A stretch of DNA of 61,082 nucleotides, counting the filler, from Jimgerdemannia flammicorona (Eukaryota), in assembly GCA_003990765.1 (NCBI GenBank). It is 3 parts of 3 records of this genome, joined end to end, with 100 filler letters (N's around TTAATTAATTAA, not from the genome) between each part and the next. Parts side by side here need not be neighbours in the genome. Positions count along the whole stretch, not along the records: positions 20,401 to 40,691 come from RBNJ01001715.1; 2 more parts are not named here. The stretch is one strand, 5' to 3'. A program made the translations under genes and the position numbers. The notes under the pieces are model-generated. The model saw only the letters and a list, made by a program, of their open reading frames with translations. It ran no database searches and was not told the origin of the DNA. This document shows positions 1 to 61,082 of the stretch, piece by piece; positions within the stretch are counted from its first letter, which is position 1, and the number at the start of each line of letters is the position of its first letter.

Positions 1-292
1 TTTTTTTTTTTTAGAGAATCAGTTTGGCACCGAAACCGGGGCCTTGGATAAACGAGGAAGCGCTAAGGCATCCGATATTTGAAAATCCCACGGAAACTTA
101 AATCTTTTTTTGTAGTCAAGGGATATTCGTGCTGGTGTGGCGATATTCTCGTACATTCCAGTGGCGTATTCGAATCCGCGTGTGGCGTTGCGGGATCTCA
201 AGAAGGATATTGAAGCCGACAAGTGTGGTGTGACGGGGTTTTAAATTGGACCTTCATCGTAATCACGGATCGAACTAGTTAAGCTTAGCTTT

Positions 293-471
293 CGGGACCG
301 CGACCCCAAAATAAGCTCAACTGTCGGGACCGCAGCACTTTTTTTGGTCGGCAATAGAATCATGCGCACAGTAGAGGAACTTTCATCGGGCCCGATACAG
401 GGGAATTTCCAAGTTAAGCTTGACGGGGCCGAACCCAAAATAAGCTAAGATGACATCAACTTTCGGCACCG
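293..471. promoter_or_regulatory. Cluster of five CGG-N2-CCG inverted triplet motifs upstream of the Zn2Cys6 gene
   Basis: CGGGACCG 293-300 and 325-332, CGGGCCCG 387-394, CGGGGCCG 424-431, CGGCACCG 464-471. Two more lie upstream of the paralog (3191, 3526). Function is inferred only. Confidence 0.35.
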
Positions 472-930
472 AACACATCCGTGCAGTATATATGTGACGG
501 GTCTTGGCCATTGTTTGGTCGGCGTTCGACTCCTTTTCATTCAAATTCATGGCCACCTTCGTGCCCAAACAATGATGCCTTTTTAAATAAGTAATTTATT
601 CCGCATAACCACAACTTCAGTGAATAAATTGCCGCCGGAGGCATTCACCTCCGATTCGAATTCCGAATTCAAGGCCACCTTCTCGGCCAACTTCAAGTTG
701 GACGAAGGTGCCTTTTGGAATAAGTAATTCAACCACCCTCCACCACTTTCTTCACAGCTAAAGAACGCCCATACTCGGCACTTTATGCAAGTGACACCTC
801 TCAACCCACATTTACATCACTTGGGCGTCCAAGCGAGCGCACAAGCGGCCCCTCGCAGGCCGGTGAATTCCTTGGTTCATACAAAGCCTATAGTTTACAA
901 GACGATGCTTCTCAACCACTTCAGAGTCCC

Positions 931-2508
931 TTGTCAGTCGATGCCCATCCAGCGTCCTCAGGCAGCGCTTCTCAACAACATATCATTTCCTCTGAATTTG
1001 CGGATCATTCTTTGTTTCAAACCTATGGATATCAGATTCTTTCTTCTGGAGCTGACCCCTTTTACGAGATCGATCCACTTACTTGGGTGGCACAAATCCC
1101 TCAAGCGTCCTGTCAATCACAGTCCTATCTCGCTCCGTTCGGCCAGAGGGACCTTGACATCGAATATTCTGCCAATGAAATCCCTTCGGATCTCGATTCC
1201 GCATCCCTTTTCGAGCTCTACTCTTTGGTCACTTCCCCTATGGCGACAAACAAAAATGCGATGGACGAGGGCACAAACATACTTGATTCGTCCTCTGAGG
1301 GTTTCACATGCACCGACAACACGCAACCGCCGCTTTCTATCTCATATGAAGGTTTCTCGTACGCCAACGTCACACAACCGCCGCGTGCTGCCTCGTCCGA
1401 AGCTTCTCCGTGGGCCAACGTCACGCAACCGCTGCATACTGACTTGTCCGAAGATTCTTTATGGGCCAACGCCACGAAATCGCCGCGTGCCGCCTCGTCC
1501 GAAGGTTCTTCGTGGGCCAACACCATGCAACCGCCATGTGCTGCCTTGTCCAAAGGTTTTTCGGGGGCCAACGCCACGCAACCGCCGCGCGTCGCCTTGT
1601 CCAAAGGTTCTTCGGGGACCAAAGCCACGCAACCGCCTCGTATCGCCTTGTCCGAAGGGGTTTCGGGGACCAACGTCACGCAACCGCCTCTTTCCGTCTC
1701 ATCCGAAGGTTTCTCGTACACCAACACCATGCAACCGCCGCATGCCGCCTCGCCCGAAGGTTCTTCGTGGGCCAACGCCACGCAACCGCCGCTTTCCGTC
1801 TCATCGGAAGGTTTCTCGTACATCAACGCCACGCAACCGCCGTGTGCCGCCTCGCCCAAAGGTTCTTCGTGGGACAACGCTACTCGATCGCCGCGTGTCG
1901 CCTCGTCCGAAGGTTCCTCGTGGGGCAACGTCACACAGCCACCGCGTGCCACCTCATCCGAAGGTTCTTCGGGCACAAATGCCACGCAACCACCGTGTGC
2001 CGTCTCTTCGGAGGTCAACGCCACGCAACCGCCACGTGCCGCCTCACCCGAGGACCCTTCGTGCGCCAACGCCGCGCCAGTGCCGCCTGCAGCGTTCTCC
2101 TCCCAGAGCGCTCCAATGCCCATTCAAAATGAAGACTGTCTTGAATGTTTGCGGAAAAGGATACGAAAGAAAAAACGATGTGTAATTCATGCCTCCGAGA
2201 CACCGAGGAACAAGCCCGGGACGGCGTGTGACAGATGCAAGTCCGACAAGAAAAAGTGTCTCCCCTCTGTTCCCTCTTTGGGTTGCCAACGCTGTATCGA
2301 AGGTGGTAAACATTGCTCAATGGCTATGTCCAAAGCCGATAACGAGAGAGACCAGTCTCCTTCGGTCAAGTTTAAACATCCTCGTTACCACTTAGCTGGC
2401 TCAAAGGATACAGATGAATCTGAATCAGTTGGTAAAAGTCATAGGGTTTATAAATTTGTAGATGGTCTTTCATCGCGTTCCGGACGTCCAGGCAGGGTGT
2501 ATGAGTAA
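931..2508 (+). CDS. Zn(II)2Cys6 (fungal binuclear cluster) protein with a 17-aa tandem repeat region; true start unresolved (ORF opens at TTG, upstream exon possible)
   Basis: CDRCKSDKKKCLPSVPSLGCQRCIEGGKHC at 2227-2316 fits C-x2-C-x6-C-x8-C-x2-C-x6-C. A basic NLS-like RKRIRKKKR precedes it. The sequence is CpG-rich and not decayed. Confidence 0.75.
   Translation: MSVDAHPASSGSASQQHIISSEFADHSLFQTYGYQILSSGADPFYEIDPLTWVAQIPQASCQSQSYLAPFGQRDLDIEYSANEIPSDLDSASLFELYSLVTSPMATNKNAMDEGTNILDSSSEGFTCTDNTQPPLSISYEGFSYANVTQPPRAASSEASPWANVTQPLHTDLSEDSLWANATKSPRAASSEGSSWANTMQPPCAALSKGFSGANATQPPRVALSKGSSGTKATQPPRIALSEGVSGTNVTQPPLSVSSEGFSYTNTMQPPHAASPEGSSWANATQPPLSVSSEGFSYINATQPPCAASPKGSSWDNATRSPRVASSEGSSWGNVTQPPRATSSEGSSGTNATQPPCAVSSEVNATQPPRAASPEDPSCANAAPVPPAAFSSQSAPMPIQNEDCLECLRKRIRKKKRCVIHASETPRNKPGTACDRCKSDKKKCLPSVPSLGCQRCIEGGKHCSMAMSKADNERDQSPSVKFKHPRYHLAGSKDTDESESVGKSHRVYKFVDGLSSRSGRPGRVYE
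1282..2060 (+). repeat. Coding minisatellite, 51-bp unit (ANATQPPRAASSEGSSW-like), about 15 copies
   Basis: Repeated GCCAACGCCACGCAACCGCCGCGTGCCGCCTCGTCCGAAGGTTCTTCGTGG-type units. Confidence 0.9.
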
Positions 2509-3289
2509 CCGCAGCGGCAGTACTTTTCTCAAGCGTTTGTAGTCTTCCTGATCCAACCATCTTGCTAGCACAGCGTTGTATTTCTTCGTCTCTTGTGTTA
2601 TATTTTTTGTCCGTCACCTCTTATGAATTGTGAATGCATTCTTTTGTGTCCAAATTGCATTAATAAAAATATCAATATACAATAGACGGCTAAGGATATG
2701 CATGGCAGTTCTCGCCGATTCCATACACCCAAAAATTGTAGCGTACATCGTGTCGAACTCTTCAACAGGTTCAATTGCCTGACCACTATGTTCTTAACGA
2801 ACTGGGGGTATTTTTGCGTTCTCCGGAATGAGATGAATCACACAATTCCACTGAAAGTGAGGTATCAATACGTAAATTGTATTTCAAACAATTTCTCTTT
2901 GTGGCGCGGTAACTGCATCTGGCCTAAATGATATATCATATCAAGCTGATTTCGCCGTGATTTAATGCGGAACGAAACAAGCGACCGCTCAATAGAGCTC
3001 AGAACAAGAAAGAAAACGATGCGCAAAATGTGTATTTTGTGTTCGAATTTTATATGCAAGATGGTACCGAAACTGGGACCTTGGACTTGTATGTTCAGGT
3101 GGCGTATTCGAATCGGCGCGGGACATCTCAAGAAGGATAATGAATGTCCAGTCCCGGCCGATAGGTATGGTGTGGTGTGACGGTTTTTATCGGGACCGAT
3201 AGTATATATATACAAATCGAACAAGTTAAGGGATTGTGTTTTTTGGGTGGCGTGTTAGATGATTTTTAAATCACACCCAGCGGCCTGGC

Positions 3290-3415
3290 CTCGGCGAAGG
3301 AGACCTGATCTCGGTGAAGGCCAAAGGTGATCTGATCTCGTTGAAGGAGGCCTCGACGAAGAGGATCAGACCTCGGTGAAGGGAGCGAAGGAAACCTGAT
3401 CTCGGTGAAAGGAAC
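3290..3415 (+). repeat. Short degenerate tandem repeat (ACCTGATCTCGGTGAAGG-like, 5-6 copies)
   Basis: Recurrent CTCGG[CT]GAAGG cores; absent from the first duplicate. Confidence 0.7.
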
Positions 3416-3800
3416 CGTGTATTCCTCTGCCACCTAAAAGGATGTAAGCTTGTGCAGACTTGGCAGACTTGGCACGAAGGGGGGGGGGGGTATCACAGCC
3501 GGGAATCCAAAATAAGATCAACTGTCGGGACCGAACACATCGGTTCAGTATAAGACGGGACTTTGATCATTGTTTCTCCAATTCAAGGCCACCTTCACAG
3601 GAGAACGATGGTGTGAATAAGTAATTTAATCCGCATATCCAGTCTTTGACACAGAACATAGAGCTAGAGGCACAAATTCTCATCAACTTCTATATTCCCC
3701 GGCGGCATTCATTCGAATTCAGGGATTCAAGGCCACCTTTCCGGCCTACTTTATGTAGGACGGAAGGGCTTCTTTGAATAATCCAACCTGAATAGCTATC

Positions 3801-5012
3801 ATGCGATTTTGTGGATTGCTAACATTACCTTTCGTTAGTTTATACCACGAGTGGAAGCATTTAATAGCTGTGTGCTACGAAGCCTTCCAACATCCTATCA
3901 ACCACAGCTCTATCTCGCACCGTTTAGCCAGAGGAACCTTAATATCGAATCTTCTAACAATGAAGAATTCCTTTCCGATCTCGATCTCAGTCCCTCTTGG
4001 AGCTCTACGCTCAGTTCTCTTCCTTTTTGACGTCAACGACCATATGAACGACGAGGGTACAAGCGCGCTCGATTCGTCCTCTGAAGGGTTCACATGCACC
4101 AACGCCATGCAACCTCCACCTGCCATCTTGTCAGAAGGTTCTCCGTGGGCCAACACAACTACCGCGTGCCAAAGGTTCTTCCTGGTCCAATACAAGGCGG
4201 CACGCGGCGATTGCATGGCGTTGGCCCACGAAGAACCTTTGGGCGAGGCGGCACGCGGTGGTTGCGTAGCGTTGACCCACGAGGAGCCTTCGGACGAGAT
4301 AGCACGCAGCGGTTGCGTGGAATTTGCGCACGAGAAGCCTTCGGGGGCCAACGCCACGCAACCGCCGCGTATCGCCTTGTTCGAAGGTTCTTCGGTCACA
4401 AATGCCACGCAACCGCCGCGTGTCGCCTCATCCGAAGGTTCCTCGTTGGGCAACGCCGCACAGCCACCGCATGCCACCTCGTCCGAAGGCTCTTCGGGTA
4501 CAAACGCCACGCAACCACCGCATGCTGTCTCTTGGGGGCCCAACGCCACGCATCCGCCACGTGCAGCCTCACCCGAAGATCCTTTGTGCGTCAACGTTAC
4601 GCCAGTGCTGCCTGCAGTGTTCGCCTCCCAGAGCGCCCCAATGTCCGTTCAAGCTGAAGACTGTCTTGAATGTTTGCGGAAAAGGAAACGAAAGAAAAAA
4701 CGATGTGTAATTCATGCCTTTGAGACACCGAGGAACAAGCCCGGGAAGGCGTGTGACGGATGCAAGTCCGACAAGAAAAAGTGCCTCCCCTCTGTTTCTC
4801 TTTTGGGTTGCCGACGCTATATCAAAGGTGGTAAACATTGCTCAATGGTTATGGCGAAAGCTGATAACGGGAGGGACCAGTCTCCTTCGGTCAAGTTTAA
4901 ATGTCCTCGTCACCACTTAGCTGGATCAAAGGATACAGATGGATCTGAGTCAGTTAGTAATAGTCATAGGGTTTTTAAATTTGTAAATGTCCAGGCAGGG
5001 ACGTATGAGTAA
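3801..5012 (+). pseudogene. Paralog of the Zn2Cys6 repeat gene, probably degenerate
   Basis: The fifth cluster Cys is Tyr (GCRRYIKGGKHC). The 5' homologous part is out of frame relative to copy 1. About 150 bp of the repeat array is inverted (~4190-4344). Confidence 0.65.
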
Positions 5013-5131
5013 TCGTAGTGACAGAACCTTTCTCGAAGCGTTTGTAGTCATATTTTTAATCCAATGGTCTTGCTAGCACAATATTGTATTTATTCTTCTC
5101 CTGTGTTATATTTCTTGTCCTTCCAGTGTAG

Positions 5132-5976
5132 TGTAACGTGCCGGCTCAATGGAGGCAAATTACAAGGTTGGGGTTACTATGTAGCTTGGCTTGAGCCCCC
5201 AGTTACTTTGTCAAAAAGCAACAAAATGTTCTCAGAATATAGGTGCAAGTTCTGTTTCACATAACGCGCGATTTCCTAATTAGGCGGTGAATTCCTAGGT
5301 AGCATGAATTTCCTTGGATGGTGGGTGATGCAGATTCTTTCTGAATCAGTGGGCTTCTTGAATAAAGCAGATAACTCGGATGGCACAGATTCTTCCTGAA
5401 TAAGCAGACTTCTTGAATAAAGTGAATAACTTGAGTGACATGGATTCTTCCCAAATTGGCAGACTTCTTCTTCTTTATATTAGAAAGGAGACTGGAGTAG
5501 AAAAAGAAGCTCACAATCTCCTAAGTAGTGGCTGTAGAGCAGATGTTTCTCCTAAGTGTTGCAATCCTTTCTAGATCAAGTGACTTTGGGCAGATATATC
5601 CCTTGAAGTACTATATTAGACAGACTTGTCTTTTGCTTTGGACCTTTTTAGATTAAGGTTTATTTACTCAAATCTATAAGGCATTTTATACAGTTATGGT
5701 TACTATCTAGTTGCTACATATCTGGGTAATTATATAATGCACAGTAATGCTACTTTAGAGAGAGAGTGACCAGGTGTACCTGCTGGAGACAGGTATGTCT
5801 GATGGATACAGATATGTCTACTAGACATAGGTATGTTCTTAGAATATAGATCAATATATCAGATTTGATATATCTGACTAATTATATAAGTTATAATACA
5901 TGTGGGTAATTAGGTAGATAACTATACTATACTGAGTATTTATATCATCTGACTATACTATTATTCACTCATCACA
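5132..5976 (-). mobile_element. 3' LTR of a decayed minus-strand Ty3/gypsy element, related to the 29956-31426 LTR
   Basis: 5132-5240 is the reverse complement of ~31320-31426. Minus-strand termini are TGTGAT...GTTACA. A PPT-like decayed tract is adjacent at ~5977-6015. Confidence 0.7.
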
Positions 5977-6981
5977 TCAGTCTTTACTAGAGGGTAGTTT
6001 GTCCTCAGACTGTTCTTTAGTTATTATTGTAGTATTTAGAGCATCTTTTGCATCTATATCTATACCATTATCTTCTTTAGTATCTGAATCACTCTATTTT
6101 AGAGGCTCTTCTTCTTCTTTGGGGAACAGAACTTTGATATAATTGATAATACTTAGATAGATAGATTGAGTCATTCATTAAAAGTTATTTAGAGAGAACT
6201 GATATAAGCACACAATCTCCAAGCTACCAAAATTACATATTACTCTCAGAACAAATTCAGAAATCATATGTAAGATCATGAAGCTAAGTCAAACTAAAGT
6301 TACAGATCACAAAGCTGAGTCAACTTGAAGTTATAGAATACAAGACTTATGAAAACAAAACCTTATTAATCAGAACTGAAAGTATATATACTGAATATAT
6401 AGATATGTCAAAATAGAGAACTACAACAAACTAAACAAACAACTATAACTCTTAAATAAAAACCAAACATGACTACTGAAATCTACAACTATATCTATGC
6501 TGATATTTGGATTATTATTATCAACTGAGCAATAGCTTCTTTACTTCTTATGAATATCTATAGCCTAGCACCTCTCTATTTTGTAGAAGCCTGATAGAAT
6601 GCTCTGAATATACTTAGTGAGGTCTACTGAATTGAACAAATCTCAAGCTACTACTAGATCAGCTACCTTCTAGAAGATATGGTTAGCCATCACTATAATA
6701 TAGATATTATTAAAATGTCTCAATATCAGAAACTCATCACTCATAAATACTAAGAACTCTTCTACAAGTATAGTACCTTTATTCCCTATCTCTGAGTTAC
6801 TACTGCTGAAATAGTTGTTACTCTGTCCTATGACCAAATTGATGATATGGTATAAGAACTCAATTACAAGTATATTAAGTATATCCAAATTACAGACAGA
6901 TCCTTCCTGCACCCTAATGATTATATTCTACAAATACCCCAAGTTGGATATACCATAAAGAATATCTATGATATAATCTAG

Positions 6982-7457
6982 TATGATGGTACAGCTAAAT
7001 TTGGAAGAAGAAAATAGGGAATAGACACTTGATCGCACCCATTTCCAAAGTAGTATAGCCTTATAGTTAGCAGTCCTTGATTTTGACATTGTCTAAATTC
7101 TTAGACATTGTCTAAATTTTAGACATTATCCAAATCGGATATCCCGATTTAGTATAGCATTTAGACATTGTCCAAATGTTTCGACAAAGTCCAAATGACT
7201 CATTTATTACTTAGCCATCCTCTCATAGCTAGCAAACTTGTATAAATAACCCAGTATCTTCGAGTGAATAAACCTCAGATCGAAATAGTTCAAAGCAAAG
7301 AGATAGCAAAGGAACTAGTAAACCTGCGGGCAGATACACTTTGAACTCACCCACCCTCCCCTGCAACTTCAAGAGACTCTGCAAGAGTCAGAACAGTCAA
7401 GTTTTCAAGATACAGAAATCTGACATACTTTCAAGAGTAAGCGTCCACTATGTTATA
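6982..7457 (+). repeat. 5' LTR
   Basis: Near-identical to 13236-13711. TG..CA termini decayed to TA..TA. TATAAATA at ~7241 and AATAAA at ~7267. Confidence 0.95.
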
Positions 7458-7460
7458 ACT

Positions 7461-7477
7461 TGGTGCCCATTGGCTGG
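7461..7477 (+). promoter_or_regulatory. tRNA primer-binding site (tRNA identity not determined)
   Basis: TGGTGCCCATTGGCTGG 3 nt after the 5' LTR. Confidence 0.7.
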
Positions 7478-7571
7478 TGATTCAAGATGAATTCCTCACT
7501 TTCAAGCTGAACAACGAACAACCACCACTACCTAAACAACCATACAAACCAAGCCCCAATACCCAGATAAG

Positions 7572-10500
7572 ATGGATATGAGACTGCCAGTATTCCATAG
7601 ATATACCTCAGATGAATCAATCATTACCTTCATTGACAATTTCGAGCAGTATGCTGCTGTAAGGACTCTGACAGCAGCACAGCAAGTAGCCCTCATGCCC
7701 TTCAGTCTACGAGGCCCTGCCAGAGCAGCATTCACAGCTGCAACCTATGCAGGAAATGATGCTGATGCTGTACTGACAGCACAGAAGATCTGGCTCCGAA
7801 ATACATATTACACAGACAAGATCAAGCAAGCCCTGAAGGATCAGCTCAACACAACATGCCAAGGAATGAGCAAGGACCCAAACACATTCTATACCAGAAT
7901 TTGATATCAGATAATTCTTGCAGATTATGCTGCTGCTATCCAAGATCAAGTAGCCGAAGCAACCTTCATGAAAGGAGTCTATCCAGAAATAGCCATGGCC
8001 ATCTGCTCATCACTAGTGATTCTGGATCTGCCACAAAAGGTCACCTATACTCAGCAATACTGGATAGCCAGACACCCACAAGACCATACAATGGAGAGAG
8101 TTACAGGAGTCAGAATCAAGGCACCCAAGGCAACCAGTGTGATCCCCACCACAATGATCAATCGAAACACACCTCAGCCAAAAGCTACAGAACAGCAAAA
8201 GAACAGTGACACTATAGAGGAACTTGCCAAAAGGTTTGCTGAAATGACTGCCCACCTGGGAGATGTGGTAAAGGAAATCCAAGGAAGAGATCGCCGCCCT
8301 GTTCAGAAGTTTGCCACCACCTCAGACAAGAAGAAAGGTACCTGCTACAGCTGCGGAGAAGAAGACCACTACTCCTATAAATGTATGAGTGAAACCAAAC
8401 ACAAGGCTCAACCAAGCAATGCCACACAAAACAAGGAGCAGGCCAATACAATCACCTTTGAAGAAATCGGAGAATCTGATGAAGAGGAATGGGAGGCCTA
8501 TCCTGCTCAGACCACCAAGAAGGATGCTCGCAAAGAACCCTACAAGAGACTGCCAGGAAGACCTAAGAAGAACCCAGTGGAAAAGCAGATGGAAACTGAT
8601 ACAGAAAGCCAAGCTGAAGAGATGGACCAGGATATCGAGCTGGAGCAAGCAGTTCAAGATATCATCTGAGGAACCACTCCAGCCAGTGAAGGAGAAAAAG
8701 AAAAGAAGCTTTGCAAGATCAAGACCTTCAAGTATGATATCTTCAAGGATCTCAGTCAACAAAAGGTCAATGCAACCTTTGGTCAGCTCGCAGAAATCCC
8801 AACATTCAGACAGCAAATGAGGTTTGGACTTGCCGAAACAACCAAGGAACAAGGATGGAAGATAACCAAGACCAATAATGTTCAAGAGGACTCAGGAGAA
8901 GAAAGTGAGGACAATCGCAAAACCTCTGCTTATGCAACATGCCAAATCAAAGATAGAATCTTTGAAGCCATCATTGACACAGGAGCAGGAGGATGTCTCC
9001 TCAGTAAGAAGGCAGCAGACCACCTAGGTTGGGATGTGGAAGAAGCAACTAAGCTAGTATTCATCACAGCCGATGGCACAAGAGCCACACCTCTGGGAAA
9101 GATCCGAGATGTTCCCATCAAGATCGGAGGAGCAACAATCCCAGATATAATCGTAACCAATGCCACCAACTATGACATCCTCATCGGTAATCAATGGCTT
9201 CACAAAGCCAAGGCAGTAATCAATCTCAATGCCCAGAAGATGCAAATCACCTACCAGGGACAGAAGATATGAATTCCCATCAACGTCAACAAAGGAGTCC
9301 TGCTCAATATGGAGGAAGAAGAGAGTGAGTAAGAGGAAGCTTATATGGTAACTACTCCAAAGAAGAAGAAAGTTAGATGGATGAGTGAAGAAGAATGGTG
9401 CAAGAAGATTGCCGAAGGCTATGCCCCACAAGGAGTCTGTCCTTATAGAATCAAGATGTACTGTATAGAGCATGTCAATGATTGCTACCAGTGCACCATC
9501 AGAACCAAGAAGATCTACCAGGAAAGGAGGCAGAAAGCTCTTGAAAAACAGATCAGGGAGGAAGAGAAGGAGGAAGATGATGAACCACCAGCCCTCCTGG
9601 AGGACAGTGATGATAAAGAAGAAATCAAGGTCAAGATTCGAAAGATCCACCCTGATGCAGTCTTGCCAGAATACAAGTCAGAAAATGCAGCCGGAATAGA
9701 CATCACTATAGTAGAAGAAACTGTACTGGAACCCCAGACAACCACCCTACTCGCAACTGGACTGAAGATGACCATCCCAAAGGATCATGTCGGGATTCTC
9801 AAGACAAGAAGCAGCCTGGCTAGAAGCAAAATCACAATTGAAAGAGGAGTCATTGATTCAGACTATACTGGAGAAATTCTACTCATTGCTAGGAACCACA
9901 ATCCTACAATTCCATTCCCAGTCAAGAAGAAGGACCGATTGGCACAGATGTTGATCTTCCCAATCATATAGCCAAGGATCATAGAAGTCAAGAATCTGGA
10001 GGAAATGAAAAGAGGAAAGAAAGGATTCGGATCCACAGGAAGAGGAGTATTCACCAGCACCAAGATTACTGAACTCAAGCATAAGAAGGATGAAAATATG
10101 AGTAAGCACAGTTACACCATTGGAGATGAATTCTCACTCAAGGAGGAACTCAAGAAAATACTCCACAAATTCGAGGATGTCCTTGCCACAGATTTCAAGG
10201 ATATCAAGGGAAAAACCCCACACTACTATTATGAGGTAGATACCAGAGACACTGAACCAATTTATCAGAAGGCAAGACCTGTCCCACCAGCCTACTGAGA
10301 ATGGCTCAGAGAAGAAATCAAGCAGATAGAAGAAGCCAGTATCATCAAAGAAGCCAGCAGCCCCTGGTCTTCACCAGTTATACTAGCCCCAAAAAAAGGA
10401 AGCAAACCTGGAGAATTTGCCCCAAGGCTCTGTATCGACTATAGAAAGCTCAATGCAGTTACCAAGAAGGATCATCAACCACTACCACTCATCAGTGACA

Positions 10501-11561
10501 TCCTTATAATACTGGGAGATGAAGCACAGTACTACAGCACCCTGGACTTATACTCAGGATTCCACCAAATCGGACTCACAGAAGTGGCAAGTGAAAAGTC
10601 AGCCTTCATCACCCCAGACGGAACCTACATCTACCTACGAATACCATTCGGAATGTGCAATGCACCAGCAAGCTTTCAGCAAATGATGAAAAAAATCTTC
10701 CGCTATGACATGGGAAGATAGATGATAGTCTATGTCAATGATATAATCATCTACAGCAAGACACCTGAGGAACATCTGCAGCATATACAGCAGATAATGG
10801 AGAGACTAAGACAACATGGCCTTTATATCAAACCCAAGAAGTGCAAGTTTGCGGAAATCGAGATCTCCTATCTTGGCCATATTATCAATCAAGATAGAAC
10901 ACACATGGACCCCCTCAAAATACAAGCAGTAGCAGCATACCCAAGGCCCACTACTGTTACAGAAGCCCAAGCCTTCATGAGACTCGCCTCCTACTATCGC
11001 AGTTTTATTAGAGGATTCTCCAACATCGCAGGTCCAATCTACGAACTCAACAAGAAGGATACCAAGTTCCAGTGGACTGGTAGACAATAAGAAGCATTTG
11101 ATGAACTCAAGGTCAGACTAACTCAGGCACCCATCCTCAGACAACCCAATTGGACCCAAGAATTTATCCTTCAGATAGATGCAAGTGCACAGGGACTAGG
11201 AGCAGTCCTAGCTCAAAAAGAAGACAAAAAAGAGTATGTCATTGCATATCTTAGCTGCGGAACCTGAGGAGCTGAAAAAGAATATGAGTCCTACAAGTTG
11301 GAATGCCTTGTAGTCATCTGGGCTGTGGAAAAGTTCCACTACTACCTGGCCAGAAGACACTTCACCATCCAGACGGACCACTCAGCTCTCACCTAGCTAC
11401 TGACAACTGGACAACCCAAGGGAATCTATGCCAGATGGATAATGAAGTTACAAGCCTATGATGTAACCATCGTACACTGCCCTGGAAGAACAAATTCCAA
11501 TGCAGATGCTCTCTCACAGACACCTCGAACTATCTCCAACCAACAAATCAATCATGAATAA
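7572..11561 (+). pseudogene. gag-pol: gag-protease-dUTPase-RT-RNaseH polyprotein in one frame with premature stops
   Basis: Zinc knuckle CYSCGEEDHYSYKC; protease IIDTGAG; dUTPase GVIDSDYTGEI and RGKKGFGSTG; RT RLCIDYRKLN, PFGMCNAP, YVND; RNaseH DAS..GLGAVL and NADALS. All ORF-track pieces share one frame. Confidence 0.95.
9621..10045 (+). pseudogene. dut: Trimeric dUTPase domain within pol
   Basis: Motifs AAGIDI, RSSLA, GVIDSDYTGEI, DRLAQM, RGKKGFGSTG. Confidence 0.92.
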
Positions 11562-12747
11562 GGAGCTCTACTACGGAATTATCACATACCTGGGACAGCA
11601 AAAGATGCCCCAACATCTGGAAGAATGGACACAAATGATTATCAATAGGACATGGAAACAATTCAAAACCAACGGAGAAACACTAAAGAAAGAAAAACTA
11701 CTAGTCATACCAGAACACAAGAAGGAGCAAGTGATGAAATCAGTACATGAACTTGGCCATCTAGGAGGAATGAATACATACGACAAGGCAAGAAGAATAA
11801 TATGGTGGCCAGGGATGGAGGAAGATATCAGACAATTTGTCAAGACATGTGACAAATGCCAGAAACAGAAACAAGACCAACGGAATCAAGCCCCAGGATC
11901 AGCACACATAGAACCAGTACCATTTGCCCATATAGCAATAGATGTAATCGGCCCTCTACCCTTGACCCTGACTGGTAACCGATACATCATTGTCATCATA
12001 GACCTTTTTACGAAGTGGATAGAAGCAGGACCTCTCAAGAAAGCCAATGCACAGTCAGTTGCCGATTTCTTCTACAAGGAAATCATCTGCTGGTTCAAGA
12101 CCCCAACACAAGTAACTACAGACAGAGGAACAGAATTCGTGAACCAGCTCTTTGAGGTTCTCTACAAGAAGTACAAGATCCAGCACATTCGGACCACAGC
12201 CTATCACCCCCAAGGAAATAGACAAGTAGAAAGGACTAACAAAACCCTCAAGAATGTTATCACCAAGATCTGTGATAACTATGAGAACTGAGATCACTAT
12301 CTGCCAATAGCATTATCTGCTCTCTGGGATATCCGATCACAAAGTACCCACTTTACCCCTCGAGAAATGCTGTTTGGAGAAGAATGTTCTCAAGGAACCC
12401 TATCATCTAATGGAGATACTGTATGGAAACATATGGACATGGAAATACGGAGACTACACCAAATCAGGAAGAAGGCTGAGGATTACATAACCAAGGTGCA
12501 GACACTACAATGGAGGAATGCGGAAAAGACCCACAAGCTCTTAGAGATTATCAAGATAGGAGACAAAGTCCTAGTGTATCAGAATATGGTAGAAGCTTCA
12601 TGGTCATGAAAACTGGAGCCCAAGTGGGAAGGACCTTACCTTGTGCAAGATATAAAAGGGACCACCTTTTGGCTATGAAAACCCTCAGGCACAATAATCC
12701 CCACCACTGTTCACCAAAACCAACTTAAGAAATATCATGGCCAGTAA
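11554..12747 (+). pseudogene. Integrase (HHCC + DDE core + GPY), in a different frame from RT-RH
   Basis: HELGH...CDKCQ, IAIDVIGP, TDRGTEF, HPQGNRQVERTN, KLEPKWEGPY. Its ATG overlaps the RH stop. Confidence 0.92.
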
Positions 12748-13198
12748 CAAAAGTACTGCAATGGCACTCAAGATCACTAGTGCTGCCCAAAGAGCCATTG
12801 AAAGACAATGGCACACTACCGAGCCTCTAACCATAGAGCCATACTATGAGGATATTCAGAGTATTGTACAGACTCATCTCTCTTGAATCTCATACTTTAG
12901 AGCCTATCAATATCGGGCAGAATTCCAAGAGTACTTCAAGCTTGGACAGGTGCTCAATCAGGATCCAGCAAAGACCAAGGAGGACTGGATTGCTGAGTGT
13001 CAACTCTCTCACTCACAGATCACTATTGCCAAAAGGATCCACAAGTTATTCTGAGAAGATGAAGCAGCAATAGACTATCTGAGAGGAGTAACCCCTACCA
13101 ACTTTGAGAAAGTGAGAAGACATCATTAGGAAACAGTCATGCAGCAAATTGCACAGTACAAGACCATACAGACTGTTGAAGCCTGGGAGTTTGAATAG
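12737..13198 (+). pseudogene. Accessory ORF3 of unknown function between integrase and the 3' LTR (three stops, one frameshift)
   Basis: Manual translation MASNKSTAMALK...EYFKLGQVL...QITIAKRIHKLF*EDEAAIDYLRGVTPTNF...WEFE*. Homologous to 42367-43143. Confidence 0.7.
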
Positions 13199-13225
13199 AC
13201 GCCTCAAGGATGAGACCATCTATTC

Positions 13226-13234
13226 AGGAGGAAG
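13226..13234 (+). promoter_or_regulatory. Polypurine tract
   Basis: AGGAGGAAG one base before the 3' LTR. Confidence 0.75.
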
Positions 13235-13235
13235 T

Positions 13236-13711
13236 TGTGATGGTACAGCCAAATTTGGAAGAAGGAAATAGGGAATAGACACTTGATTGCACCCATTCCC
13301 AAAGTAGTATAGCCTTATAGTTAGCAGTCCTCGATTTCGACATTGTCTAAATTCTTAGACATTGTCTAAATTTTAGACATTATCCAAATCAGATACCTCG
13401 ATTTAGTATAGTATTTAGATATTGTCCAAATGTTTCGACAAAGTCCAAATAACTCATTTATTACTTAGCCACCCTCTCATAGCTAGCAAACTTGTATAAA
13501 TAACCCAGTATCTTTGAGTGAATAAACCTCAGATCGAAATAGTTCAAAGCAAAGAGATAGCAAAGGAACTAGTAAGCCTGTGGGCAGATACACTTTGAAC
13601 TCACCCACCCTCCCCTGCAATTTCAAGAGACTCTGCGAGAGTCAGAACAGTCAAGTTTTCAAGATACAGAAATCCAACATACTTTCAAGAGTAAGCGTCT
13701 GCTATGTTACA
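13236..13711 (+). repeat. 3' LTR
   Basis: TGTGATGG...TGTTACA; matches the 5' LTR. Confidence 0.95.
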
Positions 13712-15008
13712 CTAGTTTGATAATAATGAAGTAAAAGATAATAATCTCTCTGATACTGATATGACCTTCAGCCAAGGATCCCTATCAACCTTGATCACTC
13801 TGTCAATCTTACCAATGAACTTACAATAGTTTTTAACTATCTACAAGATCTATTGAGATAACAACCACTAGTATAAATACTAATCTACATTTATATCCAA
13901 TTACTTCAACTACAATGAAGAGACTGAAGAACATAATCTATATCTTCAGATAATTCTTAAGATTGAATCAATAACCTCATCTTTCAAGTATAAATAAAAT
14001 TAACTACAGCTACTAGTATACTATAACTCTATAATATATAGTACTATTATCTACCAAAGATATATAGACAGCAAATCTGATAAAAGTAAAGATAATGTAC
14101 TCTTTCTTCATTCATCAATACTCTATATAGTATATGAGACAGATAATATTATCCTGTAAGATAGTGATATAGTTCTAATCTACTACTATATAAATGAACA
14201 GAAAAATATAATTTAAGAATCACTCTTCCTAAATAACTACATTATTAAAGATGATATCATTGATGGTGACCTCATTGAAGAATATCCAGATAGTATCTAA
14301 ATCTATAGATCACTTAGCAGTCATTAATATAGTTAGATTGGCCTTACACTATATAATTACATACTAACTCAGCAGTCAGATAATCTCTTAATATATTAGT
14401 TCATAACTTATACTATATAACTATATTCTAATTTATCAAAGTACTAAGTACTATATCTATATTTAGTATAGTCCAGATAGCCTCTCATTAGTATAAATAC
14501 CCACTCCTCTAAATCTCAGAAACTTAGATACAGATAGACTTAAATAGATAAAAGCAGCCCAGAACTCCAGAATACTTCTCTATACAAATATCTCTTAATA
14601 TACTACTCTTAGTATAGCAATATCATGAATAGCAAATAAACCTATTTGATAACTCACAAACTACTCTTAAGTAAATCTATACTATATTAGATCTCACTCC
14701 TAACTAAATCTCAAAATTTTCTAATTAAGTATTATCTGCAGTGATACATATACCAATTCAACTAAGCTGGTCTTAGTTTCTTAAACTTTCTGAAATATGA
14801 AAAATTCTGAACATTTAGAATAAGTCTGAAAAAGAACTTTAGTTAAGACATTATTCTGATCTTAAAATCAATAAGTGTAGAGGGTGTACTCTATATGAAA
14901 TTGATCTTGATCTTAAGAAAACAGTCTTTTAAAACATCTAGAACTTTTTGAAAAATTCTTCCAAAACTATATAATAGTATTATAATAAAGTAACCCTCTT
15001 ATAACTGA

Positions 15009-15875
15009 GCCTAGATCAGTATTATACTATTTTATTTATAGATTATATAGAGTTTATCTATAGTAATGATATTTCTTTAAGATAGACCAGTAGTGTTATA
15101 GATGTCAATTACATAATAGGCCTGCAGTTGGTAGATCTATAGTAGATATTTTGTCAAGATAAGGTTTACTTAATATATCTAAATCTATTAAAGGTAAGTT
15201 CTATTAGTTTCTCAGAATAGAGGTAAGAAAACTAGTAAGGATTGAAAGAAGCTAAAAATAAGAGTTTGAAGACAGTGGTCAATTCTTTGATTTATTATAG
15301 ATATATCTTAAGACAATTAATATATACTAGAGTCCTTAGGGTTTATCTATCTATACTTCTTATATAGATATTTATTTCTCTAACATTATATATAACATAA
15401 GATTCTTTCCATTTAAGCTTTAGTTTGGTGGTAAAGTTTGTTTCAATTATACTTCTTTAAACTAGTACTTGATCTCTAATCTTGATCTTCTGATCCTTCT
15501 GTATAATAAAACTATATATTGATAGAATTAATATATTACAGATAATCAAGATGACTATTGGCCCTAAGTTCTGAGTTTTTGTAAAAAAGTGCTAAGTTTC
15601 AATTATCTTTTATAGTAGTATAGTCTAAGTATTACTTTTGGATTCTTATACTAGTATATAATAGAGATACTATATAAGTTGATTAGACTCAGAATTATTT
15701 ATAAGTTGAATATAAAGATTCTTGATAAGAATACAGCTTTATTTTTATAGTTAGAGAAAGCAGAGCTAAGGTTATAATATACTCAGTATAGAGGATATTT
15801 ATATAGGTTTTGGACTATGACTAAATGTAATCCACTGAGTATATTTATATACAGTTATATATATTATATTTGATA
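15009..15875 (-). pseudogene. Heavily decayed gypsy integrase C-terminus and 3' region, probably continuous with 5977-6197 and the 5132 LTR
   Basis: The minus strand near 15385-15430 reads like a decayed KLEPKWKGPY. The flanks rejoin across the ACTGA TSD. Confidence 0.45.
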
Positions 15876-15883
15876 TCTATAAC

Positions 15884-16248
15884 TAGTACTCCTAAATGAA
15901 TAAAATCAATTCGAATTAAATTGAATTGGAGGTCATTTAAATTAAATTAAATTGGGGATTTTTCAATCTGAATTAAATTCAAATTAAATTAAGGGTCTAA
16001 TTCAAATACTATTTTTCTAAATATAATAACTTGAGGAAATCCATGTCCAAATTCAATGATCTTTAGCTTGTTAGATTCCCCTATATAAGAGGAATCTAAT
16101 AAGCTAAAAATTATTGAATTTGGATATATTTATTGAGTTATTATATTTTGAAAAATAGGATTTGAATTGGACCTCAAATCAAATTAGCCTTTAATTTGAT
16201 TTGAATCAAATTGAATTAGACCTTTGATTCAATTCATTGGGAGCACTA
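15884..16248. mobile_element. hAT-type palindromic MITE (365 bp)
   Basis: TIR TAGT(A/G)CTC...GAGCACTA, 8-bp TSD TCTATAAC (15876-15883 / 16249-16256), internal long palindrome centred near 16085. Confidence 0.85.
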
Positions 16249-16323
16249 TCTATAACTACTAGTTGGAAATTCTGTAAGAATTTCTATAGAAATTTCTATT
16301 GAAAATTCTGGGTAGCTTGTAGG

Positions 16324-16660
16324 TAGTACTCTATAAACCTGATCTGATGAACTTGAAACCTGACCCAGAAATAGCTAATTCAGAATTATATATTATTTAT
16401 CTTTAACTTAATCTAGAAATATACATTACCTATCTTTAATCTAATCTGGAATTATATATCACCTATCTTTAATCTGATCTGAAATTATATATCTATCTAT
16501 CTATAATCTGATCTAAGAAAAAAACATGATCTATCTTTAACTTGACCCAAACCCCAAACTTAACCTGAAACCTAATCTGAAATCTGATCTATGTAAAATC
16601 TGATCTGAGAAAAAAATATGACTCATCTTTAATTTGATCTAAAAAGCTATATACAAGATA
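16324..16660 (-). mobile_element. Terminus of a decayed hAT element with subterminal repeats; the body probably continues at ~18800-20270
   Basis: TAGTACTC terminus and ATCTTTAA(C/T)CTGA repeats, reverse-complementary to 56110-56477. The 19620-19900 repeats resemble the reverse complement of 53380-53640. Confidence 0.6.
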
Positions 16661-16925
16661 CTAAAAATATTATATATTTAAGATATTATTTAGAATAAAC
16701 AAATAGAAATATAGTTAAGAATTAGAAATCAAAATGAAATTGAAAATTAATTAGAAGTAAATTAGAAAATAAACTTATTAGTATAAACAGATCTCACTCA
16801 TTATTACTATAAATCAACTAATTCTTCTTCTTTTTATATACTGAGCTGTCTTTCTCTATATCTTCCTCTAAACTAACCTTAATATCTTCCTTATACTTTA
16901 AACCATCTTTCTCTATATTCTTCTC

Positions 16926-18794
16926 TATAAGAGAGTAATTTATCAGAGTACTGTTATATAGTTCTGGAAAAGGTTTCTAGAAGTTCTGGATATTCTAAAA
17001 GACTGTTTTCTTAAGGTTAAGATCAATTTCACATAGAGTATATTCTCTATACTTATTGATTTCAAGATTAGATTAATGTCTTAACCTAAAGCCCTTTCTT
17101 GGACTTATTCTAGATATTCAAGATTTTTCTTATTTTAGAAAGTTCAAGAAACTAGATTAGTTTAGTTGAATTGATATATTACTACAGATAATATTTAATT
17201 AGGAAATTTCTGAATTTAGTTAGAAGTGAGACCTAATATAATATGAGTTTACTTAAGAGTAGTTTGTGGGTTATTAAATAGGTCTATTCACTATTCATGA
17301 TATTACTATTAGCTAATACTAGGAGTAGTGTGTAAAAGGATAATTGTGTAGAGAAGTGTTTATCTGATTCTTATCAGTATTCTTATCTGAGTTTCTGAGA
17401 TCTAAGAGAGATAGTATTTATATGTACTAATGAGAGACTATCTGGATACTCTTTGATGAGATTATTATTGATAATATTATTCCTGATAAAGTAGTCATCT
17501 AGAAAGAGTGGTTCTTGGATTATATCTTCTTATTCATTTATATAATAGTATGTTAGAATAAAGTTGTTATCCTACAAGATAATATCATCTGTCTTATATA
17601 CTGGATATAGTGTTGATTGATAGAGAAGAGATATATTATCTTTACTTTTATCAGATTTGCTATTAGTATACCTTCAGTAGGTTATGGTACTATATGTTAC
17701 AGATTGTAGTAAGCTGGTAGTTGTTCTTCATATCACTCATATTCAGAAGGTAGGGTTATTGATTTTATCTCAAGAGTTGTCTGGAGATATTGGTTATATT
17801 CTCCTATTTCTTCATTATAGTTAAAGTAGTTGGGTGTAAATACAGATTAGTACTTATACTAGTAATCATTACTCCAATAAGTCTTATAGATAGTTATGAA
17901 CTATTATAAGTTTATTAGTAAGACTGGTAAAATAATTAGAATTAATAGAGATTCTTGAATAGAGATTATATTAGTATCAGAAGAGTTATTATCTTCTGCT
18001 TCATCATTGTTGAACTAAATTATATTATAGATATCCTTAATAGTATATCTCATTTGAGATATTTGCAGGATATAGTTATCTGAGTATAGAAAGAACCTGT
18101 CTGTAGTTTGGACATACTTGATATATTTCTAGTTGAGTTCTTACACTATATTATTAATTTGGATATAGGTCAGAGTAGTAACTATTTCAGTAGTAGTAAC
18201 TTAGAGGTAGGGAATAAAGATGCTATACTTATAAAAGAGTTCTCAGTATTTATATAATGAGCTTCTAGTATTGAGACATTTTAGTAATATCTATATCATA
18301 GTAGTAGTTAACTATATCTTCCAGAAGGTAGCCAATCTGATATATAGTAGCTTGAGATTTGTCTAATTCAGTATACTTTACTAAATATGTTCAAGACATT
18401 CTATCAGACTTCTATAAAATAGAGAGATGCTAAGCTATGGATATTTATGAGAGACAGAGGTACTATGGTCCAGTTGATAATAGTATTCCAAATATCAGTA
18501 TAGATACAGTTGTAGACTTTAGTAATCATGTCTGGTTATATGTTTAAGAGTTATAGTTATTATTTGGTTTATTATAGTTCTCTATTTTATCATACTGTAT
18601 GCTTGGTATATATACTTTTGGTCCTGATTGATAAGGTTCTGTTTTTATATATCTTGTATTTTATAACTTTGAGTTGACTTAGCTTTATAATTTGTGACTT
18701 CAATTTGACTCAGCTTTGTAATCTTATATATGATTTCCAGATTTATTCTGAGGGTGATGTGTGATTTCAGTAGCTTAGAGATTGTATACTTATA
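16926..18794 (-). mobile_element. Solo-LTR-like unit, copy 2
   Basis: TATAAG...CTTATA termini, 5-bp TSD TTCTC (16921-16925 / 18795-18799), collinear with copy 1. Confidence 0.8.
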
Positions 18795-20265
18795 TTCTCT
18801 GAACTGACCTCAATATTCTCATATTTCTCCATATATTTCTCTGAATAAACCTTCTGTATATCTTCTCTGAGCTAACATCTTCTAGACCAACTTCCTCTAT
18901 ATTGACTTCTCTACATTTCTCTGTACTAATCTCTATATCAACCTCTATATCAATCTCTCTATATTCCTCTATACTGACCTCTCCATACTTCTTTACACTT
19001 ATCTTTCTATATTTCTCTATACTGATCTCTTCAAATTTCTCTATACCAACCTCTTCATTTTTCTTCATACCAACTCTCTTTTTACTGACTTCCATACTAT
19101 TGACCAAATATATCAGTCTGCTATCTATCAATTATGTATAAAATATTTTATTCTTCACTATCACCATATTTATTCAAATATAGCAATATTTATCTATATT
19201 AATAATTCTATCTAAACAATTTCATTTTTTTCATACTTTGGTATTTATAATGAAGCTAATATTATATAATAAATATTCAACTGTTTTTATATAATTATCA
19301 ATTGCTTTGATTATTTTTTATCTCAGTTTTTCATTATTTATCTTTATATAGTTATTAGCTATAGAAAGTATATACATATCTAAGATTTAAATTATATGAT
19401 CTTTTCTTCTCTATGAGTTTTGAGATATCTGAATAAGTAGTTTAGTAATACTCTTATTGGCTTAAGTATACTCTATAATAAAATGAGAGTTGTTGCATGA
19501 TTTATGCAGTAGCCCAACCTTAAAAACTAGAGAATAGTTCAAATATTATTAGAAAAAAAAATTAGACATTAATTAAAAAAAAATAAAATAAATAAAACCA
19601 ATCTTCTTCAGCTAGATTGGCTGAATTATTGAGATTTAGGGCAGGAGTGGTGAGCTGTATAGTAGTAGAGTCAGAAAGCTGAGAGTAAGTAAGCTAAATA
19701 TTAGTAAGCTGAAGATCAGAGAGCTATATAGTAGTCAGATTGAGGAACTGAGAGTAAGTGAGCTAGATATTAGTAAGCTGAAGATCAGAGAGCTGGGGCT
19801 CAATGAGCTGGGAATCAGTAAGCTAGAGTTGGAAAGCTAGAAGTCAGCAAGCTAAGTAGTAAGCTTTGAGATAGCAAACTGAGAAGTGTTGAGCTAAGGA
19901 TTGGAAAGCTGGGGGGTCTTACAAATACTTATTAGTCATATAGTCACATTAATATAGTGAAGTAAAAAAATTGAGAGGTGAAATAAAGGATGAGAATAAA
20001 TAAATATTAGTAAAGCTTTTGATATATTAAATATTCAAAAGCTATTATAATAACATCTTTCAGAAGTTCATTTAAAATCTCTTTCCAAATCTCTTTTAAA
20101 ATCTCTAATAAATTGTATATTATATATTTATAATCTGAGAAATGAGAGTGAGAGATATGGAGGAATATGTGAGAGTAGTATAAAAGGAGTAGAATATAGT
20201 AAGAAAAGTTCTAGATTATAAGTATAAACATAAGCATAATTATAAGCATAAGTGAGATTTGTAAA

Positions 20266-20300
<35 letters not shown>

Positions 20301-20400
20301 NNNNNNNNNNNNNNNNNNNNNNNNNNNNNNNNNNNNNNNNNNNNTTAATTAATTAANNNNNNNNNNNNNNNNNNNNNNNNNNNNNNNNNNNNNNNNNNNN
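20301..20400. other. Artificial contig linker (N-run with six-frame stop TTAATTAATTAA)
   Basis: Identical 100-nt linker at 40692-40791. The flanking pieces are about 20.3 kb each. Confidence 0.95.
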
Positions 20401-20947
20401 AAGGTTTCTTAGCACTCCTTGGTCCATTCGAATTTAGTCTCCTTCTTCAGTAGCTCATAGATAGGTGCTGCAATGTTGGAGTATCCTTTGATGAATCTTC
20501 TGTAGTAGCTGGCCAGTCCAAGGAAGGTATGGACTTCTGTGGTTATTCTAGGTCTTGGGTAGGCTGCAACAGCCTTGATCTTCATGGGATCTGTGTGGAT
20601 TCCAGTCTGATTGATGAGGTGTCCTAGGTAGGTGATTTCTTGAGCTGCAAACTTGCATTTCTTGGACTTGATGTAGAGGCCATGCTCCTTGAGCCTCTTG
20701 AGGGCTAGCTGTATGTGATTGATATATTCTCATGTAGTATTGCTGAAGATGATCACATCATCAATATAGACAAAGAGCCATTTTCCAATCTCATTGCTGA
20801 AGACTCTGTTCATCATTCGCTGGAAACTTGCTGGGGCATTGCACATTCCAAATGGCATTCGCAGATAGATGTAGGTGGCATCAGGTGTGATGAAGGCTGA
20901 TTTCTCACTGGTATCTTGAGTGAGACCAATCTGATGGAAGCCTGAGA
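20401..20947 (-). pseudogene. Ty3/gypsy RT fragment, related to the 6982 element and interrupted by the Penelope-like dimer
   Basis: Minus strand FSGFHQIGL...MPFGMCNAPASFQRMM...VYIDDVIIFS...FLGLASYYRRFIKGYS. Confidence 0.92.
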
Positions 20948-21450
20948 AGAGGAGGAAGAAGGCCCAGCGGGAGCCAAGGGAGCAAACCCAGAGCCAGTGT
21001 CAAAGCAAATAGAAGACATGTGGAAGAGCGTGTATAAGGGGGACGAACAAAGAATGTAACCGAAAATGCATCAGCCATTTATTGCCATGTAAAAATGCAG
21101 TCCTTATATACAAAATATGACGTCCCAAAAGGGAGGATGCGCCACAACTCGGGGTGAACCGAATTAGGAATCACATGACCGCCAGAGATAGGCAAAGATA
21201 AAGGGGGAGCCAATCTCAGTTGCAGGATAAAAATCACAAACAAACACAAACAAAACAAATCCAAATCGAGATTAAAAAACATCTGCAGACCCCGGAAGGG
21301 TGAGCGCGAGCGAGGGGTGAGGCCAAAATAGAGTGAGCCACAGTGAGCCTGAGCAAAGCAAGGGGCCGAAGGCAGCGGAGGGGAGCGGAGTAAGGCCGAG
21401 ACCCCGGAGCGAGCCCGAGACCCCGGAGGGGGCAAGGATGTTTTTTAATC
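20948..21450 (-). repeat. PLE pseudo-LTR (3' terminal repeat, left arm)
   Basis: Reverse complement of 24917-25419 and 28575-29075. Confidence 0.9.
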
Positions 21451-23518
21451 CTCTCTGGCAGAACCGGAGGTACCAGAAGGTGACGAAAATGCAAAACAAG
21501 AGCGATGGATTGAAGAAGAAACAGAAGGAAGACGCGAACGAGCAATCAGAGGGCATCGGGAAAGAGATGAAAGTCCATGGCGTGAAAGAGAAGAGCGCAG
21601 GATGGTATCAGGGCATTGAGCAACCCAGCAAGCATGATCAAATGGTATGACAAGAATCGGGGGTAGGAAAGAAGAGGGGGTATGGAGAGGGTAAGGGGGG
21701 AGAGAGGGAAGGGAGGGGAGGTAAAGGAGAGAGAGTAGGGAAGAGCAAACAACAGACCATTCAACAGAAGCAAGCAGATCGCAAATGATAGAAATAGGGT
21801 AGGCACGATGATGAACCATGAAGTTGCCAAGAACCCAAACTGCAGACACCCAATCAGAATGACGGGAGCAGCATAATACAAGACAACAAGCCTCACCATG
21901 AACACATTCAAGAAGAGTGCAATGAGGATGGTTGGACAAGAAGTTAGGGAACTGTTGGGAACGGGGAAAACGGGAATAAACAACAGTTCAGAAAGGAGAA
22001 AGAGAAATAGAAAGGTCCAAAAAGGGAATACTAGTCGTACCGCACACCCAAGTAATAGAATGATGGGGAGGGTAGACACCCAGGAACACACTAGGGATAT
22101 CAATGCCAGCAACAGCGAAGACAATAAAGTTATCAATATATCGGCAAAAGAAGACATCCCCAGCCTGGAACGCAATGGAAAGAGGTGAAGTAATATCACG
22201 TAACGCATGCAATTCATGGGCCAGGCCAACGAGGTTGGCAAGGGTGGGGGCACAATTCATATCCATGGCAATACCAGAAGTCTGGTGGAAGGAGCCAAGG
22301 GCCGACTCAAAATAATTAGAGCTGCAGACGAGGAGCATAAGCTCAACAATGGAAGCCAGCGAAACTGGGGAATCCAAAGGAAAAACCAAGGAACCCAAGA
22401 AGCGAAGGCAGTCATCGATCTCATCAAAACGAATAGCAGTATAGAAGGAAGAGAAGTCACCAGAGGCCAAATGGGAAAAACGGTGAACAGGCACAATGGT
22501 GGAGCAGAGAAGGGTGAGCTCCTGAGTATCATGAAGAATAGTATACTCAGGCCCAAGATGGTGTTGTAAGAGAGCCATCTAGGAGAGAAAGAAGTGGGAT
22601 AACCACTTCGAAATCTCGGTAGTAGGAGAACTATAAGCAGCTGTAATAGGATGCCAAGCCAAAATAGGCTTGTGAACTTTAGGAAGAGCATAGAAAACCA
22701 GAAAAGAAATATCCAGAGAGGACAAAGAGTCTTGGAAGAAGTTAAAAATGGGGTTCACGAATGGGGAATCCGAAAGCGATCTAGCGCGAGCCAGAGAAAC
22801 CCGAAGAAGAGTGAGAACCTCATCCAATCCAAGAGCACTAGGCTCGTAAGCCATGGCTCGAAGGAGGGCAGAAAGGCCATCAAGGTAGAGCAACTTAGGA
22901 ATAAGTGCAAAACCTTGATTCTTATCAGTGACTGTGAGTAAATGCATAGGCAATTGCTTGACCAATTTAAGTGCAGTATGCATGGCATAGTCCGAAACCA
23001 AGCAAGAGTGAGCTCATCCGGAAATGGACAGTGAGTAAGCCATGTCGAGGAATATGCAGTATGGGAGGGGGGACCCAATCACTAGGAACAAAATAGCGAG
23101 AGGGCATCTCACTATGATCTTGAAAGAAAATGGCAAGGTTAAGAGCATGATGAAAACGTATTAGATAAGCTGGATCAGTGAAGGAGAATTGTGAGAGAGT
23201 CGCAGGAAAAACAAAGTGAGGACCCAAGGATAAGGCAAAGACTTGAAGGGGAGAAAGGGGGCAGTCAGCCAAAGAAAAAGGAGGAGACAAAAGTGTTCCA
23301 AGAGAAGAATAAACCCAAAAGTTCGGAACAAGCAACTGGGAAAGGCGAAGGGGGGACAACATGAGGAACCACTCAGGGCACACCAGAAGTGACGACGGAA
23401 TCCGAGAAGGGACGGGGACACCAGGGGAGAACCACGCTAGGGAGAAGTTTAAGAGCAGGAGGCCTTCCCCTTCCCTCTGACTTTTTTTGAAGGTGGCAAA
23501 CTCAACGAATGAGAGCAC
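21445..23518 (-). pseudogene. PLE reverse transcriptase ORF2, left arm (11-bp deletion near 23060 plus stops)
   Basis: TDKNQG, FYALPKVHKP..WHPI, SGDFSSFYTAI, QTSGIAM, YIDNF, IPFLDL, SNHP. Confidence 0.88.
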
Positions 23519-24666
23519 ACTCCGTCAGAGTGCCAGACCTTGCGGCCACAGACTTTCGTGCAGCCCTTACATTCAGGAGCACGGGGAGAGGAGGCGGAGG
23601 AGGAACCGGCAGAGGAGGCCGAAGGTGAGCAAGCAGCCGAAGGAGCAGCAGTGCGAGGAACACCACCATGAGGACAGACAGACTTGGCCGGGTGCCAGTA
23701 GGCATGGTGGAGGCAACCAGAGCAGACAGCACAAGGCCAGGCCCTGACAGGGTGAGAACCAAGTTGGCGGCCACGCTTGGGGGCAGGGGGAACAGAGGAG
23801 GAAGCCTTGGTGGGGGAGGGAGACCAGGAAGAGGCCGACAAAGCCTGATTGGGCTTAGCAGGGGTCTTGGTGGGGGTCTTGGAGGGGGTCTTGGTGGCAG
23901 CAGCAGCGAAGGAACGAACCTCAGCATGAGCAGCAGCACGAGCTTCGGCACGAATGGCCTTGGAGACTGAAACCTTGGGGGAGGCAGGCAGAGGAGCAGT
24001 AGCGGCAGCGTGAGCAGCAGCAGCAGCACGTGACATTTCCTGCTTGTGAAGGTGAGTGACAAAAGAGGTGCCAGCGAGGAGGAAGTGATACACAGCATCG
24101 ATGTCGGCGGCAATAGAAGGAACGTCCTGGATGGCGAAGCCACAGAAGGGGGTGGCATCCGAAAGATGAGAGGAGGTGAAGGCCATGAAAGCGGCATAGA
24201 CACATTGGAAGGAGGTGGAGGCGGCAGCGGCAGAAGCAGCGGCGGCATCAGCGGTGGCAAGTTTGGCAGTGGCAGTGGTGGCACAAACCTCTTCAGAGAG
24301 GGCTTGGCGGCGGGCCTCAGGGAGAATGGAGTAGCAGATGGCGGGTGGAGTGATGACGTCGATGTCATGGCAGAGATGAGCCTCCTTGGCAGAGAGGGCA
24401 AGAACTGACTGGAACTGGGAGAGGAGCGGACAACCAGAGGGATGAAGGTCCAGGGGGAGGGAAAGGATGGCGGATGAGACATAAGACTCGAACGAGACAG
24501 TGGCAGGGGTAAAGGCAGAGGGAGGGGGAGGAGGAAGTTCCTCATCCATGAGCTCGTCGACGAGGACAGAGGCCCTGAGGGCAGGCGGTACAGCAGAGGA
24601 GGAAGAAGGCCCAGTGGGAGCCAAGGGAGCGAACCCAGAGCCAATGTCAAAGTGAACAGAAGACAT
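23449..24666 (-). CDS. PLE ORF1, left arm (405 aa from the homologous ATG)
   Basis: Open frame highly similar to 25348-26565. Confidence 0.85.
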   Translation of the reverse strand: MSSVHFDIGSGFAPLAPTGPSSSSAVPPALRASVLVDELMDEELPPPPPSAFTPATVSFESYVSSAILSLPLDLHPSGCPLLSQFQSVLALSAKEAHLCHDIDVITPPAICYSILPEARRQALSEEVCATTATAKLATADAAAASAAAASTSFQCVYAAFMAFTSSHLSDATPFCGFAIQDVPSIAADIDAVYHFLLAGTSFVTHLHKQEMSRAAAAAHAAATAPLPASPKVSVSKAIRAEARAAAHAEVRSFAAAATKTPSKTPTKTPAKPNQALSASSWSPSPTKASSSVPPAPKRGRQLGSHPVRAWPCAVCSGCLHHAYWHPAKSVCPHGGVPRTAAPSAACSPSASSAGSSSASSPRAPECKGCTKVCGRKVWHSDGVCSHSLSLPPSKKVRGKGKASCS

Positions 24667-24916
24667 GTGGAAGAGCATGTATAAGGGGGATGAATAAAGA
24701 ACGTAACCGAAAATACATCAGCCGTTTATTGCCATGTAAAAATGCGGTCCTTATATACAAAATACGATATCCCAAAAGGGAGGATGCACTACAACTTGGG
24801 GCGAACCGAATTAGGAACCACATGACCACCGGAGATAGGCAGAGATAAAGGGGGAGCCAATCTCAGTTGCAGGATAAAAATCACAAACAAACACAAACAA
24901 AACAAATCCAAATCAA

Positions 24917-25419
24917 GATTAAAAAACATCCTTGCCCCCTCTGGGGTCTCATGCTCGCTCCAGGGTCTCGGCCTTACTCCACTCCCCTCCACTGCCTTCG
25001 GCCCCTTGCTTTGCTCGGGCTCGCTGCGGCTCGCTCTGTTTTGGCCTCACCCCTTGCTCATGCTCACCCCTCCGGAGTCTGCGGATGTTTTTTAATCTCG
25101 ATTTGGATTTGTTTTGTTTGTGTTTGTTTGTGATTTTTATCCTGCAACTGAGATTGGCTCCCCCTTTATCTCTGCCTATCTCCAGCAGTCATGTGGTTCC
25201 TAATTCGGTTCACCCTGAGTTGTGGCGCATCCTCCCTTTTGGGACGTCATATTTTGTATATAAGGACCACGTTTTTACATGGCAATAAATGGCTGATGCA
25301 TTTTCGGTTATGTTCTTTGTTCATCCCCCTTATATACGCTCTTCCACATGTCTTCCGTTCGCTTTGACACTGGCTCTGGGTTCGCTCCCTTAGCTCCCGC
25401 TGGGCCTTCTTCCTCCTCT
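24917..25419 (+). repeat. PLE pseudo-LTR (5' copy, central), starting with a hairpin that is the symmetry axis
   Basis: GATTAAAAAACATCC (24917-24931) pairs with GGATGTTTTTTAATC (25083-25097). TATATAA at ~25257 and AATAAA at ~25284. The repeat extends into the first ~24 codons of ORF1. Confidence 0.9.
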
Positions 25420-26565
25420 GCTGTACCGCCTGCCCTCGGGGCCTCTGTTCTCGTCGATGAGCTCATGGATGAGGAACTTCCTCCTCCCCCTCCCCCTGCC
25501 TTTACCCCCGCCACTGTCTCATTTGAGTCTTACATCTTGTCTGTCATCCTTTCCCTCCCCCTGGACCTTCGTCCCTCTGGTCGTCTGCTCCTCTCCCAGT
25601 TCCGGTTGGTTCTTGCCCTCTCTGCCAAGGAGGCTCGTCTCCGCCATGATGTTGATGTCATCGCTCTGCCCACTGTCTGCTACTCTATTCTCCCTGAGGC
25701 CCGCTGCCAAGCCCTCTCTGAAGAGGTTCATGCTGCCACTGCCACTGCCAAACTCACCACCACTGATGCTGCTGCTGCTTCTGCCACTGCCACCTCCACC
25801 TCCTTCCAACGTGCCTGTGCCACTTTCATGGCCTTTGCCTCCTCTCGTCTTTCGGATGCTGCCCCCTTCTGTGGCTTCGCCATCCAGGATGTTCCTTCTG
25901 TCGCTGCCGACATCGATGCTGTGCATCGCTTCCTCCTTGCTGGCACCTCTTTTGTCACTCGCCTTCATGAGCAGGAAACGTCACGTGCTGCCGCTGCTGC
26001 TCGCACCACCGCTACTGCTCCTCTGTCTGCCTCCCCCAAGGTTTCGGTCTCCGAGGCCATTCATGCTGAAGCTCATGCTGCTGCTCATGCTGAGGTTCAT
26101 TCCTTCGCCACTGCTGCTGCCAAGGCCCCCTCCAAGACCCCTGCCAAGACCCCTGCTAAGCCCAATCAGGCTTCGTCGGCCTCTTCCCGGTCCCCCTCCC
26201 CTGCCAAGGCTTCCTCCTCCATTCCCCCTGCCCCCAAGCATGGCCGCCAACCTAGTTCTCACTCTGTCAGGGCCTGGCCTTACGCTGTCTGCTCCGGTTG
26301 CCTCCACCATGCCTACTGGCACCCGGCCAAGTCCATCTGTCCTCATGGTGGTGTTCCTCATGCTGCTGCTCCTTCGGCTGCTCGCTCGCCTTCGGCCTCC
26401 TCCACCGGTTCCTCCTCCGCCTCCTCTCCCCGTGCCCCTGAATGTAAGGGCTACACGAAAGCCTGTGGCCACAAGGTCTGGCACTCTGACGGGGTGTGCT
26501 CTCATTCGTCGAGTTTGTCACCTTCAAAAAAAGTCAGAGGGAAGGGGAAGGCCTCCCACTCTTAA
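25348..26565 (+). CDS. PLE ORF1, right arm (405 aa): Ala-rich helical segments and two Cys/His motifs
   Basis: ATG start and intact frame in both arms. Motifs CAVCSGCLHHAYWHPAKSVC and CKGCTKVCGRKVWHSDGVC (left-arm spelling). Confidence 0.85.
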   Translation: MSSVRFDTGSGFAPLAPAGPSSSSAVPPALGASVLVDELMDEELPPPPPPAFTPATVSFESYILSVILSLPLDLRPSGRLLLSQFRLVLALSAKEARLRHDVDVIALPTVCYSILPEARCQALSEEVHAATATAKLTTTDAAAASATATSTSFQRACATFMAFASSRLSDAAPFCGFAIQDVPSVAADIDAVHRFLLAGTSFVTRLHEQETSRAAAAARTTATAPLSASPKVSVSEAIHAEAHAAAHAEVHSFATAAAKAPSKTPAKTPAKPNQASSASSRSPSPAKASSSIPPAPKHGRQPSSHSVRAWPYAVCSGCLHHAYWHPAKSICPHGGVPHAAAPSAARSPSASSTGSSSASSPRAPECKGYTKACGHKVWHSDGVCSHSSSLSPSKKVRGKGKASHS

Positions 26566-28580
26566 ACTTCCCCCTGGCATAGTTCTCCCCCAATGTCCCC
26601 GTCTCTTCTCAGATTCTGTTGTCACTTCTGGTGTACCCTGAGTGGTTCCTCATGTTGTCCCCCCTTCGCCTTTCTCAGTTGCTTGTCCCGAACTTTCGGG
26701 TTTATTCTTCTCTTGGAACACTTTTGTCTCCTCCTTTTTCTTCGGCTGACTGCCCCCTTTCTCCCCTTCAAGTCTTTACCTTATCCTTGAGTCCTCGCTT
26801 TGTTTTTCCTGTGACTCCCTCACAATTCTCCTTCACTGATCTGGCTCATCTAACACATTTTCGTCGTGCTCTTGACCTTGCTATTTTCTTTCAAGATCAT
26901 GGTGAGATGCCCTCTCGCTATTTTGTTCCTAGCGATTGGGTCCCCCCTCCCAATGTCTCTTCACACTGTATATTCCTCGACATGGCTTGCTCGCTGTCCG
27001 TTCCCAGATGAGCTCACTCTTGCTTGGTTTCAGATCATTCCATGTGTACCATGCTTAAATCGGTCAAGCAATTGCCTATGCATTTGCTCACAGTCACTGA
27101 TAAGAATCAAGGTTTTGCACTTATTCCTAAGTTGCTCTACCTTGATGGCCTTTCTGCCCTCCTTCGAGCCACGGCTTATGAGCCTAGTGCTCTTGGATTG
27201 GATGAGGTTCTAACTCTTCTTCAGGTTTCTCTGGCTCGTGCTAGATCACTTTTGGATTCCCCATTCGCGAACCCCATTTTTAACTTCTTCCAGGACTCTT
27301 TGTCCTTCCCGGATATTTCTCTTCCAGTTTTCTATGCTCTTCCTAAAGTTTACAAGCCTATTTTGGCTTGGCGTCCTATTACGGCTGCTTATAGTTCTCC
27401 TACCACCGAGATTTCGAAGTGGTTATCCCACTTCTTTCTCTCCTGGATGGCTCTCTTATAACACTGTCTTGGGCCTGAGTATACTATTCTTCGTGATACT
27501 CAGGAGCTCGCCCTTCTCTGCTCCACCATTGTACCTGTTCACCATTTTTCCCATTTGACCTCTGGTGACTTCTCTTCCTTCTATACTGCTATTCGTTTTG
27601 ATGAGATCGATGACTGCCTTCGCTTCTTGGGTTCCTTGGTTTTTCCTTTGGATTCCCCGGTTTCACTGGCTTCCATTGTTGAGCTTACGCTCCTCGTCTG
27701 TGGCTCTAATTATTTTGAGTCAGCCCTTGGCTCCTTCCACCAGACTTCTGGTATTGCCATGGGTATGAATTGTGCCCCCACCCTTGCCAACCTCGTTGGC
27801 CTGGCCCATGAATTGCATACGTTACATGATATTACTTCACCTCTTTCCATTGCATTCCAGGCTAGAGATGTCTTCTTTCGCCGATACATTGATAACTTTA
27901 TTGTCTTCGCTGTTGCTGGTATTGATATCTCTAGTGTGTTCCTTGGTGTCTACCCTCCCCATCATTCTATTACTTGGGTGTGCGGTATGACTAGTATTCC
28001 CTTTTTGGACCTTTCCATTTCTCTTTCTCCTTTCCGAACTGTTGTTTATTCCCGTTTTCCCCATTCCCAACAGTTCCCTGACTTCTTGTCCAACCATCCT
28101 CATCGCACTCTTCTTGAATGTGTTCGTGGTGAGGCTTGTCGTCTTGCATTATGCTGCTCCCATTGTTCTGATTGGGTGTCTGCTGTTCGGGTTCTTGGCA
28201 ACTTCATGGTCCATCATCATGTCTACCCTATTTCTATCATTCGCGATCTGCTTGCTTCTGTTGAATGGTCTGTTGTTTGCTCTTCCCTACTCTCTCCCCT
28301 TTACCCCCCCTCCCTTCTCTCTCTCCCCTCTTACCCTCTCTGTACCCCCTCTTCTTTCCCACCCCCAATTCTCATCGTACCATTTGATCATACTCACTGG
28401 GTCACTCAATGCCCTGATACCATCCTGCGCTCTTCTCTTTCACACCATGGACTTTCATCTCTTTCCCGATGCCCTCTGATTGCTCATTCGCATCTTCCTT
28501 CTGTTTCTTCTTCAATCCATCACTCTCATTTTGCATTTTCGTCACCTTCTGATGCCTCCGGTTCTGCCAGAGAGGATTAA
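26496..28580 (+). pseudogene. PLE reverse transcriptase ORF2, right arm; single frame, three premature stops, no GIY-YIG endonuclease
   Basis: VTDKNQG, FYALPKVYKP..WRPI, GDFSSFYTAI, NYFE..FHQTSGIAMGMNCAPTLANL, RRYIDNF, IPFLDL, SNHP are PLE-RT motifs. The C-terminus is short and Ser/Pro-rich. Confidence 0.9.
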
Positions 28581-29075
28581 AAAACATCCTTGCCCCCTCC
28601 AGGATCTTGTACTCACTCTGGGGTCTCGGCCTTACTCCACTCCCCTCCGCTGCCTTCGGCCCCTCGCTTCGCTCAGGCTCACTGCGGCTCACTCTGTTTT
28701 GGCCTCACCCCTTGCTCACACTCACCCCGGAGGGGTCTGCAGATGTTTTTTAATCTCGATTTGGATTTGTTTTATTTGTGTTTGTTTGTGATTTTTATCC
28801 TGCAACTGGGATTGGCTCCCCCTTTATCTCTGCCTATCTCTGGCGGTCATGTAGTTCCTAATTCAGTTCACCCCAAGTTGTGGTGCATCCTCCCTTTTGG
28901 GACATCATATTTTGTATATAAGGACCGCGTTTTTATATGGCAATAAATGGCTGATGTATTTTCAGTTACGTTCTTTATTTGTCCCCCTTATACATGCTCT
29001 TCCATATGTCTTCCGTTCGCTTTGACACTGGCTCTGGGTTCGCTCTCTTGGCTCCCACTAGGCCTTCTTCCTCCT
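28575..29075 (+). repeat. PLE pseudo-LTR (3' terminal repeat, right arm)
   Basis: Direct repeat of 24917-25417, ending at GGCCTTCTTCCTCCT. Confidence 0.9.
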
Positions 29076-29955
29076 TGGCTTCGCTTCTAAGGGTGGTAAG
29101 GATTTCTTGAATATTCAGCAAGGGCGGCCTATCCTTCTTGGTGATAGCATTGAGTTTCCTATAGTCAATGCAGAGTCTTGGTGCAAACTCTCCAGGCTTG
29201 CTTCCTTTCTTCAGGGCAAGGACAATGGGTGAGGCCCAGGGGCTGATAGCTTGCTTGATAATTCCAGCTTCTTCCATTTCCTTGAGTTCAGCTCGCAGCC
29301 ACTCTCTGTAGGCAGGTGGTATGGGTCTGGCTTTCTGATAGATAGGCTTGGTATCACCAGTGTCAACTTCATGGTGGTACTTGGGTTCTTGATTGTAGAT
29401 ATCCCTAAAGTCTGTAGTAAGTACTCCTTCATTCTGGTACAGGATCTTGAGAAGTTGTTCCTCTAGGGGAAAGTTTTCTCCAATGGTATATGTGTGCTTG
29501 TTCTGGTCCTTGTCTTTCTTGTGCTCAAGTTCAATAATCTTGGTGGCGGCATAGGCTCCTCTTCCAGTAGATCCAAAGCCTTGTTCTCCTCTCTTGGTCT
29601 TGATAAGTTCAGTGGCCTCTATGTTCTTGGGCTTCTTGATTTCGTGGATCAGCATCTGGCCAATCCTGTCATGCTTCTTGACTTTGAAGGGAGTGGTGTA
29701 GTTGTGATTTCTGACTATGAGAAAAATCTCACCAGTGTAATCAGGGTCAATTACTCCTCCTTCAACTGAGATTTCGCTTTTGGCCAGACTGCTCCTGGTC
29801 TTGATAATTCTGGCATGGTTTTCTGGCAACTTGACTCCAATTCCAGTGCCAAGTAGGGTGGTGGTCTGTGGTTCGAGGGTAGCATCTTGGATGCTGGCAA
29901 GGTCCATTCCTATGGCTCCTTCAGTCTTATATTCTGGGATCTTGGCTTTGAATAG
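29076..29955 (-). pseudogene. dut: Ty3/gypsy dUTPase plus RT N-terminus (upstream part of the 20401-20947 fragment)
   Basis: GMDL, RSSLA, GGVIDPDYTGEI, RGEQGFGSTG, SPWASPIVL, RLCIDYRKLN. Confidence 0.93.
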
Positions 29956-31426
29956 TGTAACAGACCAAAATGTACCACCCGAATTATAACTTAGCCAGAT
30001 GACGCAAACAATTAGCATACTTACTCAGCATGATGTGACTTTCAGTGTATCATAGTTACTCATGCCCGCCACACTTATAATTAGCCAAGACACCAGATCA
30101 GGATTGTTTACCTGTGTCCTGAGGACACACTCATGTCCGGTGGACACACTCATATCCTGCAGACACACTCATGTTCTGCGGACACACTCATGTCCTATAG
30201 ACACACCTGTACCCAGAGAACACACCCAAACATTACCAAAGATAGCAAATCTATAGTTAGCCACATAGTAACCAGATAGCAACCAACTTGTATAAATTAC
30301 CCCAGAGGCAAGAGTGAATAAAACCTCAGTCCAAAATACAAATACCAAAGAAGCCTCTAAAGATTGAGCATTGGTCCCCTTTCCACTCCAGTCCACTTTC
30401 CAATACAAAGCTGATTTTGCCACCAAGTTCAAGGAAGAACTTCACCACCTTTGGAACTATTGGTTCGCTTGCCAGATAAGCCTGAAGATTTGCCACCTAA
30501 GTTCAAGGAGAACTTTGCCGCCTTTTGAGTAACCTGCCGCTTAAGGAATAAGCTGCCATTTCCAAGTTATCCACATTAGAAAGCCGCCTTGCCCAAGCCA
30601 GTTTCTGATGCAACTTCGCAGTGATCTGTTCGTGCAAACGAAGCCAGTCTTTGACGCAACTTTGCCAAGAGACCCTTTCCATGCCGCCAGTTGTTCGTAT
30701 TCCCAGTTGAAGCCCGCTGATTCAGGAAGAATCTGCGCAATCCCCTTTCTCAGAAGAACCCTGCCGATTCAGGAAGAATCTGCGCTATCCAAGTTAATTC
30801 CCAGTTAAGCCGCCATTTTCAAGAAGTCCGCCGATTCAGGAAGAATCCGCATCATTTGCCATTTTCAAGTTATCCACATTCCCAGAGAATCCGCACCACC
30901 TGAGTCGTTATTCCCAGTGAGCCCGTTGCAGAAGAATCCTTGCCATACAATTTCCAGTGAGCCTGTTACAGAAGAACTCGTCGCCAGCATAATTCCCAGT
31001 GAAGCCCGCCACTTTTGGAGAATCCGCACCAAATCGAGTTATCCACTGAATTATCAGAACATCTGCATAAGGAACCCGTCGCACTACACAAGATCATCAT
31101 GCAGAAATCGCCCGCCATTCAAGAAGGAGAACTGCTAAATTGCCAGACCGTCACACTCAGAAATTGCATACTTTTGGAGATCGTCATGCTACACAAATTA
31201 TTGTGGCATTCCCAGTTGACCCAAGAAGGAAAAGACATACAAATCGCCGCTACACCCAGAGAACTGTCCCAATAAGGAAACTGCTCACACACTATCCAGA
31301 TTTTGACTATTATACCGCTAAACACCAAGAATATTTTGTTGCTTTTAATAAAGTAACTGGGGGCTCAAGCCAAACTACATCAACCCCCAACCTTGTAATT
31401 TGCCCCCATTGAGCTGGCATGTTACA
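29956..31426 (+). mobile_element. Long solo LTR (1471 bp) with internal tandem repeats
   Basis: TGTAACA...TGTTACA termini. Core CTTGTATAAAT...GAGTGAATAAA(A)CCTCAG is shared with the other LTRs. 18-bp GACACACTCATGT repeats at ~30110-30215 and GATTCAGGAAGAATC repeats downstream. Confidence 0.8.
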
Positions 31427-32400
31427 CTATTTATAATAGTTATCTCTTCTCTCATCCCAATACTACTTGAAAATCAGTTATCTATATTAGAACTATACTC
31501 ACCAGAAAGCTCACCAAAGCTCAGAAGACCTTATTATAGATTTTAATAATCTGCAGGTAACTTATACTGATATTTGATATCTAAGGTTAGCTGACTCTCT
31601 ATATAGTCTATATTATACTAAGATGATACTTTATTAGTAATAGCAAAAGAAAGAAAGCACTATATCAAAAACAGATATATTCTAGATATGTATAGTTAAA
31701 GAAATTAAAAACTGTAAAAAAGTGTAGGAAGTACTAATTTGATACTAATAAAGAGATAACTTATCATAATTACCTCTCTTCCACTACTCTATAATAGATA
31801 TAGCAAACTAATCTTAAGGTAGAGAGTATATAAGTTATAGAAAAGAAACTCAAGATTACTTACTAATACTTTATAAGCAGTATGATAGTAGAGAAAGAGA
31901 TGAATATACTATTTATATTTAGAACAACTGACTGCTTTTACTCAGAATATCTCTTTTCTTTCAAAATAAATAACTTATTAATTATATAATATATATATTT
32001 GCTATAGCTCAAATATTTAGAGTATTTAGTATATTATTTTTTATATTTTATTTATTTTATTTAACTTATACATCACTTATTTATATGTTACTTATTTGTG
32101 ATATTATTACTTAGTTACATAATTGTCATTTATTATATATTATATATGTCTTATTATATAATTCTATTATATTTTCATTATTCTTTCTTTATAGTAAAAA
32201 TAATAATATTACTCTTCTTCTATAATTATAACTTCTTAAGAAACCTATTCTTCTATATATAGACTAAATATTTTATAATTTATATTTAAAGAGTTTTTCT
32301 TTTTAAATTTATATATAATAGTTCTAGTTTCTTTAAGAGAAAGTAACTAAATCTAGAAGGTTCTAGTGAGTTTAAAGTGACTTAAAGAGATACTTATAGG

Positions 32401-34335
32401 TAGTGCTCTAATTGAGTCAGGGAAATTCAAACCTGATTCAAATTTACTAACTATATATCTGATTTGAGCCAGTTCAAATTCATTATGTGATAAATTCAAA
32501 TCAGTTCAAATTTGAATTTATTATATGATGAGTTCAGGTCAATTTGAACCCAAATTAAATCAGCTCAAATTTACTTCAGAAGCTAGAATTCTGATAAATT
32601 CTTCTGATGATAAACTAAACTAAATTATAAATCAACTAGTGCAAATTAACGAGCCCACCAAAAACAGCAATTCTTTGGCAGAAAAAAAACCTAAAAAAAG
32701 AATACTATATTTGTTAAACTTTCACCAAATATTTAAAAACTATAACATAATATGAAAATTAGTTACCAAATATATAAAATATCTACAGATTTTTTTACTC
32801 TCCTAAGTTTCCAAAAAAATTATTATAGTAGTATATAGCTTCCAAGATTCTGTAATAGATACTTAGAGATAAACTATTCAAAACTTCCTCATCTTCAATA
32901 ACTATTGAACTGTATAGTTGATTGGAGTAAAACACCATCATCATATTAGACTCTAGCAGAACTCCAATACTGTAAGTCAAATTATAGAATAAGTCCCCAG
33001 ATTTTGAGATATACTGTTCTTTATATTTAATGATATAGAGTAAAATAGATATTATATCTTAATCAGTGTGAGTAAGAGAGCTTGTATATTGGTCAAAAAA
33101 TATGTTACTGACTTTTACTATATTTTGCTCAAACTGAAATCCTCCAAGTCTAAAATATATCCTAGATTGACTAAGATTTATCTGACCTCTATCTATTTCA
33201 GATAATTTCAAAGCTGATAAAGATACTGGTGCCAAAGTTGAGAATGCTGGGGATGCTGAGGATGCCAAGAATGCTAAGGATACTAAGAATATCAGAGATG
33301 CCAGAAATATCAAGAATGCCAGAGATGCTAAGGATGCCAAGAATACTAAGGATATTGGGATATTCCCTGAAATTTCCTCAGATGATAAATAATAGAGAGT
33401 ATTGAATTGGTCAAAAATTAGGTGAAGTAGGGGAATTTGTCATCACATCTGACAAGAAGTATTGAAAAGAAGTGAAGCCATCTCTATAACAGTTATTTCA
33501 TATTCTTTCTATTTATCTTATCTAATTTTTAGTTTAAAATTATTAAGAGATATGATATAGTAATGTATCCCTCTAGTATAGGTCAAAGTATAACTAGCTG
33601 ATATGTAAGATCCAGTTCTAGCTTAAGCTTTACTGTGCAATTTTGCTTTCCAAACTTTGAATGCCTCCTTACAAATATCTATCAAAATCTGGCTTGCTTG
33701 ATCTCTCAACATCCTCCTCCAAATGACAAGAACAACTTCCTCCATATTAGCAACTAAGAGAATATAATTGCAGTGTGAATTTAGAATGCCAGCTGGTAAA
33801 AGAGAGGACTCCAAAAATATCATAGTTCAAAAATAAGTTTAGTGCCCTTTTTCTTAAAACTTAATAGAATATTGCTATTCTACTTTTTCTAAATTTTGTA
33901 TATAAAGTATTATTGTCTGGCCTTCTAGAAGATCAAGCCTTGGAATTCTCAGTATTTCAAAATTCTACAAACTTGGGATATGAAACTAAGTCTAGATAAA
34001 TTTGGCCTTAAGATTTTACTAATCTACCCAATATTGGTATTATTAATTTAAAAAATCTACTAACTATATTTTACATCAATCCTTCTTTATTTTCTAAAAT
34101 TAAAATAAAAAGCAAAATAACCTTATAAATAATTTGGATGGGCACACCCCTATGCCCCCTCTCTCCTCCAAAAAAAAAAAAAAAAAAAAAAAAAATACCT
34201 CAGAAACTTAGAAAAATATTGAAAAATTCAATCATATATTTTCTGATCTATCAGAAAGGGCTCTCAGGAAAATGAAAATGCCATAGCTTAGACAATTTCT
34301 CATGGTAGAGGCTTCTAAATATCTCCTGAAGTGTA
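32401..34335 (-). mobile_element. Decayed hAT-like DNA transposon, continuing at ~40273-40480 beyond the LINE
   Basis: TAGTGCTC terminus with subterminal TTCAAAT repeats. Decayed dimerisation-like motif (EQYISKSGDL, ~32990-33020). 9-bp GATGCCAAG repeats at 33225-33360. Confidence 0.5.
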
Positions 34336-34479
34336 TCAATTCTTTGCTCTATTTTTTTTTTTTTTTTTTTTTATAGTTGCTTGGACTCCCTTTCTTTATT
34401 AATACCCATCTATTCCATATAATTACAATGATCCCACCCCCTATCCAATCCCCCTAGGGGGGCCCCCCTCCCCCTACCC

Positions 34480-37400
34480 CTTCTCTGTAAAAGATCACTT
34501 TGTCAAATACTATCCCCACCCTCCCACCACTCTGCTCACAGATCTTCATCACTAAACTGCAATGTCGTCCTCCCTGAGGACCCCAACCCACCCACCATCC
34601 GGTCAGCAGATCCCCCACCAGCTCCTCCTACCTTAACACCTTCTCATGTAGTCCCAACCACTACCCCTCCTCAAATACAAAAAGCCAATGGCCCACCAGT
34701 CCCACCCATACTACTAACACCCATCCAACAGTGAGCCAACTATCCCCCACCCCACCTACAAGCTGAGATCTTAAGTCCTCCCAGTGACCCCCCTCCCCCA
34801 CCCACCAATGCCCCACATCCAGTCTATCCCCTATCTTAGTCCAAAATTCCCCCAAGACCTCACACTCTCCCAGCCAATGTTCTGGTGTCTGTACCTGACC
34901 TCCAGCATGCCCAACATCGCAACACTTCTCGCAGTCAAATTGTTCACCCTCTACTAAATGCCCTGAGTGGAAATTCAGCATGACATTTCTCCGCAACATT
35001 TGCCACCATACCACCCAGAACTTGGGAGGAAGCCACCTCCATACCTCAGCACTCCAAGACCAGATGCCTGCCCAGTCCCACTCCTCTCCAATTCCAACTG
35101 CCTGCCAGCTACTTGGCCAAAGGTCCTGGCCAAGCCCCTGCTGACACTCCACTCCCTTCCCAATATCGAATGCAGCCAGTGGAGTACCCCCCAGGAGCAG
35201 TCTATCCCAACGCCACATATCAGGCCCCCACACTGCCTCCCCCTCGTTACCTTGCCATCACAGGCCAATTCGGTGTGCTCCATCAGCCACTCCCTACCAA
35301 AAGCCCTTGAACCGCAGCCTCCAAACTCCATTCAGCCCCACCAAAGAGAGCAGATCTCCAGAGACCCTCGGGGGGATGTTCGCATCTCCCATACCTTCTG
35401 CAGCAGAGGTACCCAACCTCTGCCCTACAATTCCACAGCTCTCTTCAACCACCAGGCTCGCAAGCAGTGCAGCCTCTTAGGGAAATCCACCAGACTAAGA
35501 CCTCCTCTGACTACTGGTCTCACAAGAGTATCCCAACTGATCTGAGACCTCCTCCCCACCCAAATTCAATCCCTAGCCACCTTTGTCAGCTTCTTCACCA
35601 CCCATGCTGGGAAGTTGAGGTGATATACTACATACTACAGCTTTGGGAACCAATATACATTCAGAATTGATACCTGCCCTGCTAGAGAGATATGGCGGCC
35701 TCCCCATCCTCGAAGGGCCTCCCCCCAACTATTCACTCTGCCCTCCCACCACACTTGTGGCAAGACAGAACCATATATAGAGAGGAAGATGCCCAGATAC
35801 TGCACCACCTCACCAGTAGGGACAATTGTTCCAATGACGTCCCCACCCACTAGCCCATTCCCTAGCACCATTGTCTCACACTTATACCAGTTGAGTTTTG
35901 CCCCCGAGTGAGCCTCATACCATTCCACAGTCTCCTGAAGTGCCTCTACATCCACCACAGACCCAAGTCCAACTACCATATCATCAGCAAAGGCCCCCAC
36001 CTTCTACACTATACTATATATAGAGAGCTCTGCTACCTTCTGGCGAATCCTATCCATCAACAGCTCCAGTGATAGGGCATAGAGAATCAGGGATAGAGGG
36101 TCCCCCTGAGGTACTCCTCTTCCCAAGGGAAATGCCCTCCCGTGGTGACCATTATACATCAGAGCTGCCTGACTACTTTCCAGCAGACTCAACATAGAGG
36201 CCCTAAATGTTGAGGGAACACCAATTCGGTCCAACACCTTTCCCAGCCACACTCACCATATACGGTTGTAGGCCTTCTCCTGGTCCAGAAAGACCAACCT
36301 TCCATCCAGTCCACAGGCCCGGGCCTCTTCAATGACACCATGAACCCATGCAGTCCCATCTCTTATTAGTCTGCCCCTAACAAAGCCCCTCTGCTCTTCC
36401 CCCAGCACCTGTTGGGCAACCTTCTGCAGCCTTACGACAATCACCTTAGTCACCATCTTCCTGTCCATATCCAGAAGCATGATTGGCCTCCAGTTCTTCC
36501 AGTCTTCCCTCCATCCCTTTTCTTTGTATAGTAAGGCCACCAGCCCCAGATCCTGCTCTCCAACCCACTCACCACTCTGAAGAACATGGTCACAAAGATC
36601 AGCCATCTTGCCCAACACTCCGGGGACATTTACCATCTTCTTTCAGAAGTCTCAAGGCAATCCATCCTCCCCTGGTACCATCCCAAGCTTAGTTGCTGCC
36701 AGGACACTCTGGATCTCCTCCCCCTGCACCGGTAAGATCAAGTCCCTCAGCCCAGCAATCTGCAGTAGCCCCCACTCATCCAGTGTATTTACAATCTCTG
36801 CCTCATCGGCACCCCCTTCTCCCTCACTCCACAAACCCTGCCATCTCTCCTTCAAGACCCCCAGGATTTGTTGCGTGCCATGAACTATATCCCCATCAGC
36901 ATCCAGGACCCCATCCCACCAATGACACACTCTCCTAGCTTTGAGAAGTCTCAATAAGTACCTAGTAGGCTGCTCACCCTCCTCAAGCCCCTGCCACCAC
37001 AGCCTAGCAGCCATACCCCACATATGGGTCTCCTCCTCTTCCCTCAGCACCTGTTGTAGTTCCACTATCTCCAATTTCGCCCTCGCTATCCTCCAATCCT
37101 CCACCCCTACAGCAGTGAGCAAATCTGCCCACTCTATATGTAGTCTCCTCAGTCTGCTGGAAGCACACCTTGTGCACCTCCTTCTCTACCTCCCAGCCTC
37201 TCTACCAGCCTCTCCCCAATAAACCCTTGCAGCCTCTTTTAACCTCATCCAGCAGACAGCCACAGGCAAACCCTCATGCTTCCAGATAAAAACTTTTGTC
37301 TGAATGTCCTCCACCCACAGTTCCCACAGCCCCTTCTCAGTCAGCAGGGAGGAGTTAAGGTGCCAATGTCCAGGTCCATCTCCACTCCCCCCAAACTGCC

Positions 37401-38100
37401 CCTGCCCCAACAGTCCCCAGTGATCAGACCATGGGCACCACTCTACTTCCAATGCCCTCCAAACATCCGAACTCCAGCACTCCACCATCAGAATCCAGTC
37501 AATCCTTGTACCCAGGCCATTCACCCAATACATGTAAACCCTGGTGTCACCCCACCTTGTTCTGTCTATATCCCCCAAGGAGCTTAATGTCTCCACCTCC
37601 TCCCATGCATCCAGACCTCCACTTCTACCCCTGGCACTCCTCCCTCCATCAGTTCTGTCCAGATGCTGATCCCGAACCATATTAAAGTCTCCACCAAGAA
37701 CATCGACCCCTTCCTCCAAGAGAATATCCTCCTCCAGCAATCCCCTAATCCATGCAATCCTCTCACCCCTAGCCGCAGGGCAGTAGCAAGAGCCCACCTT
37801 CACCAATTCCCACCCTGACTGATGCCAATCTCCCCAGACCAAGCAATCGCCCCAGCTCCTGATTTCCCCCAAGTCTCCTCTGTCCTTCCTCACCAGAATT
37901 GCTACCTTTCCAAACCAAGCAGCAGCTCCCCCCCACTCCCTAGTCCACTCTGCCCAATCATTCTCATCCTTACATTGAACATCCTGCAGTAAAAAGAGAT
38001 CAGCCTCCAATCCCTTGAGCCAAGTAAAAATGTTCCTACATCACCCAGATCCCCTTAGCCCATTCACATTCAAGGAAAAAATGTTGGTTGTACTGTTCAT
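34480..38100 (-). pseudogene. LINE ORF2: APE endonuclease, RT and C-terminal CCHC
   Basis: MNSTTNIFSLNVNGL, GGDFN, RIDW, SDHW; WRPIMLLD, QRGFVRGR, FLDQEKAY, GVPQGDPLS, AFADD; CEKC...EHWLGEC. Confidence 0.9.
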
Positions 38101-38132
38101 AAAGAATAATGATATATATCAGAGCCCATCCT

Positions 38133-40101
38133 CTAAAAGTCAGCATCCTGCCTCTTCTGCACTAAGTCCAAGTTAAGTTCAGCAGCCAGCTCCCTCTCCC
38201 CAGCTTCCCATGCCTCCAACTCTCCCAGAAGTTCTATCATTGCCCCATCCTCACACTCTTCAAAATCCTCATGATACTCCAGACAGGCCTCCTGCCAGAG
38301 CTGCAGACCCCAACACTCCACCCAACAGTAGTCTGCCCACTCAGTGGCGACCACCCCCAGCTCTGCCTTCCTCACCTCGTCAACCTCATATCCCTCCTCC
38401 TCCAGCAAAATCGCCAGAATCTTCACCTTCAGTGCCTCCACCATTCCATCCTCACACAGGATTCTTGCCCAATGCTCCTCAGGCATCACCCTCAGGTCTA
38501 CCTCTCCCAATGCTTCTGCTGCGAGGTTATCCATCACCTTGCATACCCACAACAAGTTCTCCACCTCCTTCCCTCCCGGAGTCTCCAGTCGCCCTGTATC
38601 CAACATCATGGTGTCAGCTCCTATACTAGCAGCCTCATCCCACTCCTCCTCAGGGACATCCACCAGCTCATCCTCGCCAACTGCCACCACCTGACCCCCT
38701 TGAGCCACATCAGGGACCCCAAAGTGCACCTGCTGGGCCCCCTGCATCTGTGTATCCTCCATCCTCCCTCACTTCCCCACTGGGCCCCTCCTGATAAGTG
38801 GGGGGGGGGTGGCATCCAACTCCGGCTCTCACACTTCAAAGGTACCATCAGCAAATAGGTCCTTGTCCAGCCCCTTCCCAGCTCCTGCCTTCTTCACTTC
38901 TACCTCCTCTCCTCCTTTACCAGCCCAGACACTGGCCTCAGCGCCTCCAGACTCCTCAGCTTCACCCAACTTCTTCTTCCCCCCACCTGTCATACTCGCC
39001 AACAGCTCCTTCTGCCTCTTGTATTCCTGGACCCACTCCCACTGCTTCTTATCCATATGGATACACCTCCCGCCCACTACCTCCAGATGTGTCGATTCCT
39101 CATACAGTTTCCAGGCCTTCGCTCTCCTCTCCACAGCACCACTCAACTCCTCCAGTGCCTCCAACAAGTCCTCCTCCTCCTCTTTGCTCCCCTTCACCCT
39201 CGACACCTTGCAGATGATGGCCCTCCACATCAGCACTAAGGGCCAGTCACTCGTCTTCCCTGTGGCCTCCTTCTCTGCCAACTGAATCCTGACATCGACA
39301 TCACCTGTCCTGATAGTTGTCCCCTCCCACAACTGAAATCCAATGTCCACCATATCTCTATACTCTACCATCACCTCCTCCACCCTCCTCCTAGTCTCCT
39401 CCTTAGTCACCGTGGGCACCCCCCTCACCAGAAGCTGCACCACCCTGGGGTCCCACCTCAAGCACCTTACCATGGGGACCACCACCTCTCCAACCACCAC
39501 TCTTGTCTTCATGGCCTTGTCCAGTAGGCCTGCCTCCTCAAAGCCCACCTCAACCCCCTCCATGCCCTTCAAGAACTTCACCGAGGCCACACCAGCCACC
39601 TGCTTCGAGATAAGCCCCAGGACCATCCTCACCATCACTGCCAAGCCCTGGAAGCACAAGGTAGCCGCAAACTTTGAGATTGACTTCTTGAGCAATGGGG
39701 CCACTGCCAGTCCCATTACACCATCAGCCAGATCCCCCTTCCACATCAGGAGCCCCTGCCCCCCCTGGCCATCAGCCATCACATCTCTTTTTTTTTTCCT
39801 GATTCACCACCATACTACCATCAGCAGTCCTGCCACTACCCTCAACCACTACTCCACTCCCTCCACCTCCCACCAGTGAAGGCCCAGCTCCCCCAGCATC
39901 TCCAACCTTCTGCTTCCCCTTTCCTCCTGCCTGTCCACTGCAGGCACCCCTCAGCCAACCCCCAGCCTTAAGTGCATTGGCAAAGCTCCCTCCCTACTGC
40001 CCTCCAGTCCCCCCATCAGTGCCTCCTCCACCCCCCGAGCTGCCCAGTCCACTTGATCCACCGAAAGACCCCATCCCCAGTCCATACCCTCTTCTGACAT
40101 G
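38133..40101 (-). pseudogene. LINE ORF1 (frameshifted)
   Basis: Homologous to 51147-53062 (APLLKKS.S.F, RTGDV.VR, EEEEDLLEALE). Confidence 0.75.
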
Positions 40102-40691
40102 CTGCCAGTCGAAGGCCCCAGGTCCATCTGACCTAGGATGTACATCAGCTTGCTTGCTGGTTGATATCTCCTTAATATCTTTCTCCAATAAATGATTTGA
40201 AAGTGTGTTATAAAGTGTGTGTAACATGAATTGTAGTGAGAGAGATGAGTATTTTGTCAATTCTTTGCTCTATATCAATTACATAAGCTAGTGAGCCCAA
40301 AAACCTTTCCAAAATATCATATTCCAAGAGTTTTCCAAAATCTAACCTGGGACCAACTCCACCAGATAGAAGGGTTGAGGGAATTGCCAAAGTAGTCTTC
40401 AACTCTCATCTCAAAGTAGTCAGCAATTCACTTAGGTTGAAATCAGTGGAAATAAAATTATCTTCTATTTTACAACAATGCACTAGAAGAACCCAGTAGT
40501 ATGAAGAGAGAGATTGTCAGAATGGAAAAAAAAAACATTATCAACAAGAAATACTGAGAGATGTGAGAGGATATTAGAGGATGCCAGAGACTAGCTATGA
40601 GAGATACTCCTCTAAAGAGAGAGAATATCATCAGTATAGATTAGAAGTCACTCTCTCAACTGATCTCTAGTCATCTTTTTTTTTTTTTTTT

Positions 40692-40791
40692 NNNNNNNNN
40701 NNNNNNNNNNNNNNNNNNNNNNNNNNNNNNNNNNNTTAATTAATTAANNNNNNNNNNNNNNNNNNNNNNNNNNNNNNNNNNNNNNNNNNNN
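40692..40791. other. Artificial contig linker
   Basis: N-run with TTAATTAATTAA. Confidence 0.95.
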
Positions 40792-42350
40792 CTAAGTCTT
40801 GGATCTGAAGGGGTGGTTCTGGTTGTCCTCTGAGTCGTCTCCTTTCTTTTGAAGTCAAACCGTAATCTGGGTCACTTCTTTCTTCTGATTCTGTTTTCTG
40901 GCTACTGGTGTTGAATAGAGTCCTGGCTACTGTTCTGACAAGGGTGTGGGCTTTCTTTTCTGCTGAGGAGGGCTGTTGCTGCCCCTGGTTTGGTTGCTGA
41001 CTTGGTCCTGCTAAGTTCTCCACTGTAGATAGCTGGGTTCTTGAGACAAATGGTCAAGTCTTTTGAAAACTTTCCCAGTTGAGCCCCCAAAATGTGGCGT
41101 CGGTTATGTATATAATGAACTTCAACTGCATGGCTCAATGTGTGCCACTGGTGAAGCGCGCAATGGATAACTGAATGTGTTGGTGATATTCGCAGCGGTT
41201 ACAGGTCGATGGTCATGTGATTGACTCATTCGATTCGTGCAATAACTGATAATAGTGGGAGTTCATTCATCGATGGCTCAATTGTTTAGTGTATAAGGGC
41301 GGCGAACTTGAATTTATGCGGCGACAACGGGCTTGCTCTTTATGCGGTCAATTAAAGCAGTCTGTGGCACAGTAGGTCGGGAATCGGTCGATGGCTCGCT
41401 CCTCCATCTTGTTTAACTTGAAAGGGTCCTGGCAGTCGTTCAGGTCTTTGGCAGTGGGTCAGTTTTTGGCGCTCTAGTATCCTTTGGCTGGGTATCCTTG
41501 GGTTCCTTGGTTTTCTGGGTCTTGAATCTCGAATGGCAGTCAAATGGCGGTGGTCCAAATGGCAGTCTGAACATGCGTTCCGAATGGCGGTTTGGTCTTG
41601 AATCCTTGGCTGGGTCTCAGGTCTCGAATGGTGGTCTGAATGGCGGTCCGAATGGCAGTCTGGTCTTGAATCCTTTTCGTGGCGGTGGTCTTGTAACATT
41701 TTCTTTCTTTCCATGGCAAGAGAAAATTCTTTAACTCAAACCTCGAGTGATCGTTGCTCTAGTTATCTTGTTCTCAGAATTTATCCAGTCTCTTGGAGGC
41801 AGTGGTTTCTTTGTAAACTAGAACTGACTGAGGTTTATTCACTCTAAGAATATGGGTTATTTATACAAGTTTGCTAGCTATGGGGGGGGGCGCGACTAAG
41901 GCTAAGGTATACTATGTTGTGGTGAACTTTGCTATGCTATTGGCTTGCACGATGCGTGGTGCAGGCTATTTGTTTACTACAGATTAGGTTGTAGGGGATA
42001 GCAATGCTGGATTCGGATGAGCAGGCAGGAGTGCTGACTGTTGCCAGAAACGGTTGTGGAGGGTAGCAATGCTGAAAATGGGTGTTGCTGACTTGCTGAC
42101 AAGAACGCTGAAAACAGTGGCACTGGATAGCAACGCTGGATTTGGACTTGCTGATAAAACGCTGAAAACGGTTGTGCTGGGTAGCAATGCTGGATTCGGA
42201 TGGGCTGACATGATACAACGGTTGTTGCCAGAAGTGGTTGTGGAGGGTGGCAATGCTGAATTCGGACCTGCTGACAAAAATGCTGAAAACAGTGGTACTG
42301 GGTAGCAATACTGGATTTGGACTTGCTGACAAAACGCTGAGTTCTCACGG
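40792..42350 (-). mobile_element. LTR-like region of another gypsy family with tandem repeats; boundaries unresolved
   Basis: The minus strand at ~41825-41885 carries ATAGCTAGCAAACTTGTATAAATAACCCA...GAGTGAATAAACCTCAG, nearly identical to the 6982 LTR core. Degenerate tandem repeats at 41480-41670 and 41990-42340. Confidence 0.65.
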
Positions 42351-42366
42351 CTAATGGGCAGTACTT

Positions 42367-43143
42367 CTAGAGGGAATAGTACCCTGTGGCAGGCAAATCT
42401 TGCTGGGTTGTGATTTCTTCTTCATCATATCTCTCCTCAAAGGGGGGAAGTGTCGGCCAAGAGGTGAGGGGGTAGAAAAGGGGCCAGTCATCTTCAACAA
42501 CATTCTCCAACCCTTGAACAGCTTGAATGCGGACAGAGGACTGGTAGACTCTCTGTTGCTCCTCTTCTTCTTCTGAAGGCTTGTCAGTTTCAGTGTCAGA
42601 GGGGGTTTCCTCAGGGGCAGGGTCTTGGAGTTCTTGGGCCTCCTCTTCAAAGACAGGAACTTCTTGGGCTTCTTCTTGATTTGGTTCCCAAATGATGAGG
42701 TGTGAATTGTGGCTGACAGGGTGGTGGGTGGTTGGGGTAGCTCCAACGGGTGTCTCTATAGTGATGGGCAGTCCTTCAAATATCTCCATAAGACTCATTA
42801 GATGACCTTGATGGTTGTCTCGGAGTGGGGTGGTGTGGAAACATGGTTGAGTAGGTTCGGTTTGTTGGCTTCCTACGGCAATGTGGTTGCTGCAAATAGC
42901 ATTGGCTACTTCAGATTCTATCCAGTCAGCATCTTCGGTTGATAGGTGGGAGAGGCTACCAGCTGTTACTCCTTGCAAGTATGCTATAGCCCAGGGAATA
43001 TGGTGGAAGATTTGATGGACATGGAGGGCTCTCTTGATTAGCCGGCTGGTGGTTAACATTTCGGCAATGAGGTCTTCCTGGTTGCCTTCTTGAGTCTCAT
43101 TGCGAAGGCGGTGTCCGATTTCATAGTCATGCCAGAGGGTCAT
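42367..43143 (-). CDS. Intact-frame accessory ORF3 homolog with an acidic tail (258 aa; may be 5'-truncated)
   Basis: HDYEIGHRL...IKRALHVHQIF...AIAYLQGVT matches EYFKLGQVL...IAKRIHKLF...AIDYLRGVT. It lies upstream of the LTR core. Confidence 0.65.
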   Translation of the reverse strand: MTLWHDYEIGHRLRNETQEGNQEDLIAEMLTTSRLIKRALHVHQIFHHIPWAIAYLQGVTAGSLSHLSTEDADWIESEVANAICSNHIAVGSQQTEPTQPCFHTTPLRDNHQGHLMSLMEIFEGLPITIETPVGATPTTHHPVSHNSHLIIWEPNQEEAQEVPVFEEEAQELQDPAPEETPSDTETDKPSEEEEEQQRVYQSSVRIQAVQGLENVVEDDWPLFYPLTSWPTLPPFEERYDEEEITTQQDLPATGYYSL

Positions 43144-43149
43144 TCAATT

Positions 43150-45845
43150 CTACCCCCACCCCTCACCCAATACTTCTTGGATCCCCTTCTTTATCTTCTA
43201 TCCCTCTCTGTTGAAGGATAACCCAGCCACCTGTCACCTGAACCCTCTCTCCACTTTTCTGGCAAATATACTTCACTAAACTCTATTGGCTCTCCCCACC
43301 TGGTCCCCACCCTCTCTACCAGCTATTCAAAATATCAAGTATTAATCATTCTCATCATGTCACCTTATCCCCAACCCCAACCTGCTGGCCCTCCTCAAAT
43401 ATATGTACCCAATGCTCAGCCAGCCCAATCCAAATTGCCAGAACCCAGTCTAAGGTCAACCTTTCATCCCCAACCCTGCTCACTAGCCTTTGGCAGAGGT
43501 CCCCCCATCTCCTTCCTTCCCCCCCCACCAATGCCTGCAGTCCTAACTGATTTGCAATGTGGTGCCAAAACTCCTCCAGAACTTTATACTCACTAAGCCA
43601 ATGTTCAGGCATTTGTACCACTCCCCCCTCCTGGCCAACATCTATACATTCCTTACACTCAAATGTGCCATCTACCACCAAGTGCTCAGACTGATAGTTC
43701 AGCATCACATTCCACCTCAGCAACCTCCACCATACTACCCAGAACTTGGGGAGAAGCTACTGCATCACCTGCTTGCTCCAAGGCCAAAGACTATTCCAGT
43801 TCCACTTCTCACCAATCCCCATTCTCTATCATGCTATAGGCCATAGATCTCCCCCTAGACCCTACATATAATCCATTCCATCACTAAGCTGAAAATCCTT
43901 CACCAATGTACCTCCCAGCAATAGTCTGTCCCATCTCCACATTCATGGGCCCCAGTTCTCCTCTCCCTCATCACCCTATCACCAAAGTCCAATTCTCCTT
44001 ACACCATCTACCATCCTTTACCAAAAGCCTTTATATCACATCCTCCTGCTCCCATCTATGGCCACTATTGTAAGCAGGTCACCAGTCACTCTACAAGAGG
44101 AATACCAGACTTTTCACACTCTCTGCATAAGTGGTACCCACTCCTGACCCCTCAACTCACTTGTCCTCTTCCACCACCATGCTCTCAGGCAGTGAAGGCA
44201 TTTGGTAAAGTCCACCAAGCCTAGCCTACCTCTGTCAACAGGCAGAGTAAGAATCTCCCATCCAATTTGACTTCACTGCCCAGCCCATATCTATGATCTT
44301 GCTATCTTCAGAAGTCACCTGACCATCTACACTAGGAAGTCCAGATAATACCCTACATATCACAGCTTTGGCAGCCAGTACACATTCAGCATCATCACCC
44401 TTTCTGCCAAGGATATATACCAACCACCCTACCTTAAGAGTACATTTCCCCATACTAGAAGCTACTGTTCCCACCATGCTTGGGGTAGGAGAGACCCATA
44501 TACTGAAAAGTAGATCTCCAAATACTGGACTGGTTCTCCTGCTGGCACTACTGTTCCAATCACATTGCCTCCAACTATTCCACCACCTAGCACCAGAGTC
44601 TCACATTTGTGCCAGTTGAGTTTGGAACTCAAGCCCCTCTCATACCATTCTCCAGATCTCCTTAGCTCCTCCAAATCCTCCAATAAATCTAGTCCAACCA
44701 CCATATTATCTGCAAAAGCCACCACTTTCCAGTTAATTCCCAAAATATCTAAACCCCCAATTCAACACCTAATCTTGTCCAATAGGGGCTCCAAGGAAAG
44801 GACATATAAGATGGGTGACAAAGAATCTCCTTGCAGCACCCCATAACCTAGTGGGAAAGTCACACCTCTGTGCCTATTTACCATCAATGCTGCTTGACTG
44901 TTCTCCAATAGACTGATTAATGACCTCCTGATTTCCAGGGGAACTCCTACTCATTTTAGCACCCCCTCTAATAGTGCTCTGAACGAGTCAATCTGGATGG
45001 GATTTGGATGGATTCGAATCAACCATTGTTTTGATTTCCAAATTAGACAATTAAATGTTTACATCATTAACTCGATGAATAATCATCCAAATTTAATGAT
45101 CTTGGTGTCATTTGAAAGCCCTTAATAGGACCTTTCTAATGATACTAAGAACATTAAAATCGGATTACGCGTTGCCGAGATATTAAGGAAACCGTTCTAT
45201 TTGATGAAATTTCCAAAATCGGCGATTCAGACGCTTTCATTCATAGGTCAGCACCGCATGATCCGATTTCAATTTTCTTGGTATCATTAGATAGGCCTTA
45301 TTAAGGGCTTTCAAATGACACCAAGATCATCAAATTTGGATGATTATTCATCGAGTTCTTGATGTAAACATTTAATTTGGAAATCAAAACAATGGTTGAT
45401 TCGAATACATCCAGATGGGATTCAAATCCCATCTGAGTTGATCCAGATGGGATTCAATCCAAATCAATCCGAATCCAATCTGGATTAAATTGACTCATTA
45501 GGAGCACTACCCTCTAACCAGATCCTCCTCACCCTGTTATATACCTTCTCCTGATCCAGAAATACTAACTGGCCATCAATCCCAGCTGCCTGAGCTCCTT
45601 CAATCACCCCATGGATCCAGGCAGTTCTATCTTGGATCAACCATCCACCAACAAATCCCCTCTGTTCCACTCCTAGTACATATCTGCTGAGCGATCCTCT
45701 GTAGTCTAGTTACTAAGATCTTTGTCACCAGCTTACAGTCTATGTTAAGGAGCATGATCAGCTGCCAGTTCTTCCAATCTTCTCTTCTCCCCTTATCCTT
45801 GTAGAGCAAAGTGACCAGCCCTAGGTGCTGGCCCCCAATCTATGA
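43150..45845 (-). mobile_element. Truncated L1-type LINE (RT to 3' end)
   Basis: WKNWQLIMLL, FLDQEKVY, AFADN, CKEC..EHW; similar to the other LINEs. Confidence 0.85.
44972..45509. mobile_element. hAT-type MITE (538 bp) with an internal ~165-bp inverted repeat
   Basis: TIR TAGTGCTC...GAGCACTA, 8-bp TSD CCCTCTAA (44964-44971 / 45510-45517), arms at ~45010-45175 and ~45258-45410. Confidence 0.92.
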
Positions 45846-45849
45846 TTCA

Positions 45850-46900
45850 GATTGAAGAAGAGAATACATACTACCAGATTCAGTATTACTAATCAGGATA
45901 TTATTGATCCAATGATCTTTATGAATAGAATCTCTCTCAAATTACTCAGTATATTCTCACTCTTAATATTAAGAAACCTAATGAATAAGAAGATGCAGCC
46001 AAAGGATACTTTAATCTCAAGTAAGGGGTCTCTTGGAATGACAACAAGAAAGAAGACAAGAAAGATCTCTTGGTTAAGACCCTCTAAAAAATCCTTCAAG
46101 AAAACTCAAGAGAGAAAGAAACTATAAAAAAATAGAGAAAGAATTAGAATAAAATCTAAGACCTTAGCTCTAAACTAGACTGATTAATTGGACAAGTTGA
46201 AAAAAAATAGGAGCTATCTACAAGACAACAGGAGTTATATACTATAAAGAAACTAAGACTATCTATTCAGAGAAAATAGGAGCTATCACCTATAAGAAGA
46301 AATAATATATCTACTCAGAGATAAGGCCCAGATTCAATACTTTTACTACAGATAGTTCAGACATTATACCACAGAGTATGATAACAGAAAAGATTATTAA
46401 AGAGACTCAGAACTACTAAACTGAAAGTATATAACACAGTACAAGAAGACTGAAGCTCACTCTATAGAAGACTATGAGAAATGTGATAGGGAAGACTACA
46501 GTGACCTAGACTTATACTCAACTAGATTTTTTCTAAGAAAACAATCTACACTACAGAGAAAAGAAAGATAAATAAAGACAGACTAGTCATAAGATCAAAA
46601 GAAGAATGATCCAGAAAGTGAAGATCAGATTGATGTACCTTCTCACTCTTCTTCTTAGAACTGACAAACCACTACTAGAATCTGAGGATAAAGAAATAAA
46701 ATAGAAGAAATAAGAGTCAATAACTTCAAACTCAAGAAGAAGTATATCTCAATGATCATACTCTGAGATATCTATAATAAAGTATAGAAGAGGATTCAGA
46801 AAGCTAAGATAGAAGTTTCTCTCTTATAATTCTTATAGTTGATATCTGCAGGAGCTCAAAACAAAATATTGAGAATTATCAGATCCAGTACTAGCCAAGT
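45850..46900 (+). pseudogene. Highly decayed gypsy gag remnant
   Basis: Decayed zinc knuckle (YEKCDREDYSDLD, ~46474-46512), an acidic/basic spacer and an IEVSLL*FL motif in the position seen in the 7572 gag. Confidence 0.4.
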
Positions 46901-47439
46901 TCTAATCTCACAACAATACCTGTACTAATTATTATTCAGATTGTAGAAAGGTATATCAGTATATATATAGAAGAAGTATTAATATTTACTAGAGATAAGT
47001 AATCTCATATATATAACAGATCCTTTTTCAAGTCTCTCCAGTAGTCTTACAATATTTCTCTTAGTAAAATCTATAGTAAAAATATCTATATAGAATTCAT
47101 ATTTTCTTTCTATAAAGTACTTATAATCCATCTGAACTCCACTCTCAATTAATAGTAGAACTATCATATAAGACTTGTAAGTATATATCTATATATCAGA
47201 CTTGTAAGCCAGACTTATAAGTATATATATATTCCAATATCAGAATTGTAAGCCTGGCTTATATCTATACTTATATATCATATTAACTTATATATTATAT
47301 TAGCTTATATATCATATTGGCTTGCACATCATATCTTTTTTTTTTTTTTTATTTTTTTTGGTCTTTTTTTTTTTTTTTTTTTTTTTTATAGTCTCATGGA
47401 CTGCCCTTTATTACCGATATCTATAGTGTTAACAAAATA

Positions 47440-50400
47440 GTGTCACCCACCCCCTCAACCAATACCCCAGGGGCCCAACCCCCCTCCCTCAACCTCCTCC
47501 TGCCCAAGCACCACCCGATTGCCCACTACCCGAACCCTCCCACCACTTTTCTGGGAGATACACTGTACCAAACCCTTGCAGTACCCCCCACCCATACCCC
47601 AACCCCACCACCAGCTATTTAAAATGTCCAACAGTAACCATTCCCACCATGCCACCTTTTCACCAACCCCAACCCGATGCCCGTCCTCAAATACATGCAC
47701 CCAATGCCCCGCCAACCCAACCCACTAGCCAAGGCCCAGCCAAGGGTCAGCCATTCGTCCCCGACCCCACCCACTAATTGCTGGTAAAGCTCTCCCCATC
47801 TCCCCCCTCCCTCCCCTCCCCCAGCCCCCAACTCTAGCCTGTCCATTATATATCTCCAAAACTCCCCCAAAATCTTGCACTCGCCAAGCCAATGTTCAGA
47901 TGTTTGTACCACTCCTCCCTCCTGACCAACATTGAAACAATCCTTGCACTCAAATACTCCACTGTCCACCAAGTGACCCGACCGATAGTTCAGCATCATA
48001 TTTTGCTATAGGATCCGCCACCACACCAACCAGAACTTGGGGGGTAGCCACTGCCTCACCCATTTGCTCCAAAGCCAGAGCCCATTCCAATCCCACTCTT
48101 CCCCGATTCCAACCCTCTGCCAAGCTTCAGGCCACAGGTCTCTACCTAGACCTCACAGGTACTCCAGACCCTCGCCAAGCCGAAAGTCCTCTACCAGAAT
48201 ACCACCCAAAAGAAGTCTGTCCCATCTCCACATCTGTGGTCCCCAAACCTTCTCAGCCTCGTCACCTCGCCACCGAAGGCCAATTTTCCTAGCACCATCT
48301 ACTGCTCCCCACCAAAACCCTGTAAACTGCATCCTCTGGCTCCCTTCCATGGCCACCATTGCAAGCAGTCGCCGGAGCCACCACGTGGGGAGTATCGAAC
48401 CTCCCACAACCTCTGCATGAGTGGCACCCACTCCTGACCTCTAAGCTCACTCGCCCTTCTTAGCCACCAGGCCCTCAGACACAAAAGCTGCTTAGTAAAG
48501 TCCACTAAGCCCAGTCTACCTCTTTCCAAGGGCAGTGTGAGTACCTCCCAACCAACATGACTCCACTGCCCTCCCCAAATCCACGACCTTGCCATCTTCA
48601 ACAACCCCTTAACCACCCACGGTGGGAAATCCAAATAATATCCAATATACCACAGCTTTGGCATCCAGTACACATTCAACACCATCACCCTTCCGGCAAG
48701 AGACATATGCTGGCCTCCGCATCGCATCAAGACATCGCCCCACTCCAGCAGTTTACAGTCCCACCATGCCCGGGGAAGAAGAGATCTGAACACTGAGAAG
48801 TAGATCCCCAAGTAGTGCACTGGTTCACCAGCTGGAACCACTGTTCCAATAACATTGCCACCTACAATTCCAGTGCCCAGCACCAGCATCTCGCATTTGT
48901 GCCAGTTCAGCTTAGCACCAGAACCCCGCTCATACCATTCCACTGTCCTCTGCAACTCTCCAACATCCCCCAAGGATCCCAGTCCAACCACCATATCATC
49001 GGCAAAGGCTCCCACCTTCCAGTTCACCCCTAAAATGTCCAAACCTCCAATCTTACGCTGAATCCTGTCCAGTAGTGGCTCTAGAGAAAGGGCATATAAT
49101 ATGGGTGACAAGGGGTCCCCTTGTGGCACCCCATGGCCCAGGGGGAAGGTCACCCCCCAGTGGCCATTGATGACCAATGCCACCTGACTGTCCTCCAAGA
49201 GGCTGATCAATGAACCTCGGAACCCTGGGGGGATACCAATCTGCTTCAGCACTCCCTCCAGCCATATTCTCCACACTCTATCATAAGCCTTCTCCTGGTC
49301 CCGAAATACCAATCTGCCATCCACTCCTGTAGCCCGGGCACCTTCAATCACTCCATGAACCCAGGCTGTCCCATCTCGAATCAACCAACCACCTACAAAC
49401 CCACGTTGCTCCAAACCAAGCACCTGCTGTGCGATCCCTTGCAACCGCAACACCAAGATCTTTGTCACCAGTTTGCGGTCCATGTCCAGAAGCATGATTG
49501 GCCGCCAGTTCTTCCAATCCTCCCTCCTGCCCTTGTTCTTACATAGCAAGGAGACCAGCCCCAAGCACTGTTCCCCAATCCAGGCACCAGACCGAAGAAC
49601 CTCATCATACATAGCCATCATTTCCTCTAGTACCTCACGCACCCCCGTCATCTTCTGTCAAAAATCCCAGGGGAGTCCATCCTCTCCCGGGGCTATCCCC
49701 TTACTTGTAGAGTCCACCACCTTACAAATCTCCTCGCCACTCACCGGGTCCCCCAATGCCCCAAGTCCCATGGAAGGGTCCAGGTGCCAATCCCCCAGCT
49801 GTCTTTCAATGTCCAGAGCATCCAGTCCCCCTTCATCCTCACTCCAAAGGTTCCCCCACTGGGATCGCAACAGGTCCAAGATCGCCAGGGTCCCCACCAC
49901 CAGCTTGCCATTCTCATCCAAAACTCTCTTCCACTGCTACCTCGTTCATCATGCTTGTAACAACCGCGACAAGAACCTGGTAGGTCTCTCCCCTTCCTCC
50001 AGCCCCTGCCATCGCAAGCAGGCCACCATCCCCTGCAACTGCTCCTCTTCCTCCCTCTGTAGCACCCCTTTGAGCTCCTCCACCTCCTGCCGGATCCTCG
50101 CAATATGCCAATCAGCCTCGGCCCTATCCTCCAGTATACCCACCCATCTCCCCATGAGCACCACCAAATGCTGTGAGGCCCACATCACCCGCTGCCTTCA
50201 CTGAGCACTCTTTCCTTTCCCTGCTTCCCTCCAATATCCCTGAGCCTTTGTCTTCAACCTTCTCCAGCAGTCCCCAATTGCCAGTCCTTGATCCCACCAC
50301 CTGCCGATAACGCCAACCACCTCTGTTTCCCAACCCTCCCATAATGCCCTATCCTCCAACAAGGAAGAATTTAGCCACCAATGTCTGGGCCCATCCTCAT

Positions 50401-51115
50401 TTCCCCCAAACCTCCCCCCTCCAAGCAACCCCCAGTGATCAGACCATGGACACCATACGACTTCCAGCACTGTCCAGACATCCGCTCCCCAACACTCTGC
50501 TGTTAGAACCCAGTCAATTCTAGAGCCCCATCCTGCTGCCCAATGGGTATACACCTGCTGATCAGCCCAAAAATGTCTCCCTGAGTCCACTAAAGAACAC
50601 AACCTTTCCATCTCCAACCAGTCCACCAACCCACCACTTTCACCTCGCATGCCTCTCTCTCCATCAGTTCTGTCCAACTCCTTATCCCATACCATGTTGA
50701 AGTCCCCCCCCAGACAGTCAAACCCAGCTTCTCCCAATAAACTAGCCTCTTTCAATCTGCGAATCCAATCCACCCTCTCCCCTCTCTCAGCCAGGCAGTA
50801 ACAAGACCCAACCATCAGCGAGCCCCATCCAGGCATCTTCCATACTCCCCACACCACCCGCGACCCCCAATGTCCAATGTCCCCAATGTCCCCCATCCCT
50901 TTCCGAACAAGAATACCCACTTTCCCCCTCCAAACTACTGTACCCCCCCATTCCTTAGTCTAATCCTGTAAATCCACATCTGCATCATACCGAACATTCT
51001 GTAACAAGAAGAGGTCCGCATCCAGACCCCGAAGCCAACCAAAGATGTACTTCCTCCTAACCACCCCCCATAACCCATTAATGTTCAATGAGAATATCCT
51101 AGTTGTACTGTTCAT
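47440..51115 (-). pseudogene. LINE ORF2: APE, RT and CCHC
   Basis: MNSTTRIFSLNINGL, GGDFN, SDHW, WRPIMLLD, DQEKAYDRV, GVPQGDPLSP, AFADD, CKDC..EHWLGEC. Confidence 0.92.
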
Positions 51116-51146
51116 ATTGAATAGATATTGTAGAAGGGACCTCAAC

Positions 51147-53062
51147 CTATAATTCCATGCTTATCTCATCCCTCGCCAAGTCCAAGAGCCGCTCAGCTTC
51201 CAATTTGCCCTCCACAATATCCTGAGCATCCAGTGCCCCCAAGATTTCCTGACACTCCACCCTGTCCACCTCCTCCATATCTGCCCTGTAATCCAAGCAG
51301 ACTGCACACCACTTCTCTAATCCCTTCCTCAAGTTCCACAAGATAAGTGCCCTGTCACTCGCAATCCTTCTAAGCTCCTCCTCTCACTGATCATCAACCT
51401 GATACTCAACTGACTTCAGGAGGACAGCCAGGATCTCATTCCTCATCTTCCTCGGCACCTCTTCCCCATGTAGAATCTCCTCCCAATGCCTCTCCTCCAT
51501 CACCCAGAAGTCCTCACCTCCCAGCTCTTCAGCTGCTACCCCTTCTAGGGTCTTCCACATCCACTTCTCCTCATCCACCACCTCTGCCGCCCCCTGAGCA
51601 ATTTGTCCCCCATCCACCTCAGGGTCCACCAGTGTGCTCCTCCTCACTGACTCATCCCACTCCTCATCCGGCACATCCATCAGCTCCTCCTCGCCTCCTG
51701 CCCCAATCGGAACACTATACTGAGGGCGCCCACCTTCACCCATTTCGGCATCCACCTCCAAGTTAACCTCCCTCTCCTCCCCGACTCCAATCCGAGCCCT
51801 ACCCTGGGCCATCTCTCCCCCTTCCACCCAGGCACTCTCCTGCAACCCTGCAGCCCTCTCCCAGGAGCTTCCACCAGCCCTACCCCCACCCAACTTCGCC
51901 AACAACTCCTTCTGAATCCTCCTCCCCTGCATCTTCTCCCAGGCCCCCTTCTCCATCCGAACCCTCTTCCCATCCACCTCCCCCACCACCATCCTGGCCT
52001 CAAACTCCTTCCAGGCTAATCTCCTCCTTGCAACTGCCCCTTCCAGGTCCTCTAGAGCCTCCAACAAGTCCTCCTCCTCCTCCTGAGTCCCCTTCACCCT
52101 AGTGACCTTACACTCCACTGGTCCCCACCTCAGCACTACTGGCCAGTCCCTCGACTTCCCCGTATTCTCCTTTCCAGCCAGCCTCACCCTGACATTGACG
52201 TCCCCAGTTCTAAGCTCTGTGCCCTCCCAGACCTTGAACCCAACATCCACAATCTCACCATACTCCTTGATCGCCTCCACAACCAACTCCCTGGTCCTTT
52301 CCTTTGACACCATAGGGAGGTCCAACACTGTCAACTGCACTACCCGGGGGTCCCAGCACATACACCGGGCCATAGGGACCACAACCCCACCAACTATCAC
52401 CCCCTTCTCCATGGCTGCCAACAAGGCATCTTCCTCCTCAAACCCCACCTCAACCCCTTCCTTTCCCCTCAAGAACTTCACCGATGCTGCTCCCTTAACC
52501 TCCTGCACCACCAGCCCCAAAATCATCCTCACCATCACTGCCAAGCACCAGAAGCACATTGTGACCATGAATTCGGACCTTGACTTCTTAAGTAATGGGG
52601 CCGACACTATGCCCATCACCCCATCCGCCAGGTCCCCGGCCTCGTGCCCACTCCAAGTCCAGAATTGCCAACTGCCATCACATCTGGATTTTTTGCCAGA
52701 TCCCCAGTCACAGCCCCATCAACAGTCACATCTCCAGCCCCTACTCCGGCCCCTTCCCCACCACCAGAAGTACACTGGGGTGCACCTCCCTGACCCCCAG
52801 CAGCAGCCATCGACGCCTTCCCCAGGCCCAGCCAACTATCCAGTCCAGAAGCCATCTTCCCCATCCTGACCTTGTTAGCAAAGGTCGACCTCTCCCCTCC
52901 TTGCTGCCTCAGACCTCCCCTCCCTCCACCGCTGGGGCCTCAGCTAGCCATCAAGGCCCCTGGCATTCCCAAACCATCTCCCCTCCTCCCCACCTGCTGC
53001 CAGCCAAAGGCGCCGTCACCCCCCTGGCCAGTATGCTCACCAGATCAATTGTTGCTGTCCAT
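51147..53062 (-). pseudogene. LINE ORF1
   Basis: 411-aa open core at 51384-52619, homologous to ORF1 of the first LINE. Confidence 0.78.
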
Positions 53063-53160
53063 GTTGTTAGTCATTGGACACCAAAAACGTTGTAAAAAGT
53101 GTTGTCTGAGTCTTGTGTCACCCGAATGTTACTGGTGAAAGGTGGCTTGCACATCATATC

Positions 53161-55405
53161 AACTTATCAGGCTTATAAGTACAAAGCTTACAAAGTCTGG
53201 CTTATACTTAAAACTTTTGCCTTAATTCTACTTACAAATGTTGCTCAAATATTACTTACAAACCTTACTCAAACATCACTTATAAATACTACAAATCATG
53301 CTCCAACATTGCTGCAAATCTTACTCAAATTAGTACTTATACTTGCTACTATTAATCAATTTTTGGCCACTATATCTTATACTGCCCCCAAGCTCACTTT
53401 CTACTCTCTAGATCACTGCTCTCCATCTTACTACCCTCTAGCTCACTAACTCTTATTCTAGGCCCAATAGGTCCTGGCTCTCCAGTATCAGCCTCACTGC
53501 TTACTATATTTAACTTTCTGTCCCCCAGCTCACTCCTTATCCTCCAGCTCATTTTCCATCTCTCAGCTCATTATTCTCTAGCTTACTGCTCTCTAGCTTA
53601 CTGTTCTCCAGCTTACTACTCTCTAGCTTACCACTTTCCAGCTCCTGGCACCCTGTCAACTTCTAGTCCCCACCATCATCAAGTGCTTTTCAAAGTATCT
53701 AAAGATTAAAAACTAGATTTGGAAGAAATTTTGAAAGAACTATTAGATAATATATCAGAGAATACATTAGATATCTCTACTAGTTTATTATCACTAATAA
53801 GTATGAGAAAAATAAAATAAAAACAAAACCTAGTAATAGCTGGATATGGAATTATACTATAAAAGTAGTTTTATAATAGTACTAATGGTTGTAGTTATAA
53901 GAGTAGTCAGTTAAAAGAGTAGTTGGTTATAAGCATAATTTTTCATAAGTATGGTTATAATAAATATATATAATTAAGATTTTAATAGTTTTATATATAT
54001 CTATTCCAATAGAATTTACAAAGCAAGCTTATCAGTTATAATCATTATATAACTTAGTACTATATATTGAAGAATAGCAATATTAATAATCTTAAATAAT
54101 ATCTCTGAAAGCATCACAATGCTATACTCTTATCTCTCCAGCCAGCTGAGAATCCTTGCTGGTCTAAGAAAGATGACATTGTGAGTATAAATGGAATGAA
54201 ATTTAGAAAATACTTAGAAGATTATTAGAAATTTATTTGAATAATGAAAAATTATCAATTTATTAAATTTTATTATTATAAATAGAAATACAGTAGTAAG
54301 ATCTTAAGTAATGAGAACTTCTATTAGTTAATTGCCAACTTTATTATTACTATATATCAGTTATTCTCTACTATTAAAACTCTGGCTTTAAGTATCTTCT
54401 TTACATATTATACTCTGATCTGATCCTTTCATCAGCTAATATAATTATGTGAGTTATTCAAAAGAAATTTAAACTATTGTAAACTCAAGTAAAAGTAGGG
54501 CTAGCTGAGCTCAAGTCAAAGGTATCACTTATACTTAATTATTAGACATTAGATATTAATACTATGGTATTTTTTAGAATAACAGTTAATTAAATTGATA
54601 GTAATTAGAGGATGTATAATATTATCCAAAACTTTGTAAATATTAACAAAATGATACACATAAGTATCAATCTTGTAAAGAGTCTAGAGCTGGTAATATA
54701 TAATTTGTTGTCTAGTAATAATCAAATTATTACTATTATGTATAATAATATTAGTAACAATAATACTTTATTTGAGAATCTCTACTATTCACTTACTTAT
54801 ATATATTATTTCTGATATATATTGAATCTTATTACTTATGATGCTTTTTGTTTCATTAATAAGTCTATTGGAAAGCTATATAAGTTGATAAAAAAGATCA
54901 AAAATTCAGTACAATGACAAGCAGAACTGATTTAGGTCTGTGAATCCTCTAGAGTTCCCACTCTGAAGCCTCTCTTAGATATTATGATAAAATAGAGTTC
55001 TATGTATAAGATTTTAAACCTATTTGCATAGATTTTGGATTTGATTATGAATATAATTCAGAAATACTTTAGTATTAATCTATTGATATTATATCCAAAC
55101 AGAGTTTAGATATATTATATACTATGGATAAGTAACTGAGCAATATATATATCTGAAGATATATGGTAACAATTTGAATTAATTTGCCAATTTCTCAAGT
55201 CTTTTGTCCTGATGATAACTATAATGTCAACTTTGAAGTATCTTACAATAGTGTCTGTTATTTTATTATTTAATCAGCTTTGTAATCATCTTGAAGATAT
55301 TATTAATAAATATTGAACTAGTGATCATTTTAATTAAATATATATGATTTTGAAACTATTTGATTTATAAATTTAGGAACTAATTTAGAAAGTAATTGAG
55401 AAGTA

Positions 55406-55437
<32 letters not shown>

Positions 55438-56477
55438 TTTTTTTTTTTATAGACAATAGTTACCACTACTGAGAATGTACATATGAAACTTCTAAAGTAT
55501 TATTGCAAGACAACACTATTATACAGTATAATCTTGACCTTAGATGTATATATCAATATTCATTATTTCTACTATAAAAAATAGATAAAATTCTTAATTG
55601 ATAAGTAGAAAAATCAGATAGAATATATTTGAAAAATAGATTATAAATCTATCAATGCTACTAATATATCTCCAATATCTCATGATTCTGATGATTTTAT
55701 CAACTTAATCTATAAGAAGAAACAATATATTGATATAAATAATATACTTAAATAGTGAGTATTATTATTGTTATTTTTATATTTTATTTACTTAATTGAT
55801 TTTTACTTATATATATCTCTGTTTCAATTATTTGTCAGAGAATTCAGCTAATTCTCAAATAGATATACTAGATTAGTAGTAGTGAAATAAGTTATTATAT
55901 TCTAATTTTTTATAAATTCAGTAATATCTATTCTATCTGAATATATTTTTTCTATTACTGGTGAGCTGATAACTGAGTATTGAAATAGCTTATTATAGAT
56001 ATAATTTATGCATACATATATTTAGATTCTTATAGTCTTTAGATATTTTTTACTTTCAATTGCTCTAAATATTTTCTATTATTATACAAATATTTTCAAA
56101 ATTATTTTTTCAGAGCAGAGTTCAGAGTAAAGTTCAGAATTGAGTTCAGAGTTGAGTTCAGAGATTGAGTTCAGAGTTGAGTTCAAAGTTCAGATTTAGA
56201 GTTAGATTAAGAGTAAATAATAGATCAGAATAAAGATAAGTTATATTTTTTCTCAGGTTAGATTAAAGATGGGTCATATTTTTCTTAAGTTGGGTTAAAG
56301 ATGGGTTACATTTTTTCTCAGGTCAGATTAAAGATAGGTCATATTTTTTTTTAGATTAGATCAAAGATAGGTCATATTTTTTCTTGAATCAGATTAAAGA
56401 TAGATTATATATTATCTCAGGTTAGCTGTTTTTTGTATTGAGTTTTTAGTTCATTAGGTTGGATTTATGGAGCACTA
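53161..56477 (+). mobile_element. Heavily decayed hAT transposon (transposase remnant ~54400-56030)
   Basis: Decayed hAT motifs: (H)ILNL ~54820, LD..TRWNST-like ~54975, LD(P)R ~55535, PATSVPSERIFS-like ~55920-55960. Subterminal repeats and a GAGCACTA terminus. Confidence 0.7.
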
Positions 56478-56980
56478 CTCCTATATTTCAATTTACCTAC
56501 AGAATTATCAACCTATTTACCCTATACCTTATCCTGTCCAGCAAGGGTTCTAAAGAGAGAGTATAGAGGATAGACGACAATAGATCACTCTGGGGCACTC
56601 CTCTGCCTAAGAAGAACAAAGCCCCCCTATAACTATTAATCAAAATAACTGTTCTGCACACCTTTAATAGACTGATCAAGGACTGCCTAAAGCATAGAGG
56701 AATACTAATACATTTTAGCACTCTATCTAACCATATCCTCCTCTCTCAGTTACATATCTTCTTCTAGTCCAAAAAAACCAATTATCTATCAATCTCTCAA
56801 GCCCTAATCCCTTCAATAATACTATAGATTCAGGCTGTCCTATTCTGAATCAGATACCATCTAACAAAGCTCTATTGTTTCTTACTCAATATTCTTTGTA
56901 CTATATACTACAACTAGATAATAATAATCTTTATGACCAGCTTTCAATATATGTCCAGCAGTATGATTGAGTACTAATTC
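56478..56980 (-). mobile_element. Decayed L1 RT fragment
   Basis: LGRGVPQSDLLS...LSLEPLLDRIR. Confidence 0.8.
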
Positions 56981-57014
56981 TTAGTACTCTCAATGAATCA
57001 AATCAAATCAAATT

Positions 57015-59800
57015 TAACCCAAAGTCCTTTTCTAGACTTGTTCTAGATATTTAGGATTTTTCTTATTTTAGAAAGTTCAAGACACTAAGACCAGCTTAGT
57101 TGAATCAGCATATCACTATAGATAATACTCAATTATCAAATTTCTATATCTAGTTAGGAGTAGGACCTAATATAGTATAAGTTTACTTAAAGTGGTTTGT
57201 AGATTATTAAATAGATTTATTTGTTATTTATAATATTATTTTTTTAGCTAATACTAGGAGTTGTGTGTGAAGAGATATTTGTCGAGAAGTATTTATCTGA
57301 TTCTTATCAGTATTCTTGTCTATTTATATCTGAGTTTCTGAGATCTAAAGGAGGGGGTATTTGTACTAATAGGAGGCTATCTGGACTATGCTAAATATGA
57401 GTATAGTACTTTAGTACTTAATGAGTCAGTATACAGTCATATAGTACAAATATGAACTAATATATCAAAAGATTGACAAACTGCTAAGTTAGTATACAGA
57501 TGTATATATAAAGCTATTCTAACTATACTAATGACTGCTAAGCTATTTATAAGTTTTGATACTATCTAGATACTCTTTGATAAGGTCGCCATTGATAATA
57601 TCATCTCTGATAAAGTAGTTATCTAAGAAGAGTAATTCTTGGATTATACAGTGAGGGACAAAAATAGACCAATGTTATATTGTTATATTTTTAAAAATTT
57701 ATTATAATTTAAATATAAATATTATTTAATTTATATTTTAACCAATAATAAAGTATTCTTATATCTTTTATCAAATCGCCATCTGACATAAGGATTGGAC
57801 CGTCGACGACTGGAAACGGGTTATATTCTCAGATGAGACAAAGATTAACCATTTGGGCTCCGACGGATGATCGTGGGTGTGGAAAAAAAAAGGGGCAAAG
57901 ACGCTTGAGCCATATCACGTGAGCGGCACTGTCAAATTCGGAGGTGGGTCGTTGATGTTTTAGGGATGTATGACGAGCCACAGAGTCGGATACGGGTGCT
58001 GAATCGTTGACAAAATGAATGCAGAGCTGTATACCAGCATTCTTCACGAAGAATTACAATAAACTATTGAATTTTATGGTATAGATAAAAAAAAAACGAT
58101 ATTTCAGCAAGATGGTGACTCCAAGCATACGTCCAAAATGGCGAAAGGTTGGCTTAAAGATAACAGATTTCAACTACTGGATTGGCCAGCACAATCACCC
58201 GATCTTAACCCTATTGAACATCTTTGGTGGCACTTGAAGAGTAAGCTGAATGCTTATGAGGAAGCACCCAAAGGAATTGAAGAGCTTTGAGAGAGGGTGA
58301 GGGAGGAATGGAATGAAATTTCAAAGGATGTTTGTATTAAATTGATAGAGAGTATGCCTAGGAGAGTTGTAGCAGTATTTAAAGCAAAGGGTGGTTATGT
58401 AAAATATTAAATAATAAAAATAAATTGGCTAAATCAATGGTGAGGAACAAAAATGGACCAATGATTAATTTAACTTTAAATAGTAATAACTTTATGATTA
58501 ATTAAAATATAAATTAAATAATATTTATATTTAAATTATAATAAATTTTTAAAAATATAACAATATAACATTGGTCCATTTTTGTCCCTCACTGTATCTT
58601 CCTGTTTGTTCATATAGTAGTATATTGGAATTAGATCACTATCATATAGAAAGGCATCATCTTTCTCATATGCTAGATATAGTATTAGTGAGTGGAGAAG
58701 AAGTGTATTGTCTTCACTTTCATCAGATTTACTATCTGCATATCTTTAGTAGATATAGTACTATATATTATAGAGTTGTAGTAAGCTAGCAGCTATTCAT
58801 ATTACTCTTACTTAGAAGATAGAGTTATTGTTCTATCTTCAGAGTTGTCTGGAGGTACAGGTTGTGTTCTCTGGTCTCTTTATTGTAATTAAAGTAGTTA
58901 GATATAAATGCAGATAGTGATCATTATCTCAATAGGTTACATATATAATTATAAACTATTATAAGTTTATTAGTAAAGTTAGTAGAGTGATCAGGTTTCT
59001 TGGCTGGAGATCATATTAGTATTAGAGAGATTGTTATCTTCTACTTCATTATTGTCAAACTAGATTATATTATAGATATCCTTTGTAGTATATCCAACTT
59101 GAGACATTTGCAAGATTTGGTCATCTTGATATAGGAATGGTCTGTCAGTAGTTTGGATATACTCAATATATTTGTGGTTGAGTTCTTGTACTATGTTATC
59201 AATTTGACCATAGATTAGAGTGATAATCATTTTAGTGATAGTAACTTAGTGATGGGAAATAAATATACTATACTTATAAAGGAGTTCTCAGTATTTGCAG
59301 ATGATAAGTTTCTGGTGTTGAGATATTTTGATAATATCTATATTATAGTAGTAGTTAACTATATCTTCTAGAAGGTGGCCAATCTGAGGGTAGCTTGAGA
59401 TTTGTCCAATTTGGTAAGTCTCACTAAGTATGTTCAGGACATTCTATCAGACTTTTATAAAGTAGAGAAGTCTAAGCTATGGATTTTCATATAGGGCAGG
59501 AGTGCAGTGGCTTAGTTAATAATAGTATTCTAAATATTAGCACAGATGTAGTTATAGACTTCAGTAGTCATGTCTGGGTATATATTTGAGAGTTGTGATT
59601 ATGATTTCAGTTTATTGTAGTTCTTCATTTTGATGTAATTCAGTATATATACTTTTGGTTCTGATTAGTGAGATTTTATTCTTATATATCTTATATTCTG
59701 TGACTTTGAGTTGACTCAGCTTTATGATCTTGTATGTGATTTCCAAATTTATTCTGAGGATAATGTATGATTTCAGTGACTTAAAGATTGTGTGCTTATG
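57015..59800 (-). mobile_element. Solo-LTR-like unit, copy 3 (one end truncated; contains the Tc1)
   Basis: Collinear with 16926-18794 and starts at the same (C/T)ATAAGCACACAATC terminus. Confidence 0.8.
57649..58594 (+). mobile_element. Tc1-family (DD34E-type) transposon, internally deleted, with a pseudogenised catalytic domain (~57800-58410)
   Basis: ~90-bp TIRs CAGTGAGGGACAAAAAT.../...ATTTTTGTCCCTCACTG and a TA TSD (empty site GGATTATATCTT at ~17517). Motifs VIFSDET, VKFGGGS, FQQDGDSKH, WPAQSPDLNPIEHLW. Confidence 0.95.
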
Positions 59801-61082
59801 CTCAGAACTACTTTAAGTTCTAGAGTAAGCTATTCTCTCCAGAGGCTATCTCAAGACTAACCTCTACCAAAATCTTATAGATCTCCTCCCCTTGCACCAG
59901 AACCCCTAATCCTTCTAGCTCCTTCACTGGGTCTAGGTACTAGTCCTCTAAGTACTGCTCAATGTTCTACACATCCTCACTTCTCTTCTCCTTACTCTAT
60001 ATTAACCCCCACCTCTCACTCAGCTATCTTAAGATACTCTGAGTTTTTACCACCAGCTCACCCTCCTCATTCAATATACCATCCCAGTACTGATATATTC
60101 TCCTCACCAACAAAAACTTTATCAGTCTTTTTCTTTCTCTAGGTCCAGCTATAATGGCCTAACTACTATATCCTGTACTTATATATTCTCCTCTATCTGC
60201 AGAATATATTACAGCTCCTATACCTCTAACTGAGCATACTGAACCCTCTAATCCTCCACTCTCTCATCCTCTAATAGGTTCACTTACTCCTTTAAGAGTC
60301 TCTTCAATCTGCTCAAGGCCCATCTTATATACCCTCTTCTCTGGATACTTTATAGCCTCTCTACCTCTCCTCAAAAACATTGAGCATCTAACTTCAGTCT
60401 CTACAACTAATTGCTAATAGTAAGACCTCCCCTCCTCCAGGCAAGAACCTTGGCCCAATGTTCATCACTCAAGAATCTTATAAAAAGGACTCATTCAGCA
60501 GAGAAGAATTTAAGTTCTAATGTCCAGGCCCCTCTCTATACCCCCCAAACTGCCCTAACCCCATAAGGCCCCAATGATCTGACCAAGAACACTACTCAAC
60601 CTCTAATAACTCTTAAATATTGCCTCTCCAGTACTCAGTAGTTAGGATCCAGTCAATTCTTAAGCCAAGCCCATCTACCCAGTGTATGTATATCTGGTGA
60701 TCACTCAAACTCCATCTACCTATATCCACCAGAGAACCAAGTTGCTCAATTTTCTCTCAGCTATCTAGACCCTCACTTCTCTCTAACAGACTCCTCTCTT
60801 CATCTGTCCTGTCCATCCTCTCATCTTGGACAATATTAAAGTCACCTTCCAGACAGTCAATCCCAGCCATTATCAGCTCTTTTGAGTTTTATAATTCAGT
60901 AATCCAATCAATTCAGGCCCTCCTCTCCACTGGGCAGTAGTAGAACTCTATTACTTTCAGATCTCAGCTCTGTCTCCTCTAAGTCTCCAACACCAGCCTC
61001 TCCCCCCAATGTCTGATATCTACTATTTCCCCCTTCCCTTTATGAATGAGAATGCTGCCCTGTCACACTACTGCCCCCCCCC
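59801..61082 (-). mobile_element. Decayed L1 ORF2 fragment (APE to linker region)
   Basis: The minus strand aligns with the APE/linker region of the other LINEs (GDFNIV, RIDW, SDHWG-like). Confidence 0.75.

Follow-up and report, generated by a model that had tools for sequence, protein, structure and literature searches.

We find that ORF3, a small open reading frame carried by LTR retrotransposons of Jimgerdemannia flammicorona, is a real, undescribed accessory gene family. The first-pass annotation had proposed an ORF3 shared by at least three LTR-retrotransposon families; we extend this to at least five, here called A, B, C, D and G. The window analyzed is a stretch of 61,082 nucleotides made of three joined contigs, of which positions 1-20,300 come from RBNJ01001714.1. 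It contains a complete but decayed setting of the gene in family A and degraded homologues from families B and C.

A family A Ty3 element carries ORF3 behind integrase

The family A element occupies window positions 6982-13711 and is organized as follows.

6982-7457, plus strand: 5′ LTR (from LTR comparison), after the CTAG target-site duplication at 6978-6981
7572-12747, plus strand: gag (zinc knuckle), protease, dUTPase, reverse transcriptase (RT), RNase H and integrase without chromodomain, decayed (Pfam)
12737-13198, plus strand: ORF3, 153 codons (translation; stop-free copies elsewhere in the genome)
12914-13150, plus strand: conserved core of ORF3, ~aa 60-138 (alignment and model)
13221-13235, plus strand: purine-rich, polypurine tract (PPT)-like stretch after the ORF3 stop and before the 3′ LTR
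13236-13711, plus strand: 3′ LTR, followed by CTAG

This is a decayed Ty3/gypsy element, with two TG..CA-type LTRs that are 95% identical, a CTAG duplication and the order gag-protease-RT-RNase H-integrase; the ends of the 5′ LTR of this copy have mutated to TA..TA. Protease and RNase H were recognized by eye and the other pol domains by Pfam, with rve and Integrase_H2C2 preceding ORF3. As first annotated, the frame following integrase encodes EYFKLGQVL...QITIAKRIHKLF*...AIDYLRGVTPTNF. Its ATG overlaps the integrase stop by 11 nt in a different frame, and it ends immediately 5′ of the PPT. The conserved core comprises a YxIG helix and a putative helix-turn-helix (HTH, aa 81-105), together with a pair of short helices and the first part of the final helix. 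The window copy is dead, with three stops at codons 50, 106 and 131 (positions 12884, 13052 and 13127); 28 of the 56 distinct ORF3 copies collected have no stop. In a genome search with family A ORF3, 150 of 2,432 candidates were scored (candidate numbers, not copy numbers), all of them at 90% identity or above.

The dUTPase of the family A element (window 9630-10049) sits between protease and RT and is at most 42% identical to bacterial dUTPases, the set searched. Loci of families B, C and D likewise have a dUTPase-like segment 5′ of RT. Among the genome loci read, several dUTPase-bearing Ty3 families thus carry ORF3. The family A element, with its CTAG duplication, itself interrupts the ORF carried by a family C solo LTR (window 6205-15001), splitting it at about codon 170.

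In four families the homologue lies inside the LTR

The homologues of families B and C in the window are located within LTRs.

41093-43146, minus strand: family B LTR, 5′-truncated (LTR match; the full natural copy, in locus L098, is 2,456 bp)
42367-43143, minus strand: family B homologue within this LTR, a truncated core domain plus a long acidic tail
6205-6978, plus strand: family C solo LTR, first part, with a decayed ORF at 6469-6978, split by the family A insertion
13716-15001, plus strand: continuation of this family C solo LTR beyond the insertion
16928-18776, minus strand: decayed family C LTR with an ORF remnant at 17712-18529
57019-59782, minus strand: decayed, interrupted family C LTR with an ORF remnant at 58831-59571

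The family B frame holds the words first quoted for it. The LTR match in the window stops at 43146, that is, at LTR base 418, so that this ORF is 5′-truncated; intact copies extend ~100 codons further upstream. Several decayed non-LTR elements (endonuclease plus RT) lie at window 34340-53700, and one of them apparently truncates the LTR at 43146. We infer that the B unit is an LTR from its TG..CA ends and 4-bp duplication in L098, from the pol and purine tract that precede it at other loci, and from the TATA box and AATAAA motif found towards its 3′ end; no whole two-LTR copy was seen. Most of the non-PPT 5′ flanks of family B LTRs (L034-L055) end in ATAT, CTAT, ATAG or CTAG, so that the family may prefer AT-rich 4-mers as targets.

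The decayed “2-kb units” of the first-pass annotation are 2,064-bp repeats that start with TGTAAG and end with CTTACA. One of them (in L070) is flanked by a perfect 5-bp duplication, the PBS-like ACTTGGTAGCAG follows several others, and an integrase with chromodomain precedes further copies; we therefore assign them as LTRs of a chromovirus, family C, whose ORF begins ~290 nt inside the LTR. The protein string originally given for these units proved to be a composite of copies. Its IGHLL and QHQKL are found at about 59383 and 59320 on the minus strand and its FIPYL*VTTAE at 6778 on the plus strand, while the literal YY.IGH does not occur in the window. With that correction, all three quoted motif sets are present in the sequence.

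Two further LTR-borne families, D and G, emerged from profile searches of fetched loci. In the B, C, D and G LTRs the ORF is upstream of the main TATA box and therefore lies in U3. The gene thus directly precedes the PPT in family A and directly follows it in the other four, and the env position originally assigned to it holds for family A only. In the genomic RNA, the ORF would occupy the same place in B, C, D and G as in A, with only its position relative to the PPT differing. Solo LTRs with a whole ORF are common among the loci read. Chromodomains are found by Pfam in the C and G integrases, separate from ORF3. The family G LTR (L174, minus strand) has near-identical GTATAAATACCC boxes at LTR bases 144 and 1364, the first ~70 nt before the ORF and the second at the usual place.

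The window also contains two ~4-kb elements with ~500-bp direct repeats, which form an inverted, head-to-head pair of 92% identity (20945-29075) that includes a weak RT match at 27462-28577. In a long ORF at 724-2508, a 51-nt repeat occurs ~12 times and Zn2Cys6 is matched at the cut-off (E 3e-4); a related copy is present at 3792-5123, and both are possibly element-borne.

ORF3 proteins are homologous and under purifying selection

Profile comparison, set beforehand as the test of homology, separates the ORF3 proteins from both shuffled and reversed decoys. With HMMs built leaving out one of six groups at a time, every member of the missing group was recovered at 28-69 bits, compared with at most 13.0 bits for shuffles and 16 bits for reversed sequences. 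Family C is the weakest group, its three proteins scoring 28-34 bits with the profile built without C (shuffles at most 13.0, reversed decoys at most 7.2). Family G stands outside this test and is tied in by its 41% core identity to D. Among the non-self tblastn matches of A in the window, the B ORF ranks first (27% identity over 74 aa, E 5.5e-4), and the pairwise A-B profile comparison agrees (P 77%, E 2e-5); the pairwise A-C and B-C profiles are unsupportive (P ~2%, E 0.02-0.03). The alignment spans ~140 residues across seven sequence groups, with the L098 ORF3 omitted because of its stops.

ORF3 is under purifying selection, in line with the protein-level conservation first noticed. The subfamilies A1 (46 copies) and A2 (8 copies) are 20% apart in DNA, and their ORF3 dN/dS is 0.18 (bootstrap 0.12-0.28), far from the value near 1 that would have spoken against the gene. 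For comparison, the integrase C-terminus gives 0.32 (35 and 5 copies) and shifted ORF3 frames give 1.8-2.0. Third codon positions hold 41 of the 62 fixed A1-A2 differences (p 1.3e-7). Within-family values (A1 0.25, B 0.41, C 0.34, D 0.33) are biased low because the copies were chosen as best protein matches and are not relied on; the private-mutation baseline (N/S 65/60) shares this bias. ORF3 thus qualifies as an additional ORF, being an extra frame besides gag-pol under purifying selection, with its presence in most copies judged from loci picked by ORF matches.

Relatives outside the genome were found only among metagenome proteins, 8 of them close and 16 with a wider profile. Two distant types, P0012 and P0013, are among 6 matches. 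A 1.5-kb contig carries the P0013 type immediately after an integrase. Relative to the integrase tail, its ATG occupies the codon position found in family A, although the two ORF3 proteins are only ~23% identical. An insect repeat protein (P0011, E 2.4e-5) was rejected as a repeat-driven match. Since the searches were word-limited or the profile shallow, this range of genome and metagenome fragments is a lower bound.

ORF3 has likely moved between retrotransposon lineages

The relationships of the ORF3 proteins do not follow those of their host elements. By RT, A and D are 67% identical, B is further away (42%), and the chromoviruses C and G are 33-39% identical to the others. In the ORF3 tree, D groups with B and G (support 96/97), D being 41% identical to G and 14% to A. 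Overall, core identity between families is 14-41% for ORF3 and 33-67% for RT. Monophyly of A and D in the ORF3 tree is rejected (AU p 0.004) and that of C and G is not (p 0.061), in a test that involves long branches and a constraint chosen after the tree was inspected. Given this conflict between the trees, the gene was likely passed from lineage to lineage, with chromoviruses among them.

A 260-nt stretch lying between integrase stop and 3′ LTR is 80% identical (E 2e-60) between the non-chromovirus family B (L106:4191-4447) and chromovirus G (matching stretch of L174, minus strand), whose RTs are only 33% identical. We read it as an independent sign of 3′-end exchange; it would be a module exchanged recently, perhaps a small ORF or a structured RNA.

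The predicted fold offers a lead to a helix-turn-helix

The AlphaFold model of ORF3 has eight helices (pLDDT 83), so that the protein is predicted to be all-helical, as the small helical protein first envisaged. The maximum 19-residue Kyte-Doolittle mean is 0.03-0.90 in 20 of 20 sequences; this agrees with the lack of a transmembrane segment first noted, and with no hydrophobic segment ORF3 falls outside the env and env-like class. A chromodomain (PF00385, a beta-barrel) is likewise rejected, given the all-helical model and the negative Pfam search. No described domain was matched: hmmscan gives no Pfam match for the family, PDB no sequence match (best E 1.5), and PHROGs no credible family (best E 0.023), while phage tblastn gives E 2-3 and IMG/VR nothing confirmed. 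ESM Atlas matches are mostly unnamed bacterial clusters at 0.92-0.95.

The conserved columns have a mostly hydrophobic pattern with invariant Ala and Gly and one always-basic position, at ~aa 100, basic in 9 of 9 family representatives; no obvious catalytic set is apparent among them. The core is not basic overall (pI 4.1-8.8). The tails are acidic in all 8 proteins examined (D+E 18-38%, K+R 0-8%), exceeding 100 aa in B, C and D and reaching only 13-15 aa in A and P0016. Such acidic, aromatic tails may act as activation domains.

Structural searches returned no significant match, with no Foldseek E below 0.001 in any search. In BFVD (50 rows shown), DUF3102 proteins are among the highest probabilities (0.69 and 0.44, alongside an unnamed row at 0.44; E 0.9-2.2). 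VIA rows restricted to residues 60-153 include the DNA-binding cores of VirB, SopB and ParB (Z 3.1-3.7, rmsd 4.6-5.5, 75-86 aligned), and the best VIA Z scores, 4.2 and 5.4, are to unrelated proteins. Foldseek against PDB and a second VIA look gave generic helical bundles only, and the lists for a core-only model of lower confidence (pLDDT 67) lack the DUF3102 and ParB rows. The homodimer prediction scored 0.26, against a mark of 0.32, and speaks neither for nor against a dimer.

Profile alignment points in the same direction. The ORF3 family aligned with 16 DUF3102 sequences gives P 76% and a score of 35.1 (60 block shuffles: at most 22.6), with a pairwise E of 2.2e-5, which becomes ~0.5 over 24,736 families and is thus not significant at Pfam scale. 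Without family A, P is 74%; for family A alone, it is 0.6%. DUF3102 against the ParB HTH gives P 73%, and ORF3 against the ParB HTH directly P 0.14%. The DUF1016_N / YhcG N-terminal domain (PF17761) gives P 0.8%, from only 3 sequences. Hmmscan finds no DUF3102 (PF11300; cut-off 24.4 bits) match at E up to 10 in any of 20 members, and the Pfam DUF3102 search of the genome gave 0 candidates.

ORF3 shares with DUF3102 and the ParB-type HTH (PF17762; VirB, SopB, ParB) the helix order and the pattern “(I/Y)EIG..L ... A..I..LF”. It differs from them in its extra N-terminal helices, its acidic tails and the lack of a ParB CTPase domain, and it scores below the family cut-offs. We therefore take the DUF3102/ParB-like helix-turn-helix in the ORF3 core as a weak but convergent lead, not as membership.

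Candidate cis elements of family A

Two kinds of motif near family A ORF3 may be relevant to its expression and action.

13335-13449, plus strand: five imperfect 17-bp palindromes, first copy TTTCGACATTGTCTAAA, in the family A U3 upstream of the TATA box at 13495
12651-12658, plus strand: TATAAAAG within the sequence coding for integrase, 86 nt 5′ of the ORF3 ATG

Four to five palindromic sites are present in 33 of the 34 A1 copies with readable U3, counted with search patterns drawn from the same copies. The top 12-mer of the family A U3 occurs 5 times, versus at most 3 times in 12 shuffles. Every site in A2 has other inner bases, while the outer TTTnG...CnAAA frame is mostly kept; between A1 and A2 the array is more diverged (73% identity) than its flanks (86-88%), with only 3 A2 copies available. 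The putative recognition helix differs between A1 and A2 at one residue (H92/Y92), and both copies of the intermediate A3 combine Y92 with A1-type sites. The near-identical helix, the differing palindromes and the A3 pairing together give no sign of co-variation between site and protein. No repeat array above shuffles was found in the 260 nt before the TATA box of B, C, D or G. The family A U3 palindromes are candidate binding sites of ORF3, and a host factor could equally be their binder.

A TATAAAA lies 86 nt upstream of the ORF3 ATG in 40 of 44 A1, 4 of 8 A2 and 2 of 2 A3 copies. In family D, with its LTR-borne ORF, ATC codons stand at this position in 8 of 9 matches, and the metagenomic locus L176 is also without TATAAAA. 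We take this as a weak hint of a possible internal promoter for family A ORF3 at TATAAAAG; the alternative is reinitiation at the overlapped stop. Rfam gives no match in window 12300-13750.

Possible functions of ORF3

Among the three functions first proposed (anti-silencing factor, transactivator and targeting factor), a transactivator fits best, judging from sequence and model. Our preferred reading, held tentatively and at somewhat less than an even chance, is that ORF3 is a self-encoded HTH-type transcription activator of the element's own LTR. By binding the LTR of its own element, the small product would switch on or protect transcription, with the core (aa 60-138) serving as a DUF3102/ParB-like helix-turn-helix and the acidic, aromatic tail as an activation domain. 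In family A, the U3 palindromes would be its binding sites. Its translation would depend on an internal promoter, or on reinitiation at the integrase stop that the ORF overlaps, and recombination at the element's 3′ end would carry the gene from one lineage to another. A broader version appears doubtful to us: that fungal Ty3 elements, chromoviruses included, trade a sequence-specific activator derived from a bacterial or phage DUF3102/ParB-like HTH, which, being U3-borne, would let solo LTRs activate families in trans.

Copies decay mainly at CpG, with C>T changes at 0.236 per site and copy versus 0.013-0.043 in other contexts, which suggests methylation pressure. ORF3 might then protect its element against DNA methylation or small-RNA silencing by the host, not as a classical activator but by attaching to chromatin or to a host silencing protein, in a VANC-like manner, and its fast divergence between families, together with its exchange between lineages, would suit such a role. 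We nevertheless consider this unlikely: no similarity to VANC or another known domain was found, and the low dN/dS is not arms-race-like within the range measured. Anti-silencing and activation can overlap.

That ORF3 helps export or package unspliced genomic RNA by binding it, like CERV of Cer1 or retroviral Rev, is quite unlikely in our judgment. Such a role is held by a small non-enzymatic accessory protein of a C. elegans LTR retrotransposon (PMC10309623), and the invariably basic column at ~aa 100 would be compatible with it; ORF3 lacks an arginine-rich stretch, however, its tails are acidic, and no Rfam element lies near it.

In family A and in the unrelated metagenomic element L176, ORF3 is coupled to the integrase stop at an identical codon position; this, with the apparent preference of family B for AT-rich tetramers, could instead point to an integration-targeting factor or integrase cofactor carried in the particle. 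This is improbable. ORF3 forms an ORF of its own, with no integrase fusion among the loci read, a chromodomain is already present in the integrases of families C and G, and in four families the gene is in U3, far from pol; the first two of these points also make the targeting factor of the first-pass annotation less likely.

Solo LTRs with a whole ORF, and the second TATA-like box before the ORF in the family G LTR, would be expected if ORF3 controlled copy number or served competition between elements, as a repressor or restriction factor possibly made from solo LTRs. We rate this as very improbable, the acidic tails suggesting activation and not repression. An env-like or movement protein, for which the env position in family A would speak, or a non-functional ORF, is largely excluded and scarcely credible, given no hydrophobic segment, the dN/dS of 0.18 and the ~140-aa homology across seven groups.

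Relation to known systems and significance

Accessory genes at the 3′ end that overlap U3 or lie within it are familiar from foamy-virus Tas/Bel1, HIV nef and MMTV sag, and foamy-virus Tas, which has an internal promoter, is a DNA-binding transactivator that the virus itself encodes. ORF3 resembles these genes in its 3′-end location, overlapping or in U3. Its hosts are, in contrast, Ty3 elements, chromoviruses included, and the searches run detected no sequence or fold relationship.

That LTR retrotransposons can carry extra ORFs after pol is already known. In plant elements, additional ORFs in sense orientation (aORF-3S, env-like) follow pol and precede the 3′ LTR; aORFs are described in the internal region, and Boty is named as a fungal antisense example (PMC7264820). 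Like the plant aORF-3S so described, ORF3 is an extra conserved sense ORF after pol, in most copies of a family; unlike them, it has no transmembrane segment, lies inside the LTR in 4 of 5 families and gave no sequence match. The internal location between pol and the 3′ LTR is shared by family A and L176, and not by B, C, D and G.

Also known are ORF3 types common to dUTPase-bearing lineages. In bdelloid rotifers, the ORF3 of dUTPase-bearing LTR retrotransposons is env, a GDSL esterase or a DEDDy exonuclease (PMC5408684). The likeness lies in dUTPase-bearing LTR families with types common to unrelated lineages, and the difference in that ORF3 here is small, non-enzymatic and helical, without Pfam match. 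A nuclear accessory protein in an LTR retrotransposon is known as well: CERV of C. elegans Cer1 is a novel nuclear protein made from a spliced mRNA that exports genomic RNA (PMC10309623), similar to ORF3 by description as an accessory protein of an LTR retrotransposon. For Arabidopsis elements, accessory and anti-silencing proteins are mentioned (PMC13547354). The literature searched, at the level of listings and abstract openings, holds no description of the ORF3 family.

LTR retrotransposons are usually thought to depend on host transcription factors, and their LTRs are treated as non-coding. The candidate protein and its candidate sites are both short and amenable to in vitro work. If our reading is correct, a selected, LTR-borne gene exchanged between chromoviruses and non-chromoviruses would bring to these elements the regulatory logic of complex retroviruses. 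Such a gene would survive in solo LTRs, and could help explain how these elements filled a 231-Mb genome despite CpG decay.

Follow-up and report, generated by a model that had tools for sequence, protein, structure and literature searches.

A head-to-head palindromic dimer of an endonuclease-less Penelope-like element inside a Ty3/gypsy reverse transcriptase gene of Jimgerdemannia flammicorona

Described Penelope-like systems and the present locus

The tandem and inverted layout of Penelope-like elements (PLEs) is presented in PMC8557442 as very likely caused by the cleavage properties of their nuclease. For endonuclease-bearing Penelope elements, a 15-bp-overlapping inverted repeat copy, palindromes at the junction and a self-priming model have been published, and the same account states that endonuclease-deficient elements of fungi and protists do not share this organization (PMC3846280). 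Here we describe a locus in the fungus Jimgerdemannia flammicorona at which two Penelope-like copies, in which no nuclease is detectable, lie head to head. All positions refer to the window, which is the whole 61-kb stretch of DNA that was analysed.

The locus resembles Pen2a_Av of Adineta vaga as described in PMC3846280. In both, a repeat-ORF-repeat unit is bordered on its 5' side by an inverted repeat copy that is less than full length and overlaps its direct counterpart over 15 bp; the first ORF codons lie within the repeat, and palindromes are found at the inverted junction. One canonical Penelope insertion is reported there to have no target duplication, as is the case here. Unlike in Pen2a_Av, no GIY-YIG domain was found at our locus, and what is inverted is not a piece of the repeat but an entire second element. 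The repeat at the junction moreover surrounds a loop of 151 nt that occurs once, the insertion cost 22-24 bp of target, and the host is a fungus. Unlike canonical Penelope in that description, the element has no 30-40-bp tail and yielded no hammerhead motif.

When purified PAc (Poseidon, Anolis carolinensis) extends the two DNA strands, it does so from shared start sites within the RNA, which lie 111-118 nt into the ORF and have no homology to the target (PMC11167929). Such two-strand extension would yield outward 3' ends, the arrangement seen here. Our element likewise ends at a fixed point early in an ORF (+70-72, compared with +111-118 in PAc), and its putative start site also has no homology to the target. 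In contrast to our element, PAc relies on a GIY-YIG nuclease of its own for target cleavage and prefers AT-rich sites; it also has a hammerhead ribozyme and a start-site stem-loop (PMC11167929). None of these features was found in the present lineage.

Coprina and Athena elements, as portrayed in PMC13159263 and PMC8557442, resemble our element in having no nuclease and in carrying the DKN motif, reverse transcriptase (RT) and thumb. Coprina-1_Alen of Ascochyta lentis further shares with it two ORFs, direct terminal repeats of a few hundred base pairs and a fungal host (PMC13159263). Coprina and Athena are described as residents of chromosome ends, where they share one orientation and are set among telomeric repeats (PMC13159263, PMC8557442), whereas the copies here are head to head inside the RT gene of a gypsy element, on a 20-kb contig. 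They are thought to anneal to telomeric overhangs, and reverse-complement telomeric repeats at the 3' end mark these clades, whereas the 3' end of our element is CT-rich (...CTTCTTCCTCCT) and telomere-type units never occur three or more in a row anywhere in the 61-kb window. Overlap, palindromes and self-priming were already published for nuclease-bearing Penelope (PMC3846280), so the novelty that an earlier note on this DNA had implied for the layout narrows to its presence in a nuclease-less, non-telomeric fungal lineage.

Anatomy of the dimer and its target site

A repeat search revealed an 8.1-kb inverted dimer at 20950-29075, made of two decayed Penelope-like copies placed head to head. 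The search returned the inverted arm pairs 20950-23063/26962-29075 (2114 nt, 93%) and 23062-24931/25083-26952 (1870 nt, 91%, separated by 151 nt), as well as the terminal-repeat pairs 20945-21450/24917-25422 and 24592-24930/28742-29080. Global alignment of the two arms gave 3644 identical columns out of 3978 with a single 11-nt gap, where 11 nt are missing from the left arm near right-arm position 26951. The left arm (20950-24916, minus strand) is otherwise a full element copy with its 3' end outward. These data bear out the palindromic head-to-head dimer that the earlier note had described.

The sequence left of 24917 is the reverse complement of the sequence after 25097, as seen both directly and in a four-way alignment of the repeats. 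The fold therefore falls within a 15-bp inverted repeat (IR), exactly where the switch in symmetry had been claimed. On the plus strand, the switch point IR1 (GATTAAAAAACATCC, 24917-24931) is followed by a loop of 151 nt (24932-25082), present once at the centre and oriented as the right-arm repeat, and then by IR2 (GGATGTTTTTTAATC, 25083-25097), the complement of IR1. By our own arithmetic, the chance expectation of a 15-bp inverted repeat within 501 bp is about 1e-4. The terminal repeat, or pseudo-LTR (pLTR), measures 501 bp, and its full 5' copy in the right arm (24917-25417, plus strand) forms a direct repeat with the outer 3' copy (28575-29075, plus strand). In the left arm, sequence and repeat alignment place the outer 3' pLTR at 20950-21450 (minus strand), with the reverse complements of IR1 at 21436-21450 and of IR2 at 21270-21284 (14/15 paired). 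The inner terminal repeat of the left arm (24597-24931, minus strand) is about 167 bp short of full length and ends in the 15-bp repeat common to the right arm. What the copies share at the centre is this repeat and the loop, and not a whole 501-bp terminal repeat as the earlier note had suggested.

Within the right-arm 5' pLTR, a TATA-like motif occurs near 25258 and ORF1 begins, with its ATG (25348) 70 nt before the end of the terminal repeat and its first ~23 codons inside it. The locus displays the PLE features of pseudo-LTRs in a partial tandem that includes the first ORF codons, and of an inverted 5' copy next to the upstream repeat, where the junction is palindromic. At the outside, the right arm ends in ...GGCCTTCTTCCTCCT at 29075, and the last position of the left arm is 20950, or 20948/9 when one or two further element-like bases are included. 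The outer ends match, as the earlier note had claimed: they agree within 2 nt and lie ~70-72 nt into ORF1. The extra element-like base G20949 is present on the left arm only and cannot have been templated by the right flank.

The dimer occupies one target site within a Ty3/gypsy RT gene. Translation and an RVT_1 match identified the left flank (20403-20948, minus strand) as the downstream part of the interrupted gene, reading ...FSGFHQIGL..., and the right flank (29076-30024, minus strand) carries the upstream part of the same gypsy pol, with a dUTPase followed by the start of the RT and ending in ...LRSEAK. A related gypsy within the window reads EAQYYSTLDLYSGFHQ, compared with LRSEAK / FSGFHQIGL across the dimer flanks. 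At the DNA level the left flank matches a second gypsy (10553-11077) at 72%. An N linker (20301-20400) directly precedes the contig, which begins at 20401. Intact gypsy contigs from soil-metagenome run X1, five per side, gave the empty site ...GAGAA-CAGATCCAAGGTGGTGTAGTAT-TTGGC.... Comparison with this site revealed the loss of 22-24 bp of target, with the dimer in their place and 1-nt overlaps, and no target-site duplication at the dimer.

Coding content and common age of the arms

ORF1 of the right arm (25348-26565, plus strand; mirrored in the left arm at 23449-24666, minus strand) has ~405 codons, is rich in Ala, Ser and Pro, and matched no Pfam family. ORF2 (26490-28580, plus strand) lies in the -1 frame relative to ORF1 and comprises the DKN motif, RT core and thumb. 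It is interrupted by in-frame stops at 26580, 27009 and 27459; the DKN motif was found in the piece 27012-27458, and the terminal TAA (28578-28580) falls within the IR1 copy of the 3' repeat. A phmmer search of 1.84 billion representatives with the RT returned 639 matches at E<=1e-3, the best with 45% identity, and their consensus contains DKNLG, PKxHK, RPI, GxAMG, RYIDD and FLDL. The nearest relatives terminate where ORF2 terminates.

Pfam searches of 8 main-frame pieces and 26 additional ORFs (70 aa or longer) found only one domain, a weak RVT_1 match to the RT (E 0.005), and no GIY-YIG or other nuclease domain. Among the RT matches, GIY-YIG was the sole recurrent non-RT domain, detected by Pfam in 5 of 75 and by our own regular expression in 22 of 150. 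We built an RT tree of 140 rows, with 11 of the 150 matches left out as too short. The element RT fell in a 35-row clade (support 96) with no endonuclease-bearing rows, while all 21 endonuclease-bearing rows formed a separate clade (support 98). We assign the RT to the Penelope type, in a clade without endonuclease-bearing members in this tree of database matches. The undetectable nuclease supports an endonuclease-less element. The RT matches, the tree (a check that the earlier note had proposed) and the absence of a Pfam nuclease agree with the endonuclease-less Penelope-like identity given there. A hammerhead ribozyme had no match in 20000-30000 at E<=1 or in 28400-29150 at E<=10, which is weak evidence of absence, since the copies are decayed and minimal variants can escape the search. 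The catalytic motif reads YIDN in both arms as opposed to DD in 7/7 aligned relatives, which suggests that the template was probably a dead copy moved in trans by another RT.

Substitutions between the arms were almost all transitions (316/326, 97%), mostly at CpG. Differences affected 221 of 474 CpG sites, 49 of 466 CpA, 38 of 674 CpC and 5 of 554 CpT. Whether the arms differ by C-to-T/G-to-A decay, a question raised in the earlier note, is answered in favour of such decay. Over 335 shared columns, the four terminal-repeat copies were equidistant, with pairwise differences of 5.7-8.1% (0.081 within the right arm, 0.078 within the left arm and 0.057-0.078 between arms) and, at variable sites, 33 singletons and 12 two-two splits. 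The four copies therefore share one age. Both arms have the same defects: motif C reads YIDN, one TGA lies in frame, and the frame changes between ORF1 and ORF2. The observations support that the two copies were born together; equidistant repeats, the excess of transitions and common defects likewise favour the single event that had been proposed.

Origin of the palindrome

The dimer very probably arose in one RT-coupled event with a junction mediated by the inverted repeat. To a two-ended version of this event, in which a PLE without endonuclease retrotransposed once at a chromosomal double-strand break in the Ty3/gypsy RT gene, we give an even chance. The break would have lost ~22-24 bp of target. 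Both 3'-OH break ends would then have primed on element RNA at the same fixed site, ~70-72 nt into ORF1, and the two antisense cDNAs would have converged with the element 3' ends pointing outward. The IR1 copy at the 3' end of one cDNA would have annealed to the IR2 copy in the other; as the cDNAs are of the same polarity, pairing would be possible only at the element's inverted repeat. Mutual extension would yield two mirror arms of 4 kb around a centre of IR, single 151-nt loop and IR, and both arms would later have decayed, mainly by CpG-to-TpG transitions. For this, a 166-nt flap would have to be trimmed off one cDNA, and host enzymes would have to strip the RNA from both. Since the TATA-like motif lies ~340 nt downstream of IR1, the presence of IR1-loop-IR2 at the 5' side of the RNA would need read-through or a template jump.

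In L1 twin priming, the second target DNA end serves as a second primer and inverted segments result; the product is one element whose 5' part is truncated and inverted, with internal priming at random sites, and it is flanked by a target-site duplication that the nuclease of the element has made. L1 insertion at pre-existing breaks leaves small target deletions and no duplication. We rejected membership in L1-type twin priming, as the dimer has two full-length copies, putatively from the same RNA start site and joined at a dedicated 15-bp repeat, with no duplication and a 22-24-bp deletion, so that the likeness is in mechanism only. Twin priming and endonuclease-independent L1 insertion are treated in PMC2837659 and PMC1920257.

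The agreement of the outer ends and the presence of G20949 on the left arm only speak for a fixed start at both ends. As an argument for two independent starts, G20949 amounts to one nucleotide and could reflect untemplated addition. No significant structure was predicted for the RNA in the vicinity of the end point (z 0.03 and -1.47), in contrast to PAc with its reported stem-loop, and this would count against two-ended priming. Both the putative fixed start and the fold at the inverted repeat come from this one locus, as does the candidate built-in dimerization device of the earlier note.

The two mechanisms that the earlier note had offered, two-ended priming and snap-back, both fit the dimer anatomy. 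Snap-back of a single cDNA is the strongest competing reading, which we consider possible but unlikely. One cDNA 3' end, after copying IR1, would fold onto its own IR2 copy through 15-nt pairing with a 151-nt loop and would copy itself; the hairpin strand would be joined to the other break end, and replication would unfold the palindrome. In a variant, an antisense transcript would self-prime, as proposed for endonuclease-bearing Penelope elements. Snap-back predicts the exact centre seen, with the IR, a single loop oriented as one arm, and the IR. The IR stem is retained in the predicted RNA fold of the outer 3' terminal repeat (minimum-energy and centroid structures) and in the predicted DNA fold of the central region. 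Intramolecular pairing is also simpler than pairing of two cDNAs, no flap removal is needed if the template ends at IR1, where the right-arm 5' repeat begins, and the description in PMC3846280 interprets palindromes at inverted junctions as self-priming. However, snap-back expects hairpin-capped sealing to the same flank, or run-on into the flank if the 5' strand was resected, whereas the left arm halts at the element end and is followed by the opposite side of the gypsy gene. The extra element-like base of the left arm could not come from a right-arm template, an RNA 5' end at IR1 would have to be assumed, and the hammerhead search found no ribozyme. Because the left arm is not continued by an inverted copy of the right flank, two-ended priming is favoured over target-primed snap-back.

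Two successive insertions appear improbable. A monomer would have inserted first, and a later break at its hairpin-prone 5' repeat would have been filled by an opposite copy through IR annealing. Penelope elements are reported to enter their own repeats (PMC11167929, and the account in PMC3846280), and the 15-nt homology could equally guide a second joining. Repeat distances within arms, however, equal those between arms, which indicates the same age, both arms carry identical defects, and the second copy would have had to slot in precisely between the first copy and the gypsy flank, with no more target lost than the 22-24 bp missing in total. Less likely again is a DNA-level inverted duplication of an inserted monomer by fold-back priming or template switching at the short inverted repeat, of the kind seen in origin-dependent inverted-repeat amplification. 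That inverted duplications can switch at short inverted repeats is known (PMC4689423, PMC10766183), but this process would copy sequence beyond the element, while the duplicated arm ends within 2 nt of the element end, and joining the opposite side of the target with 22-24 bp lost would be a remarkable coincidence. Least likely of all is an error of assembly, through either a chimeric fold-back read or a false join near the start of the contig, 548 bp leftward: the dimer is close to a contig end and palindromic Penelope structures are described as hard to assemble (PMC3846280, PMC8557442), but the arms differ at 8% of sites by CpG-concentrated transitions that mark biological decay of two distinct DNA copies and not read error, the two flanks belong next to each other in one gypsy gene and do not mirror each other, and same-strand overlap at the centre is no longer than 15 bp.

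The locus combines the full Penelope layout with no detectable nuclease, a position away from telomere repeats and a break-repair footprint in the form of a small deletion. The typical Penelope layout can thus arise without the element's own nuclease. With its 15-bp repeat, 151-nt loop and fixed end point, the locus offers a clean natural substrate on which two-ended priming and snap-back can be compared. A broader reading, which we put forward tentatively and regard as rather unlikely, is that the head-to-head PLE layout is set by RT and RNA and not by GIY-YIG. In this fungus, endonuclease-less elements would then bridge double-strand breaks in chromosome interiors by two-ended priming at a fixed site, the pLTR hairpin, whose first arm holds the ORF2 stop, would join the cDNAs, and each insertion would be a break repair by the RT with a palindromic dimer as its product. 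If the arrangement recurs, the layout would be a property of the RT and its RNA, and endonuclease-less elements would not be restricted to chromosome ends.

Structure of the inverted dimer

A repeat search of the window placed the inverted dimer at 20950-29075 (8126 bp), with an outer arm pair at 20950-23063/26962-29075 (2114 nt, 93%) and an inner pair at 23062-24931/25083-26952 (1870 nt, 91%) that leaves 151 nt between its halves. The same search returned terminal-repeat pairs at 20945-21450/24917-25422 and 24592-24930/28742-29080. Read in the plus orientation, the right arm consists of a 5' terminal repeat at 24917-25417 (501 bp), ORF1 from its ATG at 25348 to a stop at 26565, ORF2, which is shifted to the -1 frame and ends at 28580, and a second terminal repeat at 28575-29075 (501 bp). 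Each terminal repeat opens with IR1 (GATTAAAAAACATCC), followed by 151 nt and the second inverted-repeat half IR2 (GGATGTTTTTTAATC). Its remaining 320 nt contain a TATA-like motif and the opening ~23 codons of ORF1.

The left arm mirrors the right one, except that its inner repeat ends within the 15-bp inverted repeat. There the symmetry switches: the base to the left of 24917 is already the mirror of the base to the right of 25097, and the central loop is single-copy and oriented as in the right arm. The earlier note described the dimer correctly in other respects, but had the copies sharing a whole terminal repeat; the shared part is limited to the 15-bp repeat plus the loop. The right outer end reads ...CCTCCT at 29075, and the left outer end is its complement from 20950, preceded by one or two extra element-like bases (G20949, A20948). 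A G/A difference at the first IR2 base between central and outer repeats was set aside as uninformative, as it falls within a CpG where parallel decay is possible. Using the right arm as query, blastn matched only the known dimer pieces, with no third copy of the element within the window.

The dimer starts 548 bp from the start of its contig (20401-40691). The other contigs occupy 1-20300 and 40792-61082, with linkers N44-TTAATTAATTAA-N44 at 20301-20400 and 40692-40791; a T run of about 30 lies ahead of the first linker.

Identity and coding regions of the element

Pfam recognized only a weak RVT_1 domain. When 1.84 billion representatives were scanned in full with HMMER, 639 reverse transcriptase (RT) relatives were recovered, the best at 45% identity, with the consensus motifs DKNLG, PKxHK, RPI, GxAMG, RYIDD and FLDL. 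GIY-YIG was the only other recurrent domain among them, found in 5/75 by Pfam and in 22 of 150 by our own regular expression. The combination of RT and GIY-YIG is the mark of Penelope-like elements (PLEs). The earlier note had called for placing the RT in a phylogeny. In a tree of 140 rows, with 11 short matches dropped, it groups with rows P0001 (support 99) and P0003 (97) inside a 35-row clade (support 96) devoid of nuclease-bearing rows, and all 21 nuclease-bearing rows fall in a different clade (support 98).

The nearest relatives terminate at the same point as ORF2 of the window. The ORF2 TAA lies within IR1, which leaves no space for a nuclease at the C terminus, and no nuclease domain was found in 26 other reading frames. 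An Rfam search detected no hammerhead ribozyme or other credible family, a PDB sequence search gave 0 matches at E<=10, and a homologous-protein search limited to longer proteins gave no match. The ESM Atlas returned only unnamed or rotifer/cnidarian RT-like clusters, which are leads rather than evidence.

ORF1 and the RT frame overlap by about 76 nt (26490-26565). Within the overlap, ~30 nt upstream of the ORF1 stop, both arms carry an A_AAA_AAA heptamer (26526-26532) that resembles a -1 frameshift site of the gag-pol kind. Such a site would be unusual among PLEs, which mostly have a single ORF. A Cys/His cluster in ORF1 of both arms (C-x2-C-x4-H-x4-H, then another C; ~25700-25790) recalls a nucleic-acid-binding zinc knuckle and matched no Pfam family. 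The arms are strongly strand-skewed, their sense strand being C- and T-rich.

Three defects are common to both arms: the ORF1/ORF2 frame change, an in-frame TGA at 27009-27011 and an altered RT motif C. The TGA interrupts a stretch that aligns continuously to relatives; it could be a former CGA, altered by CpG decay in both arms in parallel, or could have been passed on by the template. Motif C reads YIDN (TAC ATT GAT AAC) at 27885-27896 and in the left-arm mirror, whereas 7/7 aligned relatives have DD at that position. Because both arms share this G-to-A change, which lies outside CpG, the template of the dimer was probably already catalytically dead and moved in trans.

Decay of the arms and the target site

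The arms are identical at 3644 of 3978 columns, with a single gap of 11 nt. Transitions account for 316/326 substitutions, a count for which the alignment took in a few flank bases, and the differences affect 221/474 CpG, 49/466 CpA, 38/674 CpC and 5/554 CpT sites. Since transitions dominate and CpG sites are the most affected, these differences are the decay of two physically separate copies and not read error; the decaying copies were probably methylated. The earlier note had proposed the kind of arm difference as a test, with anything other than C-to-T/G-to-A decay implying independent insertions, and the observed pattern agrees with its single-event reading. Neurospora-type RIP was rejected as the source in favour of CpG-centred decay (47% of CpG vs 10.5% of CpA sites differ). 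Over 335 columns, the four terminal-repeat copies are equidistant, differing by 5.7-8.1% (33 singletons vs 12 two-two splits), and were therefore all once identical.

The flanks are neighbouring parts of a single minus-strand Ty3/gypsy pol gene, the right one reading ...LRSEAK and the left one FSGFHQIGL.... A second gypsy element at 9726-11077, 72% identical, reads EAQYYSTLDLYSGFHQ at the matching place. Among the runs listed by a sequencing-run index, one soil-metagenome DNA run (X1) contained 10% of the sampled words, and none was an RNA run. Contigs from X1 supply the empty site (...GAGAA-CAGATCCAAGGTGGTGTAGTAT-TTGGC...), with five contigs per side crossing the insertion point. Compared with this empty site, the dimer locus lacks 22-24 bp of target; each junction has a 1-nt overlap, and the target is not duplicated. 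Such a footprint is expected for a pre-existing break rather than staggered nicks.

Upstream of its RT, the interrupted gypsy (28975-30024, minus strand) carries a dUTPase domain (E 9e-27); its summed contig depth in X1 is roughly 400-500 vs about 10-30 for the PLE. Elsewhere in the window, two minus-strand LINE-like elements (34000-40600 and 47000-53000) encode an Exo_endo_phos nuclease and RVT_1 and show very strong GC skew (-0.4 to -0.55). An ORF at 724-2505 gives a borderline match to the fungal Zn(2)-Cys(6) binuclear cluster domain, at 21.1 bits vs a cut-off of 21, and is the window's sole internal pointer to a fungal host.

Related copies were sought further afield. Protein patterns gave 167 matches in metagenome contigs, and a pattern and alignment search of viral contigs gave 17 pattern matches, neither including a relative; a repeat-derived 31-mer gave 0 matches. 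No contig among those listed for X1 crosses the dimer centre. One X1 contig (depth 2) joins 23994 to 26042 on 'opposite strands', which we rejected as a fold because the arms are alike and a third copy can align partly to each.

Joining of the two copies and comparison with known elements

Two antisense cDNAs of one element could pair only at the inverted repeat. The terminal region has a single such repeat and the junction falls exactly within it, so the dimer would have been joined by annealing of IR copies, either between two cDNAs or within one; both routes yield the observed centre. We favour two-ended priming, in which both break ends prime a cDNA, and give it an even chance of being correct. 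The left arm goes no further than the end of the element, where it meets the opposite side of the break, and it has an element-like base past the end of the right arm. For PAc (Poseidon of Anolis carolinensis), PMC11167929 describes extension of both DNA strands starting at identical internal RNA sites, which lie 111-118 nt inside the ORF and lack homology to the target; this matches two outward ends fixed ~70 nt into ORF1. No significant RNA structure was predicted at the element end point.

Snap-back of a single cDNA on its own inverted repeat is a less likely but attractive alternative. It accommodates a right-arm 5' repeat that starts exactly at IR1, and intramolecular pairing needs no flap removal; however, a strand made on a target-primed cDNA should seal to, or continue into, the same flank, which is not observed. 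The other readings are all unlikely: two successive insertions would be a marked surprise, a fold-back duplication at the DNA level a greater one, and an assembly artefact is the least probable.

The layout of the dimer is that of canonical Penelope elements. According to PMC3846280, the inverted and direct repeat copies of Pen2a_Av, a Penelope element of Adineta vaga, share a 15-bp overlap, its repeat holds the first 12 codons, and palindromes at inverted junctions are interpreted as self-priming. In contrast to canonical Penelope, the element here has no nuclease, target bases were lost, both arms are full length, telomere repeats are absent and the present host is probably a fungus. The same paper describes nuclease-less fungal elements as being without this organization, and PMC8557442 names the nuclease as its probable cause. 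Known fungal Coprina copies lie between telomere repeats at chromosome ends (PMC13159263), whereas the entire window is free of telomere-type repeats. A limited literature search, Mucoromycota-type hosts included, found no description of head-to-head dimers of nuclease-less PLEs. The layout was already known; what is new is the lineage and the context in which it occurs.
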